In this document: positions 1 through 50,126 of the stretch, piece by piece | Numbering within the stretch: the first letter of the stretch is position 1 | How the letters are laid out: each line of letters opens with the position of its first letter | Source: a phage | Strand: one strand, 5' to 3' | Sequence record: PZ445405.1 | DNA: 50,126 bases | The notes under the pieces: model-generated | What the model was told of the DNA's origin: nothing | The model's input: the letters and a program-made list of their open reading frames with translations, nothing else | Database searches by the model: none | Program-made: the position numbers and the translations under genes

Positions 1-63
1 GCACTTTATGCAAAGAATAAAGCTCACGGATGAGCTAACATAATCAAAACAAGAGTGGGTGTT
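1..63 (+). promoter_or_regulatory. Regulatory cassette upstream of HNH-1; T-rich-centre box truncated by window edge (gcactttatgcaaag), hairpin 21-36, CATAAT 39-44
   Basis: Matches the internal cassettes at 10574 and 36960 except that the first 3 nt (ata) lie outside the window. Confidence 0.4.
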
Positions 64-540
64 ATGAATTGGGCTGAATTTTTTAGATACGAAGATGGAA
101 ATCTGGTAAGGGTTACCACAACCTCAAGTAGAGCTATTGAGGGCATGGTTGCTGGAAGCTTGTCTGGCAATGGCTATCTGCACATAAGAATAGGCGACAG
201 GCGTGTAAAAAACCATCTCATAATTTGGGAGATGCACAATGGAAGGATACCAGAAGGGATGGAGATAGATCATATCAATCACATAAAGACAGATAACAGG
301 ATCGAGAATTTAAGGCTCGTAAGTCACAAACAGAACCTATCAAACGCATCTCTTAGGTCAGACTCGTCAACTGGTGCGAGTGGCGTTAGTTGGAACAGAA
401 ACAGGCAGAAGTGGCACGCTTATATAAAGTCTAACTACAAGAGGATGCACATAGGATTTTTTGATTCCTTTGATGATGCCGTAGCAGCAAGAAAGAAAAA
501 GGAGATTGAATTGGGATTTCATGAGAATCACGGAAAATAG
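64..540 (+). CDS. HNH homing endonuclease (HNH + AP2-like DNA-binding domain), copy 1
   Basis: Motif EIDHINHIKTDNRIENLRLVSHKQN; paralogous to ORFs at 30756-31235 and 37032-37517 (all start MNW..); ATG at 64 preferred over GTG at 55. Confidence 0.8.
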   Translation: MNWAEFFRYEDGNLVRVTTTSSRAIEGMVAGSLSGNGYLHIRIGDRRVKNHLIIWEMHNGRIPEGMEIDHINHIKTDNRIENLRLVSHKQNLSNASLRSDSSTGASGVSWNRNRQKWHAYIKSNYKRMHIGFFDSFDDAVAARKKKEIELGFHENHGK

Positions 541-611
541 CACGAATTGCTAAACGACTAGGCCACGGATGGCGTATAGTTACCTTACCAAAACGAGAGG
601 AGAAAAGATAA
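537..611 (+). promoter_or_regulatory. Conserved promoter cassette: box ATAGCACGAATTGCTAAA, 22-bp spacer with small hairpin, TATAGT (575-580), leader AAACGAGAGGAG
   Basis: Palindrome TAGCA-cgaat-TGCTA overlapping the TAG stop of the upstream gene; same architecture repeated about 20 times. Confidence 0.6.
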
Positions 612-992
612 ATGACAAAAAAATCAAAGGCTGTATATCTTGGCAACACCGAAGGAGAGTATTATGGTTTCACTGTAGGGAATGAATATGATGTTCACAA
701 TTATGAAACTGAAGATAACTTCATTGGTACTTTTGGTGATGATGGTGGTTATCGTCACATCAAGAACGGAGCATTCCACAAGTTCGAACTCCTCGAGGAT
801 TATGATTTCGTAACTGAAAGCGAATGCGCAGTCATGCCCCTTAGTTCCGATAAACAACCAGAGCTTAGATATTTCATAAACGGTCATGAGTTTAATAAGA
901 TTGAGTTCGAAAATGTGCGCTATACTGTAAATCAACTTGATGAGGGCGGCGTAAAATGCGACACAATCAAGTTCGAAGTAAAATTCGAGTAA
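612..992 (+). CDS. Hypothetical small acidic Tyr/Gly-rich protein (cassette-driven)
   Basis: ORF directly behind the cassette with SD GAGAGGAG; motif GEYYGFTVGNEYDV resembles the ORFs at 15739 and 34351. Confidence 0.5.
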   Translation: MTKKSKAVYLGNTEGEYYGFTVGNEYDVHNYETEDNFIGTFGDDGGYRHIKNGAFHKFELLEDYDFVTESECAVMPLSSDKQPELRYFINGHEFNKIEFENVRYTVNQLDEGGVKCDTIKFEVKFE

Positions 993-1013
993 CCACAAAA
1001 GCTATGATAAACT

Positions 1014-1038
1014 AGCCCCCACATGGGGCTTTTTTATT
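1014..1038 (+). terminator. Rho-independent terminator
   Basis: AGCCCC-cacat-GGGGCT followed by TTTTTTATT, then conserved TTATTGGAGAAA RBS junction. Confidence 0.6.
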
Positions 1039-1049
1039 GGAGAAACACA

Positions 1050-2312
1050 ATGGTAAAAACAGACAGCTACGCCAATATCTTTCTCGGCGGCAGTGATGGC
1101 AGTGAGATTTACGGGAGCTTACAGAATCAGGAACCTACTATTCTGGCTTCGCTTTATGCGGATAATGCCCTGGTGCGTCGAATTATTGACACAATCCCGG
1201 AAACAGCATTAGCGGCAGGATTCAACATTGATGGTGTTGATGATGAATCTGCATTCTGGTCGCGCTGGGATGATTTGGAGATGACGCAGAATATTAACGA
1301 CGCTTGGTCATGGGCAAGGTTATTCGGTGGAGCAGCAATTGTCGCTATCGTTAAGGACAATAGAGCGCTAACAAGTCCGGTCAGAGAAGGCGCCGAGCTT
1401 GAAACGGTTCGCGTTTACGACCGCACACAGGTAAAAGTACAAACCCGCGAGGAAAATCCAAGAAACTCGCGATTTGGTAAGCCCCTAACCTATCGCATCA
1501 CCACTAATGAGAGCGATATGTTCTTCGATGTGCACTACAGCCGTATTCACGTCATTGACGGAGAGCGAGTCCCTAACGTAATGCGCAGGCAGAATGATGG
1601 CTGGGGCCGCAGCGTTCTATCTAGTGACATTCTTGACTCGATTAAGGATTACACCAACTGTGAACGACTTGCCACGCAATTACTGAAGCGTAAGCAGCAA
1701 GCGGTGTGGAAAGCAAAAGGTCTGGCTGAGTTATGTGATGATAGCGAAGGATTCGGCGCGGCAAGATTAAGGCTTGCACAGGTAGATAATAACAGTGGCG
1801 TTGGTCAGGCGATTGGCATTGACGCGGAATCGGAAGAGTACAGCGTACTCAACTCTGATATTGGCGGGATTGATGCATTCCTGGATAAGAAGTTCGACAG
1901 AATCGTTGCGCTGAGCGGCATCCATGAAATCATCCTGAAGAACAAGAACGTTGGCGGCGTGTCATCAAGCCAGAATACGGCACTGGAGACATTCCATAAG
2001 CTAGTTGACCGCAAGCGTAATGCTGAGCTACTTCCTATTCTTGAGTTCTTAATCCCGTTCATCGTTAACGTATCGGAATGGTCAGTTGAGTTTAACGCCC
2101 TCGCTCAGGAGTCCAGCAAGGATAAAGCCGAGATTCTTGAGAAGAACGTAAACAGTATCGCAGCACTAATTGCAGCTGGAGCTATGGATACTAACGAAGC
2201 CCGTGATACACTACGAACTATCGCGCCAGAGATTAAGATTGGTGAAGGTGATATTGAGGTTGAAGAACCAACTCAGGAAGTAATCGCGCAGACAGAGGAA
2301 CCTAATGAATGA
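1050..2312 (+). CDS. Portal protein (putative)
   Basis: 420-aa ORF following terminase (wrap-around) and preceding protease/scaffold; acidic C-terminus; start at ATG 1050 with GGAG SD rather than the ATG inside the terminator hairpin. Confidence 0.6.
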   Translation: MVKTDSYANIFLGGSDGSEIYGSLQNQEPTILASLYADNALVRRIIDTIPETALAAGFNIDGVDDESAFWSRWDDLEMTQNINDAWSWARLFGGAAIVAIVKDNRALTSPVREGAELETVRVYDRTQVKVQTREENPRNSRFGKPLTYRITTNESDMFFDVHYSRIHVIDGERVPNVMRRQNDGWGRSVLSSDILDSIKDYTNCERLATQLLKRKQQAVWKAKGLAELCDDSEGFGAARLRLAQVDNNSGVGQAIGIDAESEEYSVLNSDIGGIDAFLDKKFDRIVALSGIHEIILKNKNVGGVSSSQNTALETFHKLVDRKRNAELLPILEFLIPFIVNVSEWSVEFNALAQESSKDKAEILEKNVNSIAALIAAGAMDTNEARDTLRTIAPEIKIGEGDIEVEEPTQEVIAQTEEPNE

Positions 2313-2345
2313 TGAATTTGATGGCTTTTAGTGAGGAGAATTGGG

Positions 2346-3437
2346 ATGTCTAAAATCCGCTATGACAGCGCAAAGGTGAAAGCCCGATTTGATGAAAACG
2401 GTTTTCTGGTTGATACCCCGATTGTTGCTCGCGTCGGGGTGCAAACATACTACCTTCCGGACGGTACAGAACGCAGAGAATTTAGACCAGCCTCAGAGGT
2501 CTTTAAATCTGATTCTCTGGCTAGTTATCAGGGTAAGCCAATTACCTTAGGTCATGTGTTTGTTAACGCAGACAATGCTAAAGAGGTTGTTGTGGGTGCA
2601 GTATCTGGCTCAGCAATGCGCGAAGATTCAAGCGTGATTGTTCCGCTAACCATTTACGATAAGGAGTCAATCGAGAAGGCCAGAAATGGGATCGCTGGTG
2701 AGTTGTCGGTTGGGTACCACACTGTTGATGTTGAGTCCAAAGGCTGGGGTAGCAACGAAACCGGTGAATATAAGCTGGATGGAGAGTATGGCTCACAAGA
2801 TGAGATTCCTTCTGACTGGGTTAGATTTGATGCTCTACAAACCGAAATCAAGGTAAACCACGTCGCTCTTGTTTATAAAGGTCGCGCCGGTGTGGCCAAA
2901 CTTAACTTTGACGCTCATCAGGAAAACCCGTATACTACTGACGTTGATATCAATAAAGAGGATAAACAGGAAATGACAGTTAAAATTAAACTCGACGGCG
3001 CGCAGGAATTTGAAGTCGCACCGGAAATCGCTTCTCACATCGAAGCACTGAACGCAAAGGCTGACACCGCAATCGCTGAACGCGACGCACTGAAAGCTAA
3101 AGTAGATGCAATTCCATCTGAAATCGAAGCTGCCGTTGCCAAAGCGAAAGCTGATGCTGATGCCCTGGCCGCTCTGGTTGCTGTTGCTGCTGAAGCTGGT
3201 GTTAAGGCTGACGGTCTGGATGCTAAAGGCATTAAAGTGGCTTACGTTAAAGAAGTCTCCGGACTTGATGTTTCCGAGAAATCCGACGCGTACATCGACG
3301 CGGCGTTCGACATTGCCAAAGAATCTGATAAAATGGCTGAAGTACGTAAAGCGACTACCGCTTCCGACAAATCTGACAGCGCCGATGAGCCTAAGAAATT
3401 AGACCCGCGTGCTCGTTTAGCTAAAATTAAGAAATAA
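2346..3437 (+). CDS. Prohead protease / scaffold-like protein with Ala-rich coiled-coil C-terminal region
   Basis: Position after portal; C-terminal half AERDALKAKVDAIPSEIEAAVAKAKADADALAAL typical of scaffold domains; SD GAGGAG upstream of ATG 2346. Confidence 0.5.
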   Translation: MSKIRYDSAKVKARFDENGFLVDTPIVARVGVQTYYLPDGTERREFRPASEVFKSDSLASYQGKPITLGHVFVNADNAKEVVVGAVSGSAMREDSSVIVPLTIYDKESIEKARNGIAGELSVGYHTVDVESKGWGSNETGEYKLDGEYGSQDEIPSDWVRFDALQTEIKVNHVALVYKGRAGVAKLNFDAHQENPYTTDVDINKEDKQEMTVKIKLDGAQEFEVAPEIASHIEALNAKADTAIAERDALKAKVDAIPSEIEAAVAKAKADADALAALVAVAAEAGVKADGLDAKGIKVAYVKEVSGLDVSEKSDAYIDAAFDIAKESDKMAEVRKATTASDKSDSADEPKKLDPRARLAKIKK

Positions 3438-3449
3438 GGAGTTATAAAC

Positions 3450-3956
3450 ATGGCAATTCGTTCCGTAGCACTGGCTGGTATGGTTTCTGATACCTCTCTG
3501 TACAACATCGACGGCGCTTGTGTAGTTGGTGGCATTGCTGCAATTCCAGTTGGCACTGCAGTTCGCGTAACAACAGCTCAGCCTATTGATGGGCACAAGG
3601 TTGTAGTTAACACTGGCATCTCAGCAGATGAAACACCGTATGGTGTTGTAATTCGCTCCCATTATGAAACTCCTGATGGAACCGCTAAGGCACAGGAAGC
3701 AGTTAACGTAATGACTCATGGCCGAGTGTGGATGCGCGCAGCGAGCAACGTAACCGCTGAGTCTGTAAAGGTTGGTGCGGCTGTTAGTATTAGCGCATCT
3801 GGTCTCGTTGATACTGGCGGCGTTGGCAAGCCTAACTGGACTTACGCAGGTGGTTTTATTTCTAATGCCGTAACCAACCCTCAAGCCAATGACTTCGATC
3901 AGCAGGATACTAGCGTTGATGGCGCCCTGGTTGAAGTGCAGATTCGTCAGGCATAA
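3450..3956 (+). CDS. Head decoration / accessory structural protein (putative)
   Basis: 168-aa Gly/Val/Ala-rich ORF between scaffold and capsid genes, followed by a strong terminator. Confidence 0.4.
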   Translation: MAIRSVALAGMVSDTSLYNIDGACVVGGIAAIPVGTAVRVTTAQPIDGHKVVVNTGISADETPYGVVIRSHYETPDGTAKAQEAVNVMTHGRVWMRAASNVTAESVKVGAAVSISASGLVDTGGVGKPNWTYAGGFISNAVTNPQANDFDQQDTSVDGALVEVQIRQA

Positions 3957-3989
3957 TCAACTGTTGCAGCTTAATAATTAAGATACATA

Positions 3990-4013
3990 AAGCCTCCTTC
4001 GGGAGGTTTTTTT
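3990..4013 (+). terminator. Rho-independent terminator
   Basis: GCCTCC-ttcg-GGAGG followed by TTTTTTT. Confidence 0.65.
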
Positions 4014-4067
4014 ACGCCTATAATCTGTTAACATGGGGTTCCATAAACGCATAAAGGAAACTTAATA

Positions 4068-5357
4068 ATGAACTTTTTAGATTTAGTCAGAAAGCAATAC
4101 GATAGCGGAAAGGTTAGTCTTTCAGGAGTAAAGGTTAGCACTGACTTCACAACCACTTCATTAATTCAAGCAGCAACGACAATAGCTAACCCAGTCACTC
4201 ACACCCGCAAGGATGAAACTAAATTTAAGTTTACCACTTACGGGCTGGCTGATGTTTCCGGCGGCTCCTATACTGGGCAGTCGCCAAATGGCGTGCAAAT
4301 GAAAATTGAGTTCATGACTGACGCGCTTGTCTTTGAGTTCAAGACTATCGGCTCTATCGGTACGTACTCTGTATTTGTTGATGGAGAGCTAACCAATATT
4401 GATGCAATCTCAACTCCTAACGGTCAAGCCGTTACTTACGTAAGAACCGAAGCCTCAGATGGCGTAATTAAGAGAATGAGACACGTCGAGATTTATGGGG
4501 TGAACACTTCATTCGGCGGGTTGTTTACCGACGCTGCGGATACGGTAACCAGCGAAATCACCATCGATCCAAAACCTTTTATCTACCAGATGGGTGACAG
4601 TTACACGTACGGCACTGGCGCAGGCTACGTAACTCAGGCATACGGCTCATCCCCAGCGATTAACGATTTCTACGTGTTCAGAAATGCGCTAGGCATGGAC
4701 GGCATCGCGGAAGGTATCGGTGGTAGCGGATGGAACAGCACGGGCGGGCAAGTTCCGGCCTCAAGGTTGCAAAACAGACTGCTTAAGATGAATCGCAAGC
4801 CAGATGTTGTTAGTTTCGCTCTCGCATACAATGACGCTGCGGCTATTAACACTGGAACTAACGCAAGCAAACTAGTTACCTCGATGGGTGACGCGCTAAA
4901 GGTTGTCCGAGATGCAATGCCTGGCGTTCCTGTTATTCATGTTAGCTGTGCCACGCCAAAAGGAATCACCACGCAAATTCAGAGAGTCATAGACCTTACT
5001 CATGATTTTTGCGCAAGAAATGACATTCCCGTGATTGGGATTAGTAACTACGTGACTGCGGCGAACAGCATTTCATACACTGGAACGGATAACGTCCACC
5101 CAAACCCTCTGGGGCACGAATTCCGCGGTTTAGCTATGGCAAGGGAGTCATTAATGGCGGCGCTGGAAGGTCGTAGCCTGGTGCCAGAAATCAAACCCAG
5201 CGGTTTCACTGTAACTTACATTGAGCGACTCCGCTTCGCGGTTGATGTTAAGCGTGAGGTTGTTCAAGCTAAAACCGCAGATGAGGCATACTGGATGGTT
5301 AAATCTCGGGAGTACAGCAATCCAGACTTGAGAATCGAAATCATTTCTGTAGCATAA
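4068..5357 (+). CDS. SGNH/GDSL-family hydrolase domain protein (putative esterase) with N-terminal beta-rich domain
   Basis: Catalytic blocks readable in the C-terminal half: GDSYTYG (Ser), GGSGWNS (Gly), AYNDAA (Asn), DNVHPN (Asp-His). Confidence 0.6.
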
Positions 5358-5363
5358 CAACAA

Positions 5364-5386
5364 GCCTCCTTCGGGAGGTTTTTTAT
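5364..5386 (+). terminator. Rho-independent terminator
   Basis: CCTCC-ttcg-GGAGG followed by TTTTTTATT. Confidence 0.65.
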
Positions 5387-5439
5387 TAACCTTAACTCTG
5401 TTAGACTTATTAGGTCTATTAACCAATCAGGAGATTAAG

Positions 5440-6873
5440 ATGGCTAGCGAATTAAGAGCAGTAACCGCTGGGACTGCCCACGCCCTAAAGCAAAAAATCA
5501 TGGAATACATTGCTGATGGTTGGCAGCCTTATGGAAGAATCCTTAACGCTGGAGCGACTAGCGTTGGTATCATCATGGCGAAAGGTACTACAGCAAGCAT
5601 TAATGATGTTGATGTTATTACCGCAGATTCAAGGGCTTCTTTAGTTTCTAAGATTAACTCATCCATCGAAAATGGGTTTGAGATGTTCGGAGAGCAGGAA
5701 GTGAACGCAAGTAGATTTATCGCCTTCATGACTAAGGGTTCTCAAGGTTCATCTGGTGGCGGTGGAGAACCTGGACCAATTGGGCCTAAGGGTGAGAAGG
5801 GTGACAAGGGCGACAAGGGAGATGTTGGTGAGCGCGGACCCGCTGGCCTAGCTGGTGCGGCTGGCGCTACTGGTCCATCTGGCCCTCAAGGTTTAACTGG
5901 CCCCGCCGGCGCTAAAGGTGATACTGGTGAGCAGGGACCAATGGGTCCAACTGGCGCTACTGGACCTAAAGGTGATACTGGCGAAACTGGTCCCGCCGGA
6001 CCGCAGGGCCCAAGAGGATTGCAAGGTGAGCAGGGGGTTCCGGGCGAGGTTGGTCCTGCTGGATTGACATTCCAGGGCGCATGGGATTCTGCTGCGACAT
6101 ATGTGAAGGATGACACTGTAGTTTATGATGGGTCTACTTGGTTTGCTCCAGATGCTGTAGCTGCTGGATTAGTCCCTGGAGTTGCTACTGAGTGGATTCT
6201 TTTAGCTGCGCAAGGCGCAAGGGGCGAGGATGGTCCGCAGGGTCCGGTTGGCCCTCAGGGTTTACAGGGTGCCACTGGCCCAGCGGGTCCTACTGGTGCT
6301 ACTGGTGCTACAGGCCCGCAAGGCCCTAGAGGTATACAAGGTCAAACTGGCCCGGCAGGCCCAGCAGGTCCTCAGGGTGAGGCTGGTCCTCAGGGTATTC
6401 AGGGTCCGCAGGGTGTCGCTGGGCCTCAGGGATTAACTGGTCCTCAGGGTCCAAAAGGTGATAAAGGCGATGCTCCTTACACATTATTTAACTCGCAGAA
6501 CGTTACATCAACATACATTGAAATCCCTATTCCGCAAGTAACCAACACTGTACTTAGGGTTAGGCTTTCAGGTGCCAACTTTGAATATAGCGTTTTAAGC
6601 AAAGGCGGCGCCAATAGATATGTTGACTTTTACACATTCATCCCGTCATTAACTAGCTCAACGGGTAACATCTATACCGGAGGAACTACCTTGACACCAA
6701 CTGGTAGCCTCTTTTTGGGTAACTCCCCCGTGGCTCTTGGATTGAGGGAGTTGACAATAACACTCAAGGAATGGGGCGACAGAACGCTAACTACAATAAA
6801 GGCGATACATCACGGCAGATCAGGTGACACAACAAGACCTTTGCAGATAACTATGTTTAGTAATAAGTATTAA
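5440..6873 (+). CDS. Collagen-like (Gly-X-Y repeat) protein, probable virion fibre
   Basis: Two long uninterrupted G-X-Y tracts ([20 protein letters not shown].. and [22 protein letters not shown]..) flanked by globular N- and C-terminal domains. Confidence 0.8.
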
Positions 6874-6953
6874 CAAAAAGCCCACCATTGCGTGGGCTAA
6901 AAACTCGTGTATAATGAACCCGTAGACACCTAACTGAAAAGGAACAATAAAGA

Positions 6954-7898
6954 ATGGCCATTAAATTTGATGCAGAACAAGCTAAAATCACCGCTCACCT
7001 TGAGCAAATGGGCGTAGAAAAGGCCGATGCCGCTGGTATCTGGACTGTTAAGCAGCTGACCGCTACTCTGAATCGCGCTTACGAAAAAGAATATGCAGAC
7101 AACTCTGTTGTTAACATCTTCCCTGTAACCAATGAAATCCCTGGTCATGCGAAGTATTTCGAATATCCAGAGTTTGATGGTGTTGGCATTGCTCAGATTA
7201 TCGCTGATTACTCTGACGACCTTCCGTTGGTTGACGCCTTCATGACTGAGAAGCAAGGTAAAGTGTTCCGTTTCGGTAACGCATTCCTAATTTCTACTGA
7301 TGAAATCAAAGCAGGCGCCGCAACTGGTCAGTCACTGTCAACTCGCAAACAAGCACTGGCATTCGAAGCGCACGACAATCTGCTTGATAAACTGGTTTGG
7401 TCTGGCTCCGCTCCGCATGGTATCGTAAGCGTATTCGACCAGCCGAACATCAACAACGTTGTCGCAACTCCAGACTGGAGTGAGCCGCTGAACGCAATTA
7501 ATGACGTCACCGCGATGATTGATGCAGTTGAGACTTCAACTCAGGGTTTCCATCACGTGACTGATATTCTGCTTCCGGCATCTGCTCGCCGAGTAATGCA
7601 GCAACTGGTTCCGAATACTACCCTGAGTTACGGTGAACTGTTCACTCGTAACAACCCGGGTCTGACTATTCGCTTTATGCAGTTCCTGGACAACTACGAT
7701 GGCGCAGGTGGCAAGGCTGCTCTGGCGTTTGAGAAGAATCCATTGAATATGTCTATCGAGATTCCGGAAGCTACTAACGTTCTTCCGGCTCAACCTAGAG
7801 ATCTGCATTTCCGCTACCCTGTAACATCAAAAGCGACAGGTTTGATTGTTTATCGTCCTCTGACGATGGCTGTAATCAAAGGCATTACCTTCGCTTAA
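6954..7898 (+). CDS. Major capsid protein (putative)
   Basis: 314-aa ORF at the expected position in the head module with a good SD, followed by a strong terminator; no sequence motif recognised. Confidence 0.55.
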   Translation: MAIKFDAEQAKITAHLEQMGVEKADAAGIWTVKQLTATLNRAYEKEYADNSVVNIFPVTNEIPGHAKYFEYPEFDGVGIAQIIADYSDDLPLVDAFMTEKQGKVFRFGNAFLISTDEIKAGAATGQSLSTRKQALAFEAHDNLLDKLVWSGSAPHGIVSVFDQPNINNVVATPDWSEPLNAINDVTAMIDAVETSTQGFHHVTDILLPASARRVMQQLVPNTTLSYGELFTRNNPGLTIRFMQFLDNYDGAGGKAALAFEKNPLNMSIEIPEATNVLPAQPRDLHFRYPVTSKATGLIVYRPLTMAVIKGITFA

Positions 7899-7904
7899 TA
7901 AATC

Positions 7905-7927
7905 GCCCTCTTCGGAGGGCTTTTTTA
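7905..7927 (+). terminator. Rho-independent terminator
   Basis: GCCCTC-ttcg-GAGGGC followed by TTTTTTA. Confidence 0.7.
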
Positions 7928-7990
7928 CGTCTGTACCAAATGGATTTGTTCGGTTATAATCACTCAATCAGATAAACAAAGGAGAAAAAA

Positions 7991-8236
7991 ATGATTCGTT
8001 TAGAACACACTGGCGCCTGCCTTATCGTTTACAAGGGTGAGAAATATCTGCCTGGTGATGCTTTCGAGGTTGATGTAATTTGCGACGGACTTAAGCGTTT
8101 AATCGCAGAGGGTAAACTCACCATCGAGGGTGATGCCAAAGCAACCAAACAAATCTCGCAGGAAATTGTTAGCAAGAAAAAGCGCAAAGAACCTAAAACC
8201 ATCTCCGAAGCTGAGACTGGTAACGAGTACAAATAA
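7991..8236 (+). CDS. Hypothetical protein (head-tail joining region)
   Basis: 81-aa ORF with SD GGAGAAA. Confidence 0.4.
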   Translation: MIRLEHTGACLIVYKGEKYLPGDAFEVDVICDGLKRLIAEGKLTIEGDAKATKQISQEIVSKKKRKEPKTISEAETGNEYK

Positions 8237-8277
8237 CAAACAGGGCGCTTCGGCGTCCTTTATTGTATGGAGCTAAT

Positions 8278-8679
8278 ATGAATGATGCAATTCTGGCGTT
8301 TATGCGATCGCTTGTTCCTGCGCTCAAAGCAGTGGATGACGAATCAATTAATGTATGGATCGATTTGGCGCGTCTCTACGTATGTGAGAGTAAGTTTGGT
8401 AATGATGCAGATCGCGCTGTGGGCCTATATGCGTTACACCTGATGCTTTCTGATGGCGCATTCAAGGGTGAGAGTGAAGGGCTGGAAACATACAGTCGAA
8501 GAATGGCAAGCTACGCACTGAGCGGTGAGTTCTCTATCACTTATGATAACCAATCAGCAATCCAGGGTGATTTGTCATCTTCCTCTTGGGGTCGTATGTA
8601 CAAAGCACTTCTCCGCAAGAAAGGTGGTGGTTTTGGATTGATTACTTCCGCTCGTGGCGGTGGGTGCGGTTGCCGATGA
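8278..8679 (+). CDS. Head-tail adaptor / connector-like protein (putative)
   Basis: Position between capsid and tail genes; SD GGAG before ATG 8278. Confidence 0.4.
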   Translation: MNDAILAFMRSLVPALKAVDDESINVWIDLARLYVCESKFGNDADRAVGLYALHLMLSDGAFKGESEGLETYSRRMASYALSGEFSITYDNQSAIQGDLSSSSWGRMYKALLRKKGGGFGLITSARGGGCGCR

Positions 8680-9047
8680 ACTACAACGAAATAGAATCAA
8701 TCACTCGCGCTGGAATTAACTTCTTTAGTGATGTCAATGGCGTTTATGAGATGAGCACTGGCGCTGGATATGTTGAAATCGTTAACGGCGTTGAGGTTGA
8801 GGTTCCTTCGCAGACATTCCAGCTAAAAGGCTTGGTGCGAGAAATAAAGACGCGCGATATCGATGGTGAGTTTATCCAGTTTGGCGATAAGCGCGGAATA
8901 TTCACGGCTCAGGTGGAAATTAAGCAGGGCTATCAGATTAAAGTAGATGGTGAGACTTTCGTTGTTGTTGACCCGCGCCCCGTCAAACCAACTGGTACAG
9001 TTGTTGGCTACAGGCCTATTCTTCGTAGGGTGGCTACTTATGGCTAG
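8676..9047 (+). CDS. Head closure / neck protein (putative)
   Basis: ATGA overlap with the upstream gene; position. Confidence 0.4.
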   Translation: MNYNEIESITRAGINFFSDVNGVYEMSTGAGYVEIVNGVEVEVPSQTFQLKGLVREIKTRDIDGEFIQFGDKRGIFTAQVEIKQGYQIKVDGETFVVVDPRPVKPTGTVVGYRPILRRVATYG

Positions 9048-9477
9048 AAATATTGGAAGCGTGGCCACTTTTGAGAAATCTATTGCTGACTGGGCTGATA
9101 GAGCAGATAAGGGGTTTGAGATTGTAGTAGCTAATACGGTTACCAAGACAGCTAACGCTATTGTAGACCTTTCCCCTGTCGACACTGGTAGATTCAAAGC
9201 TAACTGGCAAATAACCGCAAACTCACCAGCCCAACAGTCGCTAAATGAATACGATCAGACGGGTGGGCAAACAAAAACATATCTCGCAAGACAGGCTCGG
9301 GCAGTTGCCAATTCAAAGGCTACTAGTGTTATTTATATAACCAACCGACTTGATTACGCGGCCGATCTTGAATATGGAGCGTCAAACCAAGCTCCGGCTG
9401 GTGTTTTAGGCGTGGTGCAAGCGAGGCTTGGTAGGTATTTTCAGGAAGCAGTAGAGGAGGCTCGTCGTGCAATATGA
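9040..9477 (+). CDS. Tail completion protein (HK97 gp10-like, putative)
   Basis: Start overlaps the upstream stop (ATGGCTAG); position before the tail terminator and major tail genes. Confidence 0.4.
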   Translation: MARNIGSVATFEKSIADWADRADKGFEIVVANTVTKTANAIVDLSPVDTGRFKANWQITANSPAQQSLNEYDQTGGQTKTYLARQARAVANSKATSVIYITNRLDYAADLEYGASNQAPAGVLGVVQARLGRYFQEAVEEARRAI

Positions 9478-9868
9478 ATTATCATTAGCCGCAAGGAAAT
9501 TCGTCGACGATTTGTTGGTAAATGAATTTCCGGTCAGATATCCAGTTGCTTGGGAGAACTGTAAGTTTACTCCTCCTGCCGACGGCTCAATCTGGCTTAA
9601 GTACGACTACACAGAAGTTGATACCGTAACCTACGGATTAAGCAGGAAGTGCAAATACTACGTAGGCATGGTGCAGATTTCAGTATTCTTAAGTCCTGGT
9701 ACTGGAATTGATAAGCCGAGACAGATTGCTAATCAATTGGCAGAATCTATCGTTGATGGTACAATGCTTGACAGCGGGACCATTTATGAGTCTGGAGTTG
9801 TTAACCCGGTTATCAAATCCAAGTCTGGGTGGTTTATCCCGGTTCGTTTTTATGTTCGTCTAGACTAA
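9467..9868 (+). CDS. Tail terminator-like protein (putative)
   Basis: GTG start with SD GAGGAGG; position immediately upstream of the major tail gene. Confidence 0.4.
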   Translation: MQYELSLAARKFVDDLLVNEFPVRYPVAWENCKFTPPADGSIWLKYDYTEVDTVTYGLSRKCKYYVGMVQISVFLSPGTGIDKPRQIANQLAESIVDGTMLDSGTIYESGVVNPVIKSKSGWFIPVRFYVRLD

Positions 9869-9883
9869 CAAAAGGAAAAATAC

Positions 9884-10540
9884 ATGGCCCATCTCAGCAA
9901 TGGCACTCAGGTCTTCGTAGAAGGCTCTAGGGGAGCTACAATTGACGTAACTGCAATTTCCAACGCAGTTACCCCTGTTTTAACTGTATCTGACGCCTCT
10001 GGCTTGGTTGTTGGTGATTACCTGCTTTTCACCTCTTCTGCTTCCACGCTTCTGGCTGACAAGCAAGTTCGAGTTACCGAAATCTCTGGCACGTCAGTAA
10101 CTGTTGAAGGTATTGATACCTCTAGCACTACAAAGTTCCCAGCCGGTTTAACTGGTGAAGTTGTTAAGATTACTTCTTGGTTCGAAGTTCCGTGCGTTCA
10201 GGATGTATCTACTGATGGCGGCGAACAGCAGTTCGTTAACTTCCAGTGCCTGTCAGATGACCGTGAACAGCAGATTCCGACTTATAAATCTGCGGTAACT
10301 AACACCTTTACCTTTGCTCATGAGTACACTAACCCGGTTTATCCGGTTCTGCGTAACTATGATGAGTCTGGTCAGGTTGTTGCGATTCGTCTGTTCGTAC
10401 CTAGAGCCAGCGAAATGCGTTTGCAGTCCGGCACTATCGCTTTCAACGACACCCCGACCATTGGCGTTAACGAAATCGAAACGGTATCCATCGCAGTATC
10501 CATTCGTGGCCGCCTGTCCTCTGTGGCAGCAGAAGTTTAA
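9884..10540 (+). CDS. Major tail protein (putative)
   Basis: 218-aa Ser/Thr/Val-rich ORF upstream of the chaperone and tape measure genes, followed by a strong terminator. Confidence 0.55.
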   Translation: MAHLSNGTQVFVEGSRGATIDVTAISNAVTPVLTVSDASGLVVGDYLLFTSSASTLLADKQVRVTEISGTSVTVEGIDTSSTTKFPAGLTGEVVKITSWFEVPCVQDVSTDGGEQQFVNFQCLSDDREQQIPTYKSAVTNTFTFAHEYTNPVYPVLRNYDESGQVVAIRLFVPRASEMRLQSGTIAFNDTPTIGVNEIETVSIAVSIRGRLSSVAAEV

Positions 10541-10547
10541 AACACCA

Positions 10548-10569
10548 ACCCTCTTCGGAGGGTTTTTTA
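10548..10569 (+). terminator. Rho-independent terminator
   Basis: ACCCTC-ttcg-GAGGGT followed by TTTTTTATT. Confidence 0.7.
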
Positions 10570-10573
10570 TTGC

Positions 10574-10650
10574 ATAGCACTTTTTGCCAAAGATCTTATT
10601 CAACTTTGCTGTATAGTTACCTCATCGAAACGAAATGAGAGATTAAAGAA
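10574..10650 (+). promoter_or_regulatory. Promoter cassette, T-rich-centre variant (ATAGCACTTTTTGCCAAA, 22 bp, TATAGT 10612-10617, leader CATCGAAACG)
   Basis: Same geometry as the canonical cassette; drives the lipoprotein ORF. Confidence 0.55.
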
Positions 10651-11037
10651 ATGAAAGCAATCATCGCAATTATGGCAACCTTGTTACTCGCTGGCTGTAA
10701 CTCAGATAAGGTAAAGACACTTAACGTTGATCTGGCATCAAACGAATGCAAGAACATCGTATACAACGCGACGGTTAACAATGAATCATTTACTCAGCTT
10801 TCATTCAAACACCCAGAGCTCAAAGATGCCGTTATGTACGTGGCGCACATTGAATGCACGAAATCTGTTAACAATTTTACCCGCGGCGTTGTAGTTGAGC
10901 ACAACACAACATTGGCAAAAGTATCAAAGCCTAGTGACGCTTCAATCGCGATGGTTTATACTAATATCTACAATTTAGAAGGTTTCGCTAAGGAAGTTGG
11001 CGAGAAGCTGGCTTACTCACGCGTTGTTATGAAATAA
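10651..11037 (+). CDS. Lipoprotein (moron inside the tail operon)
   Basis: Signal peptide with lipobox LLAGC (MKAIIAIMATLLLAGCNSD); own promoter cassette and flanking terminator. Confidence 0.6.
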   Translation: MKAIIAIMATLLLAGCNSDKVKTLNVDLASNECKNIVYNATVNNESFTQLSFKHPELKDAVMYVAHIECTKSVNNFTRGVVVEHNTTLAKVSKPSDASIAMVYTNIYNLEGFAKEVGEKLAYSRVVMK

Positions 11038-11054
11038 ATAGAGGATAAAACGAG

Positions 11055-11369
11055 ATGGCAAAGTTCAAACTTTCACTGGCGGCACTGCCAGACTTCAAGC
11101 TCCCAGTAAAATTTAAGCTGGCTAACGACCAGGATGTAGAGGTTATCTTTACAGTTAAGCATAAGAAGACTTCTGAGCTTCAGGAATTGCTTAACAAGGA
11201 AGGCTTGAGCACCAAAGAACTCATTATGGCAATTGCTTCTGATTGGGATCTGGAAGAGGAATACAACGAGGATAACGTTAATGAGTTCTCCGACCTGTTC
11301 CCGGCTTCAACTGTTGCGCTGACCACCGCTTATATGCAAGCACTTGCTGGGCAGCGAGTAAAAAACTAA
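11055..11369 (+). CDS. Tail assembly chaperone (lambda gpG-like)
   Basis: Acidic 104-aa ORF immediately upstream of the tape measure gene, ending at a slippery heptamer. Confidence 0.7.
   Translation: MAKFKLSLAALPDFKLPVKFKLANDQDVEVIFTVKHKKTSELQELLNKEGLSTKELIMAIASDWDLEEEYNEDNVNEFSDLFPASTVALTTAYMQALAGQRVKN
11360..11366 (+). other. Programmed -1 ribosomal frameshift slippery site A_AAA_AAC
   Basis: Heptamer sits 1 codon before the G stop (TAA 11367-11369); the -1 frame continues open to 11689. Confidence 0.6.
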
Positions 11370-11377
11370 AACGAGCG

Positions 11378-11689
11378 GTGTATCTACAGTACCAGTCAGA
11401 CCCAACCGATGCCGAACTGGAAGCTATTGGGATGCGCCGCTCTGATTACGAAGATGAAGAGCCTGAGGTTTTACACTTCGACGACAACATGATGAAGGCG
11501 TGGGACATTTATTGTTCAATGGCTACACAATGGAGAGTCGGAGCTAACGGAGCTACAGGCTTAGATTACAACGTGCTAAATTTCCTCTTTAGAGTGTATA
11601 ATGTTTCTGAAGAAGAATTGGTGCTCAGCGATTTACGCATCCTTGAAGCTAAGGCTCTAGAGATGATGGACAACCTGAGAAAAAAATAA
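11378..11689 (+). CDS. Tail assembly chaperone frameshift extension (gpT-like segment, expressed as G-T fusion)
   Basis: -1 frame ORF contiguous with the G gene; conserved G/GT arrangement upstream of tape measure. Confidence 0.6.
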   Translation: MYLQYQSDPTDAELEAIGMRRSDYEDEEPEVLHFDDNMMKAWDIYCSMATQWRVGANGATGLDYNVLNFLFRVYNVSEEELVLSDLRILEAKALEMMDNLRKK

Positions 11690-11712
11690 CCCGCTTCGGC
11701 GGGTTTTCTATT
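11688..11712 (+). terminator. Weak terminator / attenuator hairpin
   Basis: ACCCGC-ttcg-GCGGGT followed by TTTCTATT. Confidence 0.4.
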
Positions 11713-11724
11713 ATGGAGGCTTAG

Positions 11725-14487
11725 ATGGCAACAAATGAATTAGCCGGAATCACCCTAGCCGTAGACGTCTCGCAGGTAGACAGGGGTACGCAATCCCTAC
11801 AGAAGTTCAGGCAAGCTAACCAGCAAGCCGCTTCCGGCATTAGTGAATTCGTCAATGCCGAGCAGGTTGCAAAGACTCAAGCTAGAGAAACGGCTCGCGC
11901 ACTGGCTGAACAGCAAGCATCTTTGGCTAAATTGCAAACAGCGATTGATCCAACTGCGGCAAAGTTCCGTAAACTCCAGGAGGCAGCGGTAGGTCTTGAT
12001 AAAGCGTTCGCTGCTGGCGCAGTTCCTGACGAGGAGTTTTTCCGATTAGGTGAAGCACTTGAAACGCAGAACGCAAAACTTGCTCGTTCACGTGCGGCGC
12101 TAACTGAAGAGGGAAGAGCGGCAGCGCAGGCTGCAAAGGATAAGGCAAAAGCAAAGGCTGAAGCGGATAGATTTATTGCGTCACTACAACGACAGGCTCA
12201 AGCGGCAACATTGACGCGTGAAGAGTACTTGAAGTTGCAGGCGGCCCAACTTGGCGTTTCGGCGCAGGCCACCCCATTAATTAACCAGATTGGCACTGCA
12301 ACCCAGAGAACGGTTGAAAATCTTGGCAGGCAAGCAGCAGCATTCCAGAAATCAGGGTTAAGCGCGGGTCAATACAAAAACGCGATTTCTCAGTTACCAG
12401 CACAGATTACAGATATTGGAACATCATTGGCTGGTGGGATTCCGATTTGGCTTATTGCAATTCAGCAGGGCGGGCAGATTAAGGATGCATTTGGCGGCAT
12501 TGCTAATACTGCGAGATTCCTCCTTTCTTATCTCAACCCGCTCACGGTAGCTGCTGGAGTTCTTGGTGCTGGCTTTGCTTACGCTGCTTTAAGTATTTAT
12601 AAGAGCGAGGCGGCAATTAAGGCAGCAAGAAAGGCTGTTGAGGAAACGCTTGGCGTCACAGATGAGGCAGCTCGACAACTAAGCATTAGCATCGCCAAGA
12701 TTTCTGAGGCTTCAGGTAAGACTGCTGAAGACATTGCGAAGTCATTCGTATCAACACGTGACGGAGCGCAAGAAGCAATCCTGAAGCTGATTGATGTTGG
12801 TGTGAGTTATGATGAAGCCAGGGAGCTGGTCGAGCGTTACAAGAATGCATCAAACTTTACCCAAGTTAACGCACAAATCGAGCAGCACAGGCTTGAGGCT
12901 GCAAAGATTCAGGACAGCTGGTTCGAGAACGCGAAGGCTGTAAGCTACTATAATGATGTTGCTGTGCAAGGTCTTGTTAACTCCCCGCTAACAAACGTGG
13001 CGGCAAGAAACAGCGCGGCAATTCAGGAATTTGCGAGCCTTCTAGAAAAGGATGTGAACCAGGCTCTTATCGATGGTAATAGACACGTCGCTGAGCAAGT
13101 TGATTTAATCGGGAAGGAGTACTTAGCCCTTGATCGCGTGGCTGGTGCTGAGAAGTCACTTGCAGACGCCAGGAAGCAAGCAGCAGCAATTGCGAGAAGC
13201 GGTAACGCTGAAGCTATCGCTCAGGCGAACAGAGTAATTCAGTTGCGTCAGCGAGAACTAGATGAAGCCAAGAAGGCTGAGGCAGAGAGAAACAAGCCAG
13301 CAAAAACGAAAGCACCAAAGGAAGCCAGAGACCTTACCATCAATTATGAGTCAGGAGTCCTTGCTCTGGAGGCTCAGTTAAGGCTACTTCAGAACGTTGG
13401 AAGTCAGACGAAGGCAATCAGCACTGAGCGGAGAAAACTACTTGAGGAAGAAGCTAAGTTTGCAATCCTTGAGGAGCGCCAGGCGGCTGGAACAATAGGC
13501 AGGGAGCAAGCAAGGCTTCTTATTGAGAAGGATAAGGTTCTTCAACTAGCTAGACAGAAGGCAGAATTGGGTGACCAGATTGTTTTGCAGGAGCGAGCTA
13601 ATAAGTTAGCTGAAGATAACAGGAAGAAGATTCTTCAGATTAACAATGAGGCAAGTAACATCAGCCTGGGTGCTGGTCTATCCTCTCGGGAGCAGCAAAG
13701 ACTCAAAGAGATTCAGGCTCTTCAATCCAATCAGGAAAATGCTGGTGGTTCTCTTGAAGACGTAGATTTCCAGCAGTTACTGGAAGCAAGAAGGCAATTC
13801 TACAGGGATGAGGATGCGCTACGTGAAAACTGGCTTGCTGGTGTGAATCAATCCTTTGCCAATTGGGCTGAGAGCGCGACGGATGCCTTCTCAATTGCCG
13901 GAAGTTTAACCACAACCGTATTTGAGGGCATTACAGACCAGATTACCAACCTTGTAACCACTGGCGAAACAAACTTCAGAGAGTTTACTGTTAGCATTCT
14001 TAAGCAGATTGCTAAGATTGCGGCCCAGCTTCTTGTTGTCAAGGCAATCGAGTCCAGCTTAAGTAGCTTCGGTGGTACTGGCGGCGCTATTGGTTCAATT
14101 GCATCTGCTATAGGTTTCGCTGGTGGCGGTTACACTGGTGATGGAGGTAAGTATCAGCCGGCTGGCACAGTGCATCGTGGAGAGTTTGTATTCACAAAAG
14201 AAGCGACAAGCCGAATTGGTGTTAAGAACCTTTACGCACTAATGAAGGGTTACGCAAACGGCGGTGTTGTTGGTGGTCCTTCTGGTTATGCTAATGGAGG
14301 TTTGGTTTCTGGTGGCACTGATGTTAATGTTAGTGGTATCACTGTTAACGTAAACTCCGGGGTGGGTAGCGACCCAGAGCAAGCTAAGGCATTGCAAAGT
14401 GGAGTCAAGGCAATCGTAGCGGAAGAGATTGCTCAATCATTCCAGCAGGGTGGCAGGGCTTATCAGTACCTTCGCGGATTCAACTAA
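11725..14487 (+). CDS. Tail tape measure protein
   Basis: 920 aa, Ala/Gln/Glu-rich coiled coil, Gly-rich C-terminus; position after G/GT. Confidence 0.85.
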
Positions 14488-14517
14488 TTAATGGGGCTTC
14501 GGCCCCTAAGGATTTTT

Positions 14518-14868
14518 ATGGCTATTGAGACTTTTAAATGGTGCACGCAGATTCAGGGCGGGTCCGCATCTTTCAGTAACACGAATAATGTGCGAATCGT
14601 TAGCTTTGGCAACGGTTACGAGCAGCGCGGAACAGGAGGATATCGCAGTAACAAGCGAAGCTACCAGATGACTTACACTAACAAGGACTGGCGCGATGTG
14701 ATGGACTTTTGCTTCAATCACATAATTACCCCGTTCTTCTGGACTACACCTCAGGGTGATACTTCTATGTTTGTGATTCAGCAGGATAGCATTAGCGTTA
14801 CACCACTCAGCAAGGAAGTTCATACTGTAAACATGCAATTCGTGGAAGTATTTAGCTCAATGCGTTAA
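14518..14868 (+). CDS. Minor tail protein (lambda gpM-like)
   Basis: Position after tape measure; start at ATG 14518 with SD AAGGA, downstream of the hairpin. Confidence 0.65.
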   Translation: MAIETFKWCTQIQGGSASFSNTNNVRIVSFGNGYEQRGTGGYRSNKRSYQMTYTNKDWRDVMDFCFNHIITPFFWTTPQGDTSMFVIQQDSISVTPLSKEVHTVNMQFVEVFSSMR

Positions 14869-14872
14869 ACTA

Positions 14873-14896
14873 AGCCCCATTAGGGGCTTTTTTTTA
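14873..14896 (+). terminator. Rho-independent terminator
   Basis: AGCCCC-atta-GGGGCT followed by T8 and TTATTGGAGAAA. Confidence 0.65.
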
Positions 14897-14908
14897 TTGG
14901 AGAAATAT

Positions 14909-15664
14909 ATGTTAAGTCCAAAGTTTGAAAATCAGTTGCAAAGCCTTTTCCCTGGCGAAATTGTGACACTAATCCAGGTTGATGGCACCTCCTTTGGCGG
15001 TCTCGTTTATTCGTTCCATAATGAGAACATTTCATACACGCCAGAGGAAATCATGCTGGCCCAGATGAATGGCGATCCACTACCAGAGAAGACAATCACA
15101 TTTCGCGGAGAGGAATATGGACCTCGCCCATTCGGAATCTCTGGTATCAATATGACCTCTGACGGAAAGGCCAACAAAGTGACGCTAACAGTATCAAACG
15201 TAGACCAGCGAATTAGCGCATTGATTCGAACATACAATGGACTGGTTAGGGCTAAGGTTACTATCTGGATTACTACGCGAGACAACATCAACGAAGATGG
15301 AAGCATTGCTGATGGGGACTATCGCAGGTTCGTTTACTTCATTGAGAGACCAAAGCAGGTTGATTACAAAACGGCATCATTTGAGCTTAGCTCACCTATG
15401 GATATGGATGGAATTTACATTCCTGCGAGACTTGTTCAGTCTGTTTGCTATTTTGCCTCCAGGGGATGGTATCGAAGTGGTAATGGGTGTTCATATGCTG
15501 GTAACAGATACTTTAACAAGGATGATGAGCCGGTGGCAGACCCTTCATTAGACTTCTGTGCGGGAACTGTTAACAGCTGCAAGCTTAGATTCGGTGAGAA
15601 TAATCAGTTGGATTTTGGCGGTTGCGCGGCGGCAAGCCTTCAGGCAAAAGCGAATCAAAGCTAA
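14909..15664 (+). CDS. Minor tail protein (lambda gpL-like) with C-terminal Cys cluster
   Basis: C-terminal cysteines (CYFASRGW..GCSYAG..FCAGTVNSC) as in the lambda L iron-sulfur motif; position. Confidence 0.75.
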   Translation: MLSPKFENQLQSLFPGEIVTLIQVDGTSFGGLVYSFHNENISYTPEEIMLAQMNGDPLPEKTITFRGEEYGPRPFGISGINMTSDGKANKVTLTVSNVDQRISALIRTYNGLVRAKVTIWITTRDNINEDGSIADGDYRRFVYFIERPKQVDYKTASFELSSPMDMDGIYIPARLVQSVCYFASRGWYRSGNGCSYAGNRYFNKDDEPVADPSLDFCAGTVNSCKLRFGENNQLDFGGCAAASLQAKANQS

Positions 15665-15738
15665 ATAGCACGAATTGCTAAACACCAACGCGACGGATGG
15701 CGTATAGTTACTTCATCGAAACGAGAGGAGATAAATAA
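15665..15738 (+). promoter_or_regulatory. Canonical promoter cassette (box 15665-15682, TATAGT 15703-15708, leader CATCGAAACGAGAGGAG)
   Basis: Near-identical to the cassette at 537-611; TTGCTA to TATAGT spacing 22 bp. Confidence 0.6.
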
Positions 15739-16056
15739 ATGAAAGCTAAATTTATTGCAAAATCGGAATGGTACACTGGTGAGTACGAATTTACCACTGG
15801 AGAGGATTACGAACTTAGTCACCAAGGCGGCAACTTCTATTCAACAATAGACAATAACGGTCTTTTGGCTTACTTTGAAAATGGTCGATACTATGAATTT
15901 GAGATCCTCAAAAATGAATCAAAAGAGAAGGAGATGACTTACAGAATGAATGGGGATGTGGTTACTGAATCATTCTTTTATGACAGGCTAATGGAGGCTG
16001 AGGCACTTAAGTCCAGAGGGGTTTCTGTATTTATAGATTTTGAGGTTAGTTTTTAA
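15739..16056 (+). CDS. Hypothetical small acidic Tyr/Gly-rich protein (cassette-driven moron)
   Basis: Motif TGEYEFTTGEDYEL similar to ORFs at 612 and 34351. Confidence 0.45.
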   Translation: MKAKFIAKSEWYTGEYEFTTGEDYELSHQGGNFYSTIDNNGLLAYFENGRYYEFEILKNESKEKEMTYRMNGDVVTESFFYDRLMEAEALKSRGVSVFIDFEVSF

Positions 16057-16079
16057 TAATCGAAATTGGTGTTAAACTA

Positions 16080-16106
16080 GGTCAATCGATAGATTGGCCT
16101 TTTTTA
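16080..16106 (+). terminator. Rho-independent terminator
   Basis: GGTCAATC-gata-GATTGGCC followed by TTTTTTATTGGAGAAAA. Confidence 0.55.
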
Positions 16107-16117
16107 TTGGAGAAAAC

Positions 16118-16876
16118 ATGTTAACACCCAAAGTCAAGCTGCAAATCTTCCAGCACGCAAAAGAAGCCTACCCGCATGAGTGCTGTGGAGTTGTTACGCA
16201 GAAGGGCAGGGCGCAGAAGTATCACAGAATCACAAACTCAAGCAAAGACCCTGAAAACGAGTTCATTCTTGATTCAAATGAGTATGCAAATATCACCTTT
16301 AACCTCGCAGATAATGAGTCGATTGTGTACGTAGCTCACTCTCACACAGGCGACGGCGCCACAACAAGACCTAGCCCAGCGGACATTTGCAGCTGCAATG
16401 AATGCGAGATTCCTTATGTTATCGTAAGCATTCCTGAGGGTGACATGAGAATCCTTGAGCCATCAACCATGCCACTGATTGGTCGCCCGTGGGGTCTGGG
16501 TAGCTTTGACTGCTGGGAGTTGGTGATGGCATTTCACAAGAAATACGGCGTAAAACTGAATGACTACCGCGTCAATTACCCGTGGTGGGAGAAACGGTAC
16601 AATGAAAATATCTATGATGACAACTGGATTAAGGAAGGATTTGAGCTAGTAAAAACTTCAGATATTCCTATTGGCTCCATGATTATGATGCAGGTGCAAA
16701 GCGAGGTGACAAACCACGCCGGAATCTACATTGGCAACAACAGATTTATTCATCACCTTTATGGTAAAATGAGTTCCGTTGATATCTACTCCGATTACTG
16801 GCGAGAGCGCACAGTGCGAATTGTTCGCCATAAGGATTTACCAGAGGATGTAATTTATGACCCAGAAACTGATTGA
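16118..16876 (+). CDS. Tail assembly protein (lambda gpK-like; JAMM metalloprotease + NlpC/P60 domains)
   Basis: JAMM motif HSHTGDGATTRPSPAD and NlpC/P60-type Cys (DCWELV) plus His residues. Confidence 0.8.
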   Translation: MLTPKVKLQIFQHAKEAYPHECCGVVTQKGRAQKYHRITNSSKDPENEFILDSNEYANITFNLADNESIVYVAHSHTGDGATTRPSPADICSCNECEIPYVIVSIPEGDMRILEPSTMPLIGRPWGLGSFDCWELVMAFHKKYGVKLNDYRVNYPWWEKRYNENIYDDNWIKEGFELVKTSDIPIGSMIMMQVQSEVTNHAGIYIGNNRFIHHLYGKMSSVDIYSDYWRERTVRIVRHKDLPEDVIYDPETD

Positions 16877-17429
16877 TATTAAGCTAGGCCTGTCTCTAGG
16901 CCGTAAGTTTGGAAAGATTCACCAGATGGCAGTGAATAGTGTTCCCGAGGCGATGAGAGCGCTATGCTCACAGATTCCAGCATTCAAAGAATTCATGAAC
17001 AGTCATGTTGGTCAGAACACAAGGTACGCAGTGTTCGTTGATGGCAAAAATGTGAACGAGCATCGAATCTCTGATTTTAGTGCCGTTCAGGAGATACGCA
17101 TCTTACCAATCCCACAAGGTCGCAAGTCCGGTGGGTTGTTTCAGACAATTTTAGGTGCTGCGCTTATCACGGTTGGTATCTTTACCGGGCAGATTTATCT
17201 TGTTGGCGCTGGTGTGTCTTTAGCGGCGGGTGGTATTGCTCAGTTACTCTCACCTCAAGCGACTGGATTGAAGACCCAGAACAACCAAACAAGCAACCGA
17301 GCATCATACGCATTCGGCTCAGCAGTAAACACAGTAGCTGCTGGATATCCAGTTTGCTTGCCATACGGCTATAGAACGGTTGGCGGCTCGGTATTTTCGG
17401 CCGGTTCATATGCAGAGGACAATGCTTAA
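16857..17429 (+). CDS. Tail assembly protein (lambda gpI-like)
   Basis: Clear similarity to lambda I (RALCSQIPAFKEF.., ILPIPQGRKSGGLFQTILGAALI). Confidence 0.8.
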   Translation: MTQKLIDIKLGLSLGRKFGKIHQMAVNSVPEAMRALCSQIPAFKEFMNSHVGQNTRYAVFVDGKNVNEHRISDFSAVQEIRILPIPQGRKSGGLFQTILGAALITVGIFTGQIYLVGAGVSLAAGGIAQLLSPQATGLKTQNNQTSNRASYAFGSAVNTVAAGYPVCLPYGYRTVGGSVFSAGSYAEDNA

Positions 17430-17437
17430 ATACCATA

Positions 17438-17459
17438 CCCGCCTAGTGCGGGTTTTTTA
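17438..17459 (+). terminator. Rho-independent terminator
   Basis: CCCGC-ctagt-GCGGG followed by TTTTTTATTT. Confidence 0.65.
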
Positions 17460-17509
17460 TTTAGTGTAGAATGGCACAAATGATCAAAACAAACATGAGG
17501 CTTTGTGAT

Positions 17510-20500
17510 ATGGCTGAAGAGATTAAGATTTATGGTGCCAAGGGTGGTAGCCAGAAGCAGCATCAACCAGTAGAGCAGGAAGATAACCTGATTTCGTTAA
17601 ACAAGGTTAAGGTTCTTTTGGCGGTTGCTGACGGAGAGGTGGATCCAAACTTCTCAATGAAGGATTTATACCTTGCTGACGTTCCAGTACAAAATCAGAA
17701 TGGCACCTACAACTATGAAGGAGTTCGAGCTGAGTTCCGCTCTGGTACGCAGTATCAGGATTACATCGCTGGGCTTGACGGTGCTAACTCAGAGATTCAG
17801 GCTTCACGTGAAATCACGAACGACACCCCGTACATTATTGCGGTTAACAATACTCAGCTATCAGCAATTAGAGTTAAGCTATTTTGGCCTCGGCTGGTTA
17901 AGCAAGAAAGCAACGGAGACCTGAACGGAACTACTTGCGAGTACGCAATTGACCTTTCTGTTAATGGTGGCGCTTATCAGGAATACACTCGCGGAGTTGC
18001 AAACGGGAAGACAACTACGGGTTACGACCGCAGTATTCGTGTAAACCTTCCAGCTGAATTTGATAGCGCACTGGTTCGAATTCGCAAGATTACAGCAGAT
18101 TCAACAAGTAGCACGCTGGTTAATGGAATGCAGATTACAACCTATCAGGAAGTAATTGACGCTAAATTCCGCTACCCGCTTACTGCTCTGGTTTATGTTG
18201 AGTTCGGATCTGACCTGTTCCCTAACGGCATCCCGACAATCTCTATAAAGAAGCGCTGGAAGTTGATTCAAGTCCCGACAAACTACGACCCGGAGACCAG
18301 GACTTACAGCGGCACATGGAATGGCCTGTTCAAAATGGCGTGGTCAAACAACCCGGCCTGGGTTCTCTATGACTTAGTGACAAATCGCCGCTACGGCCTT
18401 GACCAGCGAGAGTTGGGTGTAGAGATTGATAAGTGGGGGCTATATGAAGCTGCGCAATTCTGTGACCAGATGGTGCCGGATGGTAAGGGTGGTATGGAGC
18501 CGCGCTACCTGTGCGATATGGTTGTGCAGAATAAAGTTGAGGCCTACACGCTAATTCGTGACATCTGCTCAATCTTCCGTGGACTGACTTTCTATGATGG
18601 CGAAAAGATTGGTATCGTGGTTGATAAGCCTCGAAATACATCTTACATCTTCACGAATGATAACGTTGTAAACGGATTATTCAGCCGAACTTTTGCCAGT
18701 GATAAGAGCCTTTACACTACGGCAAACGTTCAGTTCGATGATGTGGAAAACAACTATCAGCAAGATGTAGAGCCGGTATTCGAGTTGGAGGCTACTCGCA
18801 GATTTGGATTCAATCCAGTCGACCTTACGGCAATCGGATGTACGCGAAGAAGTGAAGCAAACAGGCGCGGCAGATGGCTCCTGAAAACCAACCTGAGAAG
18901 CGAAACTATCAGCTTCACTACCGGGTTGGAAGGCATGATTCCGATGATTGGCGAGGTGATTGCGGTTAATGATGCCGCATGGTCTAGCAACTATCAGCTG
19001 AACCTTTCCGGTCGTATTGAGTCAGTTCAGGGATTGCAGGTTTTTACACCGTTCAAAGTTGACGCTGCGCCGGGCGACAGAATTCTTCTAAACAAGCCTG
19101 ACGGAAGCCCAGAGGCAAGAACTATTGCCAGCGTTTCGGAAGATGGTAGAACAATCAACCTTAACACTGCTTTCAGCTTTGTGGCTCAACCTGATACTGT
19201 TTTTGCAATTGATAAGGACAATCTAGCGCTTCAGCAATATGTTGTGACAGGGATTCAAAAAGCAGACTCTGACGGTTCGGATTCTTTCCAGTATACGATT
19301 ACCGCAGTAGAGTATGACCCGAACAAGTACGACGAGATTGACTACGGCGTTAACATTGCTGACCGTCCAACTTCAATTGTTGAACCTGACAGATTGTCGC
19401 CGCCTGAGAATTTAACAGTATCAAGCTACAGCAAGATTGTTCAGGGCTTATCAGTTGAGACGATGGTTATCGGATGGGATAAGGCGCCATACGCTAAAAC
19501 TTACAACGTTCAATGGAGGAAAGAAAATGGCAACTGGATTAACGTACCCAGAACAGCAAGCACAGAGGTTGATATCGAGGGTATTTACGCAGGAATCTAC
19601 GACGTTAGGATTCGCAGCGTATCAGATACTGAAAACGTGTCCGCCTGGTCTGGCATTGTAACCAAAAGCCTCACCGGAAAGATTGGTAAGCCACCAAAGC
19701 TGCAGGTTATAACGGCGAGTGATGATGAGGTTTTCGGAATTCGAGTTAAATGGGGGTTTGCTGACGGATCTGGTGATACTGCTTACACTGAGCTTCAGCA
19801 AGTGGCTGATAATGGTGATGGTACATACAACCCAGACAGTGCTAGCCTGTTAACTTTGGTCCCATATCCTCAGTATGAATACTGGCACACGCCGATTCAA
19901 CCCGGCAATGTTATATGGTATCGCGCAAGGATTATAGATAGGATTGGTAATACATCTGATTGGACGGACTTCGTCAGAGGGATGAGTACTGATGACGCTC
20001 AGAAGATCGCTGAATATATCAAGGTTGATATCGAGCAGTCTGAAGGATTTAAATACCTACAGCAGAATGCAATTGATAAAAACCAAGACATTCAGAATCA
20101 AGCTGAGGCAATAATCGAGAACGCACTAGCAAATGACTCAGATGTAAGGCGCCAGTCTGTTAAGAATGGGAAATTTACAGCTTCAATAACCGAAAGTCTT
20201 CAGTTGATTGCTGACGAGCAGCAAGCCAGGGTAACTCAGATATCTCAGCTTGAGGCGGATTTTGACGGAAGGGTTAATTCTTTAAACACTGAACTAAGAG
20301 AGGTAATAACAACTGGTGATAGCGCTCTATCAAGATCAATTGATGATTTAAGGGTTGAGATTGACGAGAACATATCATCACAAATAACAAACATAAACAC
20401 GGCTTTAGTAACAGAAGCAGAAGCAAGAGCCACGGCTGACACAGCTTTGTCTGCAAGGCTTGGTCAGAACGAGGCGGCACTAAACCAGAAGCTGGATGCT

Positions 20501-20980
20501 TTCTCTAATGCCACATCAACTGGCGTACAGTACGGAATTAGTCTTGGCCTGAAATACAACGGGCAGACTTATTCATCCGGTATGAGCATGGAGCTCGTTG
20601 GCACTGGTGGCAATGTTCGCAGTCAATTCATTTTTGACGCAAACAGATTCGCAATCAGTAACGGAATTGGTTCTGGTTCCGGTCAGTGGCAACTCCCCTT
20701 TGTTGTTGAGAATGGAAACGTAATCATCCAAAGCGCAGTAATCGGTGATGGATCAATCAGTAACGCGAAGATTGGTAACTTCATTCAGTCCAATAACTAC
20801 GTGGCAGGAAGCAGAGGTTGGAGGATTGATAAGAGTGGTAATGCTGAGATCCGAGGAAAACTTTACGCCAACAGTGGTGAGTTCGCTTTTAACGGAACAA
20901 ACAATACGGTACAGATTAACGGGAACGGAATTACGGTAAACTTACCTGGAGGTGGTAGGGTTGTTGTAGGCACGTTTTAA
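17510..20980 (+). CDS. Central tail fibre / host-specificity protein (lambda gpJ-like)
   Basis: Extensive collinear similarity to lambda J (VPTNYDPETRTYSGTWNG.., GCTRRSEANRRGRWLLKT); start at ATG 17510 with GAGG SD. Confidence 0.9.
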   Translation: MAEEIKIYGAKGGSQKQHQPVEQEDNLISLNKVKVLLAVADGEVDPNFSMKDLYLADVPVQNQNGTYNYEGVRAEFRSGTQYQDYIAGLDGANSEIQASREITNDTPYIIAVNNTQLSAIRVKLFWPRLVKQESNGDLNGTTCEYAIDLSVNGGAYQEYTRGVANGKTTTGYDRSIRVNLPAEFDSALVRIRKITADSTSSTLVNGMQITTYQEVIDAKFRYPLTALVYVEFGSDLFPNGIPTISIKKRWKLIQVPTNYDPETRTYSGTWNGLFKMAWSNNPAWVLYDLVTNRRYGLDQRELGVEIDKWGLYEAAQFCDQMVPDGKGGMEPRYLCDMVVQNKVEAYTLIRDICSIFRGLTFYDGEKIGIVVDKPRNTSYIFTNDNVVNGLFSRTFASDKSLYTTANVQFDDVENNYQQDVEPVFELEATRRFGFNPVDLTAIGCTRRSEANRRGRWLLKTNLRSETISFTTGLEGMIPMIGEVIAVNDAAWSSNYQLNLSGRIESVQGLQVFTPFKVDAAPGDRILLNKPDGSPEARTIASVSEDGRTINLNTAFSFVAQPDTVFAIDKDNLALQQYVVTGIQKADSDGSDSFQYTITAVEYDPNKYDEIDYGVNIADRPTSIVEPDRLSPPENLTVSSYSKIVQGLSVETMVIGWDKAPYAKTYNVQWRKENGNWINVPRTASTEVDIEGIYAGIYDVRIRSVSDTENVSAWSGIVTKSLTGKIGKPPKLQVITASDDEVFGIRVKWGFADGSGDTAYTELQQVADNGDGTYNPDSASLLTLVPYPQYEYWHTPIQPGNVIWYRARIIDRIGNTSDWTDFVRGMSTDDAQKIAEYIKVDIEQSEGFKYLQQNAIDKNQDIQNQAEAIIENALANDSDVRRQSVKNGKFTASITESLQLIADEQQARVTQISQLEADFDGRVNSLNTELREVITTGDSALSRSIDDLRVEIDENISSQITNINTALVTEAEARATADTALSARLGQNEAALNQKLDAFSNATSTGVQYGISLGLKYNGQTYSSGMSMELVGTGGNVRSQFIFDANRFAISNGIGSGSGQWQLPFVVENGNVIIQSAVIGDGSISNAKIGNFIQSNNYVAGSRGWRIDKSGNAEIRGKLYANSGEFAFNGTNNTVQINGNGITVNLPGGGRVVVGTF

Positions 20981-21010
20981 AACAAAAGCCCCGAAAGGGG
21001 CTTTATCTTT
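20977..21010. terminator. Bidirectional terminator between convergent J (+) and the 311-aa gene (-)
   Basis: AGCCCC-gaaa-GGGGCT flanked by an A-run upstream and T-rich sequence downstream. Confidence 0.6.
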
Positions 21011-21944
21011 AATACATATCAGGAAGGTAAGGAAGAGGAATGCCAAGTGTAACGTCTGGCCTATTTCCAATTTCATATCTAACTATCCTTGTGCCCGTGC
21101 CGCTCCTTACATTACCACCAGACATTACCACACCTTTGTTTCTTAGCTCCTTGTATGCAGGTATTGCTCTTGTGTTAAACCCACACCTAAGTATTGGAAA
21201 GTATGAGTTTCCTATACTCTGGTTTGAGCTCGTCAAGGTCCTGAACCCAGAAACAACAAGAGGCCTTGTTAATGTTGAAAAAGTACACTGATTGTTAGAG
21301 TTGAATATGTTTATGCCAGGCCCTGGGGTTGGAGCAACCTGCTGAAATATTATTAGATCAAGAGTTACGCTACCAGGGGTATCTCCAGTATCTTCTGTAT
21401 TTATATTCGTGCAATATAGAGTTCTGTCACCATCAAACTCAACTGAGACACCTGAGTTATTCCACTTCCCAAAAGGTATTCCAGCTATTGGCATTGTATA
21501 GCTGTTTGTGAATGATACGGTTGCTGAAAATTTGCAAGTAAGAAGCCTATCCCTTGTTGTTATAGAGGCGAAATCAGTACTATCAGCAACGTATATACCT
21601 TGCCCAGTTGACGCTCTCAATACTTCCACTACAGTTCCAGAGAACTGCGTAATACGGTCATTATAAGCATTCTCCCCACCAATAGTTATCGTCCCCTGAG
21701 TATTGGTTGCTGAAAATCCATTTATATAATAAATCTCAACCCCCCTATCAAGTTCAAAGCTATAGGCACCATTTCTTGGTAGTAAGAATTTTGATGAGCC
21801 ATCGCTACCAGTTATTGGGAATGTCTTTGTAAATCCTCCGCTAGAAACGTTGAAGTTACCAGCAAAAGACAACCCCCTCATCCCTGAGGTTATCATCATT
21901 GGGTTTCTACCATCATTCAGATCTATATATATACCTTGGGCCAT
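21009..21944 (-). CDS. Hypothetical 311-aa Gly/Ser/Thr/Asn-rich protein; candidate receptor-binding or tail accessory protein
   Basis: ATG overlaps the TAA of the upstream lipoprotein gene (TAATG); SD AAGGAG; location just downstream of J. Confidence 0.5.
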   Translation of the reverse strand: MAQGIYIDLNDGRNPMMITSGMRGLSFAGNFNVSSGGFTKTFPITGSDGSSKFLLPRNGAYSFELDRGVEIYYINGFSATNTQGTITIGGENAYNDRITQFSGTVVEVLRASTGQGIYVADSTDFASITTRDRLLTCKFSATVSFTNSYTMPIAGIPFGKWNNSGVSVEFDGDRTLYCTNINTEDTGDTPGSVTLDLIIFQQVAPTPGPGINIFNSNNQCTFSTLTRPLVVSGFRTLTSSNQSIGNSYFPILRCGFNTRAIPAYKELRNKGVVMSGGNVRSGTGTRIVRYEIGNRPDVTLGIPLPYLPDMY

Positions 21945-22174
21945 TAATTCCACTCCTTAGAGCCATGATCACGAACAGATCCGCTAGAGCCTTTAATTCC
22001 ATCGTAACGAACATCAACCTCGCCAGCCGGAACAACTACACCACCCTTCCATTTAGCTACGCATACGCCGTTAGCTTGAGTTGCACACCAACCATCCGGG
22101 CGAGGACCCGATGAACAACCTACTGTCATGATTACTACTGCGGCGATGATTGCTGATTTGATTAAGTTAGTCAT
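21944..22174 (-). CDS. Small lipoprotein (76 aa); candidate superinfection-exclusion lipoprotein (Llp/Cor-like role)
   Basis: Signal peptide ending in the lipobox-compatible MTVGC; cassette-driven; translationally coupled to the 311-aa ORF. Confidence 0.5.
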
Positions 22175-22258
22175 TTTGTATTCCTTAGTAAGTTCGTTTC
22201 GTTTCGATGGAGTAATAGTATCGCATCCTTGCGATCAGTGTTTAGCAATTCGTGCTAT
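22175..22258 (-). promoter_or_regulatory. Canonical promoter cassette on the minus strand (box at 22241-22258)
   Basis: Reverse complement reads ATAGCACGAATTGCTAAA, 22 bp, TACTAT, CATCGAAACGAAACG; the box also encodes the C-terminus (NSTNC) and stop of the upstream gene. Confidence 0.55.
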
Positions 22259-22931
22259 TCGCCAAGAATACAGCTCTTGCAAATCCACGAGGTGTAAGGC
22301 TGCGAATTACCTTTGTCTTCTTGCTCTTGCCGCCAAGTTTCTTGTATTGGTCAGAGAAACCACCATCAACCTCCACAGGAATCGCCTCAGGCCATCTAAA
22401 CCCATTACCAGACCAAATACATGTCTTTTTAGGGTATGCATCTCTTGGCTTTATTAGGTCTCTAAAAAACGGGTGTAAATCATCTTCCGGCAAATATCCA
22501 CCGTACTCATATGGATGGAAAGTGTTATCAGGTTTTCGCCAAAGTGATGAAAGTACGCTGATTGGGTTTTCAATCATGTATGGCACCTCGTACTTTTCAG
22601 CCAGGTTGAAAGCAAACTTGCAAGTCTCTGCCGCCTCAATTTGAAAATTAGGATTGGCAAGACGCTTACGCTCGAAGTGTCTTGAGCCGCTCACCGCTAA
22701 ATCCGTACAAGGCGGGAATGCTAAAATGAAATCAGGCTTCACATCGAAATCGAAGTCAGCATCTATCCAGGTGTTAACGTAGGTAATATTCTCATGCTCA
22801 ACTTTTGCGTTTAAGTCACCGTAGCTCCCGTGGTCTGACTCATCAAAGTTGAAGCAGTAGCAAGTGTGACCAGCTTCAGCCCAATCTTTTACCGCCAGAC
22901 CAGAACCATCAAATAAAGACCAGATAACCAT
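22242..22931 (-). CDS. Short DNA C5-cytosine methyltransferase-like protein (229 aa)
   Basis: Motif I-like LFDGSG, catalytic motif IV-like FPPC, motif VI-like ENPIS; too short for a canonical C5-methyltransferase. Confidence 0.4.
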   Translation of the reverse strand: MVIWSLFDGSGLAVKDWAEAGHTCYCFNFDESDHGSYGDLNAKVEHENITYVNTWIDADFDFDVKPDFILAFPPCTDLAVSGSRHFERKRLANPNFQIEAAETCKFAFNLAEKYEVPYMIENPISVLSSLWRKPDNTFHPYEYGGYLPEDDLHPFFRDLIKPRDAYPKKTCIWSGNGFRWPEAIPVEVDGGFSDQYKKLGGKSKKTKVIRSLTPRGFARAVFLANSTNC

Positions 22932-23003
22932 ATTAAAACCCCTCTCGTTAAAGTGCGGCGATTATACCGCGCAAAATTTATTGTTCTTTGGCAATTCGTG
23001 CCA
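22932..23003 (-). promoter_or_regulatory. Promoter cassette variant on the minus strand (box TGGCAcgaatTGCCA, 22 bp, TATAAT, leader AACGAGAGGGG)
   Basis: Perfect palindrome variant of the box; -10 TATAAT (rc of 22961-22966); upstream stop codon abuts the box. Confidence 0.55.
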
Positions 23004-23005
23004 TA

Positions 23006-23212
23006 TCAGATTTTAAATTCTTCATAGTTGTTGTTGATAATCAGGCAGTGATAACGGATCAATTCAATGCGTCTCTCTCCGTGATTTAAAGCATTCTCGG
23101 CGCATCTTTCCTGATACTCAGCCCAAGCCTTATCTCGGTCTATTGTTGGCTCCGTGGCGATTCTGAGGCCCTTTGGTGTGGTGATTACTACCTGATAGAG
23201 TAAGTTGCTCAT
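23006..23212 (-). CDS. Hypothetical protein (68 aa)
   Basis: ORF in a minus-strand operon downstream of the Rha-like gene. Confidence 0.4.
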   Translation of the reverse strand: MSNLLYQVVITTPKGLRIATEPTIDRDKAWAEYQERCAENALNHGERRIELIRYHCLIINNNYEEFKI

Positions 23213-23223
23213 TTCATATCTCC

Positions 23224-23493
23224 TTAATGGATATTTTCGCAGCCAGGTAGGGACTTAACATTGTAATGTCGATAAGCGAATATCAAGTTAAGGGCTTGCT
23301 CGCCTGTGCACTTAAGAGCGCCAGAGATAATCAGTGAAGACTCAGCAATGTGATTCATTAACTCATTTCTGACAGGGTCGTCATCTGCCATTAACTCTGC
23401 GTGCTTAACAAAAAGAGCGTTGTTTACCAGGATGGTCACAACCTTTTCATTGAGTTCTTTCTTCGCTTTCGCAATCTCTTTCTCGTAGTTCAT
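23224..23493 (-). CDS. Hypothetical protein (89 aa)
   Basis: ORF in the minus-strand operon; nearly abuts the upstream gene. Confidence 0.4.
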   Translation of the reverse strand: MNYEKEIAKAKKELNEKVVTILVNNALFVKHAELMADDDPVRNELMNHIAESSLIISGALKCTGEQALNLIFAYRHYNVKSLPGCENIH

Positions 23494-23494
23494 C

Positions 23495-24136
23495 TTATAC
23501 CACCTTATTTTCGATTTGCATTACGTTATTAACTGCCAGCATAACATTTCGATTCTGCTGCTGCGTTGTAACTACAAAAGACTCCATCTTAATCCGATCT
23601 AAATCTTTTTCCGCACCCTCTCGGGTTAATTGCATTACCCGGTCATGGTTATATTTTTCCAATTCCGTCAACCCCACCTTATCTTCAAGCTTCCAGCAGT
23701 ACACCTGCATTTCACTATATATTTTAGAGTTTACAGCCATTTGGCCTTGCATGCTATGAATGTGGTTATCTTTCTCTTTAATGATTTTCTCGTAATGTGC
23801 CACGATGTTTAGATTTCCAACAGCTTCGATCTTTGACTCAAGTTCATGAAGCCTTCGGATTACTTTATGGCGAAGTGCGACGCTGTATCCGGTGATTAGC
23901 GTTTCGGTAAGTTCCTTGTTAAGCAAAATCTCTGATGTATAGCCACGAACGTCAGTAAGTACTTGATAATCATCATGACTCAAATCTGAGTCATCGTTAT
24001 AATGTAACAATTCATCGATCATTTCTTGAGCGTCCCTCACGACGTTGCCATGTCGCTTTCCGGTTAATTCGGCAACTTCCTTTGTGCTCATCATTGCTTT
24101 TGGTTGTTCTTTGTACACTTTAATATTCATTTTCAT
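23495..24136 (-). CDS. Rha-family phage regulatory protein (putative)
   Basis: N-terminal motif STKEVAELTGKRHGNVVRD typical of the Rha domain; start ambiguous (24136, 24130 or 24172). Confidence 0.55.
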   Translation of the reverse strand: MKMNIKVYKEQPKAMMSTKEVAELTGKRHGNVVRDAQEMIDELLHYNDDSDLSHDDYQVLTDVRGYTSEILLNKELTETLITGYSVALRHKVIRRLHELESKIEAVGNLNIVAHYEKIIKEKDNHIHSMQGQMAVNSKIYSEMQVYCWKLEDKVGLTELEKYNHDRVMQLTREGAEKDLDRIKMESFVVTTQQQNRNVMLAVNNVMQIENKVV

Positions 24137-24172
24137 CTCTCTTCTGTTTTTCATGACCCAAATCTGGATCAT

Positions 24173-24276
24173 GATTTGATGTTCGGCCTGAAATTCAGGT
24201 TGGATGACGACACCATTGCCGCCATGCGCCTAAATATAACTAAAGATACCCAGTTGTCTTTAGCAATTAGTGCTAT
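24173..24276 (-). promoter_or_regulatory. Promoter cassette on the minus strand (box at 24259-24276, centre CTAAT; -10 TATATT)
   Basis: Reverse complement ATAGCACTAATTGCTAAA followed 22 bp later by TATATT; long leader with a possible 18-codon upstream ORF. Confidence 0.45.
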
Positions 24277-24299
24277 TTATCGCCAATTCCACCATAAAT

Positions 24300-24640
24300 C
24301 ACAGTTACACGTAACCGATGTAACTCGATGTATACAATCTCGTCCGCGGAAAATGGTATACGCCCTGTTACGCCTGGTTACGCTATAGTTACATTAAAAT
24401 ATCTATATATATCAACCTTTTACTCTTATTATTATTATTATATATATTACTATGTATATCATGTAACTACTTCTATGGAGTGTTCCGGTTGTAATTTTAA
24501 TATCATGTGGATTTATACAGTATCTAACAATCAGCATAGCAACGCACCCTCCTTGAAGAATGGTATACACGATATACACGCTGGTTACATTGAGCTATAG
24601 CTGGTCTGGGGTGCCAAAAAGCGTAACTAGTGGCAGTGCC
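24300..24640. repeat. Iteron plus microsatellite control region A (paralog of region B at 42866-43200)
   Basis: CGATGTA x2 at 10-bp spacing (24316, 24326), GTTACGC x2 at 10-bp spacing (24367, 24377), (TA)n 24394-24402, (TTA)5 24426-24440, palindrome AGCTATAGCT 24593-24602; same motif order as region B. Confidence 0.7.
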
Positions 24641-24714
24641 TACACGGAATTACAAGGATTCACGCGTAAACTTAATAAATTGATAGGCACAAACGATATG
24701 ACTTATCACCTCCT

Positions 24715-24763
24715 AGTGCATATAGTTATCTCATCGAAAGCAAACAACCAGAGAGATAAAGAA
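24715..24763 (+). promoter_or_regulatory. Box-less cassette variant (TATAGT 24721-24726 plus conserved leader CATCGAAAGC)
   Basis: -10-like element and leader match the cassette family but no palindromic box lies 22 bp upstream. Confidence 0.4.
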
Positions 24764-24958
24764 ATGACCTACTACATTATCAAAGAGAAAAACAACGCAC
24801 TGTTCGGTGACTGCTACTTTGGTGGCCCTGCCGGATACACAACGGATAAGAACGAGGCTGACAGATTCGAGACTAAAGAAGAAGCCCGAGATGTGCTGAC
24901 TGGTTACTTCACAGTAGAAGATATGAAATCGGTTAAGGTTGTTGAGGTGAAGGAATAA
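24764..24958 (+). CDS. Hypothetical small protein (64 aa)
   Basis: ATG with SD GAGAG downstream of the leader; motif GDCYFGGPAGYTTD. Confidence 0.4.
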   Translation: MTYYIIKEKNNALFGDCYFGGPAGYTTDKNEADRFETKEEARDVLTGYFTVEDMKSVKVVEVKE

Positions 24959-24961
24959 AAT

Positions 24962-25927
24962 ATGAGCTTTAAAGTTTTTACGCGAGAGGAACTAAGCAAC
25001 GAGGCTTATCATAACGAGACTGAGCATATATCAGGCAGTTCAATTGTCGAGATTATCCAGGGCTCTCCGGCTAAGTGGAAGTTTAAACAGCGTAATAATG
25101 ATAGCAAGGCTCTTAAGTTCGGAACGCTGAGTCACACATACATCCTAGAGGGTGACGTGTTTGATAAAGAATACCTGAGAGCAACTGACCTTGACTCAAT
25201 TGAAGGATTGATTACCAGCCAAACCGGTTTGGCTGCGGCACTTAAGAAAGTTGGTGTGGCTGGCACGTCAGGGAAGGGGTATGGCGAGCTTGTAGAGATG
25301 ATGTATCGCTCTGGTGAGGATTGGCCTGTTAAATGGCTAATTGAGCAGAAGGAGAGCGCTCAGGCGCTTGTGGAGGGTAAGGAGTTAGTTAGCGCAGCGG
25401 ACTACGACAAAGTGGTGGCGATGCGTGAGGTTCTTTGCAATATTCCGGCATACGATAAGATTGTTAATAGTGAGACGGCGCAGAAGGAGTTATCAATCTT
25501 CGGTGAGATTCTAGGCGTTGGCGTTAAGATTCGAATCGACCATGTTGACGTTATTGATGGAGTCGTTCGGATCACAGACTATAAAACGACAGCGGACGCA
25601 AGCCCTGAGGGATTTGGCAAATCGGCATTCTCGCACGGGTACCTTGCAAAAATGTCGCTTCAGCGCGATCTGTTTGTGAAGGCATTCAACGAGAAGCGAA
25701 AGGTTGTTGTGGGATTGTTAGCACAGGAGAAGGTAGAGCCATACTTACCAATGCTTTACACCTTGACGGACGAGCAGTTACGAATTGGTAGGTTGCAGTA
25801 TCTTGAGGCGTTGGCCACTTATAAGAAGTGCAAGGAGCTAGATATCTGGCCGGGGTACTCGAATGGGATTACAGAGCAAGAGCTACTAGTTCCTGAGTGG
25901 GCACTGAAACAATACAAAGAAATATAA
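24962..25927 (+). CDS. PD-(D/E)XK-family nuclease, putative recombination exonuclease
   Basis: Motifs IDHVDVIDG and ITDYKT (D..D.K core); genomic context with Erf and SSB. Confidence 0.5.
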   Translation: MSFKVFTREELSNEAYHNETEHISGSSIVEIIQGSPAKWKFKQRNNDSKALKFGTLSHTYILEGDVFDKEYLRATDLDSIEGLITSQTGLAAALKKVGVAGTSGKGYGELVEMMYRSGEDWPVKWLIEQKESAQALVEGKELVSAADYDKVVAMREVLCNIPAYDKIVNSETAQKELSIFGEILGVGVKIRIDHVDVIDGVVRITDYKTTADASPEGFGKSAFSHGYLAKMSLQRDLFVKAFNEKRKVVVGLLAQEKVEPYLPMLYTLTDEQLRIGRLQYLEALATYKKCKELDIWPGYSNGITEQELLVPEWALKQYKEI

Positions 25928-26002
25928 ATAGCACGAATTGCTAAAGACAAAATTAACGAGTGGGGTATGATTGCCCCATCAACAACGAACGAGGTTAAAA
26001 TT
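25928..26002 (+). promoter_or_regulatory. Canonical promoter cassette (box 25928-25945, TATGAT 25966-25971, leader CATCAACAACGAACGAGG)
   Basis: Box overlaps the stop of the upstream gene; 22-bp spacing conserved. Confidence 0.55.
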
Positions 26003-26077
26003 ATGAATCTTCACCCATTTACATATATCCACATTACTGCTTGGATCGGTTTGTTCATTTACTTATTCAATCGATAA
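26003..26077 (+). CDS. Possible 24-codon hydrophobic leader peptide (MNLHPFTYIHITAWIGLFIYLFNR)
   Basis: Short ORF between the cassette and the Erf gene; its stop overlaps the Erf SD. Confidence 0.2.
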   Translation: MNLHPFTYIHITAWIGLFIYLFNR

Positions 26078-26088
26078 GGATTTTAAAG

Positions 26089-26739
26089 ATGCAAATTTCA
26101 GAATCATTTAAGTCAATTTTAAGCGCTCTTCACACTGCTAAGTCGATGTTTGCTAAAGCAGAGAGGTCACAGCAAAACACACACCTTAAGAACAGGTACG
26201 CTAAATTAGAAGATGTTTTAGCTGCTGTTGAGCCAGGACTTGATGAGTGCGGATTAGTTATGTTCCAAAGCGTAATTGACGATGAGTCAACTAACAGATT
26301 AAAGGTTGAGACAAAAATATTCCATGCCGAATCTGGAGAGTGGGTTAGCTTCTTAATGATCGTCCCAATCAGTAAGAATGATGCGCAGGGTTACGGCTCA
26401 GCTTTAACATACGCTCGACGTTACGGAATAACGGCAGCTTTAGGCCTTAGCCAGGCAGATGATGATGGTAATCTCGCAGCGAAAGGCGTTAAAGACTTTA
26501 AGCGTGAACTTGAGAAGTGCAATACTCTTGATGAACTACGTAACGTCTGGAAAGAAGCAAAGCAGTCACTTGACGCGGCAGGTTGGAAGGTTTTCGAACC
26601 TCACATTATCGAACGCAAGGCAGAGATTGAGGCAAACGCGATGACTGGCTTCAACCCAGCAACACCAAAGAAAGTCGCAGAAAAAAGTAGTCATGAAGAA
26701 AAGATTGAAGTAGAATCACAACAAATCGAAACATTCTAA
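26089..26739 (+). CDS. Erf-family single-strand annealing protein
   Basis: Motifs LKNRYAKLEDVL and GYGSALTYARRYGITAALGL characteristic of the ERF superfamily. Confidence 0.75.
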   Translation: MQISESFKSILSALHTAKSMFAKAERSQQNTHLKNRYAKLEDVLAAVEPGLDECGLVMFQSVIDDESTNRLKVETKIFHAESGEWVSFLMIVPISKNDAQGYGSALTYARRYGITAALGLSQADDDGNLAAKGVKDFKRELEKCNTLDELRNVWKEAKQSLDAAGWKVFEPHIIERKAEIEANAMTGFNPATPKKVAEKSSHEEKIEVESQQIETF

Positions 26740-26780
26740 TTTAAGAGGGGCTTCGGCCCCAGACAACAGAGGAATAAGGT

Positions 26781-27188
26781 ATGCACGTAATTACTGGTAA
26801 GATTAGTCGCGCTCCGTTCACTAAAGAAGGCGCTAACGCTAACGGTAACTGGAAAATGTTCGCAGTTGATTTGAGTGAGCGATACAAGGATAAAGATGGG
26901 AAAACTCAGTACACCAACTACCGCGCTGTGCTTTTCGCTAAAGAGTCGATGCTAGATTGGTACAATGAGGCATTTCAAGAGGGTAAAGTTGTTAGCATTA
27001 GCGCAGAAAGCCTGGCTGTTGATGTTCGGGATAAAGATGGCAAGACTTACGTTACTGTCAATATGAATAATCCTAGGCTTGAGTTTAGTCAGCGTGGCGA
27101 TTCACAACCACAGAAAAATAATAGACAGCAGCAACAGCAGCATCCTCAGCAACAGCAGCAACAGTTCAATGACGACATTCCATTCTGA
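26781..27188 (+). CDS. ssb: Single-stranded DNA-binding protein
   Basis: OB-fold-like N-terminal domain, Gln-rich linker and canonical acidic C-terminal tail DDIPF. Confidence 0.85.
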   Translation: MHVITGKISRAPFTKEGANANGNWKMFAVDLSERYKDKDGKTQYTNYRAVLFAKESMLDWYNEAFQEGKVVSISAESLAVDVRDKDGKTYVTVNMNNPRLEFSQRGDSQPQKNNRQQQQQHPQQQQQQFNDDIPF

Positions 27189-27191
27189 TAA

Positions 27192-27222
27192 TAAAAAACC
27201 CCGCTTCGGCGGGGTTAGTTTT
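27192..27222. terminator. Bidirectional terminator between SSB (+) and the tail fibre gene (-)
   Basis: ACCCCGC-ttcg-GCGGGGT flanked by A- and T-rich runs. Confidence 0.6.
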
Positions 27223-27228
27223 AGATGA

Positions 27229-29748
27229 TTACCCAGTTGCTCCAGTAACTATATTTTTCCATCCAGTCCCTGTCGCAAAAGCAATTAATCCAGTACCCGT
27301 ACCAAACGATGCATTATTGTTAGTGCATGATTGATTTCCGGTGCGCTGGAGATTTGCAGCATCTACAGTTAAACCAAATCCATAGGCACGATAGTTGAAG
27401 CCACTTTTTGCATTTGATGGGATGAGCGAGTTACCATAGTTTATTGCACCGTAGATATCAACAATCCCTGCTGCGGTCGTTTCAATTGGATTTCCCGAAG
27501 TGGAAATAAGCGTTACGTTACTTGCCGTTACCATTCCTCCAGAATAAAACAGGGCAAGTTTTCCACTGTTCGCACCTGTAACATTACTCAGTATCACTCT
27601 TGGTGATGAGGCGTCTGCATTGGCAGCGAATTGCCTGAACAGATGGCCGTTAGAATAAACCATATCAGAAATGTTTATATTTTTTAACGTTCCTCCACGA
27701 ATTTGGCAGAGTGTTGCCTCTGTTTTATGATCTACCGACCCTTTTATAGTTACGTTGTCAACAACACCTCTCGTAACCAGGCACAATGAACTGTACTGGT
27801 CACCACTTAACAAAGTATTTTTTGACTTGATATTAACGTTAAGGATTCTTGACTTATCATTTCCAGATCCTTCACCACATGCGAATCCAAACTTAGAATT
27901 TCTTGGCGCATCCATGTCTAAGTTATAGACTGTGACACCAACAGACCCCCTAACGTCAACAACAGGAGTTGATATATTAGTTAAGTTAGTGGATACGCCT
28001 TCCACTACCACTTGATCAGCAAACACCTCGCCCAGGCCACGGTCGTAAATTTCACACAGTGCATGGCCCGCTCCAGGAATAGCGGATATATCATCAAATA
28101 TTGCATATTTAACCGTTGTTTTTGTTAGGTTATGATCAGCCCAAATTCTTACCGGAGCATGTTGGCAGGTGCCATGTATTCCCCGTACAGATACATGCTT
28201 AAACTCAACACCATCGTTACCTGCAAGCTTTACAGCACACAGAGTTGTGTCATTAAATAACCCTTCAACATCGATAAATGTGAAATTTCCTCGAGTCCCT
28301 AAGTCATATGATGCGTAATCTCCACCGGTCATTGCGAATAAGTCGTCTCCGGTATGACCACGTAGATTCCTTACATACGCATGGTAGATGGGTGGTTGCA
28401 AGTGAAGACCATCAGAGTGATTGTCAAACTCAAGACCCTGAGCATCAAGGTAATCAATATTCGCTACAAGATAGGCATACTTGAACGCCCCACCAACTTT
28501 AAGTCCACCACCAAGTTTTAGCCTTTTAACACCAGCTATACAGATGGCATGGGTATTAAGCCCTCCTGGAGCAGTACCGGATTTGTTATAATTTATAATT
28601 CCACCACCACGAATTCCAAGATAATCAGATTTTTTAGTCAGGTCCGAAGGGTTTGATATGGTATCAAACCAATACTCACTAATAAATAAAGGCATGTTTG
28701 TGCCTTCTACGTTTCTAATCTCTGTTCCTGCGTGAATCAATACATCCATATTGTTTTTTAGCAGTAAAGAACCATTTACCAACACAACTCCTTTGCAGTC
28801 AAAAACAAATTGAGAAATGAAAGATTGTCCTCCTAGCGACGAAAATACCGAGTTAATCCTTGCAGTATTCTCTTCTGCCGTAGAAGATGGGGATACACCA
28901 TAATCAGACATAAAATAAGTTTGCCCAACGCGCACATCCAAAGGCATAGGAACCCCAGGGCCATTTGGATTTGTGTATGTGACTAGTGACGAACCAGATC
29001 CAGAAGCTAAGTTAGCTCTTAATGATGTATCACTAGCTCTAACCCATGCACCAGGACCAATACCACCAGATGATTCAGGAGTTGATCCAGCTGGAACAAC
29101 CTTAGGTAACGTTCCTGACCAAAGGAACTGTACGGCATAACCATCAATGAATTGAATTATCACTTGGTTTTTTGACTGAAGAGTTACTCCATCATCAAAG
29201 TTACCAACCAGGGCTCCGGATACTGATTCAGCGGCACTCTGAGCGACGATTGCAGAATTGCTTGCAGATGACGCGGAACTAGAAGCTGAATCCTTGTCTG
29301 CTGATACCTGAGATGCATCAGATGATACCTGAGAAGCAATAGTAACAATTTCTCCAAACTGTGTGTTAACTTGGTTTACATCAGTTGAGAATTTATCATG
29401 ATCAAAATCCTTGAAAACATCAACCGCCTCTGCAATCGCAGTTTCACGCGACTGATAGTGACGAAGTGTTTCCGCAACATCTTGAGCTAAACCCTGAACG
29501 GTAATTCCATCATGCGCAAGGATTGCGTAACCAGTACCAGCAGGAACGGTTTCAGAATTAGGGTTGTAAACATTAATCTGCGTATCGCTGATAATTTCTG
29601 AGATGGTGTAAATTTTTACTGGTTCAGTTTTGAAAACAATGGTAGCACCTACGCGAATCAGTGTAAGCGGTGCTTTCCATGTAGTTCCCACGCCGGTCAC
29701 CTCGCCATTTGCGGATAACGACGCCGTTCCTAAGTCATAAATTGCCAT
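27229..29748 (-). CDS. Side tail fibre / tailspike-like protein (839 aa)
   Basis: Large Gly/Ser/Asn/Thr-rich protein with Ser-rich linker (SSDASQVSADKDSASSSASSASNS); start at ATG 29748 with SD GGAG. Confidence 0.6.
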   Translation of the reverse strand: MAIYDLGTASLSANGEVTGVGTTWKAPLTLIRVGATIVFKTEPVKIYTISEIISDTQINVYNPNSETVPAGTGYAILAHDGITVQGLAQDVAETLRHYQSRETAIAEAVDVFKDFDHDKFSTDVNQVNTQFGEIVTIASQVSSDASQVSADKDSASSSASSASNSAIVAQSAAESVSGALVGNFDDGVTLQSKNQVIIQFIDGYAVQFLWSGTLPKVVPAGSTPESSGGIGPGAWVRASDTSLRANLASGSGSSLVTYTNPNGPGVPMPLDVRVGQTYFMSDYGVSPSSTAEENTARINSVFSSLGGQSFISQFVFDCKGVVLVNGSLLLKNNMDVLIHAGTEIRNVEGTNMPLFISEYWFDTISNPSDLTKKSDYLGIRGGGIINYNKSGTAPGGLNTHAICIAGVKRLKLGGGLKVGGAFKYAYLVANIDYLDAQGLEFDNHSDGLHLQPPIYHAYVRNLRGHTGDDLFAMTGGDYASYDLGTRGNFTFIDVEGLFNDTTLCAVKLAGNDGVEFKHVSVRGIHGTCQHAPVRIWADHNLTKTTVKYAIFDDISAIPGAGHALCEIYDRGLGEVFADQVVVEGVSTNLTNISTPVVDVRGSVGVTVYNLDMDAPRNSKFGFACGEGSGNDKSRILNVNIKSKNTLLSGDQYSSLCLVTRGVVDNVTIKGSVDHKTEATLCQIRGGTLKNINISDMVYSNGHLFRQFAANADASSPRVILSNVTGANSGKLALFYSGGMVTASNVTLISTSGNPIETTAAGIVDIYGAINYGNSLIPSNAKSGFNYRAYGFGLTVDAANLQRTGNQSCTNNNASFGTGTGLIAFATGTGWKNIVTGATG

Positions 29749-29771
29749 AATTTCAACTCCTATTTTTATTG

Positions 29772-29789
29772 ATAGCACGAATTGCTAAA
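29772..29789 (+). promoter_or_regulatory. Orphan palindromic box ATAGCACGAATTGCTAAA without downstream -10 or leader
   Basis: Perfect box lying between two minus-strand genes, 24 nt from the tail-fibre start codon. Confidence 0.4.
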
Positions 29790-29811
29790 GTGGATTGTAT
29801 CATCTTTAGGG

Positions 29812-29842
29812 CATAAAAAAACCTCCCGAAGGAGGTTAGTTT
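29812..29842. terminator. Bidirectional terminator overlapping the primase stop codon
   Basis: CCTCC-cgaa-GGAGG flanked by A7 and TTAGTTT. Confidence 0.55.
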
Positions 29843-30759
29843 AGTAGTTCGCTTGCCTTATAGATTCTCTTTCTTATTCCTGACTTGAAAAAATTATCAT
29901 CATTTGGCATTACCACATCAATATTGCGATCGTCAGCAACGGCGAGTAAATCAAGATCGTGGCGAGTACAAGCGATGCGTAACTTGTATTTTCTAAGCGC
30001 GTAAGCAACCATTTCCATGTTGTAGATGGAGTAGCAAACAAGCACGCAGCGGTTGCCAGTAGCAATGTGAACACGATAGCCGTCAATGAGATTATCGACC
30101 AGATAAGCGTAATCATCATCCTTAAAGGAACCAATAACAGAAACAGATTGGCGAGTATAATCTTTTGCAGCATAACTAACACCTCCATATTCATTGATAA
30201 ACATTACATTACACATTTCTTCTGATATGCCGTCACTATAAGCCATAAAGCACGGCACTGCGTGTATTAGTTCGCCTGATTTTGTTCTGCCAACATCAAA
30301 GCCAAACTCGCTATAGATTCCCTCGTATGTACTGAGCGGAGTTGATTCTACTCTTTCAGTCCTTTCCATTATCTCTAAGCATCTTTCGTGGTCAATCTGA
30401 GCGCCCATTTTGTAGATCTGGGTTCTTGATGCTTGCTTGTTTGCTTTAACTATAACCTCAATTGGTGTTAAGTTCAGCCAGTCACCAAGCAAATTTACTG
30501 AATCGGCGAAGGACGATCCAGTGCACTTCATGACCCATCCTATACCGGAGTCACTCCCGCATTTCGAACAAACTGCCGCGCCATTTCCTTTTTCACTGCC
30601 TATTTCGTCGGTAAATCTGAATCTGTCAGTGCCAAAGCAGTATGGGCATGGTCCGTGCTTCTTACTTAGGTGTCTATCATTCCAACCAAGTTCCTTTGCA
30701 TAAAATGATTTCCACAATCCGGCCATCTTAGGTATAACTTCATTCTTATCGTAATTCAT
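29836..30759 (-). CDS. DNA primase-like protein with zinc-ribbon
   Basis: Cys motifs CPYCFG..CSKCGSD in the N-terminal region; ATGA coupling with the upstream HNH gene; replication gene context. Confidence 0.5.
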   Translation of the reverse strand: MNYDKNEVIPKMAGLWKSFYAKELGWNDRHLSKKHGPCPYCFGTDRFRFTDEIGSEKGNGAAVCSKCGSDSGIGWVMKCTGSSFADSVNLLGDWLNLTPIEVIVKANKQASRTQIYKMGAQIDHERCLEIMERTERVESTPLSTYEGIYSEFGFDVGRTKSGELIHAVPCFMAYSDGISEEMCNVMFINEYGGVSYAAKDYTRQSVSVIGSFKDDDYAYLVDNLIDGYRVHIATGNRCVLVCYSIYNMEMVAYALRKYKLRIACTRHDLDLLAVADDRNIDVVMPNDDNFFKSGIRKRIYKASELLN

Positions 30760-31235
30760 TTGCTTAACCCGTGATTTTCGTGAAAGTTGTATTTTCTCTC
30801 TGCTTCAATTCTTACTTTATACGCCTGCTCTGGAGTATCGAAGTTCCCAAGGTGTAACTGCTTACCGTCAACCTTGATGTGAGCCTTAAATTTTCCGTGA
30901 TTTAGCTTTGCCACTCCACAATAACCAGTTGTTGATAAAACGCTAAGCCTGCAATTTCTTGAGTTACCTTGATTTGTTGTTACTCTTAGGTTTTCTATTC
31001 TGTTATCTAATTTGTTATGGTTTATATGATCAATGTAGTCGCCATTTTGAAGTTCTCCATTAAACATCTCCCACACAACTCTATGTACGTAAGTCCTAAA
31101 GCCATTAACAGACACTTTGTAATAGCCAGATGTAGATAGTGAGTTGCACTCATCGCCAACCTTAACACGTCTTGCAGTGCTAATCTTCCAATGCAATTTG
31201 CCATCTACATAGTAAAAATAATCATGCCAGTTCAT
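30756..31235 (-). CDS. HNH homing endonuclease (HNH + AP2-like), copy 2
   Basis: Motifs DHINHNKLDNRIENLRVTT and paralogy to the other two copies. Confidence 0.8.
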   Translation of the reverse strand: MNWHDYFYYVDGKLHWKISTARRVKVGDECNSLSTSGYYKVSVNGFRTYVHRVVWEMFNGELQNGDYIDHINHNKLDNRIENLRVTTNQGNSRNCRLSVLSTTGYCGVAKLNHGKFKAHIKVDGKQLHLGNFDTPEQAYKVRIEAERKYNFHENHGLSK

Positions 31236-31308
31236 TTTCTTCTCTCCAATAAAAAAGGATGTACCGATTATGGCACATCCAATCCTTTAATCTTTAGCTT
31301 TTCGTGCT
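31236..31308 (-). promoter_or_regulatory. Cassette variant upstream of HNH-2 (box AGCACGAAAAGCTAAAG, terminator hairpin, CATAAT, TTTTTTATTGGAGA RBS junction)
   Basis: Box overlaps the C-terminus and stop of the upstream gene; hairpin GGATGT..ACATCC. Confidence 0.45.
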
Positions 31309-31760
31309 GCTTCGTTAGCTGCCTTAATCTTGCGCCACGATCGACACTCTGGCTTGGTGGCCAGTTCAGCCTCAGTTACCACACGCAGCATGTGACGTTT
31401 TTTGCAGCGTAGAGTTAGTGGTTTTCCGTTACCGTCGAATTGCAGGTCTGGTCTACAGAATGTGGCGCGAAAACCTTCTCCGGTTCGTTTGTAGTAGTTG
31501 TGCGACAGTTGAGCGCCACGTGCAGAAATCATACCACGCTTAAACCACTCTTCTACAGCCTGCGGCGTTACCTTTAACTGCTTTGCGATATTCGCCTTTG
31601 TGCCGAAGAAATCAAGAATCATCTCTAACCTTGCGCGTAACCCAGCCCTTACCTCATCTTTCAAAACGTAGTAACCTGAAGGTCGCTTTCGCTGCTTTTT
31701 ATCTTCAGTGCGGATGGTTCCGTTATTGCCGTTAATGGTTCGCTTGTCAATTGTACTCAT
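31287..31760 (-). CDS. Putative HTH DNA-binding protein (157 aa)
   Basis: HTH-like segment ANIAKQLKVTPQAVEEWFKRGMIS; basic; first gene of an early minus-strand operon. Confidence 0.45.
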   Translation of the reverse strand: MSTIDKRTINGNNGTIRTEDKKQRKRPSGYYVLKDEVRAGLRARLEMILDFFGTKANIAKQLKVTPQAVEEWFKRGMISARGAQLSHNYYKRTGEGFRATFCRPDLQFDGNGKPLTLRCKKRHMLRVVTEAELATKPECRSWRKIKAANEAARKAKD

Positions 31761-31772
31761 TTCATTACCTCG

Positions 31773-31861
31773 ATAGCATTTTTTGTTAAAAGTCATTCTG
31801 ATTTGATGGTAGTATTGTACTCAATTAAACGCTACAAGACAATTTTTATAGGAATTTAGAT
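31773..31861 (+). promoter_or_regulatory. T-rich-centre cassette upstream of the helicase gene (ATAGCATTTTTTGTTAAAAG)
   Basis: Box-like sequence followed at about 21 bp by TAGTAT; ATG at 31862. Confidence 0.4.
31814..31842 (-). promoter_or_regulatory. Sigma70-like promoter on the minus strand (TTGTCT, 17 bp, TACAAT)
   Basis: Canonical 17-bp spacing, divergent from the helicase cassette; would drive the HTH, HNH-2, primase operon. Confidence 0.4.
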
Positions 31862-33856
31862 ATGTTGCCTATCGAGAAACTGGTTGCCAACTTTGATAAA
31901 GAAAGAATTAAACAGATTCAGAAAGACTATCAGTTTGGCGAGATAACCCCTTACGAGTTCCAGTGCGTCACATTTGATGCAATCGGAAAGGCCATTGGAA
32001 AGTACGAGGCACCATTTATCGCGGACCTTTCCGTGTCTGCTGGTAAGACAATCATTCTGGCTATGATTGGTAAGCGCATGGAGCAGCTTGGGCTTCCTTA
32101 TATGGTTCTCTCTCGCCAGTCAGAAATTATCAGTCAGAACTCAGAAGAGCTTCGTAATTTCGGTATCCGTAACAGCGTCTATTGCGCCGGCCTCAACGTT
32201 AAATCGGTTTACTACCCAACCATAGTTGCTAGCGAGGGTACGGCAGCTAACGGCTTGTTTAAGGGTCTTGGTGACTACGTTCCTGCTGTTATAGCTATTG
32301 ATGAGTGTCATATGGTGGACCATATGGATATCGTGGAAGCTGAAGAGAACGAAGAAACATTTGAGCAAATGAGCACAAAGAAAGGCGAGATGGTTTTCAA
32401 GGATGGTGTTAACACTGGATTGATAGGCACAGGGCGAGCGCAGTACACACTAATTATCACTGAGATGAAACGTCGCTGCCGCGAGAAGTACGGTCGTGAG
32501 CTTCGTATATTCGGTCTAACTGGCAGCCCGTATCGTAACAACGATCATATCGTCGTTAGCAACCCAAACATCCGTGGATTTTGGCGCAAGACGGTTATTC
32601 AGGTTCCAACCAATTACCTGGTTGATTTAGGTTTCGTTGTTCCCACAGTTTACGGTGAAGTTGGCGATCTGGGATATGACCTTGCGGAGTTTGCGCCGGA
32701 TGGCAGTGATGGCGTGAAAGACTTTAGCAAGAAAGAAATGGAAGCGATGCAGGAAAAAATTCATCAAAACCAGTCCATGACTCAAAAGATTATGGGTTTT
32801 GTTGTAAAAATACTAGAGACTCGTAACGCCGCATTGGTAACGTGTGCTGGTAAACTTCACTGCGAAGAAGCTGCTGCAGCGCTACCAGATGGATACCCTT
32901 ACGCCATCATCACAGACTCTACTGGTGAGAGGAAGCGCAGAGAGATTCTTGACGATTGCCAGACAGGGAAGTATAAAATAATATTCCAGATTGGTTGTCT
33001 AACTACGGGGGTGTCGGTTCCACCGTGGGATACAAGCGTTATACTTAGAAAGATCGGCAGCCTTACACTACTGATCCAGCTACTTGGTAGGGGTATGCGA
33101 ATACTCAAGAAGAAACATAAAGAACTTGGAATGGTTAAGGACGATCATTTGGTTCTTGATTTCGCTGGTGCGCTTGATGACATGGCGGAGCTTTACTTTG
33201 ACCCAATTATTGAAGAGATTCAGGCTGAGAAGTTTAAATCATCAAGAAAAGGTGGCGATGAGGTTCGCCAGTGTCCGCAATGTGGTTATGAGAACTCTCC
33301 GTTCGCTCGCAGGTGTGGTAACAAGATTGATGGAAAGCGTTGTGAGCACTTTTTCAGCTTTACGGTTTGTGAAGATATTACTGACCCGCAAACAAAGGCT
33401 GTTATAAAGAAAGGCTGCGGTACTCGCAATGACATAGCAGCAAAGGTTTGCAGGGAATGCGGAGAGATGCTTAAAGACCCAAATGCTAACCTGACTGGCA
33501 AGATGTATCGTCGTGGTGATTACCTTCGTGTTTATGATTTTCAAGTTGGGTTAAGTAAGAATCAGACAGGCATTGTAGTTAAGTACAACATCATGGCGCA
33601 TAACGGAGAGAGGTTTAATGCTTGGGAGTTCTTTAATCCAGAATCAGACCATAGAGTTTGCAGTGTGCTTTGGAAGAACTTCTGCCTTGCTCATATTGAG
33701 AATCGAACTGAGGCCGCGCGAATTGGAAGACTGAAGAATGCCAGAATGATTATGACTAACTTGGATAAGTTCCGTGCGCCAGTTCAGGTTACACACCGAA
33801 GGAATGGCAAAGGAAAGGACGTGATCGCTTTTAAGAATTTTGGAGAATTGCTATGA
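31862..33856 (+). CDS. ATP-dependent DNA helicase (SF2-like) with C-terminal zinc-ribbons
   Basis: Walker A-like SAGKT, DECH box (IAIDECHMVD), C-terminal CPQCGYEN..CGNK and CRECGEM Cys clusters. Confidence 0.7.
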   Translation: MLPIEKLVANFDKERIKQIQKDYQFGEITPYEFQCVTFDAIGKAIGKYEAPFIADLSVSAGKTIILAMIGKRMEQLGLPYMVLSRQSEIISQNSEELRNFGIRNSVYCAGLNVKSVYYPTIVASEGTAANGLFKGLGDYVPAVIAIDECHMVDHMDIVEAEENEETFEQMSTKKGEMVFKDGVNTGLIGTGRAQYTLIITEMKRRCREKYGRELRIFGLTGSPYRNNDHIVVSNPNIRGFWRKTVIQVPTNYLVDLGFVVPTVYGEVGDLGYDLAEFAPDGSDGVKDFSKKEMEAMQEKIHQNQSMTQKIMGFVVKILETRNAALVTCAGKLHCEEAAAALPDGYPYAIITDSTGERKRREILDDCQTGKYKIIFQIGCLTTGVSVPPWDTSVILRKIGSLTLLIQLLGRGMRILKKKHKELGMVKDDHLVLDFAGALDDMAELYFDPIIEEIQAEKFKSSRKGGDEVRQCPQCGYENSPFARRCGNKIDGKRCEHFFSFTVCEDITDPQTKAVIKKGCGTRNDIAAKVCRECGEMLKDPNANLTGKMYRRGDYLRVYDFQVGLSKNQTGIVVKYNIMAHNGERFNAWEFFNPESDHRVCSVLWKNFCLAHIENRTEAARIGRLKNARMIMTNLDKFRAPVQVTHRRNGKGKDVIAFKNFGELL

Positions 33857-34272
33857 ACATAACAGATAAAGAAGATTACATTGAGTTTTACCCGGGCCCG
33901 GTTAAGTATTGCCCTAAAGAGGATGACGAGCAAATCTTTTGCTCTGATTGGGTTAAGTATCATTACCCTCAGATTGTTTACTGGCACACGGTTAATGAAT
34001 CGATGAAGACCATTGGACAGGCAAGAAAAGACCAGGCCAAAGGTTTGCTTAAGGGGGTTTCGGACTGCTTATTCCTGATACCTGAATCACTTCGTGGTAA
34101 ATACCCTTTTGGAGCCATAGAGCTAAAAAGGGCCGGGAAGACGCAGGCGAGTCCAGTCAGCGACGAACAGAAGTCCTTCCTTAAGAGCGTCAGAGAATCG
34201 GGCGGCTTCGGGGCTGTAGCTTACGGACGTGAGGGTTTTCTTGCGGCATTCAAAGAAATGATTTCAAAATAG
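33853..34272 (+). CDS. VRR-NUC domain nuclease (putative)
   Basis: Motif GVSDCLFLIPESLRGKYPFGAIELKR (D..E.K core); ATGA coupling to the helicase gene. Confidence 0.55.
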   Translation: MNITDKEDYIEFYPGPVKYCPKEDDEQIFCSDWVKYHYPQIVYWHTVNESMKTIGQARKDQAKGLLKGVSDCLFLIPESLRGKYPFGAIELKRAGKTQASPVSDEQKSFLKSVRESGGFGAVAYGREGFLAAFKEMISK

Positions 34273-34350
34273 CACGAATTGCTAAAGACGTTTCGGTGAG
34301 TTGGTGTATTATCTATTCATCGAAACGAAACGCACAAAGAGAGAAACAAA
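34269..34350 (+). promoter_or_regulatory. Canonical promoter cassette (box 34269-34286, TATTAT 34307-34312, leader CATCGAAACGAAACG)
   Basis: Box contains the TAG stop of the upstream gene; 22-bp spacing. Confidence 0.55.
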
Positions 34351-34641
34351 ATGGCTACTATCTATACTGGTAAATTCTACGAATCACGCAAAACTGGTTA
34401 TGAGTATGAATTAGTAATAACCCCAGAAGGTTATGTACTTGATGATGGTGAAGGGTACGCATTCGAAGTTAGCCCGACTTACAAAGATGATTTAGAAACT
34501 GTTAAAAACGCATTTGGCGAAAAATTTGATGTTATTGATGATGGTGATGGCTACGCATTCGAAGTTAGCCCAACCTACAAAGATGATTTAGAAACTGTTA
34601 AAAACGCATTTGGCGAAAAAATTGATGAGGTATCAGAGTAA
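34351..34641 (+). CDS. Hypothetical acidic protein with internal 32-aa tandem duplication
   Basis: Two 96-bp direct repeats (34441-34536 and 34537-34632) encoding DDGEGYAFEVSPTYKDDLETVKNAFGEK twice. Confidence 0.5.
   Translation: MATIYTGKFYESRKTGYEYELVITPEGYVLDDGEGYAFEVSPTYKDDLETVKNAFGEKFDVIDDGDGYAFEVSPTYKDDLETVKNAFGEKIDEVSE
34441..34632 (+). repeat. Tandem 96-bp in-frame duplication (2 units, about 93% identical)
   Basis: Direct comparison of the two units shows only about 7 substitutions. Confidence 0.8.
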
Positions 34642-34862
34642 TGGCAATTTTTACACTTGAAAAACAATGGGAAGTTTTCCAGTCGATGGTGGATCAGGAG
34701 TTGCATAAAGCTGGGTATAAACATGAAGGCTGGGATATGGCTTGGTGCCTGGATATGAGCTTTGAAGAAGACTACCTGAATACTGATATCGAAACGTGGC
34801 GCGACCGCATGGTTGCAGACATTGAAGAAATGAAGAAAGATTGCCCGGAGGATTTCTTATGA
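34641..34862 (+). CDS. Hypothetical protein (73 aa)
   Basis: TAATG overlap with the upstream gene. Confidence 0.4.
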   Translation: MAIFTLEKQWEVFQSMVDQELHKAGYKHEGWDMAWCLDMSFEEDYLNTDIETWRDRMVADIEEMKKDCPEDFL

Positions 34863-35050
34863 TTGGAATCTGCGTAAAAACAAATGGACGCTTTACACTG
34901 CTCGAGGATTACGAAATCAACTTTGATTCAGGCGGCGCAATAACAGTAAAAGGAGAAGATGAATTACATTGGTTCCTTAGTTATCAAGGTGATGGCTACT
35001 ACGGTTGCACGGATTGCTACGGAAAAGAAGTTAGCTTCTTAGTAGAATAG
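34859..35050 (+). CDS. Hypothetical protein (63 aa)
   Basis: ATGA overlap with the upstream gene; SD GGAG. Confidence 0.35.
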   Translation: MIGICVKTNGRFTLLEDYEINFDSGGAITVKGEDELHWFLSYQGDGYYGCTDCYGKEVSFLVE

Positions 35051-35120
35051 CACTTTTTGTTAAAACTCAAATCCAGGGATGGATTATATTAAGCACATAA
35101 ACAACGAAGAGGGTTAAGAG
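35047..35120 (+). promoter_or_regulatory. T-rich-centre cassette (ATAGCACTTTTTGTTAAAAC, 22 bp, TATATT 35085-35090)
   Basis: Box overlaps the TAG stop of the upstream gene; leader with SD AAGAGGG. Confidence 0.5.
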
Positions 35121-35246
35121 ATGAAAATTGTAGACAAAGAGATGTTCGAGATCGCACAAGCATACGCAAATGACGCAGTTAAAACTGGTTCGGAATACTG
35201 CTGGATGTGCGCTAAAGAATACCTGAAAATGGCTTACGGGTTATGA
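35121..35246 (+). CDS. Hypothetical small protein (41 aa, CWMC motif)
   Basis: First ORF after the cassette; ATGA-coupled to the next ORF. Confidence 0.3.
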   Translation: MKIVDKEMFEIAQAYANDAVKTGSEYCWMCAKEYLKMAYGL

Positions 35247-35491
35247 TAGTTGAAACCGGTCGCGCCGCAGTTTGGGCGCACTGTGGAGAGGCTGGTTTGC
35301 AAGATGACATTAAGCAGATATCCCGCTTCTTTGACATAAAAGATATCAGTGTCGTGTTCAATGGTAAATTCTCTTACATGGATGAGCGCCCAAGAAAATA
35401 CGTAAGAGTTAAGCCAGGTGTCAGGATTGATGTTAATGAGTTCCTTAAATCTGAGGGATTCAAGTTTAAGATAACGAAGCCTAAGGATTGA
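35243..35491 (+). CDS. Hypothetical protein (82 aa)
   Basis: ORF from the six-frame track, coupled to flanking genes. Confidence 0.4.
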   Translation: MIVETGRAAVWAHCGEAGLQDDIKQISRFFDIKDISVVFNGKFSYMDERPRKYVRVKPGVRIDVNEFLKSEGFKFKITKPKD

Positions 35492-35493
35492 GT

Positions 35494-35745
35494 ATGTTGG
35501 GTTTAGATTTCCAGCCAGAGCATTACGATTTAGTGCACGGGAAAAGTGGTGCAAAGTTTAGGTCGATACCTATCTCTGACTGGTTCCCTCCTGATTATGT
35601 GGATGTGAACGCAAAAACTAAAGGCGGGAAGTGGGTGCAGATTTACTACTCCCCAGCATGCGGAAACCTTTGCATGACTGACCTTGACAAAAAATTAGCA
35701 ATTAGTGCGGAAGTGATCGACTACTGGTTGAAAGAAGTTGAATGA
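35494..35745 (+). CDS. Hypothetical protein (83 aa)
   Basis: ATG with SD AAGGA; ORF from the six-frame track. Confidence 0.4.
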   Translation: MLGLDFQPEHYDLVHGKSGAKFRSIPISDWFPPDYVDVNAKTKGGKWVQIYYSPACGNLCMTDLDKKLAISAEVIDYWLKEVE

Positions 35746-35828
35746 CTAGCCTAATACTAGTAGCATCGTTACCACTGTTTAGCTTTACTATCTTATACTT
35801 TATCGTAATGAATTAAGGAACTTATATA

Positions 35829-36959
35829 ATGGCAACTGCAAAAATCACCAACGAACAATTGCGCGAAGAGCTAGCAAATGGCATGACCAACAAGGCAATC
35901 GCAGAGAAGTACGGAATGAACATTCGCAACGTTGAATTGCGTCGCAGTAAATTAGCGAAGAGTGGAGAATTGCACGGAAACCCGGGAATCAAGAAGTTAG
36001 TTCCTGACGGCTATTTGGTCAAAGGGACGTCAACGATGATTGACGCTGAGGGCAACGAAAAGATTCGCTGGGTTAAGACCTCTGTAGATAATGAGCGCCT
36101 TGAGGTTTTGATGGAACAGGCTCGAGAGGCATTCTGCTCTGAGTTGCCAAAGGCAGATTCGGTCACCCACTCAGGCAATGAGGTCAACTCTGAATTAATG
36201 ACTCTTTACCCTATTTTCGATATCCATATCGGCATGATGGCTCATCGACATGAGTCTGGTGAAAATTATGACACCAATACCGCAGAGAAATTAATGGAAT
36301 CATATTTCGATCATGCAATTTCTGTATCGCCATCCTCAGAGAAAGCTGTGATTTTAGTTGGCGGCGACTTCCTTCACTCTGACGGATTGGAAGCTGTAAC
36401 CCCAGCAAGCGGACACTGCCTTGATCAGGATAGTAGGTATGCTAAGTTAGTTTATGTTGCGATTCGCTCAATTCGTGGTGCCGTAGAGAAGATGCTTAAG
36501 AAGCATAAGAATGTCGAGATTCAGATTATAGAGGGAAATCATGACCAGAGTGGTATGATTTGGCTCCGTGCGGCAATGGCTGCATTTTATGAAAACGAGA
36601 GTCGCGTCTTTGTTGATACCAGTCCGGCAATCATGCACAAAACTAGATTTGGCTCAACATTACTTGGTTACACACACGGCCACACAATGAAGAAGGCAGA
36701 AGGCAGGCTTGCAGCTATGGCAACTGATTACAGGAAAGATTTTGGTGAGTGTGAATTTGTTTATTGCCATTCCGGGCATTTTCACCACGCAACTGTTACA
36801 GAGTGCACACTTGGGATTGATGAGGTTCACCCAGCCCTGGCTAGCAAGGATGCATATGCCGCTCGCGGAGGGTGGCGATCATATCGCCAAGCGGCTGCAA
36901 TTGTTTACCACAAGAATTTTGGCGAGGTTGGTCGACACATTTATCGCCCCGGTATGTAA
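35829..36959 (+). CDS. Calcineurin-like metallophosphoesterase with N-terminal HTH-like domain
   Basis: Phosphoesterase motifs DIHIG, GGDFLH, GNHD, GHTH, GHFH in canonical order. Confidence 0.6.
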   Translation: MATAKITNEQLREELANGMTNKAIAEKYGMNIRNVELRRSKLAKSGELHGNPGIKKLVPDGYLVKGTSTMIDAEGNEKIRWVKTSVDNERLEVLMEQAREAFCSELPKADSVTHSGNEVNSELMTLYPIFDIHIGMMAHRHESGENYDTNTAEKLMESYFDHAISVSPSSEKAVILVGGDFLHSDGLEAVTPASGHCLDQDSRYAKLVYVAIRSIRGAVEKMLKKHKNVEIQIIEGNHDQSGMIWLRAAMAAFYENESRVFVDTSPAIMHKTRFGSTLLGYTHGHTMKKAEGRLAAMATDYRKDFGECEFVYCHSGHFHHATVTECTLGIDEVHPALASKDAYAARGGWRSYRQAAAIVYHKNFGEVGRHIYRPGM

Positions 36960-37031
36960 ATAGCACCTTTTGTTAAAACAGTAGCCGCGAAAGCGGCTAT
37001 TATTGTTTTATACAAACGATAGGAGATTGAA
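36960..37031 (+). promoter_or_regulatory. T-rich-centre cassette upstream of HNH-3 (ATAGCACCTTTTGTTAAAAC, hairpin, TATTAT 36998-37003)
   Basis: 22-bp spacing; hairpin AGCCGCG-aaa-GCGGCT in the spacer; SD AGGAG. Confidence 0.5.
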
Positions 37032-37517
37032 ATGAATTGGCATGATATTTTTGAATACAACGATGGCATTCTTTATCATAAAGTTAAGTTATGTATAAGA
37101 AATGATGTTAACGTTGGTGATATTGCTGGGGGGGGCGTTAGGCAAAACGGCTATCACTACGTGAATTACAAAAATAAGTTTTACAAAAGGTCAAGGGTTG
37201 TATGGGAGATGTTTAATGGAGATATACCTGAGGGATTTGTCATTGATCACGTCAACCATGACGCGACAGATGACAGGATAGAAAACCTAGAGTGCAAGGA
37301 GCGCAGGGATAACATGGTTAATGTAAAGCTAAGGATTGATAGCTCCTCTGGTGTAACTGGTGTAGCAAGAAAGAGCGGTAATAAGTGGAGGGCATACATA
37401 ACAATCATGGGTAAGCAGAAGTCCAAGAGCTTTAACACGTTTGAGGATGCTTGCGCACAGAGGATTGAATGGTCGGTAACTCATGATTTTCACCCAAATC
37501 ACGGTGGAAAATACTAA
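37032..37517 (+). CDS. HNH homing endonuclease (HNH + AP2-like), copy 3
   Basis: Motif VIDHVNHDATDDRIENLE and paralogy to copies 1 and 2. Confidence 0.8.
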   Translation: MNWHDIFEYNDGILYHKVKLCIRNDVNVGDIAGGGVRQNGYHYVNYKNKFYKRSRVVWEMFNGDIPEGFVIDHVNHDATDDRIENLECKERRDNMVNVKLRIDSSSGVTGVARKSGNKWRAYITIMGKQKSKSFNTFEDACAQRIEWSVTHDFHPNHGGKY

Positions 37518-37602
37518 ATAGCACTTTTTGCCTAACCCATGCCGTAGAAATGCGGCATAATCACCACATCGAAACGAGATTAACTAAACGAGGAAACGCA
37601 AG
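37518..37602 (+). promoter_or_regulatory. T-rich-centre cassette (ATAGCACTTTTTGCCTAAC, hairpin, CATAAT 37556-37561, leader CATCGAAACGAG)
   Basis: 22-bp spacing; hairpin ATGCCG-tagaa-ATGCGGCAT. Confidence 0.5.
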
Positions 37603-37779
37603 ATGACTAAAATGATTTATTGCACCAAGAACAACTCCAAGACTCTGCCATTTACAGTCAACAATCCGTATAACGCAGAGTACCAGGGTGATGGATATTA
37701 CAAGATTTATGGCGACGATATGACGCACATCTTAGCACCGATTGATGGTTCGCTGGTTGAATTTATTATCGCAGACTAG
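37603..37779 (+). CDS. Hypothetical small Tyr/Gly/Asp-rich protein (58 aa)
   Basis: ORF below the track cutoff found by reading downstream of the cassette; SD GAGG; motif YQGDGYYKIYGDD. Confidence 0.35.
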   Translation: MTKMIYCTKNNSKTLPFTVNNPYNAEYQGDGYYKIYGDDMTHILAPIDGSLVEFIIAD

Positions 37780-37805
37780 CACAGAAAAAACATAGCGTTA
37801 AGCAA

Positions 37806-37831
37806 GGGGGGCCTTTTGGCTCCCCTTTTTT
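37806..37831 (+). terminator. Rho-independent terminator
   Basis: GGGGGGCC-tttt-GGCTCCCC followed by TTTTTTA. Confidence 0.6.
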
Positions 37832-37909
37832 ATGCTTCTTTTCCGAGAGGCGCTAATGTATGATTATTTTACTAACTTAAACATTGACAAATAGATAAAG
37901 GTGGGTCAC

Positions 37910-38125
37910 ATGAGGGAAGTAATTAACGCCGCTACGGCATCAACTGGCGGTGCCGCAGTAACTGGCGCAGCAACTGGTCAGATGACCATAGCAATAATCA
38001 GCCTTATCGCTTTAATTATTTTTGGTGCCTGGGGCGCTTACTGGAAGTTCAAAGATAGCCAGGCGATTCGCAGGGCGCTTGAGTCGGGAGACTTAAAAAC
38101 AGCAATCAAGATAAGGAGCAAGTAA
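37910..38125 (+). CDS. Holin (putative, single-TMD)
   Basis: 71 aa, one hydrophobic helix (MTIAIISLIALIIFGAWGAYW), charged C-terminus; immediately upstream of the lysozyme gene. Confidence 0.55.
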   Translation: MREVINAATASTGGAAVTGAATGQMTIAIISLIALIIFGAWGAYWKFKDSQAIRRALESGDLKTAIKIRSK

Positions 38126-38611
38126 ATGAAGCAGAAGCTGGTAGTTGGTGCCGCGACCGCTGCAGCGATATACATCGCAGCGCCTCTTATTGAGCTTGTG
38201 GAGGGTGTCGAATACAATCCATACATGGATATTGCTGGAATCCCTACAGTCTGTTCTGGCATTACTGGTCCTGACGTTGTTTGGGGTAAAAAATACAGCA
38301 AGAGGGAATGCCGAAACCTGCTTGAGAAACACATTCAGATTCATGGAAAGCATGTTCATGATGCAGTTACCTACCCAATTTCACCGCAGACAAGGGCAGC
38401 GTTAATCAGCTTTAGCTACAACGTTGGTGGTCATGCCATGAAGAACTCAACGGCAATTCGCCTTATCAACCAGGGTAAGATTGAGCAGGGTTGTAAGGCT
38501 CTCGGGATGTGGACGAAGGCCACCGTTAATGGCAAGAAGGTTGTCGTTAAGGGGTTAGTGAATCGCAGGAATGAGGAGATTAAGTTATGCTTAAGTGGAT
38601 TGCAGCGTTAG
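38126..38611 (+). CDS. Endolysin (phage lysozyme / GH24-like)
   Basis: N-terminal anchor-like helix and lysozyme-type motifs (ELVEGVEYNPYMD, GIPTVCSGIT); start overlaps the holin stop. Confidence 0.7.
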   Translation: MKQKLVVGAATAAAIYIAAPLIELVEGVEYNPYMDIAGIPTVCSGITGPDVVWGKKYSKRECRNLLEKHIQIHGKHVHDAVTYPISPQTRAALISFSYNVGGHAMKNSTAIRLINQGKIEQGCKALGMWTKATVNGKKVVVKGLVNRRNEEIKLCLSGLQR

Positions 38612-38985
38612 TGATGTGCGCGGCTTTATCTGGATGTTCAGCAACAGATGCACTGACCGGATTGATTGGCAGTAAGCCAGAGATTAGTGCACAGGCTGGC
38701 GCCGAGAACAACAAGGTTGGGGTTGGGTTAACAAATAAGGTTGATTCCAGTAACTCCAGTGAAGCCACGGTTAAAGACTCTAAGGTTGGGTCACTAGATA
38801 GCTCGAGCGGTAAAAAGACTGCCGACAACTCGATTAGGGCCTCTACAATCACCGCGGAAAGGATTGAGATTACCAATAATGACTCATTCAGCATTTATGA
38901 AATACTGGCATTGATTGGATTTCCTCTGCTCATTATTTTTAATGGCTGCTATGTGCTTTACAGGGCAAACAAAAAAGCCTCCTAA
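38587..38985 (+). CDS. Unimolecular spanin (lipoprotein signal plus C-terminal TMD)
   Basis: Lipobox LSGC at the N-terminus (MLKWIAALVMCAALSGCSA) and C-terminal hydrophobic helix (ILALIGFPLLIIFNGCYVLY); overlaps the endolysin 3' end. Confidence 0.6.
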   Translation: MLKWIAALVMCAALSGCSATDALTGLIGSKPEISAQAGAENNKVGVGLTNKVDSSNSSEATVKDSKVGSLDSSSGKKTADNSIRASTITAERIEITNNDSFSIYEILALIGFPLLIIFNGCYVLYRANKKAS

Positions 38986-39001
38986 TGGAGGCTATATTTT
39001 T
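38970..39001. terminator. Bidirectional terminator between the lysis cassette (+) and the replication operon (-)
   Basis: AGCCTCC-taat-GGAGGCT flanked by A7 and ATATTTTT. Confidence 0.6.
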
Positions 39002-39335
39002 AGCTAAATAACTCGTCGTCAGTCATTCTTCCTATGTTCATCATCTCTTTTATGTATTTGCTTTCATACCCGTTAAGTGCCTCGAAGTTAAACCCAAATG
39101 GCCTCTTCAAGCTACCCTTGCTAACGAACTCTCCGCACTTACCATCAATGTACCCCATGCTAAGCATCTTCGCGCAAAACTCCTTTGAAGCAGCGCTGCA
39201 AAACTCTCTATGCGACAATCCCGCCGCCTTGCTGAATCTCTGAGAGTCCTTATGTTGGTAGATGAATCGCGCCAAATGCTGGCGCGTGAAAAAGCTATAG
39301 GATTCGCAGAACTTAAATATATCGAGCAGGAACAT
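39000..39335 (-). CDS. Hypothetical protein (111 aa)
   Basis: ORF downstream of the primase-helicase gene on the minus strand. Confidence 0.4.
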   Translation of the reverse strand: MFLLDIFKFCESYSFFTRQHLARFIYQHKDSQRFSKAAGLSHREFCSAASKEFCAKMLSMGYIDGKCGEFVSKGSLKRPFGFNFEALNGYESKYIKEMMNIGRMTDDELFS

Positions 39336-39338
39336 TCA

Positions 39339-40922
39339 TCACCCCAGCAGTCGTGGATTAATGTAAACTTTATCACCAATCAGGCATGTATAGTTTTTCT
39401 CATCTAACATCGGCAGCAAGTGGTCTTTAATCTTTGTCATCACTCCAGCCTGAGACTCGAACGGCTTAACCTTGCGCGCAGCCTCATACAATGAACGAAT
39501 GCCAACTACGCCTTTCCCGTTCTTTCCTTGCTTGATAAGGATATCAATCAGCTTATTCATCTCGGCATTGTCGCCAGCGTGACCAGCGGCGTTAGCAGAT
39601 GACAGATAAGTCTTGCTAAGCTCCTGGAACATGATTACAGCCTCTTGCATTGTGTCCAGTCCAATCTCTCTGGACTTCTGCGGGCTTCCGCCATTTGGGT
39701 TAAACCAGTTACGGACAGTGTGAATAACTGCGGCAATCCTGATAGCCTGCTTATCGAACTTGCCCAGCGCGCCGCGCAACATAGTATGTGAATACTTACC
39801 GCCATCAGCAAGATGGGGCTCCATTTCCTGACGTGCACGGTTGAGATATTTCATCGCTGAGTTACTCACTGTCAGCTTTACTTCCTGCTCGCTCATGATT
39901 TCGTGAACCAAGCGGAAGTAGTCAGCCTTCAGTCCGCTGTCAATTGGCTCGTATGTTGACTCTCCATTCTCATCAACGAATACACGTTCGCCCAGGAAGG
40001 ACTTTTCACGCACAAGCAGAAAACGCTCCGACACACCGATACCACGCGCACCAGCATTCATAATGGCGTTGATTGTTTCGTCCTGCGCAATTACCGAGAT
40101 GCAACCCATAGCAACGAAACTCATGTTGTTCTCTGCGTTCGCACGCGCGATAGATACGTTACCAGCATCCCATGCTTTAAGCACGAGTTCACTGTTTGTT
40201 TTCTTTGAGCCATCTCCATAGGTCATGCCCAGAAGTGAGTTCACGCTCGTCGCCTCATCCGAGATTACTGCGAAGTTTCCCTGGCGGTTGTTTATTCGCG
40301 CAAGTCCCTCAGGCGTGGTGTCGGATACGGGGAAAACGATATCGCATAGCTTCTCGAGTTTCTCCTCCAACTCCTCTTTCTCTTCAAAAAGTGAAGCCAT
40401 CTCTGAAGGAGATTTTTCCTGCTTCATCTCTTTGGATAATGCAGATAGTTTGGCCATAATCTTTTTGCGCTCGCGTTTTCGCAATTCATTTAGTCGCTCA
40501 GTCTCGGCAATCATCGGGGCAATAGAAAGTGAGTTAATCGCTGATTTACCGGTCGATGGAGGTTGACTTGTAACTACGTAAAGAGATGTTGGCTGCTGCG
40601 TTCCGTGATACTCAACAGTAAAGCGGCCCAGCATAGCAGCGGAAATGCAACCCAAAAAGTGCATATAAGCTGAAGACTCCGGGAACTGAACAGAACGAGC
40701 AATGTTGGCTGACAGTCTACCAACAACGTCAACATCATTTCCGAGCGAGATTACAGGATACTTGTCATTGGCCGCATCAATCTCGACCGGTGCTTTCCAG
40801 AATGACTGAGACTGGCGATAGCCATTAGCATTGATAGCCACGCGCAGGGGTGGGAGGTTTTCTGCGGCAGCTATTGCCATAACTTGTTCAACAGATAGTT
40901 TATCTTCGTTGAAATCAAACAT
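39339..40922 (-). CDS. Replicative P-loop NTPase (primase-helicase / SF3 helicase-like)
   Basis: Walker A PSTGKS and Walker B-like AVISDEAT; N- and C-terminal regions shared with the paralog at 43766-44293. Confidence 0.6.
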   Translation of the reverse strand: MFDFNEDKLSVEQVMAIAAAENLPPLRVAINANGYRQSQSFWKAPVEIDAANDKYPVISLGNDVDVVGRLSANIARSVQFPESSAYMHFLGCISAAMLGRFTVEYHGTQQPTSLYVVTSQPPSTGKSAINSLSIAPMIAETERLNELRKRERKKIMAKLSALSKEMKQEKSPSEMASLFEEKEELEEKLEKLCDIVFPVSDTTPEGLARINNRQGNFAVISDEATSVNSLLGMTYGDGSKKTNSELVLKAWDAGNVSIARANAENNMSFVAMGCISVIAQDETINAIMNAGARGIGVSERFLLVREKSFLGERVFVDENGESTYEPIDSGLKADYFRLVHEIMSEQEVKLTVSNSAMKYLNRARQEMEPHLADGGKYSHTMLRGALGKFDKQAIRIAAVIHTVRNWFNPNGGSPQKSREIGLDTMQEAVIMFQELSKTYLSSANAAGHAGDNAEMNKLIDILIKQGKNGKGVVGIRSLYEAARKVKPFESQAGVMTKIKDHLLPMLDEKNYTCLIGDKVYINPRLLG

Positions 40923-40996
40923 TATTTCTCTCCGTGCTGATTCTGAGCGGTCATTATATCAACGACCGCTTATAATTCATTATCAATTTTTGCTAT

Positions 40997-41347
40997 TTAC
41001 AGGTATTTCGCTTCAAATAGGTAAGTCTGACACAGGGTGTAAAAACCAACATCTTCACTGCGGTAAAGCTGCCAAGCATTGCCATCCTCATCGTAAATGT
41101 AACCGGCAGATTGACCAAGACCCGCGTGAAGATTTACCTGGTAACGTTTATTTTCTTTAAAGTCTTTTTTAACTCCTGACTTGTGGTTAACCTTTGTGCA
41201 GTAAAGCGTTTTGGTCTTAATGTATTTGCCACGCTCTTCGAGGTTAATCCATTTGCCATCTTTCTTGATTTGCTCTGCACCATCCTTAACGCGAGCTTTG
41301 TACAATACGTTTTCGTTGCTAATCCAGTTTTTAGTTGTTGTTGTCAT
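40997..41347 (-). CDS. Hypothetical protein (116 aa)
   Basis: Cassette-driven ORF on the minus strand. Confidence 0.4.
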   Translation of the reverse strand: MTTTTKNWISNENVLYKARVKDGAEQIKKDGKWINLEERGKYIKTKTLYCTKVNHKSGVKKDFKENKRYQVNLHAGLGQSAGYIYDEDGNAWQLYRSEDVGFYTLCQTYLFEAKYL

Positions 41348-41428
41348 TTTATTTACCTTTCGTTATTTCGTTTCGATGAGATGAATATACAGGAAAAGCC
41401 CCCGAAGGGCTTTATCAATTAGTGCTAT
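41348..41428 (-). promoter_or_regulatory. Promoter cassette on the minus strand (box rc of 41411-41428, terminator-like hairpin in spacer, TATATT, leader CATCGAAACGAAA)
   Basis: Box ATAGCACTAATTGATAAA; spacer 23 bp contains GCCC-ttcg-GGGGC; the box encodes the C-terminal NSTN-stop of the upstream small ORF. Confidence 0.5.
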
Positions 41429-41576
41429 TTCGAGCCTTTTCTATCGCCTTGAGCATAATCTCATGGCTCTCAAGCAAGTCCTCGCGGAACCAGTCCCCAC
41501 AAGGCCAGCCCTTTCCGCTGTAGGCGCTTATTATTTCAAGATCGAAATAATTTATCTCAGATGGTAATAGCATCAT
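41415..41576 (-). CDS. Hypothetical small protein (53 aa)
   Basis: ATGA-coupled to the upstream gene; ends inside the cassette box. Confidence 0.3.
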   Translation of the reverse strand: MMLLPSEINYFDLEIISAYSGKGWPCGDWFREDLLESHEIMLKAIEKARNSTN

Positions 41577-41812
41577 TTCACCTCATCAAAAGTTGCGATA
41601 CCAGGAATAAACATCCCAAACTTCCAGCCAGCAATGGCAATCCATCCAGAATCGTGCTTGTGTGGTCGCTCAGCGCCATTAATTAACCATTCGTTCGGGA
41701 TTGTCTTGCCGTTAATGATTAGCGGCTCAGCGTCGTATACAGAGCCTTTGACGAATGGTGTTAGAATCTTCTTGTCAGTGCTTGTAATGCAGTTAGTGCA
41801 GCGAATTTTCAT
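41573..41812 (-). CDS. Hypothetical protein (79 aa)
   Basis: ORF in a chain of translationally coupled early genes. Confidence 0.4.
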   Translation of the reverse strand: MKIRCTNCITSTDKKILTPFVKGSVYDAEPLIINGKTIPNEWLINGAERPHKHDSGWIAIAGWKFGMFIPGIATFDEVK

Positions 41813-42003
41813 AACTGAATCTCCACCTCATCCTCGAATAAGTTAATTGGTTCCCGTATTGAGTTGATAACGGTAAATGTTCTAATCCCCATCGCAATAT
41901 CTCTGTCAACCACATCGTAGACATTGCCAATGAAAAGGCCATAATCAGTTTCATTTGACCCGTCCATGTCAATATCTTTAAACTTAACTAACTTAATTTT
42001 CAT
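41809..42003 (-). CDS. Hypothetical protein (64 aa)
   Basis: ATGA-coupled ORF. Confidence 0.4.
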   Translation of the reverse strand: MKIKLVKFKDIDMDGSNETDYGLFIGNVYDVVDRDIAMGIRTFTVINSIREPINLFEDEVEIQL

Positions 42004-42013
42004 ATCTCAATCC

Positions 42014-42187
42014 TCACCAGGGTAAACATTCTTCGCAGCCAAGCCCATCGCAGCACAGGAATTCATCTTCTGACTGGAATTGCTTCGCCAGGTCAATATC
42101 GATTCGTCCGCGCAAAACCATGTCTGTATACATCTCATTTAATCCAATCAGTGCAGATTCGTGGCGTAATTCATCTTTCTTATTCAT
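42014..42187 (-). CDS. Hypothetical small Cys-rich protein (57 aa, C-terminal CCDGLGCEEC)
   Basis: ATGA-coupled to the upstream gene; possible zinc-binding tail. Confidence 0.3.
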   Translation of the reverse strand: MNKKDELRHESALIGLNEMYTDMVLRGRIDIDLAKQFQSEDEFLCCDGLGCEECLPW

Positions 42188-42441
42188 ACCTTTTCCATCT
42201 CCGCAATAAAGCAGTTGACAACAATCAACTTATCTTCGGTGTCCAGCTTCGATGCCTTAAGTGCCTCGACAAGGTTTTTAATGTCGATGCCGTCATGGAA
42301 CAACTCGGCGCCAATGTTGCACAACTGAACGCTATTGATCGTCGGCGTGCTAACACTAACTTTAATCGTGTCCGCCTTAGCAAATCCAATACCAGATGCC
42401 AGGACTGCCGCGATGTATCCAATGGTGATTAACTTTTTCAC
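42184..42441 (-). CDS. Putative secreted/periplasmic small protein (85 aa)
   Basis: N-terminal signal peptide-like segment MKKLITIGYIAAVLASGIGFAKA. Confidence 0.45.
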   Translation of the reverse strand: MKKLITIGYIAAVLASGIGFAKADTIKVSVSTPTINSVQLCNIGAELFHDGIDIKNLVEALKASKLDTEDKLIVVNCFIAEMEKV

Positions 42442-42620
42442 AAATCATTACCCTTTAAGCTGTCATATCTGATGGCGTCTCTGTTGCACTTTCTGGTCTT
42501 GCCATGAAGCACCTGCTTAAACTCAATTGTACCTTGCTGCCTTAGCTTTTTATATCTTCCTTGCGACTTACTTATTTCTTCAATCTTTTGTTGCGCTTTC
42601 AATTCCGGTCTCTGCTTCAT
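42438..42620 (-). CDS. Hypothetical basic protein (60 aa)
   Basis: First ORF behind the minus-strand cassette at 42621-42692. Confidence 0.4.
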   Translation of the reverse strand: MKQRPELKAQQKIEEISKSQGRYKKLRQQGTIEFKQVLHGKTRKCNRDAIRYDSLKGNDL

Positions 42621-42692
42621 ATCTATACCCTCGTTGTTGATGAGCTAACTATACCCTCAACAGCCGCGCTTGTCTTTAGCAAAAAGTGCTAT
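42621..42692 (-). promoter_or_regulatory. T-rich-centre cassette on the minus strand (box rc of 42675-42692, TATAGT, leader CATCAACAACGAGGG)
   Basis: Reverse complement ATAGCACTTTTTGCTAAA; spacing 22-23 bp. Confidence 0.5.
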
Positions 42693-42699
42693 TCGTTAG

Positions 42700-42800
42700 A
42701 TTTATGGATTGTTGCGGATATTGCAATGATTCCCATGATTATTGCACATATAGCAATATTGCTTCAGATGCAATGATGTTTTTGATTGTTGCGAAATGAG
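42700..42800. repeat. Cluster of short direct repeats (GATTGTTGCG x2, TGCAATGAT x2, ATTGC motifs) in ORF-free DNA
   Basis: Repeated 9-10-mers read directly; no credible ORF. Confidence 0.5.
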
Positions 42801-42865
42801 CAATAAAGTAGTGAGTGAGTGAATGAAAGATGGATGGACTACCATACAAGTTGATTTTGATTCTG

Positions 42866-43200
42866 CTAATCCATTTTCACGCTTACACGTAACGCCCGTA
42901 GCGCGATGTAAGCCAACGCCTATCGTTACGCGAGTTACGCGCAGCTACGCCTAGACTTACACTATAAGTGCCTAATATATATATATATCTTCTTTCTATT
43001 ATTATTATTATTATTATTATTATTGTATGTAAGTCATGTAACGGGGTTTCCGGCGATATCTATATGTTTTTTCCTATCAGTTATAGCCTTGGCTATAATT
43101 TAAGGTATGGAGTGGGTGTTTTGGGGCCATTTGCCTCGTTACACGCACGACACGCCACTTACATTAAGCTATAGCTGGGCTAGCATACCATTTCGCGTAA
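42866..43200. repeat. Iteron plus microsatellite control region B (paralog of region A)
   Basis: ACGTAAC 42887, CGATGTA 42904, G(T/C)TACGC x3 at 42925/42934/42944, (AT)7 42975-42988, (TAT)9 42997-43023, palindrome AGCTATAGCT 43167-43176. Confidence 0.7.
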
Positions 43201-43229
43201 CGACCCCCAAAAGTTACCAAAAATTACAC

Positions 43230-43258
43230 TTGACTACATGTGTAAGTCGGGATATGAT
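43230..43258 (+). promoter_or_regulatory. Strong sigma70-type promoter (TTGACT, 17 bp, TATGAT) with conserved leader
   Basis: Near-consensus hexamers at canonical spacing; leader AAACGAGAGGAG precedes ATG 43290. Confidence 0.6.
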
Positions 43259-43289
43259 GGACTCAACTTAAACGAGAGGAGTGATAGAG

Positions 43290-43769
43290 ATGAACGAGAA
43301 AGTAACATTGGGCCAAGTGATTCGTGAGATGGTGAAAGCAGCGCTTAAGTCTGAGGACAAGCAGATCAGCGTGACACTCAACAAGATTGAGAGCCTTATC
43401 GGCGCCGAGGAGGGTGGTCTAAATAAGCTTAAGAGCTCATACATCTACAATACAACGGCTCGCATGCCTGAGTTGAGAGATGCCGGACTGAAGGCGACTC
43501 ACCACTATGATGAAGAAAGGGGTGTTAATGAATATACTGGGAGTGAGATACTTGGAGACAAAAAGCTTGTTATTAAACTAATTCCAGGCTCGGCAAACAT
43601 TGGAATCAGGAAGAAGACCAACGACGCGATCAAGGATGAGGCAATCACTGAGTTCAAAGCCAGGATTTCTAAGGTGATGCCAGACCTTTCTGCGTATGAA
43701 GGTGAGGCCCTTGCAGCCGCTATGAAGGCCATTAAGGATTACCGTTTGATTATTGAGGAGATTAAGTGA
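43290..43769 (+). CDS. Hypothetical protein (159 aa), likely immediate-early
   Basis: First gene behind the sigma70 promoter; SD GAGGAG. Confidence 0.45.
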   Translation: MNEKVTLGQVIREMVKAALKSEDKQISVTLNKIESLIGAEEGGLNKLKSSYIYNTTARMPELRDAGLKATHHYDEERGVNEYTGSEILGDKKLVIKLIPGSANIGIRKKTNDAIKDEAITEFKARISKVMPDLSAYEGEALAAAMKAIKDYRLIIEEIK

Positions 43770-44293
43770 TGTTTGACTTTAACGAGGATAAACTGACAGA
43801 AGAGCAGGTAATTGAGATAGCCAAGCAAGATGGGCTGCCGCCGCTGCGAATTGCAATCAATGCTAACGGGTATCGACAGTCAACGGCGTTTTGGGGCTCG
43901 ATTGATACCTCAGGGGTGTATAGTGGTGATGAGCTTGGTGTAATGATTAAAATCATCAGGAAAATGGGAGTTAACGGCAAAGGAGTTGTTGGCGTCAGGT
44001 CTCTATATGAAGGTGCTCGCAAGCTGAAACCATTTGCGGGGCGCGATGGGATGATGCTACTGATTAAGGATAAGCTAATTCCAGAGCTCGACAAGATGAA
44101 TATCACGTGCCTCATTGGCGATAAGATTTACGTCAACCCTGCCTTGACGGATTTAAGCTGGCATCCTAACTTCAAAACTTACGAAGGTGAGCACGCTAGT
44201 AGACTACCATACCACTTGCGGTACACTGAGGAAGAGGTGGAGAAGGCTATTGAGTTCTATCGGAAAGCTAAATCACTAATTATCGCCAAATAG
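43766..44293 (+). CDS. Truncated paralog of the primase-helicase (N- and C-terminal domains only, no ATPase core)
   Basis: N-terminus MFDFNEDKL..LPPLRIAINANGYRQS and segment NGKGVVGVRSLYEGARKLKPF..CLIGDKIYVNP match the two ends of the 527-aa protein. Confidence 0.55.
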   Translation: MMFDFNEDKLTEEQVIEIAKQDGLPPLRIAINANGYRQSTAFWGSIDTSGVYSGDELGVMIKIIRKMGVNGKGVVGVRSLYEGARKLKPFAGRDGMMLLIKDKLIPELDKMNITCLIGDKIYVNPALTDLSWHPNFKTYEGEHASRLPYHLRYTEEEVEKAIEFYRKAKSLIIAK

Positions 44294-44363
44294 CACGAAT
44301 TGCTAAACAATGGATCGGGTAGTCAGCTATGATTACTTCATCGACAACAAAGAGGAAATGAAG
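44290..44363 (+). promoter_or_regulatory. Canonical promoter cassette (box 44290-44307, TATGAT 44328-44333, leader CATCGACAACAAAGAGG)
   Basis: Box contains the TAG stop of the upstream gene; 22-bp spacing. Confidence 0.55.
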
Positions 44364-44570
44364 ATGAAAAACGTTATTATTGAAGATATTCACTTTGACC
44401 AAGCTGAGGTAGGAATCGCAAAAAGCGTTCGCGGAAACGTTGTATATCTGAACTTCGATCCAGATAACTACGGGGACGGCCAGACACTGATGCAGTACAG
44501 TCCTGAGCAAGCACGCAAACTGGCGGCGGCGTTAATCATGGCAGCGGACGAGGCGGAGAAGCAGCGATAG
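44364..44570 (+). CDS. Hypothetical protein (68 aa)
   Basis: ATG 44364 at good distance from SD AAGAGG; start ambiguous with 44358. Confidence 0.4.
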   Translation: MKNVIIEDIHFDQAEVGIAKSVRGNVVYLNFDPDNYGDGQTLMQYSPEQARKLAAALIMAADEAEKQR

Positions 44571-44640
44571 CACGAATTGTTAAAAAGGGATTCATCCTGA
44601 CTGGTATAATCCCCACATCAACAACGAGACACTACTTATC
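44567..44640 (+). promoter_or_regulatory. Promoter cassette (box ATAGCACGAATTGTTAAA, 22 bp, extended -10 TGGTATAAT 44602-44610)
   Basis: Leader CATCAACAACGAGAC but no substantial ORF until 44826. Confidence 0.5.
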
Positions 44641-44825
44641 AGGTATGTGACTATGGCGATAAAGTCCATGCCGGACTAGGTTCGCACGGCGTCGATAATA
44701 AGTGACAATATACGAACATAAATTCAGCAGCAGGGGTATTGATATGCTCCTGCACTATTTAGACGAAAAATACGCAAATCTCATGCTTAAGACGCATGGT
44801 GGCAAAATAACGAGGATTAACATAA

Positions 44826-45440
44826 ATGGCTAAAATCATCATTCTTAATGGACCAGCTGGAGTGGGCAAAGACACTATCGGAAACGCGTTACACTATGAT
44901 TACCGATGTATACAAACAAGCTTTAAGCGTCCAATGTTTGAAATTGCCGAGTCAATCCTGGGGGCCGGGGCGTTCAGTAAGTTCATCACGGCTTATGATG
45001 ACCGAGATCAGAAAGAGATGCCTCAGAGCTTCCTTGGTGGCAAGACGTGCCGCGAGTTCATGATCTGGATTAGCGAGTCGGTAGTCAAGCCGCTATTTGG
45101 CAATCAGCAGTTCGGTAAGCTAATGAGCGAACATATCAAGCTGTGTGACGAAGGATTAACGTTCGTTTGCACTGATGGCGGTTTCGCTGATGAAGTTATC
45201 CAGCTTGTTGAAGATGGTCACGATGTTACGCTGGTGCGACTTTTTATGGAAGGCAAGACCTTCGCAGGCGATAGCCGTAATTACATCCGAATCAAGGAAT
45301 CGCACTTCCCTGATTATAAAAAGTATCAGGAGCATAGCGTTCGCCTGGTTAATGGTGACATTGGTGGCGGCGTATTGGCGGTGGCTGAGGCTTGCGGACT
45401 AACCTCAGATTACGAATGGGTAGACGATATTCCCTGGTAA
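44826..45440 (+). CDS. P-loop nucleotide kinase (dNMP kinase-like, putative)
   Basis: Walker A GPAGVGKDT at the N-terminus; overall architecture reminiscent of phage deoxynucleotide kinases. Confidence 0.5.
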   Translation: MAKIIILNGPAGVGKDTIGNALHYDYRCIQTSFKRPMFEIAESILGAGAFSKFITAYDDRDQKEMPQSFLGGKTCREFMIWISESVVKPLFGNQQFGKLMSEHIKLCDEGLTFVCTDGGFADEVIQLVEDGHDVTLVRLFMEGKTFAGDSRNYIRIKESHFPDYKKYQEHSVRLVNGDIGGGVLAVAEACGLTSDYEWVDDIPW

Positions 45441-45513
45441 ATAGCACGAATTGCTAAACCCGCTCCGGCGGGTTTTGTTATAGTTAGTTCACACCAAACG
45501 AGAGGTAAGAGAA
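45441..45513 (+). promoter_or_regulatory. Canonical cassette with terminator hairpin in the spacer (TATAGT 45479-45484)
   Basis: Box 45441-45458, hairpin ACCCGC-tccg-GCGGGT plus T-run inside the 22-bp spacer, leader CACCAAACGAGAGG. Confidence 0.55.
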
Positions 45514-45732
45514 ATGATTACGATTAACCTGTCAGACAAGCAAGCCGCCGAACTCAAGTCCATGTTGTCAATATTTGAGAAGCCAAATGACCGAGCAATT
45601 GCAAAAGAGGTCATGACTCAAATCAATAATCAGCAGTTCGACGTAAGTGACTTCGAGTCATCACGGCAGTACGAGGCGCTTAGTGTTAATGCGGCATACC
45701 TGACCAACTGGGATAAGGCGACTAAGAAATGA
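45514..45732 (+). CDS. Hypothetical protein (72 aa)
   Basis: ORF from the six-frame track immediately after the cassette. Confidence 0.4.
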   Translation: MITINLSDKQAAELKSMLSIFEKPNDRAIAKEVMTQINNQQFDVSDFESSRQYEALSVNAAYLTNWDKATKK

Positions 45733-45866
45733 TTTACATCCACACGTACTACACTGGCAAGTTTAACAGTGTTAAGCACATTAGTGTTCACGATACGTAC
45801 GATAGCGCAAAGGCTCAGTGGTTGGTTCTTGGCGGCGATATTAATTCATATAGAGTTGCTGAATAG
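45729..45866 (+). CDS. Hypothetical small protein (45 aa)
   Basis: ATGA-coupled; its TAG stop lies in the next cassette box. Confidence 0.25.
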   Translation: MIYIHTYYTGKFNSVKHISVHDTYDSAKAQWLVLGGDINSYRVAE

Positions 45867-45936
45867 CACTAATTGATAAAACAGCATTGGGGTAATTTGC
45901 TATAGTTACCCCATCGAAACGAGCGAGGTCAAAGAG
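45863..45936 (+). promoter_or_regulatory. Promoter cassette (box ATAGCACTAATTGATAAA, 22 bp, TATAGT 45901-45906, leader CATCGAAACGAGCGAGG)
   Basis: Exact 22-bp spacing. Confidence 0.55.
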
Positions 45937-46116
45937 ATGAGATTCACCCAATCAGAGCCAAAGCTACAGGCCAACCACTTCGATGGCTACGCAACATTCA
46001 TCATTGCCCAAGCCTGCGGAATGCGAGACGAGCCTCAGGTTCACACCATTCACTTGACCGAAGAGCAGGCTCGAGAGTTGTCTTACGAAATTCTAGAGCA
46101 ATTGAATAGAATTTAA
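45937..46116 (+). CDS. Hypothetical small protein (59 aa)
   Basis: ORF below the track cutoff found by reading downstream of the cassette. Confidence 0.3.
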   Translation: MRFTQSEPKLQANHFDGYATFIIAQACGMRDEPQVHTIHLTEEQARELSYEILEQLNRI

Positions 46117-46167
46117 CGCGTCTAAAACGCATTCTAACGAACAATAATTTAAGCGAGGTGATTCATC

Positions 46168-46293
46168 ATGGGAGCACAAGAAAGCCCCGTAGAGTGGTGC
46201 AAGCGAATGCAGGACGAAGCTAAAACTGGCGAAGAGGCGATGGCCTACTACGAGCTGGCGCAAATGTGGATGCAACGGGAGAAGAAACAATGA
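46168..46293 (+). CDS. Hypothetical small protein (41 aa)
   Basis: SD GAGGTG; ATGA-coupled to the next ORF. Confidence 0.3.
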   Translation: MGAQESPVEWCKRMQDEAKTGEEAMAYYELAQMWMQREKKQ

Positions 46294-46433
46294 GCTTCAC
46301 TGAATATGTTATAGCATGTGAACGACTGGTCTTTGATATGAAAACTTTCCACTGGTTCATAATTAAAGACTTAATAAAGCCTTACAAGCAGGGCGTTACC
46401 CCAGAGGCGTTTGTTAAGTCATTCTACAAATAG
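46290..46433 (+). CDS. Hypothetical small protein (47 aa)
   Basis: Stop TAG lies inside the next cassette box. Confidence 0.3.
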   Translation: MSFTEYVIACERLVFDMKTFHWFIIKDLIKPYKQGVTPEAFVKSFYK

Positions 46434-46505
46434 CACGAATTGCTAAACGAAGTCGCCACGGATGGCATATAATTACCCTATCAATACAAAGAGAGAGATT
46501 GAGAA
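46430..46505 (+). promoter_or_regulatory. Canonical promoter cassette (box 46430-46447, TATAAT 46468-46473)
   Basis: Hairpin GCCA-cgga-TGGC in the 22-bp spacer, as in the cassette at 537. Confidence 0.55.
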
Positions 46506-46745
46506 ATGTTCGGACTAGAGGATTCATACTTCAACGCAGTAAAGCGACAGGCTGACAAGCTTAACGATGAGTACAGCAAGCTGACACCAAAGCAGCGAAA
46601 AGACAACCATGTTGTTGCCGCACTAATCACGCAAGTCTGGGGTCCTGTATCGACGCTAATTAGTCGAGATAAATTTACCTGGATAGCAGGGTACAGGCGC
46701 GGTCGTGTTGGTCATGACGAGAATGGGAATAGCCTTTATGAGTGA
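46506..46745 (+). CDS. Hypothetical protein (79 aa)
   Basis: ORF from the six-frame track after the cassette. Confidence 0.4.
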   Translation: MFGLEDSYFNAVKRQADKLNDEYSKLTPKQRKDNHVVAALITQVWGPVSTLISRDKFTWIAGYRRGRVGHDENGNSLYE

Positions 46746-46802
46746 GTTAACAATCTGGTTTATCTCAGGTCTGATTACTTGGGCTTACTTTATGGTGGCG
46801 GC

Positions 46803-47039
46803 ATGAGAACATTGAGACAGATTTTACACGGCTGCAAGAAGCATCATTACACCTACTTTCGTGATATTAAATGGTTCGAGGATGCTTGTTGTATAGATGG
46901 TTGCAAAACGAAGCTAGTATGCAAGAAATGCCATCATGTTGAGAATAGCAAGGTAGATATGATGATTTGCCGCAGCGCACTTGATTACATTGCGTATGAA
47001 AAGCTCAAGACGCTCAAAAAACTAACAACTAAACCGTAA
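46803..47039 (+). CDS. Cys/His-rich small protein (putative zinc-binding)
   Basis: Cluster HGCKKHH..CCIDGCKTKLVCKKCHH; start at ATG 46803. Confidence 0.4.
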   Translation: MRTLRQILHGCKKHHYTYFRDIKWFEDACCIDGCKTKLVCKKCHHVENSKVDMMICRSALDYIAYEKLKTLKKLTTKP

Positions 47040-47381
47040 TTGTTAAAAAGAGCTTGCATCACTGACCGGAATTATCTAATATTAACCACGTAGACAAAAG
47101 AGGCCACCGAGTGGCAACGGCGCGCGGAGCGCACTACACGGCAAGTCCGCTGCTCATTAAGTAGCGTATGCGGCGCATCTGGTCCATGAGGATAAGGCGT
47201 AAACCTCAATCAACTTCCCAGTATGGGCTTTATTCCCTTAGGGACTTGTAAGACCTAGCGCAAATAGGCCGACATGGTCCAAGTCGAAAAAACTGACCAG
47301 ACCTGAGCATGTCACTAAACGAGCTTTCTGTAAATCGGTCGTTTCAGGCGACCCCGGAGCCGTAACCGGGACTCATTCTAA

Positions 47382-47459
47382 GCTCTGCTAGCTCAATTGG
47401 ACAGCAGCAACGACCTTCTAAGTCGTAGGTTACTGGTTCGAATCCAGTGCGGAGCGCCA
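47382..47459 (+). tRNA. tRNA-Arg (anticodon TCT)
   Basis: Cloverleaf readable by eye: acceptor GCTCTGC/GCGGAGC (one G-U pair), anticodon stem ACGAC/GTCGT with loop CTTCTAA, T-arm ACTGG-TTCGAAT-CCAGT, encoded CCA; D-stem has one mismatch. Confidence 0.7.
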
Positions 47460-47486
47460 AATTAAACCAATGATCCTGGGGGATTT

Positions 47487-47669
47487 ATGAAAACTGTAAC
47501 ATTCATCGTAAAAGATTGCGGGACTGGCACCGTTCAGAAGTTTAACGCGAAATTAACCTACAACAAAGGCGACAGCAAAGAAGTTAAAGGCTCTCTGGGC
47601 GGAGTAATGGTTGAGGCTCGACTCCCAATTATCTACCCTGATGACGAGCGCCGCAATGTGGGACGTTAA
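47487..47669 (+). CDS. Hypothetical protein (60 aa)
   Basis: ORF immediately downstream of the tRNA. Confidence 0.3.
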   Translation: MKTVTFIVKDCGTGTVQKFNAKLTYNKGDSKEVKGSLGGVMVEARLPIIYPDDERRNVGR

Positions 47670-47838
47670 ACTTTCAATTAGATTAATGGGGCGCAGTTGC
47701 AAGAATTGCACTCAAGATTATATCGCGTCAGTTGCCGCAATCAGCGCTGAGGATGCGGTAGCGAAAGTAAAAGAGTTGTCAGGCGCTGACCCTGATACTC
47801 ACAAATTCCTGGTAGCTTACGTTCGTGAGCGAAAGTAA
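47611..47838 (+). CDS. Hypothetical protein (start ambiguous: 47611, 47656 or 47686)
   Basis: ORF overlapping the previous one in another frame. Confidence 0.3.
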   Translation: MRLDSQLSTLMTSAAMWDVKLSIRLMGRSCKNCTQDYIASVAAISAEDAVAKVKELSGADPDTHKFLVAYVRERK

Positions 47839-47882
47839 AAAGTGTTATACCCTCGTTAAGTTTCGTTTCTCTCGTTGTTTTT

Positions 47883-47907
47883 AGCCCTCGCTTGAGGGCT
47901 TTTTTTC
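47883..47907 (+). terminator. Rho-independent terminator
   Basis: AGCCCTC-gctt-GAGGGCT followed by TTTTTTT. Confidence 0.65.
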
Positions 47908-47917
47908 GTCTGTAATA

Positions 47918-47926
47918 TGGTATAAT
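47918..47926 (+). promoter_or_regulatory. Extended -10 promoter element TGGTATAAT upstream of the small terminase gene
   Basis: TG motif one base upstream of TATAAT; no clear -35. Confidence 0.35.
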
Positions 47927-47950
47927 CTTGCTTCAACAAAGGAGGATAAC

Positions 47951-48457
47951 ATGAGCAAAGCAGCATTAAAGATGGGCGAGGGAAATTTCAAGGCGCTCTA
48001 CAACAAGAAGTATGGCGACATTGCTATGGTGGCAATCAACCGCAAGTACACGCCTGAGGAGGTATTTGACTTTGCCGTTCGATACTTCTCATGGGCCGAG
48101 AGTGAGGCAATAAAAGCAATTGAGACGGCAGCATTTCAAGGCGTGGTTAGTGAAAGCCTGGTACATAAACCTCGAGTGTTCACATTAACCGGGCTGGCGC
48201 TCTTCATGGGTGTTAATATCAATAGATTCGCTCGCTGGCGTACTGAGGCTGGATACTCTGATGTGATGGAATTTATTGATAACGTAATTTACGAGCAGAA
48301 ATACCAACTTGGCGTTGCGGGTATCATCAACTCTACCATTGTCGGTAAAGAGCTAGGCATTGATAAGCCGCAGGAAATCACTATTAGCAACAACTCCACC
48401 GCTAACGACGTTGATAGCATGAAGGAAGCGCTGGAGTCTGTGATTAGTAAGCTGTAA
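47951..48457 (+). CDS. Terminase small subunit (putative)
   Basis: 168-aa ORF immediately upstream of the large terminase gene; SD AGGAGG. Confidence 0.55.
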   Translation: MSKAALKMGEGNFKALYNKKYGDIAMVAINRKYTPEEVFDFAVRYFSWAESEAIKAIETAAFQGVVSESLVHKPRVFTLTGLALFMGVNINRFARWRTEAGYSDVMEFIDNVIYEQKYQLGVAGIINSTIVGKELGIDKPQEITISNNSTANDVDSMKEALESVISKL

Positions 48458-48558
48458 AAATATGAGGGTATAACAATGAAAGGCTTTATTAAATTATTCA
48501 TTTGGTATTATTTATTAACGAGCATATCTCTTTGTGTCTTTATGTTGGTGGTTAAGCT

Positions 48559-50126
48559 ATGGCTAATTTAATCTGGGAAGAAATGACAAGTCAGGAGAAA
48601 TTAGCCGTTAAAGCTATCTCAGAGCATAGTTTTGAGGGCTTTTTAAGGTGTTGGTTTTCAATAACACAAGGCGAGCGATACATACCTAACTGGCATCACA
48701 AGTACCTGTGTAGAATCATTGACGAGATTATCGCAGGGGAACGTAAGGACACCATCATCAACATAGCGCCGGGCAGCGGAAAGACAGAAATCGCTTCAAT
48801 CCACTTCCCTGCCTACTCTATGGTTAAGCTGAAGAAGGTGCGGAACCTTAACATCTCCTTTGCTGACTCACTGGTTAAGCGTAACTCGAAGCGCGTACGT
48901 GACCTTATCAAATCTCAAGAATTTCAATCACTCTGGCCATGCAAGTTTGGAACGTGCAAAGACGATGAACTTCAGGTTCTTGATGAGAATGGCAGGGTTA
49001 GATTTGAGTCAATATCAAAGGCGGCGGGAGGTCAGATTACAGGCGCTCGAGGTGGCTATATAACAGAAACATACAGCGGGGCCGTTCTATTGGATGATTT
49101 CGACAAGCCGGCTGACATGCTTTCTCAGGTTTATCGAACGAATAATCACGTAATGCTCAAGAACACAATTCGCTCACGTCGAGCTAGCTCTGTGAAAGGC
49201 AAGGCAACGCCAATAATTTCTATACAGCAGCGACTCCATGTGAATGATAGCACTTGGTTCATGATGGAAGGTGGTATGGGTATTGACTTCGACTTGATTA
49301 AGATACCGGCATTGGTTACTGAGGATTACATTGATTCACTTCCTGACTGGATTAAAGAGCAGTTTGCTGATGACGTACTAAGTAGCGAATATATTGAGCG
49401 AGATGGCGTAAAATACTACAGTTATTTCCCTAAAAAGGAATCTGTAAACGACCTAGTGGCAATGTGGGATAGTGACCCGTACACATTCCTTAGCCAGTAT
49501 CAGCAGGAACCTGTAGCGCTCGGCGGCAATCTGATTAACGTGGATTGGTTCCAGAGAATCAGCGATACGTTCAGACCTCCAGCTAAATATGACTATCGAT
49601 TCATAACTTGCGACACTGCGATGACTACAAAGAGTTATAGTGACTTCTCTGTACTTCAATTGTGGGGCTATAAAGATGCCAAGATTTACCTGATAGACCA
49701 GCGTAGAGGTAAGTGGGAGGCGCCGGAGTTGGAATCTGAACTACTGGATTTCGAGAGGAAATCAAGAGCAACCAGTCAGACGGATGGTATCCTTAGAAAG
49801 ATTATCATCGAGAAGAAGGCTTCCGGAATTGGCCTAATTCAATCCGCAGGTAGAGTTATGCGAACACCGATAGAGCCATATGTTCCGGATAACGACAAGC
49901 TAACCAGGATAATGAGCGCCCTGCCGCAGATTAAGGCTGGTAACGTCGTTCTTCCAGAATCAGCACCGTGGCTAAATGGATTGCTTACGGAGGTTGCGGC
50001 TTTCACCGCGGATGACTCTCATAAGCACGACGACCAAATTGACTGTCTAACAATGGCGGTAAACCTTGTTCTCAATATAGCAGATGATCCAAAATCAAGA
50101 ATGCTTCGCCTTGCCGGAATAAAATA
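48559..50126 (+). CDS. Terminase large subunit (3' end truncated by window edge, about 522 codons present)
   Basis: Open frame to the window end (absent from the ORF track because no stop is reached); Walker A APGSGKT, Walker B-like LLDDFD, C-terminal nuclease motif DDSHKHDDQIDC. Confidence 0.85.
   Translation, partial: MANLIWEEMTSQEKLAVKAISEHSFEGFLRCWFSITQGERYIPNWHHKYLCRIIDEIIAGERKDTIINIAPGSGKTEIASIHFPAYSMVKLKKVRNLNISFADSLVKRNSKRVRDLIKSQEFQSLWPCKFGTCKDDELQVLDENGRVRFESISKAAGGQITGARGGYITETYSGAVLLDDFDKPADMLSQVYRTNNHVMLKNTIRSRRASSVKGKATPIISIQQRLHVNDSTWFMMEGGMGIDFDLIKIPALVTEDYIDSLPDWIKEQFADDVLSSEYIERDGVKYYSYFPKKESVNDLVAMWDSDPYTFLSQYQQEPVALGGNLINVDWFQRISDTFRPPAKYDYRFITCDTAMTTKSYSDFSVLQLWGYKDAKIYLIDQRRGKWEAPELESELLDFERKSRATSQTDGILRKIIIEKKASGIGLIQSAGRVMRTPIEPYVPDNDKLTRIMSALPQIKAGNVVLPESAPWLNGLLTEVAAFTADDSHKHDDQIDCLTMAVNLVLNIADDPKSRMLRLAGIK

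Follow-up and report, generated by a model that had tools for sequence, protein, structure and literature searches.

Adaptive in-frame tandem duplications are known in phage genes (PMC6365445). In the Enterococcus phage EfV12-phi1 duplications of 1.8 kb have been found in a tail-fibre gene, and these were, like the duplication described here, partial, frame preserving and retained in a lytic phage (PMC6365445). The gene concerned is a structural host-range gene, the units are of kilobase scale and vary in copy number, and a link to host resistance has been demonstrated (PMC6365445). In contrast, the present case involves a 96-bp unit in a 64-aa accessory gene, with the copy number fixed at two.

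The accessory gene belongs to the family phrog_6031 ('unknown function'), on which a functional report was not found in the literature. Examples are GP38 of Escherichia phage phiA2-1 (WRH07498.1), MM01_00049 of vB_EcoS_MM01 and HOS46_gp59 of phage DTL. These relatives are 81–95% identical to the protein studied here over residues 1–62 and have the N-terminus, the C-terminal tail EVSE and the region of an upstream element in common with it. However, they are 62–66 aa in length, or 80–83 aa if the start was annotated further upstream, and have one copy of residues 29–60, whereas our protein has two. The counterpart in phage Rtp is probably rtp55, as judged by gene order only.

A further described protein is Gp54 of Escherichia phage Bas11 (JohannLBurckhardt), the structure of which is PDB entry 9AXB (Zhang et al., Nature 2024, PMC11578894). 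Gp54 consists of 66 aa and forms a six-stranded barrel with a topology that the authors termed 'very rare in nature'; it is non-essential and its function is unknown (PMC11578894). It directly triggers the CapRelSJ46 toxin–antitoxin defence, to which it binds once its terminal strands unfold, and CapRelSJ46 is not activated even by close homologues of Gp54 (PMC11578894).

The stretch of phage DNA analyzed here (the window; 50,126 nt) is, going by its sequence, a distinct Rtp-like coliphage of the Drexlerviridae with about 86% identity to the closest records. Positions 33800–35100 match 114 phage records at 80–90% identity, nearly all of them Escherichia phages of the Rtp group of the Drexlerviridae, and the right half of the window reaches about 86% identity to the best records across 58–73% of its length. 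In addition, short places of 95% to >99% identity to a few records, Klebsiella and Kayfunavirus entries among them, occur within 25200–50126 and suggest that mosaic segments or mobile genes were exchanged recently. A tRNA-Arg with the anticodon TCT (47382–47459, plus strand) was the sole tRNA or Rfam hit of the window. Periodic repeats of 9, 18 and 36 nt (GGTCCTCAGGGTGAC and similar) were seen on the plus strand at 5788–5819 and 6286–6450, presumably coding for collagen-like Gly-X-Y repeats in a structural or fibre gene. Two AT-rich tracts of (TAT)n or (TTA)n (24398–24459 and 42974–43024), 80% alike over 51 nt and 18.6 kb apart, may mark the intergenic borders of gene blocks that diverge or converge.

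The gene of interest is an ORF of 96 aa on the plus strand (34351..34641, stop included), which was assigned to phrog_6031 by its reading frame, the profile match and its position among orthologues. It holds two adjoining 96-bp units, both in frame, and the encoded protein reads MATIYTGKFYESRKTGYEYELVITPEGY-VLDDGEGYAFEVSPTYKDDLETVKNAFGEKFD-VIDDGDGYAFEVSPTYKDDLETVKNAFGEKID-EVSE. All parts lie on the plus strand. The unique N-terminal part comprises residues 1–28 (34351..34434), as delimited by the AlphaFold models and the alignment. In codon register, translation and alignment place copy 1 (VLDDGEGYAFEVSPTYKDDLETVKNAFGEKFD, residues 29–60) at 34435..34530 and copy 2 (VIDDGDGYAFEVSPTYKDDLETVKNAFGEKID, residues 61–92) at 34531..34626; the ancestral C-terminal tail EVSE with the stop codon follows at 34627..34641, and this tail is kept in the homologues. 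Tandem Repeats Finder reported 34439–34627 with a period of 96, 2.0 copies, 94% matches, no indels and a score of 343 as the sole long-period array of the window.

The original prediction, a tandem duplication that lies in frame within a small acidic protein, thus describes a real feature: the copies are identical at 89/96 positions, and the protein has a pI of 4.10 and a net charge of about −15.5 (24 D+E vs. 9 K+R). The alignment also bears out that the two units are significantly similar, the probability of at least 89/96 matches by chance being about 3e-42. The repeat search placed the copies at 34433–34528 and 34529–34624 with 93% identity as the best register, and in a scan of registers the identity peaked at 89/96 for unit starts 34433–34436. 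The units had been located at 34441–34632, where the repeat is indeed found, but the true unit lies about 6–8 nt further upstream. Likewise, the identity of about 93% claimed for them holds in the best register; in the register 34441/34537 it drops to 87/96 (90.6%), because the 3′ end of that register extends into non-homologous sequence.

Four of the seven differences between the copies are synonymous (GTA/GTT, GGG/GGC, CCG/CCA, and ACT/ACC) and three are conservative replacements (L30/I62, E34/D66, and F59/I91 in copy 1/copy 2). Gene conversion between the copies was considered but need not be invoked: six differences out of seven are located in the first 45 nt of the unit, which matches where the orthologues vary. 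The longest identical run between the copies is 45 bp.

The family profile, which has 66 positions, matched the ORF with E = 2.3e-48 and 163 bits. Residues 1–62 fall on profile positions 1–64, and copy 2 forms a second matched stretch. In the orthologues, too, the gene immediately follows the helicase and VRR-NUC genes. With 96 aa against a single-domain length of about 64–66 aa in the family, the ORF is a member with an internal duplication. A comparison of copy number in related phages, which had been suggested as a check, was run and gave one copy in all homologues found and two here alone. A tblastn search against 50,697 phage records matched 111 records with one copy in each, the matches either stopping at residue 62–64 or spanning 198 nt with a 32-residue gap. 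All 12 loci from IMG/VR and all 9 metagenome loci were single-copy as well. Among 5.8 billion protein clusters 139 homologues were found, and the 120 listed measure 62–83 aa. The forms of 79–83 aa result from an upstream start being called, which adds a 16-aa N-terminal extension. Many of the database entries (among loci L001–L022, P0001, P0006, and others) are of this kind; their in-frame start (MGYSYSIETKRRERNK...) falls inside the conserved promoter-like element, and for this reason they are probably over-extended annotations. The exact 96-aa protein is not on record, and the junction pattern GGCGAAAAANTTGATGTNNTTGATGATGG was not found in IMG/VR or in 185,579 GTDB species genomes. Given that all homologues found carry a single copy, the duplication is a specific trait of the lineage of this phage; it is present in none of the about 250 known relatives.

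A profile search of 1.84 billion representatives added no real relatives, and the family is tiny. One outside match to the unit was obtained, a weak five-fold match (E = 8.6e-5) to P0123 within Big_12 domains. An interpretation as a Big_12 Ig-like repeat-domain protein was rejected, as the P0123 match covers a strand–turn–strand motif only and two copies occur in one sequence alone. The Pfam family DUF7686 was discarded too: it scored 19.5 bits against a cut-off of 24, matched copy 2 only, and matched none of 67 single-copy members. A resemblance to a beta–alpha unit like that of ribosomal protein uL23 (E = 0.62) disagreed with both AlphaFold models, which are all-beta, and matches to tau and to a collagen adhesin in the sequence searches were sub-threshold noise. 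For the ORF protein there was no match in Pfam above threshold, in PADLOC or in the PDB sequence searches.

The duplication junction could be located by direct reading. An ATG triplet is situated at the junction (34529..34531, plus strand), at the left edge (34433–34435), and at the right edge (34625–34627) of the repeat. The bases flanking the ATG on either side are mismatched, so that the microhomology amounts to 3 nt. Orthologues end with ...GEKFDEVSE, and the ancestral ends rebuilt from them are ...GGTTATG followed by TACTTGATGATGG and ...TTTGATG followed by AGGTATCAGAGTAA; the ancestral gene reads ...GGT TAT GTA CTT GAT GAT GG... on the left and ...TTT GAT GAG GTA TCA GAG TAA on the right. 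A 7-nt direct repeat, TTGATGA, was rejected as the duplication site, as it would yield a unit of 87 bp and not of 96 bp. With a microhomology of 3 nt, the likely event was replication slippage, template switching or illegitimate recombination. Slippage or unequal recombination had been put forward as the mechanism; slippage fits the 3-nt junction, but unequal homologous exchange does not and is disfavoured because no repeat existed beforehand.

As the best explanation of the whole, to which we give a probability of about 0.62, we propose one retained microhomology duplication of part of the phrog_6031 barrel, with an extension that changes surface, valency or oligomeric state. A single microhomology-mediated event at ATG triplets 96 nt apart would have copied codons 29–60 of the 64-aa gene in the lineage of this Rtp-like coliphage of the Drexlerviridae. 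The duplication, being in frame, would have been retained since, and the copies would have diverged by about 7% after it, mainly at synonymous sites.

The divergence of the copies was analyzed further. With 7/96 differences, dN between them is 0.04 and dS 0.25 (ratio 0.16); there are four changes at 19 synonymous sites and three at 77 replacement sites (Fisher p = 0.027). The copies would therefore appear to have been retained under constraint, an argument that rests on seven sites and would be void if the copies stem from two already diverged genomes. The duplication had also been regarded as recent, a view that finds no support, given a dS of 0.25 between the copies and given that each copy is as near to the orthologue of locus L003 as to its partner. 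Copy 1 differs from the L003 orthologue at 5/96 sites (dS 0.25) and copy 2 at 6/96 sites (dS 0.25), compared with seven between the copies; copy 2 and the L009 orthologue have 10/96 differences and a dS of 0.18. Judged by these distances, the copies are no closer to one another than to orthologues in other phage species. The 93% identity of the copies says little on age, because the duplicated stretch is the most conserved DNA locally (88–99% vs. 55–90% in the flanks). The unique N-terminal 28 codons have a dS of 0.26–0.76 to the nearest orthologues. At codon 35 the copies carry GGG and GGC and all others GGT; these are different derived states, and therefore at least eight changes in total are needed. 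Consequently the duplication is either about as old as the split of the gene from its nearest sampled relatives or was made between diverged co-infecting genomes.

In the latter case, two co-infecting diverged Rtp-like phages would have undergone an out-of-register illegitimate recombination joining the gene end of one parent to codon 29 of the other. Most copy differences would then be older than this recombination, which could itself be recent. We regard such an inter-genomic origin as unlikely, but it has to be taken seriously. The distances given above are in favour of it, and at five of the seven sites that vary between the copies the orthologues are polymorphic as well. Copy 2 shares its adjacent CCA-ACC haplotype with L009, L017, and L018, and copy 1 its CCG-ACT with L001, L006, L007, L011, and L016; moreover, the region is strongly mosaic, with a nearest relative that varies by segment. 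However, the synonymous states shared in this way are transitions at third positions that are hypervariable and where recurrent mutation is to be expected, and 19 synonymous sites provide almost no test power. No sampled orthologue is clearly nearer to copy 2 than copy 1 is, and in the segment-wise comparison the sets of nearest relatives of the two copies overlap (L003, L015, and L018). The changes L to I and F to I of copy 2 are found in no orthologue and hence arose after any such event.

That the variant is present in one sequence only could also mean that allelic variants of a single-copy gene from a mixed population were concatenated during sequencing or assembly. This seems very improbable to us. 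Assembly graphs turn allelic variants into bubbles and not into head-to-tail joins, and collapse or expansion normally yields identical copies, whereas here seven differences separate the copies and two of them are found in no known allele. Furthermore, the join is exactly in frame and sits at a microhomology.

The repeat could also act at the level of the nucleic acid, as a pair of protein-binding sites, as an internal promoter or through an RNA structure, the coding duplication being incidental. The stretch of the unit is the most conserved one locally, and among orthologues the synonymous pair differences are 0.12 in codons 44–60 compared with 0.31 in codons 29–43. But synonymous diversity is low in the whole gene, about 0.21 in both halves. 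The RNA fold of 34420–34645 is no better than that of shuffled sequences (z = 0.48), no Rfam family and no promoter or terminator consensus is present within the ORF, and one copy suffices in every orthologue. With this evidence a role of the nucleic acid is hardly to be expected.

The gene neighbourhood consists of a helicase gene (31862–33856, from the gene-order annotation), the gene of a VRR-NUC nuclease (33853–34272, Pfam E = 8e-8), the ORF at 34351–34641, five small function-unknown genes (gene-order annotation), and a DNA-repair exonuclease (35829–36959, phrog_704). The start of this order is shared by phiA2-1. The stop codon TAA of the ORF overlaps the ATG of the next small gene (34641) in the sequence TAATG at 34639–34643, and GAGG at 34627–34630 is likely the ribosome-binding site of that downstream gene. 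At 35121–35246 on the plus strand a 41-aa ORF of phrog_2180 weakly matches phrog_2055 ('Kil protein for bacterial septation inhibition'; E = 4.7e-4). The end of the duplicated ORF together with the 5′ part of the next gene (34641–34862) is the least conserved stretch locally: 34627–34750 is 54–81% identical to 21 of 22 related loci, and the truncated locus L022 aligns at just 15%. The segments on both sides are 85–95% conserved in many related loci. By this comparison a mosaic breakpoint sits immediately 3′ of the duplicated gene.

Directly upstream of the ORF an intergenic element is found (34267..34338, plus strand) that overlaps the stop of the VRR-NUC gene. It was recognized as a repeat family and by alignment as one of seven dispersed copies of about 72 nt, all intergenic and on the plus strand (535–606, 10572–10643, 15663–15734, 25926–25997, 34267–34338, 45861–45932, and 46428–46499). 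The element consists of the palindrome TAGCA-N5-TGCTA, about 20 variable nucleotides, GTATAGTTACC..CATCGAAACGA, a ribosome-binding site and a start codon. The alignment of the seven copies reveals an invariant core, ATAGCAC..TTG..AAA, and a TAT-box, and an ATG is situated 30–45 nt downstream of each. The spacing of TTGCTA and TATAGT is 22 nt, exceeding that of a standard sigma-70 promoter, and a generic sigma-70 scan did not call the element at 34267–34338. From its layout this copy is probably the promoter/operator and leader of an operon opened by the ORF, and the seven copies look like a phage-specific family of promoter/operator and leader sequences at operon starts.

The duplicated protein had been described as a modular repeat protein, and a structure prediction of the repeat module had been suggested. 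For a single-copy homologue AlphaFold2 with an alignment of 67 sequences predicted six strands (4–12, 18–23, 28–31, 37–44, 47–53, and 58–62) and no helix (pLDDT 90, pTM 0.73). Residues 1–28 contain the predicted strands 1 and 2 plus one residue, the first, of strand 3, and the unit (residues 29–60) takes up the larger part of strand 3, all of strands 4 and 5, and strand 6 up to its middle. According to this model, the 32 residues that were duplicated make up half of a tiny beta-barrel and not a self-contained module. The notion of a modular repeat protein is therefore not supported: in the model the unit is part of one six-stranded beta domain and no autonomous module, and all other family members are single-copy.

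In the model of the 96-aa protein the six strands are kept through residues 58–63 by way of the chimeric sequence KFDVID, and copy 2 has a pLDDT below 50; since the alignment covers copy 1 only, this model is biased and blind to which copy completes the barrel. The two copies are not equivalent in sequence, however. L30 and F59 are invariant in 67/67 aligned homologues and both are kept by copy 1, whereas copy 2 has isoleucine at the equivalent positions (I62 and I91), states that are absent from the aligned homologues and the sampled loci. For 18 of 22 orthologous loci the distance to copy 1 does not exceed that to copy 2. Copy 2 evolves under altered constraint, and the asymmetry fits copy 1 as the putative barrel-forming copy.

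The 96-aa model combined with the copy asymmetry gives as the simplest reading a predicted barrel of residues 1–63, with copy 2 and EVSE as an extension. The parent protein would be a small, very acidic, six-stranded beta-barrel-like protein. Residues 1–63 could still close a near-native barrel with the chimeric KFDVID, half from strand 6 and half from strand 3, and copy 2 together with the old tail EVSE would form an acidic, strand-prone C-terminal extension of 33 residues and no added domain. Alternatively, copy 1 could be looped out, or domain swapping could take place between chains. Tandem helix duplications engineered in T4 lysozyme by the Matthews laboratory reportedly behaved in a comparable manner, with sequence-equivalent segments competing for one slot and the surplus being looped out or appended. 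Those proteins were designed and are said to have been solved structurally, whereas the outcome for our protein is inferred.

A Foldseek search of the 96-aa model against the PDB returned nothing below E = 1. With the single-copy model the best matches in BFVD were small uncharacterized Drexlerviridae proteins (TM 0.75–0.86; weak E values of at least 1.6e-3). The top match (ISF001, 69 aa) was rejected as a Gp54 homologue, as the Gp54 homologue of ISF001 is a 64-aa CDS instead; the sole 69-aa CDS of ISF001, presumably the BFVD match, is acidic and has no evident similarity by eye.

The comparison with Gp54 was made by means of the predicted model and suggests a resemblance of fold and lifestyle, not membership in the same family. 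The sequences are 10% identical with an hhalign probability of 0.04, 9AXB was not hit by the ORF protein in a PDB sequence search at E up to 10, and tblastn of Gp54 on the window gave nothing significant and no homologue. The genomic positions differ as well: in Bas11 a Dam methylase occupies the slot after VRR-NUC, and gene 54 is part of a leftward operon (39780–39980). Homologues of Gp54 occur in Tempevirinae and Tunavirinae (215 records), whereas phrog_6031 occurs in Rtp-like phages; the families are thus spread over separate subfamilies of the Drexlerviridae.

As to the function, the ORF protein may be a dispensable host-interaction protein, a prediction that we make tentatively and with the odds somewhat against it. 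The idea is based on four features: the protein is small and strongly acidic, its gene opens an operon of small genes in the replication/recombination region, and its distribution is patchy. The protein may be a non-essential binder of a host or defence protein, and the extension would change its surface, valency or oligomeric state rather than create a new activity.

In relatives the matching region is annotated with exonuclease VIII-type recombination genes. With an identical run of 45 bp and phage recombination genes at hand, the loss of one copy by recombination should be easy. Since the repeat nevertheless persisted through 7% divergence, the 96-aa form would seem to be at least tolerated and possibly favoured.

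It is a long shot that the phrog_6031 proteins are divergent relatives or analogues of Gp54, that is partly unfolding barrels that act against host factors and are sensed by immunity, and that the duplication is adaptive. If so, duplicating strands 3–5 would hide a surface from a CapRel-like sensor or would make a bivalent, domain-swapping inhibitor, and the case would exemplify the natural evolution of a trigger or inhibitor via partial-domain duplication and not via point mutation or gene loss.

The duplication is a one-off structural variant of an uncharacterized phage accessory gene and thus a small evolutionary curiosity and a natural experiment. For a family that has no assigned function the possible fold-level resemblance to Gp54 is a testable lead. 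Small non-essential beta-barrel proteins of the Drexlerviridae may represent a class of proteins that recurrently serve as host-interaction factors and immune triggers.

Follow-up and report, generated by a model that had tools for sequence, protein, structure and literature searches.

A predicted class II marbox promoter class beside box-less sigma70-type promoters in a T1/Rtp-like coliphage

The window, the whole stretch of 50,126 nucleotides that was analysed (sequence record PZ445405.1), comes from a T1/Rtp-like virulent coliphage of the Drexlerviridae that works with the host RNA polymerase and two kinds of promoter. One kind consists of host-type promoters without a conserved box; the other comprises some 20 cassettes whose box reads as a marbox and which are probably driven by the host activators MarA, SoxS or Rob. 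The new element is the reading of the cassette box as a class II marbox, since the coexistence of two promoter classes, also claimed in the original prediction, is known in relatives, having been published for phage TLS and annotated in T1. The species is Rtp-like and distinct from TLS, with 86-88% identity to its relatives over 65-75% of the window length, and an Rfam scan of the whole window gave a tRNA as its sole match. Literature searches gave nothing usable on transcript maps of the T1 family, on its temporal classes or on experiments with chloramphenicol. Sequences, spacings, conservation and the likeness to the marbox and to micF were computed, and from them we infer all that is said below of binding, activation and timing.

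The cassette box, ATAGCACnnnTTGnTAAA, occurs 21 times in the window against 0.77 copies expected, and in 17 of these 21 boxes a -10-like hexamer begins exactly 20 nt after the 17-mer, that is, 22 nt after TTGnTA, so that the proposed cassette with a 22-bp spacer is real. In about 20 cassettes the box aATAGCACnnnTTGnTAAA is followed after exactly 20 nt by a good -10, without a usable -35, and the distance from the boxes to most start codons is 71-88 nt. The orientation of the box relative to the -10 is strictly one-way and its conservation is asymmetric, with positions that are invariant beyond the marbox consensus, namely the ATA before GCAC and the TTG. The -10 hexamers are near consensus, weak -35-like sequences (TAAACA or AAGACA) stand at 16-18 nt in many cassettes, and terminator hairpins are often packed between the box and the -10. 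Identical cassettes appear to drive replication, small early-region and structural genes. The cassettes, with their predicted class, and one orphan box are listed here; those near 31 kb are given further below.

537-580, plus strand: cassette of gene 612, class II marbox with 0 mismatches to the 20-mer, -10 at G+35
10574-10617, plus strand: cassette of gene 10651, class II marbox
15665-15708, plus strand: cassette of gene 15739, class II marbox
22215-22258, minus strand: cassette of gene 22174, class II marbox
22961-23004, minus strand: cassette of the DNA methyltransferase gene (22931), class II marbox, ATGGCAC variant
24233-24276, minus strand: cassette of the Rha/anti-repressor-like gene (24130), class II marbox, long leader
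25928-25971, plus strand: cassette of the Erf and SSB genes, class II marbox
34269-34312, plus strand: cassette of gene 34351, class II marbox
35047-35090, plus strand: cassette of gene 35121, class II marbox
36960-37003, plus strand: cassette of an HNH gene (37032), class II marbox, terminator hairpin between box and -10
37518-37561, plus strand: cassette of gene 37603, class II marbox, hairpin between box and -10
40953-40996, minus strand: box cassette of the DUF3987 ATPase gene (40922), 2 mismatches to the 17-mer and more than 1 to the 15-mer marbox consensus
41384-41428, minus strand: cassette of gene 41347, class II marbox, -10 at G+36, hairpin in the spacer
42648-42692, minus strand: cassette of gene 42620, class II marbox, -10 at G+36
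44290-44333, plus strand: cassette of gene 44364, class II marbox
44567-44610, plus strand: cassette upstream of the dNMP-kinase-like gene region, class II marbox
45441-45484, plus strand: cassette of gene 45514, class II marbox, terminator hairpin between box and -10
45863-45906, plus strand: cassette of gene 45937, class II marbox
46430-46473, plus strand: cassette of gene 46506, class II marbox
29772-29791, plus strand: orphan marbox without a -10 and without a downstream plus-strand gene

On the minus strand the orphan at 29772-29791 has a TACAAT hexamer on one side and the Shine-Dalgarno sequence of the lateral tail-fibre gene on the other, and T1 has the same orphan box ahead of the equivalent gene; its role may be repression or that of a roadblock.

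The marbox is the asymmetric site of the monomeric AraC/XylS activators MarA, SoxS and Rob (and of RamA in Klebsiella), with the published consensus GCAHWWWWTGYYAAA; in class II promoters it stands in forward orientation, overlaps the -35 and is centred at about -36 to -55. Sites with at most one mismatch to this consensus number 21 in the window against 1.54 expected. For the consensus AYNGCACNNWNNRYYAAAYN, reportedly given by Martin et al. 1999, 20 sites in the window have at most one mismatch against 0.97 expected, and six sites match the 20-mer AYnGCACnnWnnRYYAAAYn, reportedly from the same paper, without mismatch. The bona fide marboxes of micF and mar have 1-2 mismatches to the consensus and the phage box matches it equally well; the mar marbox ATGCCACGTTTTGCTAAATC, checked in MG1655, has TTTTGCTAAA in common with the T-type box of the phage. 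At micF the G of GCAC precedes the start of the -10 by 35 nt, with a gap of 20 nt between AAA and the -10, both as in the cassettes. The corresponding distance from G to -10 is 35 nt in 17 cassettes, 36 nt in two and 34 nt in one, micF being the only host promoter in the comparison. Every box with a -10 reads GCAC...AAA toward it, the 15-mer spanning about -47 to -33; the cryo-EM work on Rob with RNA polymerase numbers GCAC as G-47/A-45 and has the -35 covered by the B site, and RamA at micF is centred near -41. As consensus fit, forward orientation overlapping the -35 and micF-like spacing were all found, the cassette box can be read as a marbox in class II MarA/SoxS/Rob geometry, at which binding and activation are predicted.

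Comparison with the class II marbox promoters of the E. coli marA/soxS/rob regulon, such as micF, lpxC P2, lpxL P1 and rfaY P1, showed that the likeness extends from the fit to the consensus, the forward placement over the -35 and the 35 nt from GCAC to the -10 (micF) to the weak or absent -35, the good -10 and the asymmetric, one-way site. In contrast to the scattered, degenerate sites of the host regulon, the main promoter class of the phage is made up of about 20 copies that are nearly identical and close to consensus; it also differs from the E. coli class II promoters in the extra invariant ATA and TTG and in the hairpins between box and -10. Among phages, the boxes belong to the 21-nt direct repeats described in TLS and recorded in T1, Rtp and Rogue1 as well: the repeat sequence, aaATAGCACnnnTTGnTAAAA, is shared, and it is intergenic and co-oriented with the gene, lying about 75-76 nt from start codons in TLS and present here in 21 copies. 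The TLS paper considered a stoperator, an enhancer site or an UP-like element as possible roles, with the marbox unmentioned. Other kinds of site were tried and rejected. For a sigma54 (-24/-12) element, in which GG and GC stand 12 positions apart and transcription begins about 12 nt further on, the TGGCACGAATTGC-like copies have a spacing 2 nt too short against TGGCACG-N4-TTGC, AG replaces GG in 20 of the 21 copies and a conserved -10 lies 20 nt downstream. IHF, CRP, FNR and lambda cII-type sites, compared by eye with their consensuses, do not fit in register, and for a symmetric Cro-type operator the dyad TAGCA-N5-TGCTA is present but conservation and orientation are asymmetric.

Three promoters lack the box. 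Those at 43230 and 24698 and the genes that they serve are the following.

43230-43258, plus strand: box-less sigma70-type promoter, -35 TTGACT at 43230-43235, 17-nt spacer, -10 TATGAT at 43253-43258
43224-43245, strand not assigned: inverted repeat TTACAC-N10-GTGTAA, enclosing both the -35 hexamer and the spacer of the 43230 promoter
43290-43769, plus strand: gene of a DUF7174 protein of 159 aa, first in the 43230 unit (Pfam PF23796, E 6e-46)
43769-44293, plus strand: truncated paralogue of the DUF3987 ATPase/helicase (39339-40922), second gene of the 43230 unit
24698-24726, plus strand: box-less sigma70-type promoter ATGACT-17-TATAGT, serving the 64-aa protein and exonuclease VIII genes
24764-24958, plus strand: gene of a 64-aa protein, served by the 24698 promoter
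24962-25927, plus strand: exonuclease VIII gene, RecE-like, served by the 24698 promoter

The two promoters named in the original prediction, TTGACT-17-TATGAT at 43230-43258 (plus strand) and TTGTCT-17-TACAAT at 31842-31814 (minus strand), were recovered with exactly these sequences, with 10 and 9 of 12 consensus positions matched in the scan and position weight matrix (PWM) ranks of 3 and 9 in the window, respectively. Sites scoring at least as well as the first number 3 against a Markov expectation of 1.5 over the whole window. Hexamer statistics were rejected as promoter evidence: the sigma70 consensus scan of 30.2-50.1 kb gave 27 promoter-like sites against 37.4 +/- 5.8 in shuffled sequence, so that such matches are no commoner than chance. 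Both promoters are taken as real because of their position and their conservation in Drexlerviridae, not their hexamer match; they are intergenic, co-oriented with the gene and 31-54 nt from a start codon with a Shine-Dalgarno sequence.

The 43230 promoter is kept in nine phages of Braunvirinae, Rogunavirinae and Nouzillyvirus, with variants TTGATT, TATTAT and TACGAT, and this conservation covers the whole region, the spacer as much as the hexamers, and is thus not specific to the hexamers. The record of phage EC3a annotates its equivalent as a promoter. With hexamers close to TTGACA and TATAAT at the sigma70 spacing of 17 +/- 1 nt, co-oriented placement 31 nt from the ATG at 43290 (Shine-Dalgarno GAGGAG at 43276-43281) and conservation of the position, it is a credible activator-independent sigma70 promoter, whose transcription start would lie near 43265. 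The inverted repeat at 43224-43245, with which an array of GTTAC/TTACAC motifs ends, is a possible operator. The two-gene unit is ended by the cassette at 44290. Its first product has a remote homologue in TLS gp01 (23% identity, E 4e-6), which likewise follows a sigma70 promoter, and its second keeps only the N-terminal 42 aa and the C-terminal approximately 90 aa of the ATPase, at 74% and 54% identity, respectively; sequence searches of solved structures with both proteins gave no match. The promoter that had been flagged is in itself ordinary and matters mainly as the contrast class to the cassettes.

The promoter at 24698-24726, which the earlier prediction had missed, has constant hexamers and a variable spacer in Rtp, ACG-M12 and IME542 and corresponds to TLS P51 and to the T1 promoter TTGACT-16-TATAAT. 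For TLS only three intergenic sigma70-like promoters have been published beside the 21-nt repeats, and the three box-less positions of the window (43230, 24698 and 31842) are those of TLS, ahead of the first gene, exonuclease VIII and the regulator; the T1 record annotates two of the three as promoters. Each of the three has a -35 and a -10 of its own, so that the sigma70 holoenzyme should need no activator to use them. A search of the window for an operator shared by the three, as a candidate site of the Cro-like regulator, gave nothing convincing, and in T1 GTTACA is the only motif common to them. Further box-less -10 elements stand within the late region, at 6888-6915 and about 7956. The two-tier programme that had been proposed thus holds as far as coexistence goes, whereas equating sigma70 promoters with immediate-early genes is not a clean rule.

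The third box-less promoter lies in a divergent region at 31.8 kb, where the elements are arranged as follows.

31842-31814, minus strand: second sigma70-type promoter, -35 TTGTCT at 31842-31837, 17-nt spacer, -10 TACAAT at 31819-31814
31287-31760, minus strand: regulator gene, 157 aa, phrog_2856
31280-31257, minus strand: intrinsic terminator directly 3' of the regulator gene, making its unit monocistronic
31773-31815, plus strand: predicted class II marbox promoter of the helicase gene (31862), marbox ATAGCATTTTTTGTTAAAAG, -10 TAGTAT at 31810-31815
31310-31267, minus strand: predicted two-mismatch class II marbox promoter for HNH and primase, box GCAGCACGAAAAGCTAAAGA at 31310-31291, -10 CATAAT at 31272-31267
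30756-31235, minus strand: HNH gene, served by its own marbox promoter
29836-30759, minus strand: primase gene, served by the HNH-primase marbox promoter

A sigma70-type promoter ahead of the HTH regulator gene, as originally proposed, is kept in most family lineages examined. Its equivalents are TTGAAT-17-TATAAT in T1 and TTGACT-17-TATCAT in TLS (published as P57), and they occur with TG-TATAAT in TSK1, egaa and IME542 and with an extended -10 in Snitter, being weak or unclear in ETEP102 and Vc1. Hexamers, spacing and position are thus those of a conserved sigma70 promoter, the hexamers alone being at chance level. The promoter would serve the regulator gene only. The operon of HTH, HNH and primase genes that it had been thought to drive does not stand: a terminator (31280-31257) follows the HTH gene, annotated at the same place in the T1 and ETEP102 records, and the HNH-primase unit has its own predicted marbox promoter. 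The box of the latter lies within the 3' end of the regulator gene and its -10 within the terminator hairpin, with the G of GCAC 35 nt before the -10 (mismatches and distance were counted by hand from the sequence); Snitter and T1 have a full box at this position.

The regulator combines a Cro/CI-type HTH core at about residues 35-95 with a C-terminal extension and, at its N-terminus, an invariant basic arm (DKRTxNGNNGTxR). Its Pfam match was to the P22_Cro HTH, under Pfam's cut-off, and its AlphaFold2 model (pLDDT 87) resembled Xfaso1 and N15 Cro in Foldseek (TM about 0.7, E 0.05-0.3). The 113 homologues at E <= 0.001, the long contigs among which measure about 45-52 kb, suggest a family that, like the boxes, is confined to Drexlerviridae-like contigs. 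On the opposite strand, the -10 of the helicase promoter overlaps that of the regulator promoter, and its box covers about +17 to +33 of the regulator transcript and abuts the regulator's Shine-Dalgarno sequence, an arrangement that is the same in eight lineages, Vc1 and Snitter included. Since the -10 region is shared and the box lies in the regulator leader, occupancy of the box should favour transcription of the helicase gene and hinder that of the regulator.

A host activator is the most likely user of the cassettes because the box matches the marbox, the geometry is that of class II and no AraC-type phage protein was found. A host marbox activator would bind each box, replace the -35 contact, touch sigma region 4 and the alpha-CTD and recruit RNA polymerase, the likely candidate being Rob under ordinary conditions and MarA or SoxS in stressed cells. 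The cassettes would then rely on a factor that the host already contains at infection rather than on an activator made by the phage, and their activity would not require phage protein synthesis. A monomeric binder would agree with the single orientation and the asymmetric conservation of the box, and the constitutive, high-level expression of Rob also favours a host activator. Searches for an AraC/XylS homologue in the phage with MarA tblastn and phmmer in all six frames, which a very divergent homologue would escape, found nothing significant, the best tblastn hit (E 0.28) lying within the large terminase gene; Pfam likewise showed no HTH_18 domain in 20 proteins, about a quarter of those of the phage. 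The claim that an immediate-early phage gene encodes the cassette activator is weakened by the marbox identity and micF spacing of the box, and is not favoured. Several points count against a host activator. Rob is described as mostly sequestered in the absence of an inducer, and MarA and SoxS need induction, so that good plating on unstressed laboratory cells would require sufficient basal activity. Boxes are present, too, in Vc1, which is labelled a Vibrio phage, and literature searches found no binding, transcript-start or host-mutant data for T1-like phages. The extra invariant ATA and TTG might serve another protein, and the conserved Cro/CI-like regulator, with its box-less promoter, always stands beside a box, as a phage-encoded binder would.

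It is unlikely that the box-less promoters are immediate-early and that one of their products, most plausibly the regulator (31287-31760), is the class II activator of all cassettes, which would also turn off the promoter of its own gene by way of the leader box. The regulator has the qualification of an activator-independent promoter, of which it is the sole product, a terminator following the gene; the box abuts its Shine-Dalgarno sequence in all eight lineages examined, the model predicts a Cro/CI HTH fold, its family apparently shares the confinement of the boxes to Drexlerviridae-like contigs, and the partial dyad TAGCA-N5-TGCTA of the box is centred near -42. Precedents exist in lambda cI at PRM, Mu Mor/C and the C-proteins of restriction-modification systems, where the site likewise overlaps or abuts the -35 of a promoter with a good -10 and a poor -35, and where a small phage HTH protein likewise comes from an unaided promoter nearby. 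However, those proteins are dimers on symmetric sites, whereas the box here is asymmetric and matches the site of a host monomeric activator: every specified marbox position is matched at the exact spacing of micF, an unlikely coincidence for a Cro-type dimer site, and the marbox belongs to a different, monomeric protein family with two HTH motifs. The G of the left half is invariant and its partner C in the right half variable, the orientation is strictly one-way, and with cassettes that are identical across gene classes a single activator would leave middle and late expression unseparated.

A combination of the two, in which the immediate-early product of one box-less unit switches on or co-opts host MarA, SoxS or Rob for the approximately 20 marbox promoters, seems distinctly improbable. 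Such a product may be the DUF7174 protein, the truncated ATPase paralogue or the Cro-like regulator, whose N-terminal arm is invariant, and it might release Rob from sequestration or protect MarA and SoxS from Lon.

Quite improbable, too, is a box that works without an activator, as an UP-like element or displaced -35, or that acts negatively as a stoperator or roadblock, possibilities raised by the TLS authors. The near-consensus -10 and the weak TAAACA/AAGACA sequences of many cassettes would suit activator-free use, and orphan or inverted boxes without a -10 (29772-29791, and in T1 an inverted box inside the major-capsid promoter) would act negatively. Mycobacteriophage L5 stoperators resemble the boxes as many short asymmetric sites, oriented with transcription in short intergenic gaps, but they have no fixed distance to a -10 and work with a lysogenic repressor; the phage described here is virulent, and the fixed 20 nt to the -10 in 17 of 21 copies marks a promoter element. 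The invariant G/C positions (GCAC, TTG) are unlike A/T-rich UP elements. A spacing of 22 nt between -35 and -10 is outside sigma70 use, which counts against a displaced -35. The marbox match offers a specific and better explanation than any of these. Finally, it is very unlikely that the hexamers at 31842-31814 are a chance match and the regulator is transcribed from elsewhere or weakly: only 9 of 12 positions match, 9 sites score as well or better by PWM against 8.4 expected in the window, and Vc1 and ETEP102 have a poor -35, but a regulator-facing -10 about 20 nt from the box recurs in T1, TLS, TSK1, egaa and IME542 with a -35-like hexamer 16-17 nt upstream, several near consensus, Snitter has an extended -10, and the 101-nt gap to the helicase gene leaves no other upstream room.

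The 21-nt repeats of the T1 family have no assigned function in the T1 and TLS literature, and the reading as MarA/SoxS/Rob sites offers a concrete, testable hypothesis. If it is true, a family of virulent coliphages would tie most of its transcription units to the regulators of AcrAB-TolC multidrug efflux and porins, and phage yield would depend on the stress state of the host, as set by bile salts, salicylate, oxidants or antibiotics. This would be relevant to phage therapy in the gut and to phage-antibiotic interactions, and the cassettes would supply compact, strong promoter-terminator modules responsive to MarA, SoxS and Rob.

The window is a virulent T1/Rtp-like siphovirus genome of the Drexlerviridae, Braunvirinae-like, an assignment that its gene content fits; identity to RobRod40, Rtp, BEK2 and others is 86-88% across 65-75% of its length.

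Gene layout of the window
1 to 21 kb, + strand, structural genes
24.7-27.2 kb, recombination genes exoVIII, Erf and SSB
27.2-31.8 kb, - strand, lateral tail fibre, primase, HNH endonuclease and HTH regulator
31.9-39 kb, helicase, further replication and lysis genes
39-42.6 kb, - strand, gene block
43.3 to 47.8 kb, small genes
47382-47459, tRNA-Arg (anticodon TCT), flanked by small early-region genes on one side and small terminase on the other
47951, small terminase, with the large terminase running past the window end
64-540, 30756-31235 and 37032-37517, three HNH_3 homing-type endonuclease genes

Relatives such as TLS, TSK1 and egaa lack the HNH_3 gene that here separates the regulator gene from primase. 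The 477-aa head-region protein (5440-6873) contains long collagen-like Gly-X-Y repeats, visible also as 9- and 18-nt direct repeats, and gene 34351-34641 carries a 96-nt tandem duplication (34433-34624) in perfect register and 93% identical. The 174-aa protein at 43769-44293 is made up of the two ends of the phage's own DUF3987 ATPase/helicase (39339-40922), the first 42 aa at 74% identity and the last ~90 aa at 54%; judged by its sequence, it is a truncated paralogue without the ATPase core, predicted to be expressed early.

The repeated phage promoter, or cassette, combines a 17-mer box with a -10 at fixed distance. Pattern TAGCACNWWTTGNTAAA occurs 21 times in the window against 0.77 expected, and the 22-bp spacer of the original prediction holds: in 17 copies the gap between the 17-mer and a -10-like hexamer is exactly 20 nt (22 nt if counted from TTGnTA), with 21 nt in two others and 19 nt in one. 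A conserved leader, CATCGAAACGAGAGGAG, follows the cassettes and is partly common to the box-less promoters, which are sigma70-type sites. Several cassettes have the terminator hairpin of the preceding gene packed between box and -10, so that the end of one transcription unit and the start of its successor share a single module of ~45 nt. Hairpins between box and -10, or around the -10, lie at 36960-37003, 37518-37561, 41384-41428, 45441-45484 and 31257-31310.

From their sequence and spacing, we identify the boxes of the cassettes as class II marboxes. For MarA/SoxS/Rob the published site reads 5'-GCAHWWWWTGYYAAA-3'; class II promoters have it pointing forward and overlapping the -35. All 15 positions of this site are matched by the T-type phage box, GCACTTTTTGCTAAA, and 14 of them by the GAA-type. 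Sites with at most one mismatch number 21 in the window, against 1.54 expected and a maximum of 6 in 100 Markov shuffles. A 20-mer consensus, AYnGCACnnWnnRYYAAAYn, reportedly due to Martin et al. 1999, gave 20 such sites against 0.97 expected. Even established marboxes, those of micF (ACAGCACTGAATGTCAAAAC) and mar (ATGCCACGTTTTGCTAAATC, confirmed in MG1655), show one or two mismatches. Cassette geometry reproduces that of micF at base-pair resolution. The GCAC motif of micF has its G 35 nt ahead of the first -10 base, and the gap from AAA to the -10 is 20 nt; the cassettes place this G at 35 nt (17 copies), 36 nt (two) or 34 nt (one). Numbering the -10 as -12 to -7 gives the phage GCAC positions -47 to -44; a cryo-EM study of Rob-RNAP puts GCAC at G-47/A-45 and a CAAA element over the -35, and RamA at micF is centred near -41. 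The strict one-way orientation of the boxes and their asymmetric conservation are as expected for a monomeric binder with two HTH motifs.

A further marbox-like site, TCCGCACTAATTGCTAATTT (35708, - strand), differs from the 15-mer at one position and lacks a -10 at the usual spacing. An orphan marbox without a -10 (29772-29791, + strand) falls within the lateral tail-fibre leader on the - strand, flanked by a TACAAT hexamer and the Shine-Dalgarno sequence. This orphan box also precedes the equivalent gene of T1, which has a further, inverted one in the spacer of the promoter annotated for its major capsid gene (T1 positions 34903 and 15085). These orphan or inverted boxes may be repressing sites.

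Box-less promoters and associated elements
43230-43258, + strand, TTGACT-17-TATGAT, upstream of the DUF7174 gene
43276-43281, + strand, GAGGAG, followed by ATG at 43290
31842-31814, - strand, TTGTCT-17-TACAAT, upstream of the regulator gene
24698-24726, + strand, ATGACT-17-TATAGT, upstream of exonuclease VIII and of the 64-aa gene that precedes it
6888-6915, TTGCGT-16-TG-TATAAT, before the gene at 6954
~7956-7961, TATAAT, before the gene at 7991

The hexamers originally predicted at 43230 and 31842 are both present; the promoter at 24698 had been missed. The coexistence of two promoter classes is real, though already described in relatives: the 2024 TLS paper reported "only three intergenic sigma70-like promoters", which its Table S1 assigns to gp01, exoVIII and the regulator, together with 21 copies of a 21-nt repeat, aaATAGCACnnnTTGnTAAAA, and similar repeats in T1, Rtp and Rogue1. 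In the re-annotated T1 record, exoVIII and the regulator each have a promoter in front, a terminator follows the regulator, and the DUF7174 protein of the window is a remote homologue of TLS gp01.

Hexamer matches alone mean little at 43230 and 31842-31814, whose credibility comes from context. A consensus scan gave 27 promoter-like sites, fewer than the 37.4 in shuffled sequence; by PWM the two sites rank 3rd and 9th, and the number scoring at least as high as either equals the Markov expectation. The 43230 site is a credible, ordinary and conserved sigma70 promoter, kept in nine phages of three subfamilies with conservative variants (TTGATT, TATTAT, TACGAT) and annotated in phage EC3a; conservation spans the entire 180-nt region, spacer included. 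An operator may overlap its -35, because an inverted repeat, TTACAC-N10-GTGTAA, flanks this hexamer on both sides. At 24698 the hexamers are retained in Rtp, ACG-M12 and IME542 (TGGACT; TATAGT or TATGAT) with a wholly different spacer, a better signature of a real promoter. Equating sigma70 promoters with immediate-early genes proved too simple, since box-less -10 elements directly follow terminators in the late region (6888-6915 and ~7956-7961) and the T1 record annotates a promoter before the major capsid gene.

Two paralogous non-coding regions of ~400 bp (24280-24760 and 42860-43290) share one layout. A - strand cassette on the left is followed by a cluster of motifs enriched 6-28 times (GTTAC(G/A)C, TTACACG, GTAAC), a (TTA)n/(TA)n tract, a conserved 60-nt block in which the copies are 73% identical, and finally a box-less sigma70 promoter. 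Ahead of their first gene, T1 and TLS carry repeats specific to their lineages (GATTAACAC three times; GTGAACA twice). Candidate functions for these regions or repeats are those of origin, pac site or operator array.

The regulator-helicase gap was compared in the window, T1, TLS, ETEP102, TSK1, egaa, IME542, Vc1 and Snitter. Most have a -10 facing the regulator gene ~20 nt from the box and a -35-like hexamer 16-17 nt upstream (T1, TTGAAT-17-TATAAT; TLS, TTGACT-17-TATCAT; TSK1, TTGTCA-16-TG-TATAAT; egaa, TTGAGT-16-TG-TATAAT; IME542, TTGTTA-16-TG-TATAAT); in Snitter the -10 is extended and the -35 weak, in ETEP102 and Vc1 the promoter is weak or unclear, and the window's version is among the weaker ones.

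Regulator gene and downstream unit
31287-31760, - strand, regulator gene, start 31760 selected for its Shine-Dalgarno sequence
31280-31257, intrinsic terminator after the regulator gene
31310-31291, HNH/primase marbox GCAGCACGAAAAGCTAAAGA, two mismatches (hand-counted)
31272-31267, HNH/primase -10 CATAAT at G+35 (hand-counted), inside the terminator hairpin

The predicted HTH-HNH-primase operon is therefore wrong, as a terminator follows the regulator gene and a separate marbox promoter serves HNH and primase; Snitter and T1 carry a full box at that position. The regulator core is Cro/CI-type (AlphaFold2 pLDDT 87; Foldseek matches Xfaso1 and N15 Cro at TM ~0.7, with E of only 0.05-0.3). Homologues of the regulator appear confined to Drexlerviridae-like contigs. 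Across 41 homologues the N-terminal arm DKRTxNGNNGTxR..D..RKR..GYYVLKDEVRAGLRAR (residues 1-45; 14 invariant columns) is more conserved than the HTH, and its AlphaFold2 confidence is low. Possible roles are box binding, modulation of host activators or repression of the box-less promoters; a search for an operator common to these three promoters found none.

No AraC/XylS protein was found in the phage by six-frame searches with MarA or by Pfam on 20 of its proteins, which makes a host activator the likeliest candidate for binding the box. Rob is expressed constitutively and at high level, and the same site is recognised by MarA, SoxS and, in Klebsiella, RamA. We infer binding, activation and timing of the cassettes from sequence, and regard their service by host marbox activators as probable; a phage-made activator would then not be required. 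The immediate-early activator originally proposed is not favoured, given the marbox identity of the box and the AraC/XylS search. That the regulator or another phage product switches on the cassettes seems unlikely, even though the regulator is the sole product of its box-less unit, a box abuts the Shine-Dalgarno sequence in its leader in every lineage examined, and its promoter -10 overlaps that of the helicase cassette. Readings of the box as activator-independent or as a negative element are quite improbable.

Our search of the open-access literature found no paper tying marboxes to T1-like phages. If host activators serve the cassettes, these should fire in chloramphenicol. Identifying the box as a marbox opens a long-unexplained repeat to direct testing as a case of host-activator use.

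Follow-up and report, generated by a model that had tools for sequence, protein, structure and literature searches.

The window, by which we mean the whole analysed stretch of 50,126 nucleotides (sequence record PZ445405.1), comes from a T1-family (Drexlerviridae) coliphage of the Rtp/DTL type. Positions 43000–45000 match BEK2, DTL, and CEB_EC3a at 86–90% identity, and the left half of the window is 85–88% identical to RobRod40, Rtp, and JeanPiccard; DTL is classified within Drexlerviridae, Braunvirinae, Loudonvirus. Two gene clusters diverge from a single control region (Table 1). The leftward cluster contains a helicase gene, and the rightward cluster begins with a DUF7174 gene followed by a short gene whose product resembles the two ends of that helicase. 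The short gene and the helicase gene form inverted partial repeats about 2.8–3 kb apart, and the surroundings of the short gene constitute a hypervariable early accessory region that holds many small genes.

With its several kinds of repeats, the control region looks like an origin or an operator. The initial annotation had placed the short gene under a strong early promoter and directly beside a region of iterons. The promoter is borne out: a consensus-like sigma-70 element heads the two-gene unit and is also kept in DTL, L009, and L006. The adjacency is not, since the DUF7174 gene intervenes and separates the short gene from the control region by about 500 nt. The end of the two-gene unit is marked by a copy of the palindromic motif TAGCACGAATTGCTAAA that overlaps the stop codon of the short gene. 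The divergent layout of the two clusters suggests that the short gene and the helicase gene are expressed together early in infection.

Table 1. Coordinates of the features at the helicase and short-gene loci in the window.
Feature	Position	Strand	Evidence or remark
Parent-type helicase, 527 aa, DUF3987/MCM-like AAA+ with C-terminal winged helix	39339..40922	-	phrog_2373
Winged helix of the helicase	39342-39575	-	
Walker B of the helicase (AVISDEA, residues 218-224)	40251-40271	-	
Walker A of the helicase (PPSTGKS, residues 121-127)	40542-40562	-	
N module of the helicase	40797-40922	-	
Divergent early control region between the helicase operon and the DUF7174/short-paralogue operon	42620..43280	.	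Repeats
Three repeats of ~26 nt within the control region	42702-42804		Highly conserved among relatives
TTACRCG-type repeats within the control region	42883-43200		Roughly 10-nt spacing
(TA)n(TTA)n tract within the control region	42975-43024		AT-rich microsatellite
Sigma-70-like promoter TTGACT-17-TATGAT before the DUF7174/short-paralogue unit	43230..43258	+	10/12 matches
DUF7174 gene, gene 1 of the early rightward operon	43290..43769	+	Pfam PF23796, E 7e-46; synteny
GAGGAG ribosome-binding site and TGATG stop/start overlap with the DUF7174 gene	43755..43771	+	Same junction in related loci
Short helicase-end paralogue, 174 aa plus TAG stop, phrog_7327 member	43769..44293	+	ORF; E 7e-79; 333 homologues
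N module of the short protein, aa 1-42, three short helices, acidic	43769..43894	+	74% identical to helicase aa 1-42
12-aa linker replacing helicase residues 43-449	43895..43930	+	Unique to the short protein
Winged-helix domain of the short protein, aa 55-127, net charge +6, pI 9.8	43931..44149	+	Homologous to helicase aa 450-527
Private C-terminal tail, aa 128-174	44150..44290	+	Low-confidence segment, then amphipathic helix
Amphipathic helix of the tail, aa 154-172	44228-44284	+	Kept in most members of the short family; absent from the helicase
Palindromic motif TAGCACGAATTGCTAAA, found genome-wide	44291..44307	+	First copy in the early rightward operon

The short gene was first called as a 175-aa ORF at 43766–44293 on the plus strand, opening with GTG 43766. 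Its start is almost certainly the ATG at 43769 instead. We prefer this codon because it forms the TGATG overlap with the stop of the DUF7174 gene, has GAGGAG 8 nt upstream, and opens a peptide, MFDFNEDKL, that is identical to the start of the helicase; the short protein would thus comprise 174 amino acids. The same overlap suggests that translation of the short gene is coupled to that of DUF7174.

BLASTP of the short protein against the 527-aa protein returned two separate significant segments, in agreement with the proposal that both ends of the helicase are retained. In the numbering of the 175-aa ORF as first called, residues 2–43 align with residues 1–42 of the long protein (74% identity, E 3e-20), and residues 39–127 align with residues 436–525 (54% identity, E 6e-29). 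Neither segment is of low complexity. The absence of the ATPase core was likewise confirmed, as residues 43–435 of the long protein, which hold the DUF3987 domain and both Walker motifs, have no BLASTP counterpart in the short protein. The deletion junctions coincide with domain boundaries in the model of the helicase. At the nucleotide level, the N-terminal identity had been put at about 75% and is in fact 68% over 126 nt, with values of 83, 86, and 36% at the three codon positions; across the winged helix it is 60% (62, 76, and 41%). The two modules also differ in their conservation. The winged helix is the less conserved, ranging from 26 to 74% identity to the helicase, and the lower value, found in e4/1c, indicates that matching of this module to the helicase is not universal.

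The predicted structure of the short protein (mean pLDDT 74; 85–91 across residues 11–125) comprises helices within residues 11–41, the 12-residue linker, a winged helix at residues 55–127, a stretch of low confidence, and a helix at residues 154–172. The second of the folded modules has the three helices and β-hairpin wing of a winged-helix fold, and structure comparison of the predicted fold reveals a resemblance to the DNA-binding winged helices of Orc1/Cdc6. Its putative recognition helix (aa 95–109) is amphipathic and partly acidic. Alignments by tblastn that crossed the stop codon of the helicase in DTL, Rtp, and JeanPiccard led us to consider the gene downstream of the helicase as a source of the private tail; the extension proved weak and not significant, and this origin was rejected.

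Comparison with family profiles places the short protein in phrog_7327, where residues 2–172 align with positions 1–176 of the 179 in the profile (E 7e-79, 264.6 bits). It does not match the DUF3987 profile (PF13148), so that by Pfam's definition the short gene falls outside the DUF3987 helicase family, and its membership is in phrog_7327. Phrog_7327 describes the short protein over its full length and carries no functional annotation. At E≤0.1 the short protein matched 0 Pfam families, and NCBIfam gave no match for the short protein, DUF7174, the helicase, or the helicase's neighbours; loader families in the two collections showed no sequence match to the short protein. Neither the short protein nor the helicase had a significant match by sequence among solved structures, and a structure search of BFVD returned only family members and fragments of the helicase.

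The 527-aa protein had been described as a primase-helicase. It is a DUF3987 MCM-like helicase: the Pfam domain (PF13148) spans residues 81–430 (E 2.8e-41), and the C-terminal winged helix that is a trait of DUF3987 helicases is present. Primase domains of the AEP, Toprim/DnaG, and PriCT types were sought in this protein and are absent, and the annotation of JeanPiccard lists a putative primase as a separate gene elsewhere. DUF3987 proteins are MCM-related SF6 helicases in which a C-terminal winged helix is typical (Kazlauskas et al., PMC4889955), and a PriCT-DUF3987 protein has been demonstrated to act as a 5'-3' helicase that binds its primase (PMC11724360). The winged helix of the window helicase, like that of the short protein, is basic, with a net charge of +4. 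Across helicase lineages, the comparison of variability gave values of 0.37–0.68 for the N module, 0.36–0.87 for the winged helix, and 0.57–0.88 for the core. No other part of the helicase varies as much as these two end modules, which fits a role as specificity modules. The short protein shares with DUF3987 helicases precisely these elements, namely the N-terminal 42 residues and the C-terminal winged helix; it differs from them in having no AAA+ core and no Walker motifs and in the addition of a private tail helix.

Full-length copies of the short gene were found by tblastn in 111 phage records of Drexlerviridae, which fall in Braunvirinae, Rogunavirinae, and Nouzillyvirus. All of the listed records also carry the helicase, and in all 111 the short gene is annotated as 'hypothetical protein'. 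A large protein database contains 333 clusters of short-protein homologues at 90% identity. Among 1.84 billion representatives at 50% identity there were 37 hits, including fragments and a few helicases, and the family is confined to this phage group. Metagenomic contigs supplied divergent members (P0243, P0244, P0246, P0249, and P0253) that have the architecture of the window gene, including the private tail helix, and the same DUF7174 junction. These shared features identify the divergent members as orthologues of the window gene. Carriers of P0244, P0246, P0249, and P0253 were sought in the cultured-phage collection, and none was found. Our literature search found no paper that mentions the short paralogue, its relation to the helicase, or its co-variation with the helicase; the work on Zorya, Druantia, and ARMADA defence against Drexlerviridae does not concern this family.

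In every locus examined, the short gene takes second place in the rightward early operon and overlaps the stop of the DUF7174 gene. An obligatory coupling of the two genes is nevertheless rejected. The short gene is missing from most Drexlerviridae, including lineages that have DUF7174 (DUF7174 occurs without it in L018 and L071–L074), and the two genes reassort by type. One type of intergenic region and DUF7174 is common to the window, L006, and L009, which carry three different types of short protein. Because DUF7174 occurs alone and the types reassort, the short gene is, by its distribution, an optional passenger behind DUF7174. Nonsense codons interrupt its reading frame in DTL, where TAG stands at codon 141, and in the Veterinaerplatzvirus group, and IME542 has a frameshift; these disrupted copies indicate that the gene is dispensable, at least in the laboratory.

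The initial annotation regarded the short gene as an old, maintained paralogue rather than a recent deletion, and the comparative data agree: third codon positions are saturated, the gene occurs in about 110 genomes, and its products form one clade. In a neighbour-joining tree of the shared segments from close relatives, the short proteins group together with 96% bootstrap support and long branches. Nei-Gojobori estimates for ten genomes gave dN/dS values of 0.1–0.46 for the shared parts of the short gene and 0.01–0.05 for the helicase; the ratio for the short gene was below 1 in every comparison, and dS was comparable in the two genes wherever it was not saturated. The protein nevertheless changes quickly. 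Among close relatives the helicases are 91–97% identical and the short proteins 41–88%. At the protein level the short gene evolves about 10x faster than the helicase. We conclude that the short gene is old, functional, and fast-evolving, and is neither the product of a recent deletion nor a pseudogene. The disrupted frames described above, together with the lack of the gene in most of Drexlerviridae, would be expected of a decaying remnant of a helicase duplication that has no current function. We consider such a remnant very improbable, and the selection data contradict it: over 100 genomes and over 300 protein clusters have an uninterrupted frame, codon positions 1 and 2 are conserved where the third is saturated, dN/dS stays at 0.1–0.46, and the junction for translational coupling is conserved.

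A clue to what the short protein may do comes from comparing divergent lineages, in which it tracks the helicase of its own genome. Contig L028 carries the short gene P0246 together with a helicase whose identity to that of the window is 82%. At the 32 positions that differ between these two helicases, the window short protein has the residue of its own helicase at 21 and that of the other at 4; the corresponding numbers for the L028 short protein are 17 and 5. When compared with more than 120 helicases, P0246 found its best match in the helicase of its own contig and P0253 matched P0184 best by a wide margin. A P0253-type short gene indeed shares contig L077 with a helicase of the P0184 type (87% identity to P0184, 68–69% to the others). 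The best match of P0244 was P0131/P0133, a pairing defined by best hit only. Pairs located on the same contig are three in number (window, L028, and L077, with the N-terminus of the helicase lying off the L077 contig). Identities between the N modules of own short protein and helicase pairs are 0.74, 0.60, 0.88, and 0.76, as against 0.48–0.57 for the off-diagonal pairs of short protein and helicase and 0.46–0.55 between short proteins. By this measure, each short protein has more in common with its cognate helicase than with orthologous short proteins. The signal appears only between diverged lineages and is absent among close relatives, where the helicases are 91–97% identical and thus offer little to distinguish own from other.

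A protein that lies nearer to its own helicase than to other members of its family bears the classical signature of gene conversion. The two genes might therefore have evolved in concert through occasional conversion between the inverted partial repeats, which lie about 3 kb apart in a recombination-proficient phage, and the short protein could have an unrelated job, for example as a winged-helix transcription regulator. The synonymous sites speak against recent conversion and allow us to rule it out. In an alignment of 112 codons, the fraction of matching residues that are also encoded by the same codon is 0.38–0.44 between short genes and their own helicases, 0.30–0.53 in cross pairs, and 0.49–0.65 between helicases; own pairs thus lack the excess synonymous similarity that conversion predicts. 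The N-termini of P0253 and P0184 share 41 of 46 residues (89% protein identity) and only 13 of 39 degenerate codons, a codon identity near random, and Ser and Arg are encoded from different codon families. Among 118 short proteins, the N module exceeds 83% identity to any compared helicase in none, so that near-identical copies of the kind left by conversion were not encountered. Nor would conversion alone explain the very low effective dN/dS of the N module. With no sign of conversion in the synonymous sites, the match between short protein and helicase is, on the codon evidence, maintained by selection on the peptide. Ancient conversion or re-derivation followed by drift or strong constraint may be an alternative source of the match; since synonymous sites are near saturation in the deep comparisons, it is not strictly separable from co-evolution, and the saturation prevents a firm ordering of events. 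We regard concerted evolution with no functional link as improbable. With or without conversion, the N module of the short protein is, from its protein-level conservation, under strong selection to resemble that of its cognate helicase.

To our mind, these observations are best accommodated by a short protein that derives from the helicase, lacks the motor, and most likely acts on the helicase or alongside it. It retains the two peripheral, lineage-variable modules of the helicase, the N-terminal three-helix module and the winged helix, which are joined by the 12-residue linker and extended by the private tail with its terminal amphipathic helix. Selection matches the N module, and to a lesser extent the winged helix, to the helicase of the same genome. 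The matched ends would then allow the short protein to take the lineage-specific docking site or sites that the ends of the helicase use. Such a site could be in the helicase ring, reached through homotypic contacts or through contacts between N module and winged helix, or on a partner that both proteins use, for example a loader or a primase. As a result, assembly, loading, or activity of the helicase would be modulated early in infection, with the short protein serving as an accessory factor and not as an essential component of replication. We favour the docking mechanism because selection keeps the modules of the short protein matched to its own helicase; a physical interaction with the helicase or a partner and the regulatory effect itself are what we infer from this pattern. 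That the short protein occupies these sites and modulates the helicase is our working model, to which we assign a probability somewhat below one half.

The initial annotation had offered two roles for the short protein, an origin-binding regulator and an adaptor or dominant-negative subunit. Binding of the basic winged helix to the repeats of the control region, in competition with the helicase or in preparation for it, would agree with the charge of this domain (+6, pI 9.8, with the winged helix of the helicase basic too), with its predicted similarity to the DNA-binding winged helices of Orc1/Cdc6, and with the presence of an origin-like region about 500 nt away. Truncated initiator proteins are known to compete for, or prepare, origin sites in other replicons. 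However, the types of short protein reassort independently of the DUF7174/intergenic type in the window, L006, and L009. The winged helix is, moreover, the less conserved module (26–74% identity to the helicase), its putative recognition helix is amphipathic and partly acidic, and origin binding leaves unexplained why the acidic N module has the tightest match to the helicase. We therefore judge origin binding to be quite unlikely, and the adaptor or dominant-negative subunit is the role that the comparisons favour, by indirect evidence.

The tracking of the cognate helicase would also be expected of a decoy that presents the end modules of the helicase to a host immune sensor or inhibitor aimed at the helicase; a related reading is a takeover factor that ties up part of the host's replication machinery. 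The hypervariable early accessory region with its many small genes, the fast evolution of the protein with several variants of the tail, and its patchy distribution with frequent loss are all compatible with such a function in anti-defence. However, no comparison gave a dN/dS of 1 or more, searches of Pfam and NCBIfam with the short protein were empty, and no defence system is known to sense the ends of a DUF3987 helicase. The helicases that trigger retrons in the published study considered are SF2 UvsW and D10, which are not of this family, and a fragment that bears the sensed epitope would normally trigger a sensor instead of blocking it. We accord the decoy a low probability.

A more specific form of the modulator model may be considered, in which a viral MCM-like helicase has, in the short protein, a dedicated and lineage-matched subunit that serves as gatekeeper or loader and sets the time and place of helicase assembly. 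The specificity modules that it shares with the helicase would dock on the same surfaces of the ring or of a loading partner, and they would be kept in step by co-evolution and not by gene conversion. Winged helices act in the loading and regulation of MCM in cells, as exemplified by the C-terminal winged helices of MCM, by Cdt1, and by ORC/Cdc6. The short protein resembles Cdt1 and ORC/Cdc6 in its winged-helix fold and has no sequence relationship with them, and the phage helicase differs from MCM in having no N-terminal OB/zinc domain. We hold this specific version to be doubtful.

Truncated forms that modulate a full-length replication protein are familiar from other systems. They include gene X versus gene II of f1, A* versus A of phiX174, and gp4B versus gp4A of T7, and the shortened E2 repressors of papillomaviruses fall in the same class. 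As in these cases, the shorter protein described here shares interaction or DNA-binding modules with the longer one and lacks a catalytic or recognition part, and both would be produced during one infection. The gpX, A*, gp4B, and E2 forms are products of the same gene, through internal starts or splicing, and do not differ from the full-length protein over the shared part. The short gene does not arise in that way: unlike gpX, A*, and gp4B, it stands as a gene of its own on the opposite strand, with 54–74% identity to the helicase in protein and 60–68% in nucleotides. It is also unlike them in that an internal deletion has kept both ends, which selection matches to the parent. What is new here, judged from the lineages compared, is that the short protein tracks the helicase lineage of its own genome while synonymous sites are saturated.

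The short gene is a clear example of a protein made by removal of the core of its parent with both parental ends kept, and our analysis offers a functional lead for phrog_7327, which is hypothetical in more than 100 genomes. If the gatekeeper reading is true, these phages would have derived, from their own helicase, a functional analogue of the way in which winged helices mediate MCM loading and regulation in cells. T1-family phages are common laboratory and industrial contaminants as well as candidates for phage therapy, and their replication is poorly understood. A motor-less, matched copy of the variable end modules points to the surfaces that may carry the lineage-specific interactions of the helicase, and the short gene offers a simple experimental handle on them in available phages such as JeanPiccard (Bas02) and DTL.

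Inspection of the window revealed a 17-nt palindromic motif, TAGCACGAATTGCTAAA (pattern TAGCA-N5-TGCTA), that is present in 18 copies against 0.43 expected. Every copy is oriented in the direction of the local genes. In most cases, a stop codon lies immediately 5' of the motif. A -10-like hexamer follows the motif at 21-22 nt downstream, and then come AAACGAGAGG and a start codon. This arrangement looks like that of a phage-specific promoter or regulator-binding element centered near -42. The motif also trails the short gene, the motor-less copy of the two ends of the helicase, in relatives that carry different types of this gene. It may additionally mark a mosaic boundary.

Features of the window and of related genomes
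Feature	Location	Strand
Motif TAGCACGAATTGCTAAA	538, 15666, 25929, 29773, 34270, 35048, 36961, 44291, 44568, 45442, 45864, 46431	+
Motif TAGCACGAATTGCTAAA	22241, 22987, 24259, 31293, 41411, 42675	-
Paralogous ORF, ~165 aa	34-537	+
Paralogous ORF, ~165 aa	30759-31286	-
Paralogous ORF, ~165 aa	37023-37514	+
phrog_2794 gene, 111 aa, downstream of helicase	39000-39335	-
phrog_2684 gene, 116 aa, other helicase flank	40997-41347	-
Control region, left part	42670-42850	
(TA)n(TTA)n microsatellite	42975-43024	
Region with flipped helicase/lysis block, L077	1-5286	
Unrelated 67-aa ORF, L018	5275-5478	-

Three of the motif copies (538, 31293, and 36961; TAGCAC) each adjoin one of three paralogous ORFs that share 39-42% pairwise identity. 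These ORFs are positional counterparts of putative homing endonucleases annotated in the relative JeanPiccard. The window spans 50.1 kb vs 44-47 kb in relatives, and the three ORFs may account for part of this extra length.

The divergent early control region separates the helicase operon from the rightward operon that begins with the DUF7174 gene and the short gene. Its left part, which contains three ~26-nt repeats (TTGATTGTTGCG..GCAAT), is conserved among relatives far above the flanking small genes. A conserved microsatellite follows this part, and the region is a candidate origin or operator. The right part of the control region falls into discrete types that travel together with the type of DUF7174. 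On either side of the helicase, all lineages examined conserve a small gene (phrog_2794 and phrog_2684), the products of which are candidate helicase partners. Judging from ORF coordinates, the phrog_2794 gene starts 1 nt past the helicase stop codon.

Two relatives differ in the arrangement of these loci. In the metagenomic contig SRR17221335_47172 (L077), the convergent helicase/lysis block is flipped relative to the DUF7174/short-gene operon, giving the order helicase (+), lysis genes (-), and control region. Because of this opposite orientation, the helicase and its short paralogue form direct rather than inverted repeats. In L018, an unrelated ORF occupies the position after DUF7174. It begins with MFDLDE, reminiscent of the MFDFNE that starts both the short paralogue and the helicase. 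A recombination junction may lie within the first codons.

The short gene itself is disrupted in several relatives. In-frame nonsense codons replace codon 141 in DTL (GAG to TAG) and codon 140 in the 44,219-bp Veterinaerplatzvirus group (L004 and L026; GGT to TGA). These two independent changes affect adjacent positions within the disordered segment that connects the winged helix to the tail helix, and the tail coding sequence 3' of them remains conserved in frame. The copy in IME542 (L015) is frameshifted. Possible explanations for the disrupted copies are that the tail has been lost, that recoding or readthrough takes place, or that the phages have adapted to the laboratory.

Follow-up and report, generated by a model that had tools for sequence, protein, structure and literature searches.

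A predicted structured leader RNA with its own promoter precedes the tRNA slot upstream of the terminase genes in Rtp- and T1-like coliphages

Introduction

In the phage sequence analysed here (50,126 nt, record PZ445405.1, hereafter the window) a tRNA gene is preceded by a gap of 342 bp (47040-47381), which extends from the stop of the upstream ORF at 47039 to the tRNA start and contains no ORF on the plus strand. A first-pass annotation of the same DNA had proposed for the gap a small RNA co-transcribed with the tRNA, degenerate remnants of tRNA genes, or the pac site. Which of these entities, if any, resides in the gap is the question raised by the locus. Sequence matches assign the region around it to an Rtp-like coliphage of the family Drexlerviridae, subfamily Braunvirinae; the nearest record, JulesPiccard, matches at 91% over 46700-47700, and at 95.5% over the gap. 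Phage T1, a classical coliphage whose transcriptional control is poorly understood, carries a homologous region.

Results

The tRNA gene and its surroundings

The features of the locus are listed in Table 1. The tRNA-Arg(TCT) called at first pass is supported by both programs used as checks. It is the single tRNA identified by ARAGORN in the whole window, and the Rfam model RF00005 is matched over its full length (47382-47456) with 56.9 bits, the gathering score being 29. A tRNA-Arg is found at the same place in all close relatives, with 91-96% identity in the closest, and identity to E. coli tRNA-Arg genes is ~80%. This is a real, ordinary and already known gene, which does not differ, in kind or position, from the tRNA-Arg of the Rtp-like phages JulesPiccard, ACG-M12 and SU57. 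Counted over the 10,969 codons of 32 long ORFs in the window, AGA and AGG occur 12.9 and 9.7 times per 1000, and jointly account for 46% of the Arg codons; E. coli K-12 uses the same codons roughly 2 and 1 times per 1000. Such heavy use fits the standard reading, according to which the phage provides a tRNA rare in the host, and the SU57 tRNA has been read in this way, as a phage-supplied decoder of codons rare in the host (PMC7718038).

Table 1. Features at the leader locus of the window, with the basis of each
Feature	Position	Strand	Description and basis
A-tract	47045-47049		upstream of the -35 hexamer
-35 hexamer	47054-47059	+	TTGCAT; predicted sigma-70-type promoter, 17-bp spacer
-10 hexamer	47077-47082	+	TAATAT; same promoter, predicted
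Short ORF	47072-47209	-	45 aa, unconserved
Promoter-proximal RNA element	47090-47134	+	5' GUAGACAAAAGAG, H1, AACG, H2; covariance model R1
H1	47103-47107/47111-47115	+	predicted hairpin
AACG	47116-47119	+	unpaired in the model
H2	47120-47123/47129-47132	+	predicted hairpin
H3	47147-47173	+	outer stem CCGC/GCGG, inner UGCU/AGCG, loop CAUUAAGU; RNAalifold
boxA-like sequence	47152-47161	+	GCTCATTAAG, inside H3; by eye
Variable middle	47178-47336	+	optional hairpin modules, predicted
H4	47188-47207	+	GAGG..CCUC, predicted; in 8/28 sequences
H5a	47217-47227	+	predicted; in 2/28 sequences
H5b	47234-47244	+	predicted; poor pairing, 76% of cells
H6	47254-47268	+	CCUA-GCGCAAA-UAGG, predicted; in 23/28 sequences
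64-nt module	47269-47332	+	in 3/28 sequences (window, JulesPiccard, Rtp)
Terminal element, first hairpin	47337-47353	+	GGUCG-UUUCAGG-CGACC
Terminal element, last hairpin	47353-47370	+	CCCGG-AGCCGUAA-CCGGG
Short ORF	47344-47460	-	38 aa, unconserved, overlaps the tRNA
Linker	47371-47381	+	ACUCAUUCUAA; CAUUC-like motif kept in relatives, including tRNA-less ones
tRNA-Arg	47382-47459	+	anticodon TCT, encoded CCA at 47457-47459; ARAGORN, Rfam
60-aa ORF	47487-47669	+	PHROG family 16862
60-aa ORF	47656-47838	+	PHROG family 2919
Intrinsic terminator	47883-47907	+	AGCCCTC-GCTT-GAGGGCT + T7, ends the unit; terminator scan, sequence
Extended -10	47918-47926	+	TGGTATAAT; between the terminator and terS
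terS (small terminase)	47951-48457	+	PHROG 606 and Pfam GP3_package matches
Large terminase gene	48556 to window end		open-ended ORF

The tRNA is followed by two overlapping 60-aa ORFs in the same orientation, a pair annotated also in the JulesPiccard record; by eye, the first looks homologous to ST57 of T1. No terminator-like site was found between tRNA-Arg and the 60-aa ORFs, either by a terminator scan or by inspection of the sequence, and an intrinsic terminator is located after the second ORF.

Relatives differ in what resides between the last hairpin of the gap and the first ORF. The interval, which can be described as a tRNA slot, hosts zero to six tRNA genes. It is empty in the T1 types, in GaoY1-9D, in contig L080 and in a subgroup of terminator-bearing contigs described below; it carries Arg-TCT in Braunvirinae and ESCO41, Arg-CCT in Rao1, ES, L093 and L094, Trp plus Arg-CCT in L090, Arg-CCT plus Val in L091, and six tRNAs in L115. 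The variety of the content shows that tRNAs have been inserted repeatedly at one site. A single defined slot, placed behind a leader which supplies the promoter, would account for the patchy distribution of tRNAs in Drexlerviridae.

Since the site is a tRNA slot, filled with up to six genes in relatives, the gap might host the relics of further ones. The notion finds some comfort in the terminal hairpin pair of T1, which by eye bears a loose resemblance to neighboring D and anticodon arms, and in a tRNA-like sequence, not called by ARAGORN, which lies downstream of the tRNA-Arg of ESCO41. Yet, the Rfam tRNA model identified nothing besides the known gene at E<=10 in 46900-47600, and ARAGORN run at relaxed threshold left the plus strand of the leader empty, its sole calls being spurious ones on the other strand, which overlap or abut the real tRNA. 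Loops in the gap are unlike tRNA arms in length and sequence, and the conserved elements are located upstream of the slot, and are found also in phages devoid of tRNAs. The degenerate tRNAs imagined at first pass are, in our opinion, most improbable.

Composition and folding of the gap

The gap had been described as lacking ORFs on either strand, as GC-rich and as structured, and each term needs qualification. ORFs are missing from the plus strand, but two short, unconserved ones are present on the minus strand; the interval 47040-47486 is in any case the longest stretch of the window lacking ORFs of at least 50 aa on both strands. The GC content is 0.50 over the gap, with a peak of 0.54, and 0.448 in the window, a mild enrichment. 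Folding energy is no better than that of shuffled sequences (z +0.20 for the plus and -1.02 for the minus strand, not significant), and the same holds for four sub-segments of the leader (z -0.01 to -1.37, none significant). As folding energy is unremarkable, the region may be called structured only by comparison with its relatives, in which hairpins covary.

Searches with Rfam 15 returned the tRNA alone for the whole window at gathering threshold, and nothing at E<=10 for the gap. Matches to the gap were found in 88 phage records, and among the matches listed only BEK6 has a feature annotated beneath. Exact-pattern scans of IMG/VR and metagenomes yielded mostly chance matches, or genomes already known. 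No match was found in 5,426 E. coli genomes, and the idea that the leader comes from the host was dropped for this reason.

A promoter defined by its layout

A candidate sigma-70-type promoter is located at the beginning of the gap. Its hexamers are weak, as by eye they match the consensus at 7 of 12 positions (3/6 and 4/6), and the TTGCAT-17-TAATAT combination was not listed by a consensus promoter scan. The same layout, searched as a regular expression, recurs in over 40 relatives: TTGACx or TTGCAT, 17-18 nt, TAnnnT, 6-8 nt (mostly 7), and then GTA(G/A)AC. Hexamers vary, being better in more distant relatives (TTGACA-17-TACATT in ES, TTGACA-17-TATCTT in ESCO41, TTGACC-18-TAGTAT in T1), and the geometry stays, with ~7 nt before GTA(G/A)AC in each. 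Given this positional conservation, transcription would plausibly start at ~47089-47090. As a term of reference, only three intergenic promoter-like sites were reported in the genome study of phage TLS, along with many terminators.

The gap may be accordingly read, from its letters and those of its relatives, as a promoter followed by the untranslated 5' leader, ~292 nt long, of a short operon. We regard this anatomy of leader and unit as very likely. That promoter, leader, tRNA-Arg, the two 60-aa ORFs and the terminator make up one transcription unit directly 5' of the terminase genes is probable, at a lower level of confidence.

Hairpins conserved in close relatives

Twenty-eight distinct versions of the gap were aligned from close relatives. 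Variation is almost absent from the first ~135 bp, the last ~50 bp are conserved, and the middle is made of modules which are either present or absent. Leaders are ~205 to 410 bp long, and the 342 bp of the window rank second. The middle may be best described as an extensible series of hairpin modules, each of them optional, and its version in the window is among the longest. The terminal module is duplicated in JulesPiccard, in A110b and in one metagenomic contig.

RNAalifold, run unguided on the alignment, retrieved H1, H3 and both hairpins of the terminal element, and 11 of their 22 pairs are compensatory. With a structure of ten hairpins 94.8% of the cells are paired, and sliding the partners lowers the share to 27-40%; covariation scores 0.177 for the structure and 0.016-0.035 for slid partners, and none of 500 shuffles reached the former value. 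In H1 four of the five pairs are compensatory (GCCAC/GUGGC, CCAUC/GAUGG, CUAGC/GCUAG), a count to be read keeping in mind that independent events are few among close relatives, and that three of the H1 pairs may represent one swap. In H3 one G-C pair is replaced by A-U in 5 of the sequences, and several other pairs switch among U-G, C-G and U-A; the hairpin is kept in Braunvirinae, Rao1 and ES, and is missing from T1-type leaders. Each of the terminal hairpins exhibits two compensatory pairs (GGUCG/CGACC versus GGCUG/CAGCC, CCCGG/CCGGG versus GCUGG/CCAGC). The hairpins of the middle (H4, H5a, H5b, H6) show no compensatory change in the alignment.

The hairpin CCCGG-AGCCGTAA-CCGGG, pointed out at first pass, proved real, and is the most widely conserved of the region. 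About 20 distinct complementary stems occur family-wide, and the loop keeps ..CCGUAA. Further hairpins with a CGUAA loop are found in the window at chance level (4, with 3.9 expected).

A site recognized in DNA, be it pac, an origin of replication or a signal for single-strand initiation, is hardly compatible with these data. The gap is indeed the largest non-coding one in the window, is found ~570 bp 5' of terS, and hairpins of single-stranded DNA could covary too. However, several pairs of the alignment are mostly U-G, and their equivalents on the minus strand would be C-A mismatches. Maintenance of hairpins by compensatory changes, with G-U pairs allowed on one strand only, points to RNA rather than to a recognition site in duplex DNA. 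The presence of a promoter at fixed distance from the first conserved element argues in the same direction, and sequence repeats of the kind bound by terminases are lacking. The window shows no terminal redundancy over its 50,126 nt. The T1 record starts with a 2.8-kb terminal repeat (1-2800), its start being what we take to be the pac end, and the homologous leader is found 7.6 kb away. In both SU57 and T1 pac has been placed at the genome start (PMC7718038), and the SU57 leader is ~5.3 kb from it. By homology, therefore, the first-pass proposal of a pac site in the gap loses ground, and we hold a DNA-level site for highly improbable. The other suggestion, that a non-tRNA RNA is transcribed together with the tRNA from the upstream region, is strengthened both by the position-conserved promoter and by the plus-strand hairpins covarying downstream from it.

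A promoter-proximal element throughout Drexlerviridae

A covariance model (R1) of the GUAGAC..GAG-H1-AACG-H2 region was built from 17 diverse sequences. In the window it matches the promoter-proximal element with 55.8 bits (E 3.9e-11), the next best match scoring 12.8 bits. In 54 loci taken from IMG/VR around small-terminase homologues, nearly every one has one strong match, on the terminase strand, 600-900 nt 5' of terS, and lineages not used to build the model are matched as well. In T1 the element at 7624-7673 is the sole match at E<=1, and is part of a homologous promoter and leader (7590-7754) which separates ST58 from ST57, with no tRNA. The leader without tRNA is found similarly in GaoY1-9D and contig L080.

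In the family-wide alignment compensatory changes involve 5/5 pairs of H1 and 4/5 pairs of H2, with 3-4 pair types each, and the covariation score is 0.529, compared to 0.014-0.088 for slid partners, a value reached by none of 500 shuffles; the alignment was fitted to R1, and pair counts are somewhat biased towards the structure. The unpaired flanks (..GAG and AACG) are more constant than the stems. Taken together, unit, promoter layout and both leader elements are conserved throughout Drexlerviridae, and the leader is a single-copy element, independent of tRNAs, whose plus-strand hairpins are under selection.

Other interpretations of the same segments were considered and set aside. A minus-strand terminator, flagged at H1 by the terminator scan, was rejected since no leftward genes approach it, stems are 4-5 bp long, and G-U pairs fit the plus strand only. 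GUG or AUG triplets occur in the 3' arm of H1 after GAGG, but by eye the frame varies and T1 has none, which does not favor a leader peptide. A CsrA sponge was dismissed because 5 GGA triplets in ~290 nt, counted by eye, are at chance level.

In a subgroup of contigs (L105, L106, L108, L109, L116, L120, L121, L126-L129) the leader is short (~110 nt). Here the last hairpin features a GC-rich stem of 7-9 bp followed by a tract of 2-8 U, immediately before the ribosome-binding site of the first ORF, and is terminator-like, having the shape of an intrinsic terminator. No such U-run follows the terminal hairpin of the window, of T1 or of Braunvirinae, and that of the window has a 5-bp stem followed by GACUCAUUCUAA.

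Discussion

How the leader may work

In the scenario that we favor, host RNA polymerase would start at ~47089, RNase P would cut at 47382, freeing the leader from the tRNA, and tRNA-Arg would supply decoding of AGA and AGG codons. The leader would work in cis during transcription, as a regulatory RNA of the attenuator or antiterminator type for the unit. A cis-acting regulatory leader is our best guess, and a released small RNA its main rival; the cis mechanism is put forward tentatively. Two observations speak for it. The leader has been retained though tRNAs uncouple it from the ORFs, which makes a role in the course of transcription, or in trans, likelier than control of a ribosome-binding site or stabilization of mRNA; and the leaders of the terminator-bearing subgroup end with a stem and a U-run before the first ribosome-binding site. 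Attenuation of the kind that may act in the subgroup is not possible where a 5-bp hairpin lacks trailing U residues, as is the case for the window, T1 and Braunvirinae in general. As to alternative pairings, no conserved antiterminator is apparent by eye in the subgroup: one suggestive repeat occurs in L109, and L126 lacks it. Proteins similar to Q or N were not identified among the neighboring ones by PHROG and Pfam searches. The late region found downstream has its own repeat and promoter elements after terminators (PMC11447400), and control of read-through is thus not required for late expression.

It is possible, at a somewhat lower level, that the leader is a stable small RNA acting in trans, whose 3' end RNase P would generate here, and an intrinsic terminator in the subgroup. 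Its partner, an RNA or a protein of host or phage, would be contacted by the single-stranded 13-mer at the 5' end or by the CCGUAA loop. The element has its own conserved promoter and tolerates the tRNAs inserted behind it; the unpaired GUAGAC..GAG, AACG and CCGUAA sequences are conserved more strictly than stems, and the subgroup version, ~110 nt with a stem and a U-run at the end, resembles a classical sRNA gene. The architecture of Hfq-type sRNA genes is indeed recognizable in the subgroup; in the window the promoter is present, and no terminator was found before the tRNA. Targets are less encouraging, as a search of the window and T1 for complements of the conserved 13-mer retrieved only the self-match and nothing beyond chance, and the lack of leader matches in E. 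coli genomes tells against any obvious mimicry. Moreover, T1 and other members devoid of both tRNA and terminator have no defined 3' end before the ORF, and the gene that follows in the subgroup is too close to have a promoter of its own, which implies that the terminator must be leaky or regulated.

A further possibility, which we hold no firmer than the trans-acting RNA, is that phages of the T1 type host an undescribed class of regulatory RNA, which either controls read-through at the boundary between early and packaging regions, acting on polymerase or through a factor, or is released and works in trans. According to this hypothesis GUAGAC..GAG-H1-AACG-H2 and the hairpin with the CCGUAA loop may target RNA polymerase in the course of transcription, or be bound by a factor of phage or host. 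Whether action is in cis or in trans, the tRNA slot may exploit the promoter of the leader.

The simplest view would be that hairpins do nothing specific, merely shielding untranslated RNA from Rho and RNases, or aiding the processing of the tRNA precursor, and that conservation reflects a promoter plus some general structure. Hairpin modules are freely gained and lost in the middle, optional hairpins do not covary, and the folding energy is unremarkable, as one might expect of a passive leader. Against this stands the persistence of AACG, of the CCGUAA loop and of GUAGAC..GAG across subfamilies in which stems have fully diverged, and the retention of the leader in T1-type phages, which have no tRNA to process. 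A passive leader looks unlikely to us, and a cis-acting regulatory one remains the preferred reading.

Relation to known RNAs

Structured leader RNAs are a known kind of phage element, and the one described here is of this kind. Small stable RNAs (species 1 and 2) are co-transcribed with the tRNA cluster of phage T4. The likeness, drawn by description, lies in a structured RNA other than a tRNA which resides on a phage tRNA precursor, and may be released by tRNA processing. In contrast to species 1 and 2, the RNA described here precedes the tRNA slot, would begin at the 5' end of the transcript, and is kept in T1, which lacks tRNAs.

The 6S leader and tR' of the lambda pR' unit, and the put sites of HK022, offer another term of comparison, as in either case a host-type promoter is followed by an untranslated RNA containing hairpins, in front of packaging genes and where terminators are interspersed, and the leader of the terminator-bearing subgroup has a terminator-like end before the first gene. 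The differences are, again, the lack of a U-run after the terminal hairpin of the window, and of an identified Q- or N-like protein. An unfiltered search of the complete HK022 genome with R1 scored at best 7 bits (E 2.5), so that no similarity to put emerges. By eye, a lambda-type nut site, with a CGCTCTTA-like boxA plus boxB, is not found across relatives; the boxA-like sequence inside H3 occurs only in Braunvirinae and close relatives, and the leaders of T1, ESCO41 and others lack it.

In bacterial tRNA operons 5' leaders and spacers are found, among which the regulatory 3'ETS of glyW-cysT-leuZ. In these operons too a tRNA adjoins untranslated RNA, which RNase P or RNase E trims away and which may have a role of its own. 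At ~292 nt, the phage leader would be far longer than typical tRNA-operon leaders, its motifs are independent of tRNAs, and it shows no similarity to E. coli sequences.

Though of a known kind, the leader is new: it belongs to no Rfam family, has almost no annotation among the GenBank records listed, and no description of it was found in the literature searched. Searches of the literature for mapped transcription starts or non-coding RNAs of Drexlerviridae returned nothing relevant, and the paper on phage MSK reports 'no sRNA' (PMC8421802). The analysis defines an RNA element, supported by covariation and present in single copy, which is kept across subfamilies at a fixed place 5' of the terminase genes.

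The locus is of interest also for annotation. The tRNA-Arg is annotated in many records, is missing from some reference ones (those of Rtp and DTL, in which ARAGORN calls one), and is overlaid by spurious ORFs in others.

Dispersed repeats and terminators

A motif of about 72 nt recurs in seven dispersed copies in the window, all on the + strand (see table). Its 5' end, AAATAGCACGAATTGCTAAA, holds the palindrome TAGCA-N5-TGCTA; TATAGTTACC is found about 20 nt beyond this start block, and the 3' end, GAGGAG, is Shine-Dalgarno-like. The motif matches aaATAGCACnnnTTGnTAAAA, a direct repeat of 21 nt reported from phage TLS (PMC11447400). The leader promoter, predicted upstream of tRNA-Arg, is outside this repeat class. 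The structural gene block (1-20000, + strand) carries about ten strong intrinsic terminators, several of them followed by the 72-nt repeat, and the annotation of phage T1 features the same terminator arrangement.

A tandem 96-nt repeat, present in two copies sharing 93% identity (34433-34624), is apparently located within a coding region. AT-rich low-complexity tracts, (TA)n then (TTA)n, occur at 24398-24448 and 42974-43024, 18.6 kb apart. The latter is close to 42777-42967, among the larger ORF-free stretches of the window, and a block of small + strand ORFs lies beyond. If T1 and SU57 are a guide, this general area is where pac, the packaging-initiation site, and the genome end would be expected.

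Positions of the 72-nt motif, of the structural-block terminators and of tRNA-Arg in related records (L numbers, relatives' loci compared with the window)
Feature	Record	Positions	Strand
72-nt motif	window	535-606, 10572-10643, 15663-15734, 25926-25997, 34267-34338, 45861-45932, 46428-46499	+
Strong intrinsic terminators	window	1014, 5362, 7905, 8242, 10547, 11688, 14872, 16079, 17437	+
tRNA-Arg	Rtp, NC_007603 (L002)	1793-1869	
tRNA-Arg	DTL, NC_047893 (L061)	814-891	
tRNA-Arg, CDS called over the tRNA	BEK6 (L009)	805-918	

tRNA genes and labels in related records

According to ARAGORN, the tRNA-Arg gene is present yet unannotated in the reference records of Rtp and DTL, two phages from which it was stated to be absent in a published comparison (PMC8421802). 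CDS calls span the tRNA in DTL ('ORF 26') and, on the - strand, in BEK6.

Downstream of its tRNA-Arg, ESCO41 (locus L058) hosts at about 1452-1548 a tRNA-like sequence that received no ARAGORN call. Its acceptor pairing spans 7 bp (CTCGGCG/CGCCGAG), its T-loop arm carries TTCGATT, and its extra arm is long. A similar start, GCGTTGCTAAT, is found in CEB_EC3a; no counterpart occurs 3' of tRNA-Arg in the window.

MG065688 (L007; 'Campylobacter phage A110b', UNVERIFIED) and PP134917 ('Pseudomonas phage PsgS01F') are, despite their non-Escherichia host labels, Rtp-like coliphage genomes at the leader/tRNA locus (86-89% identity), and these labels look doubtful.
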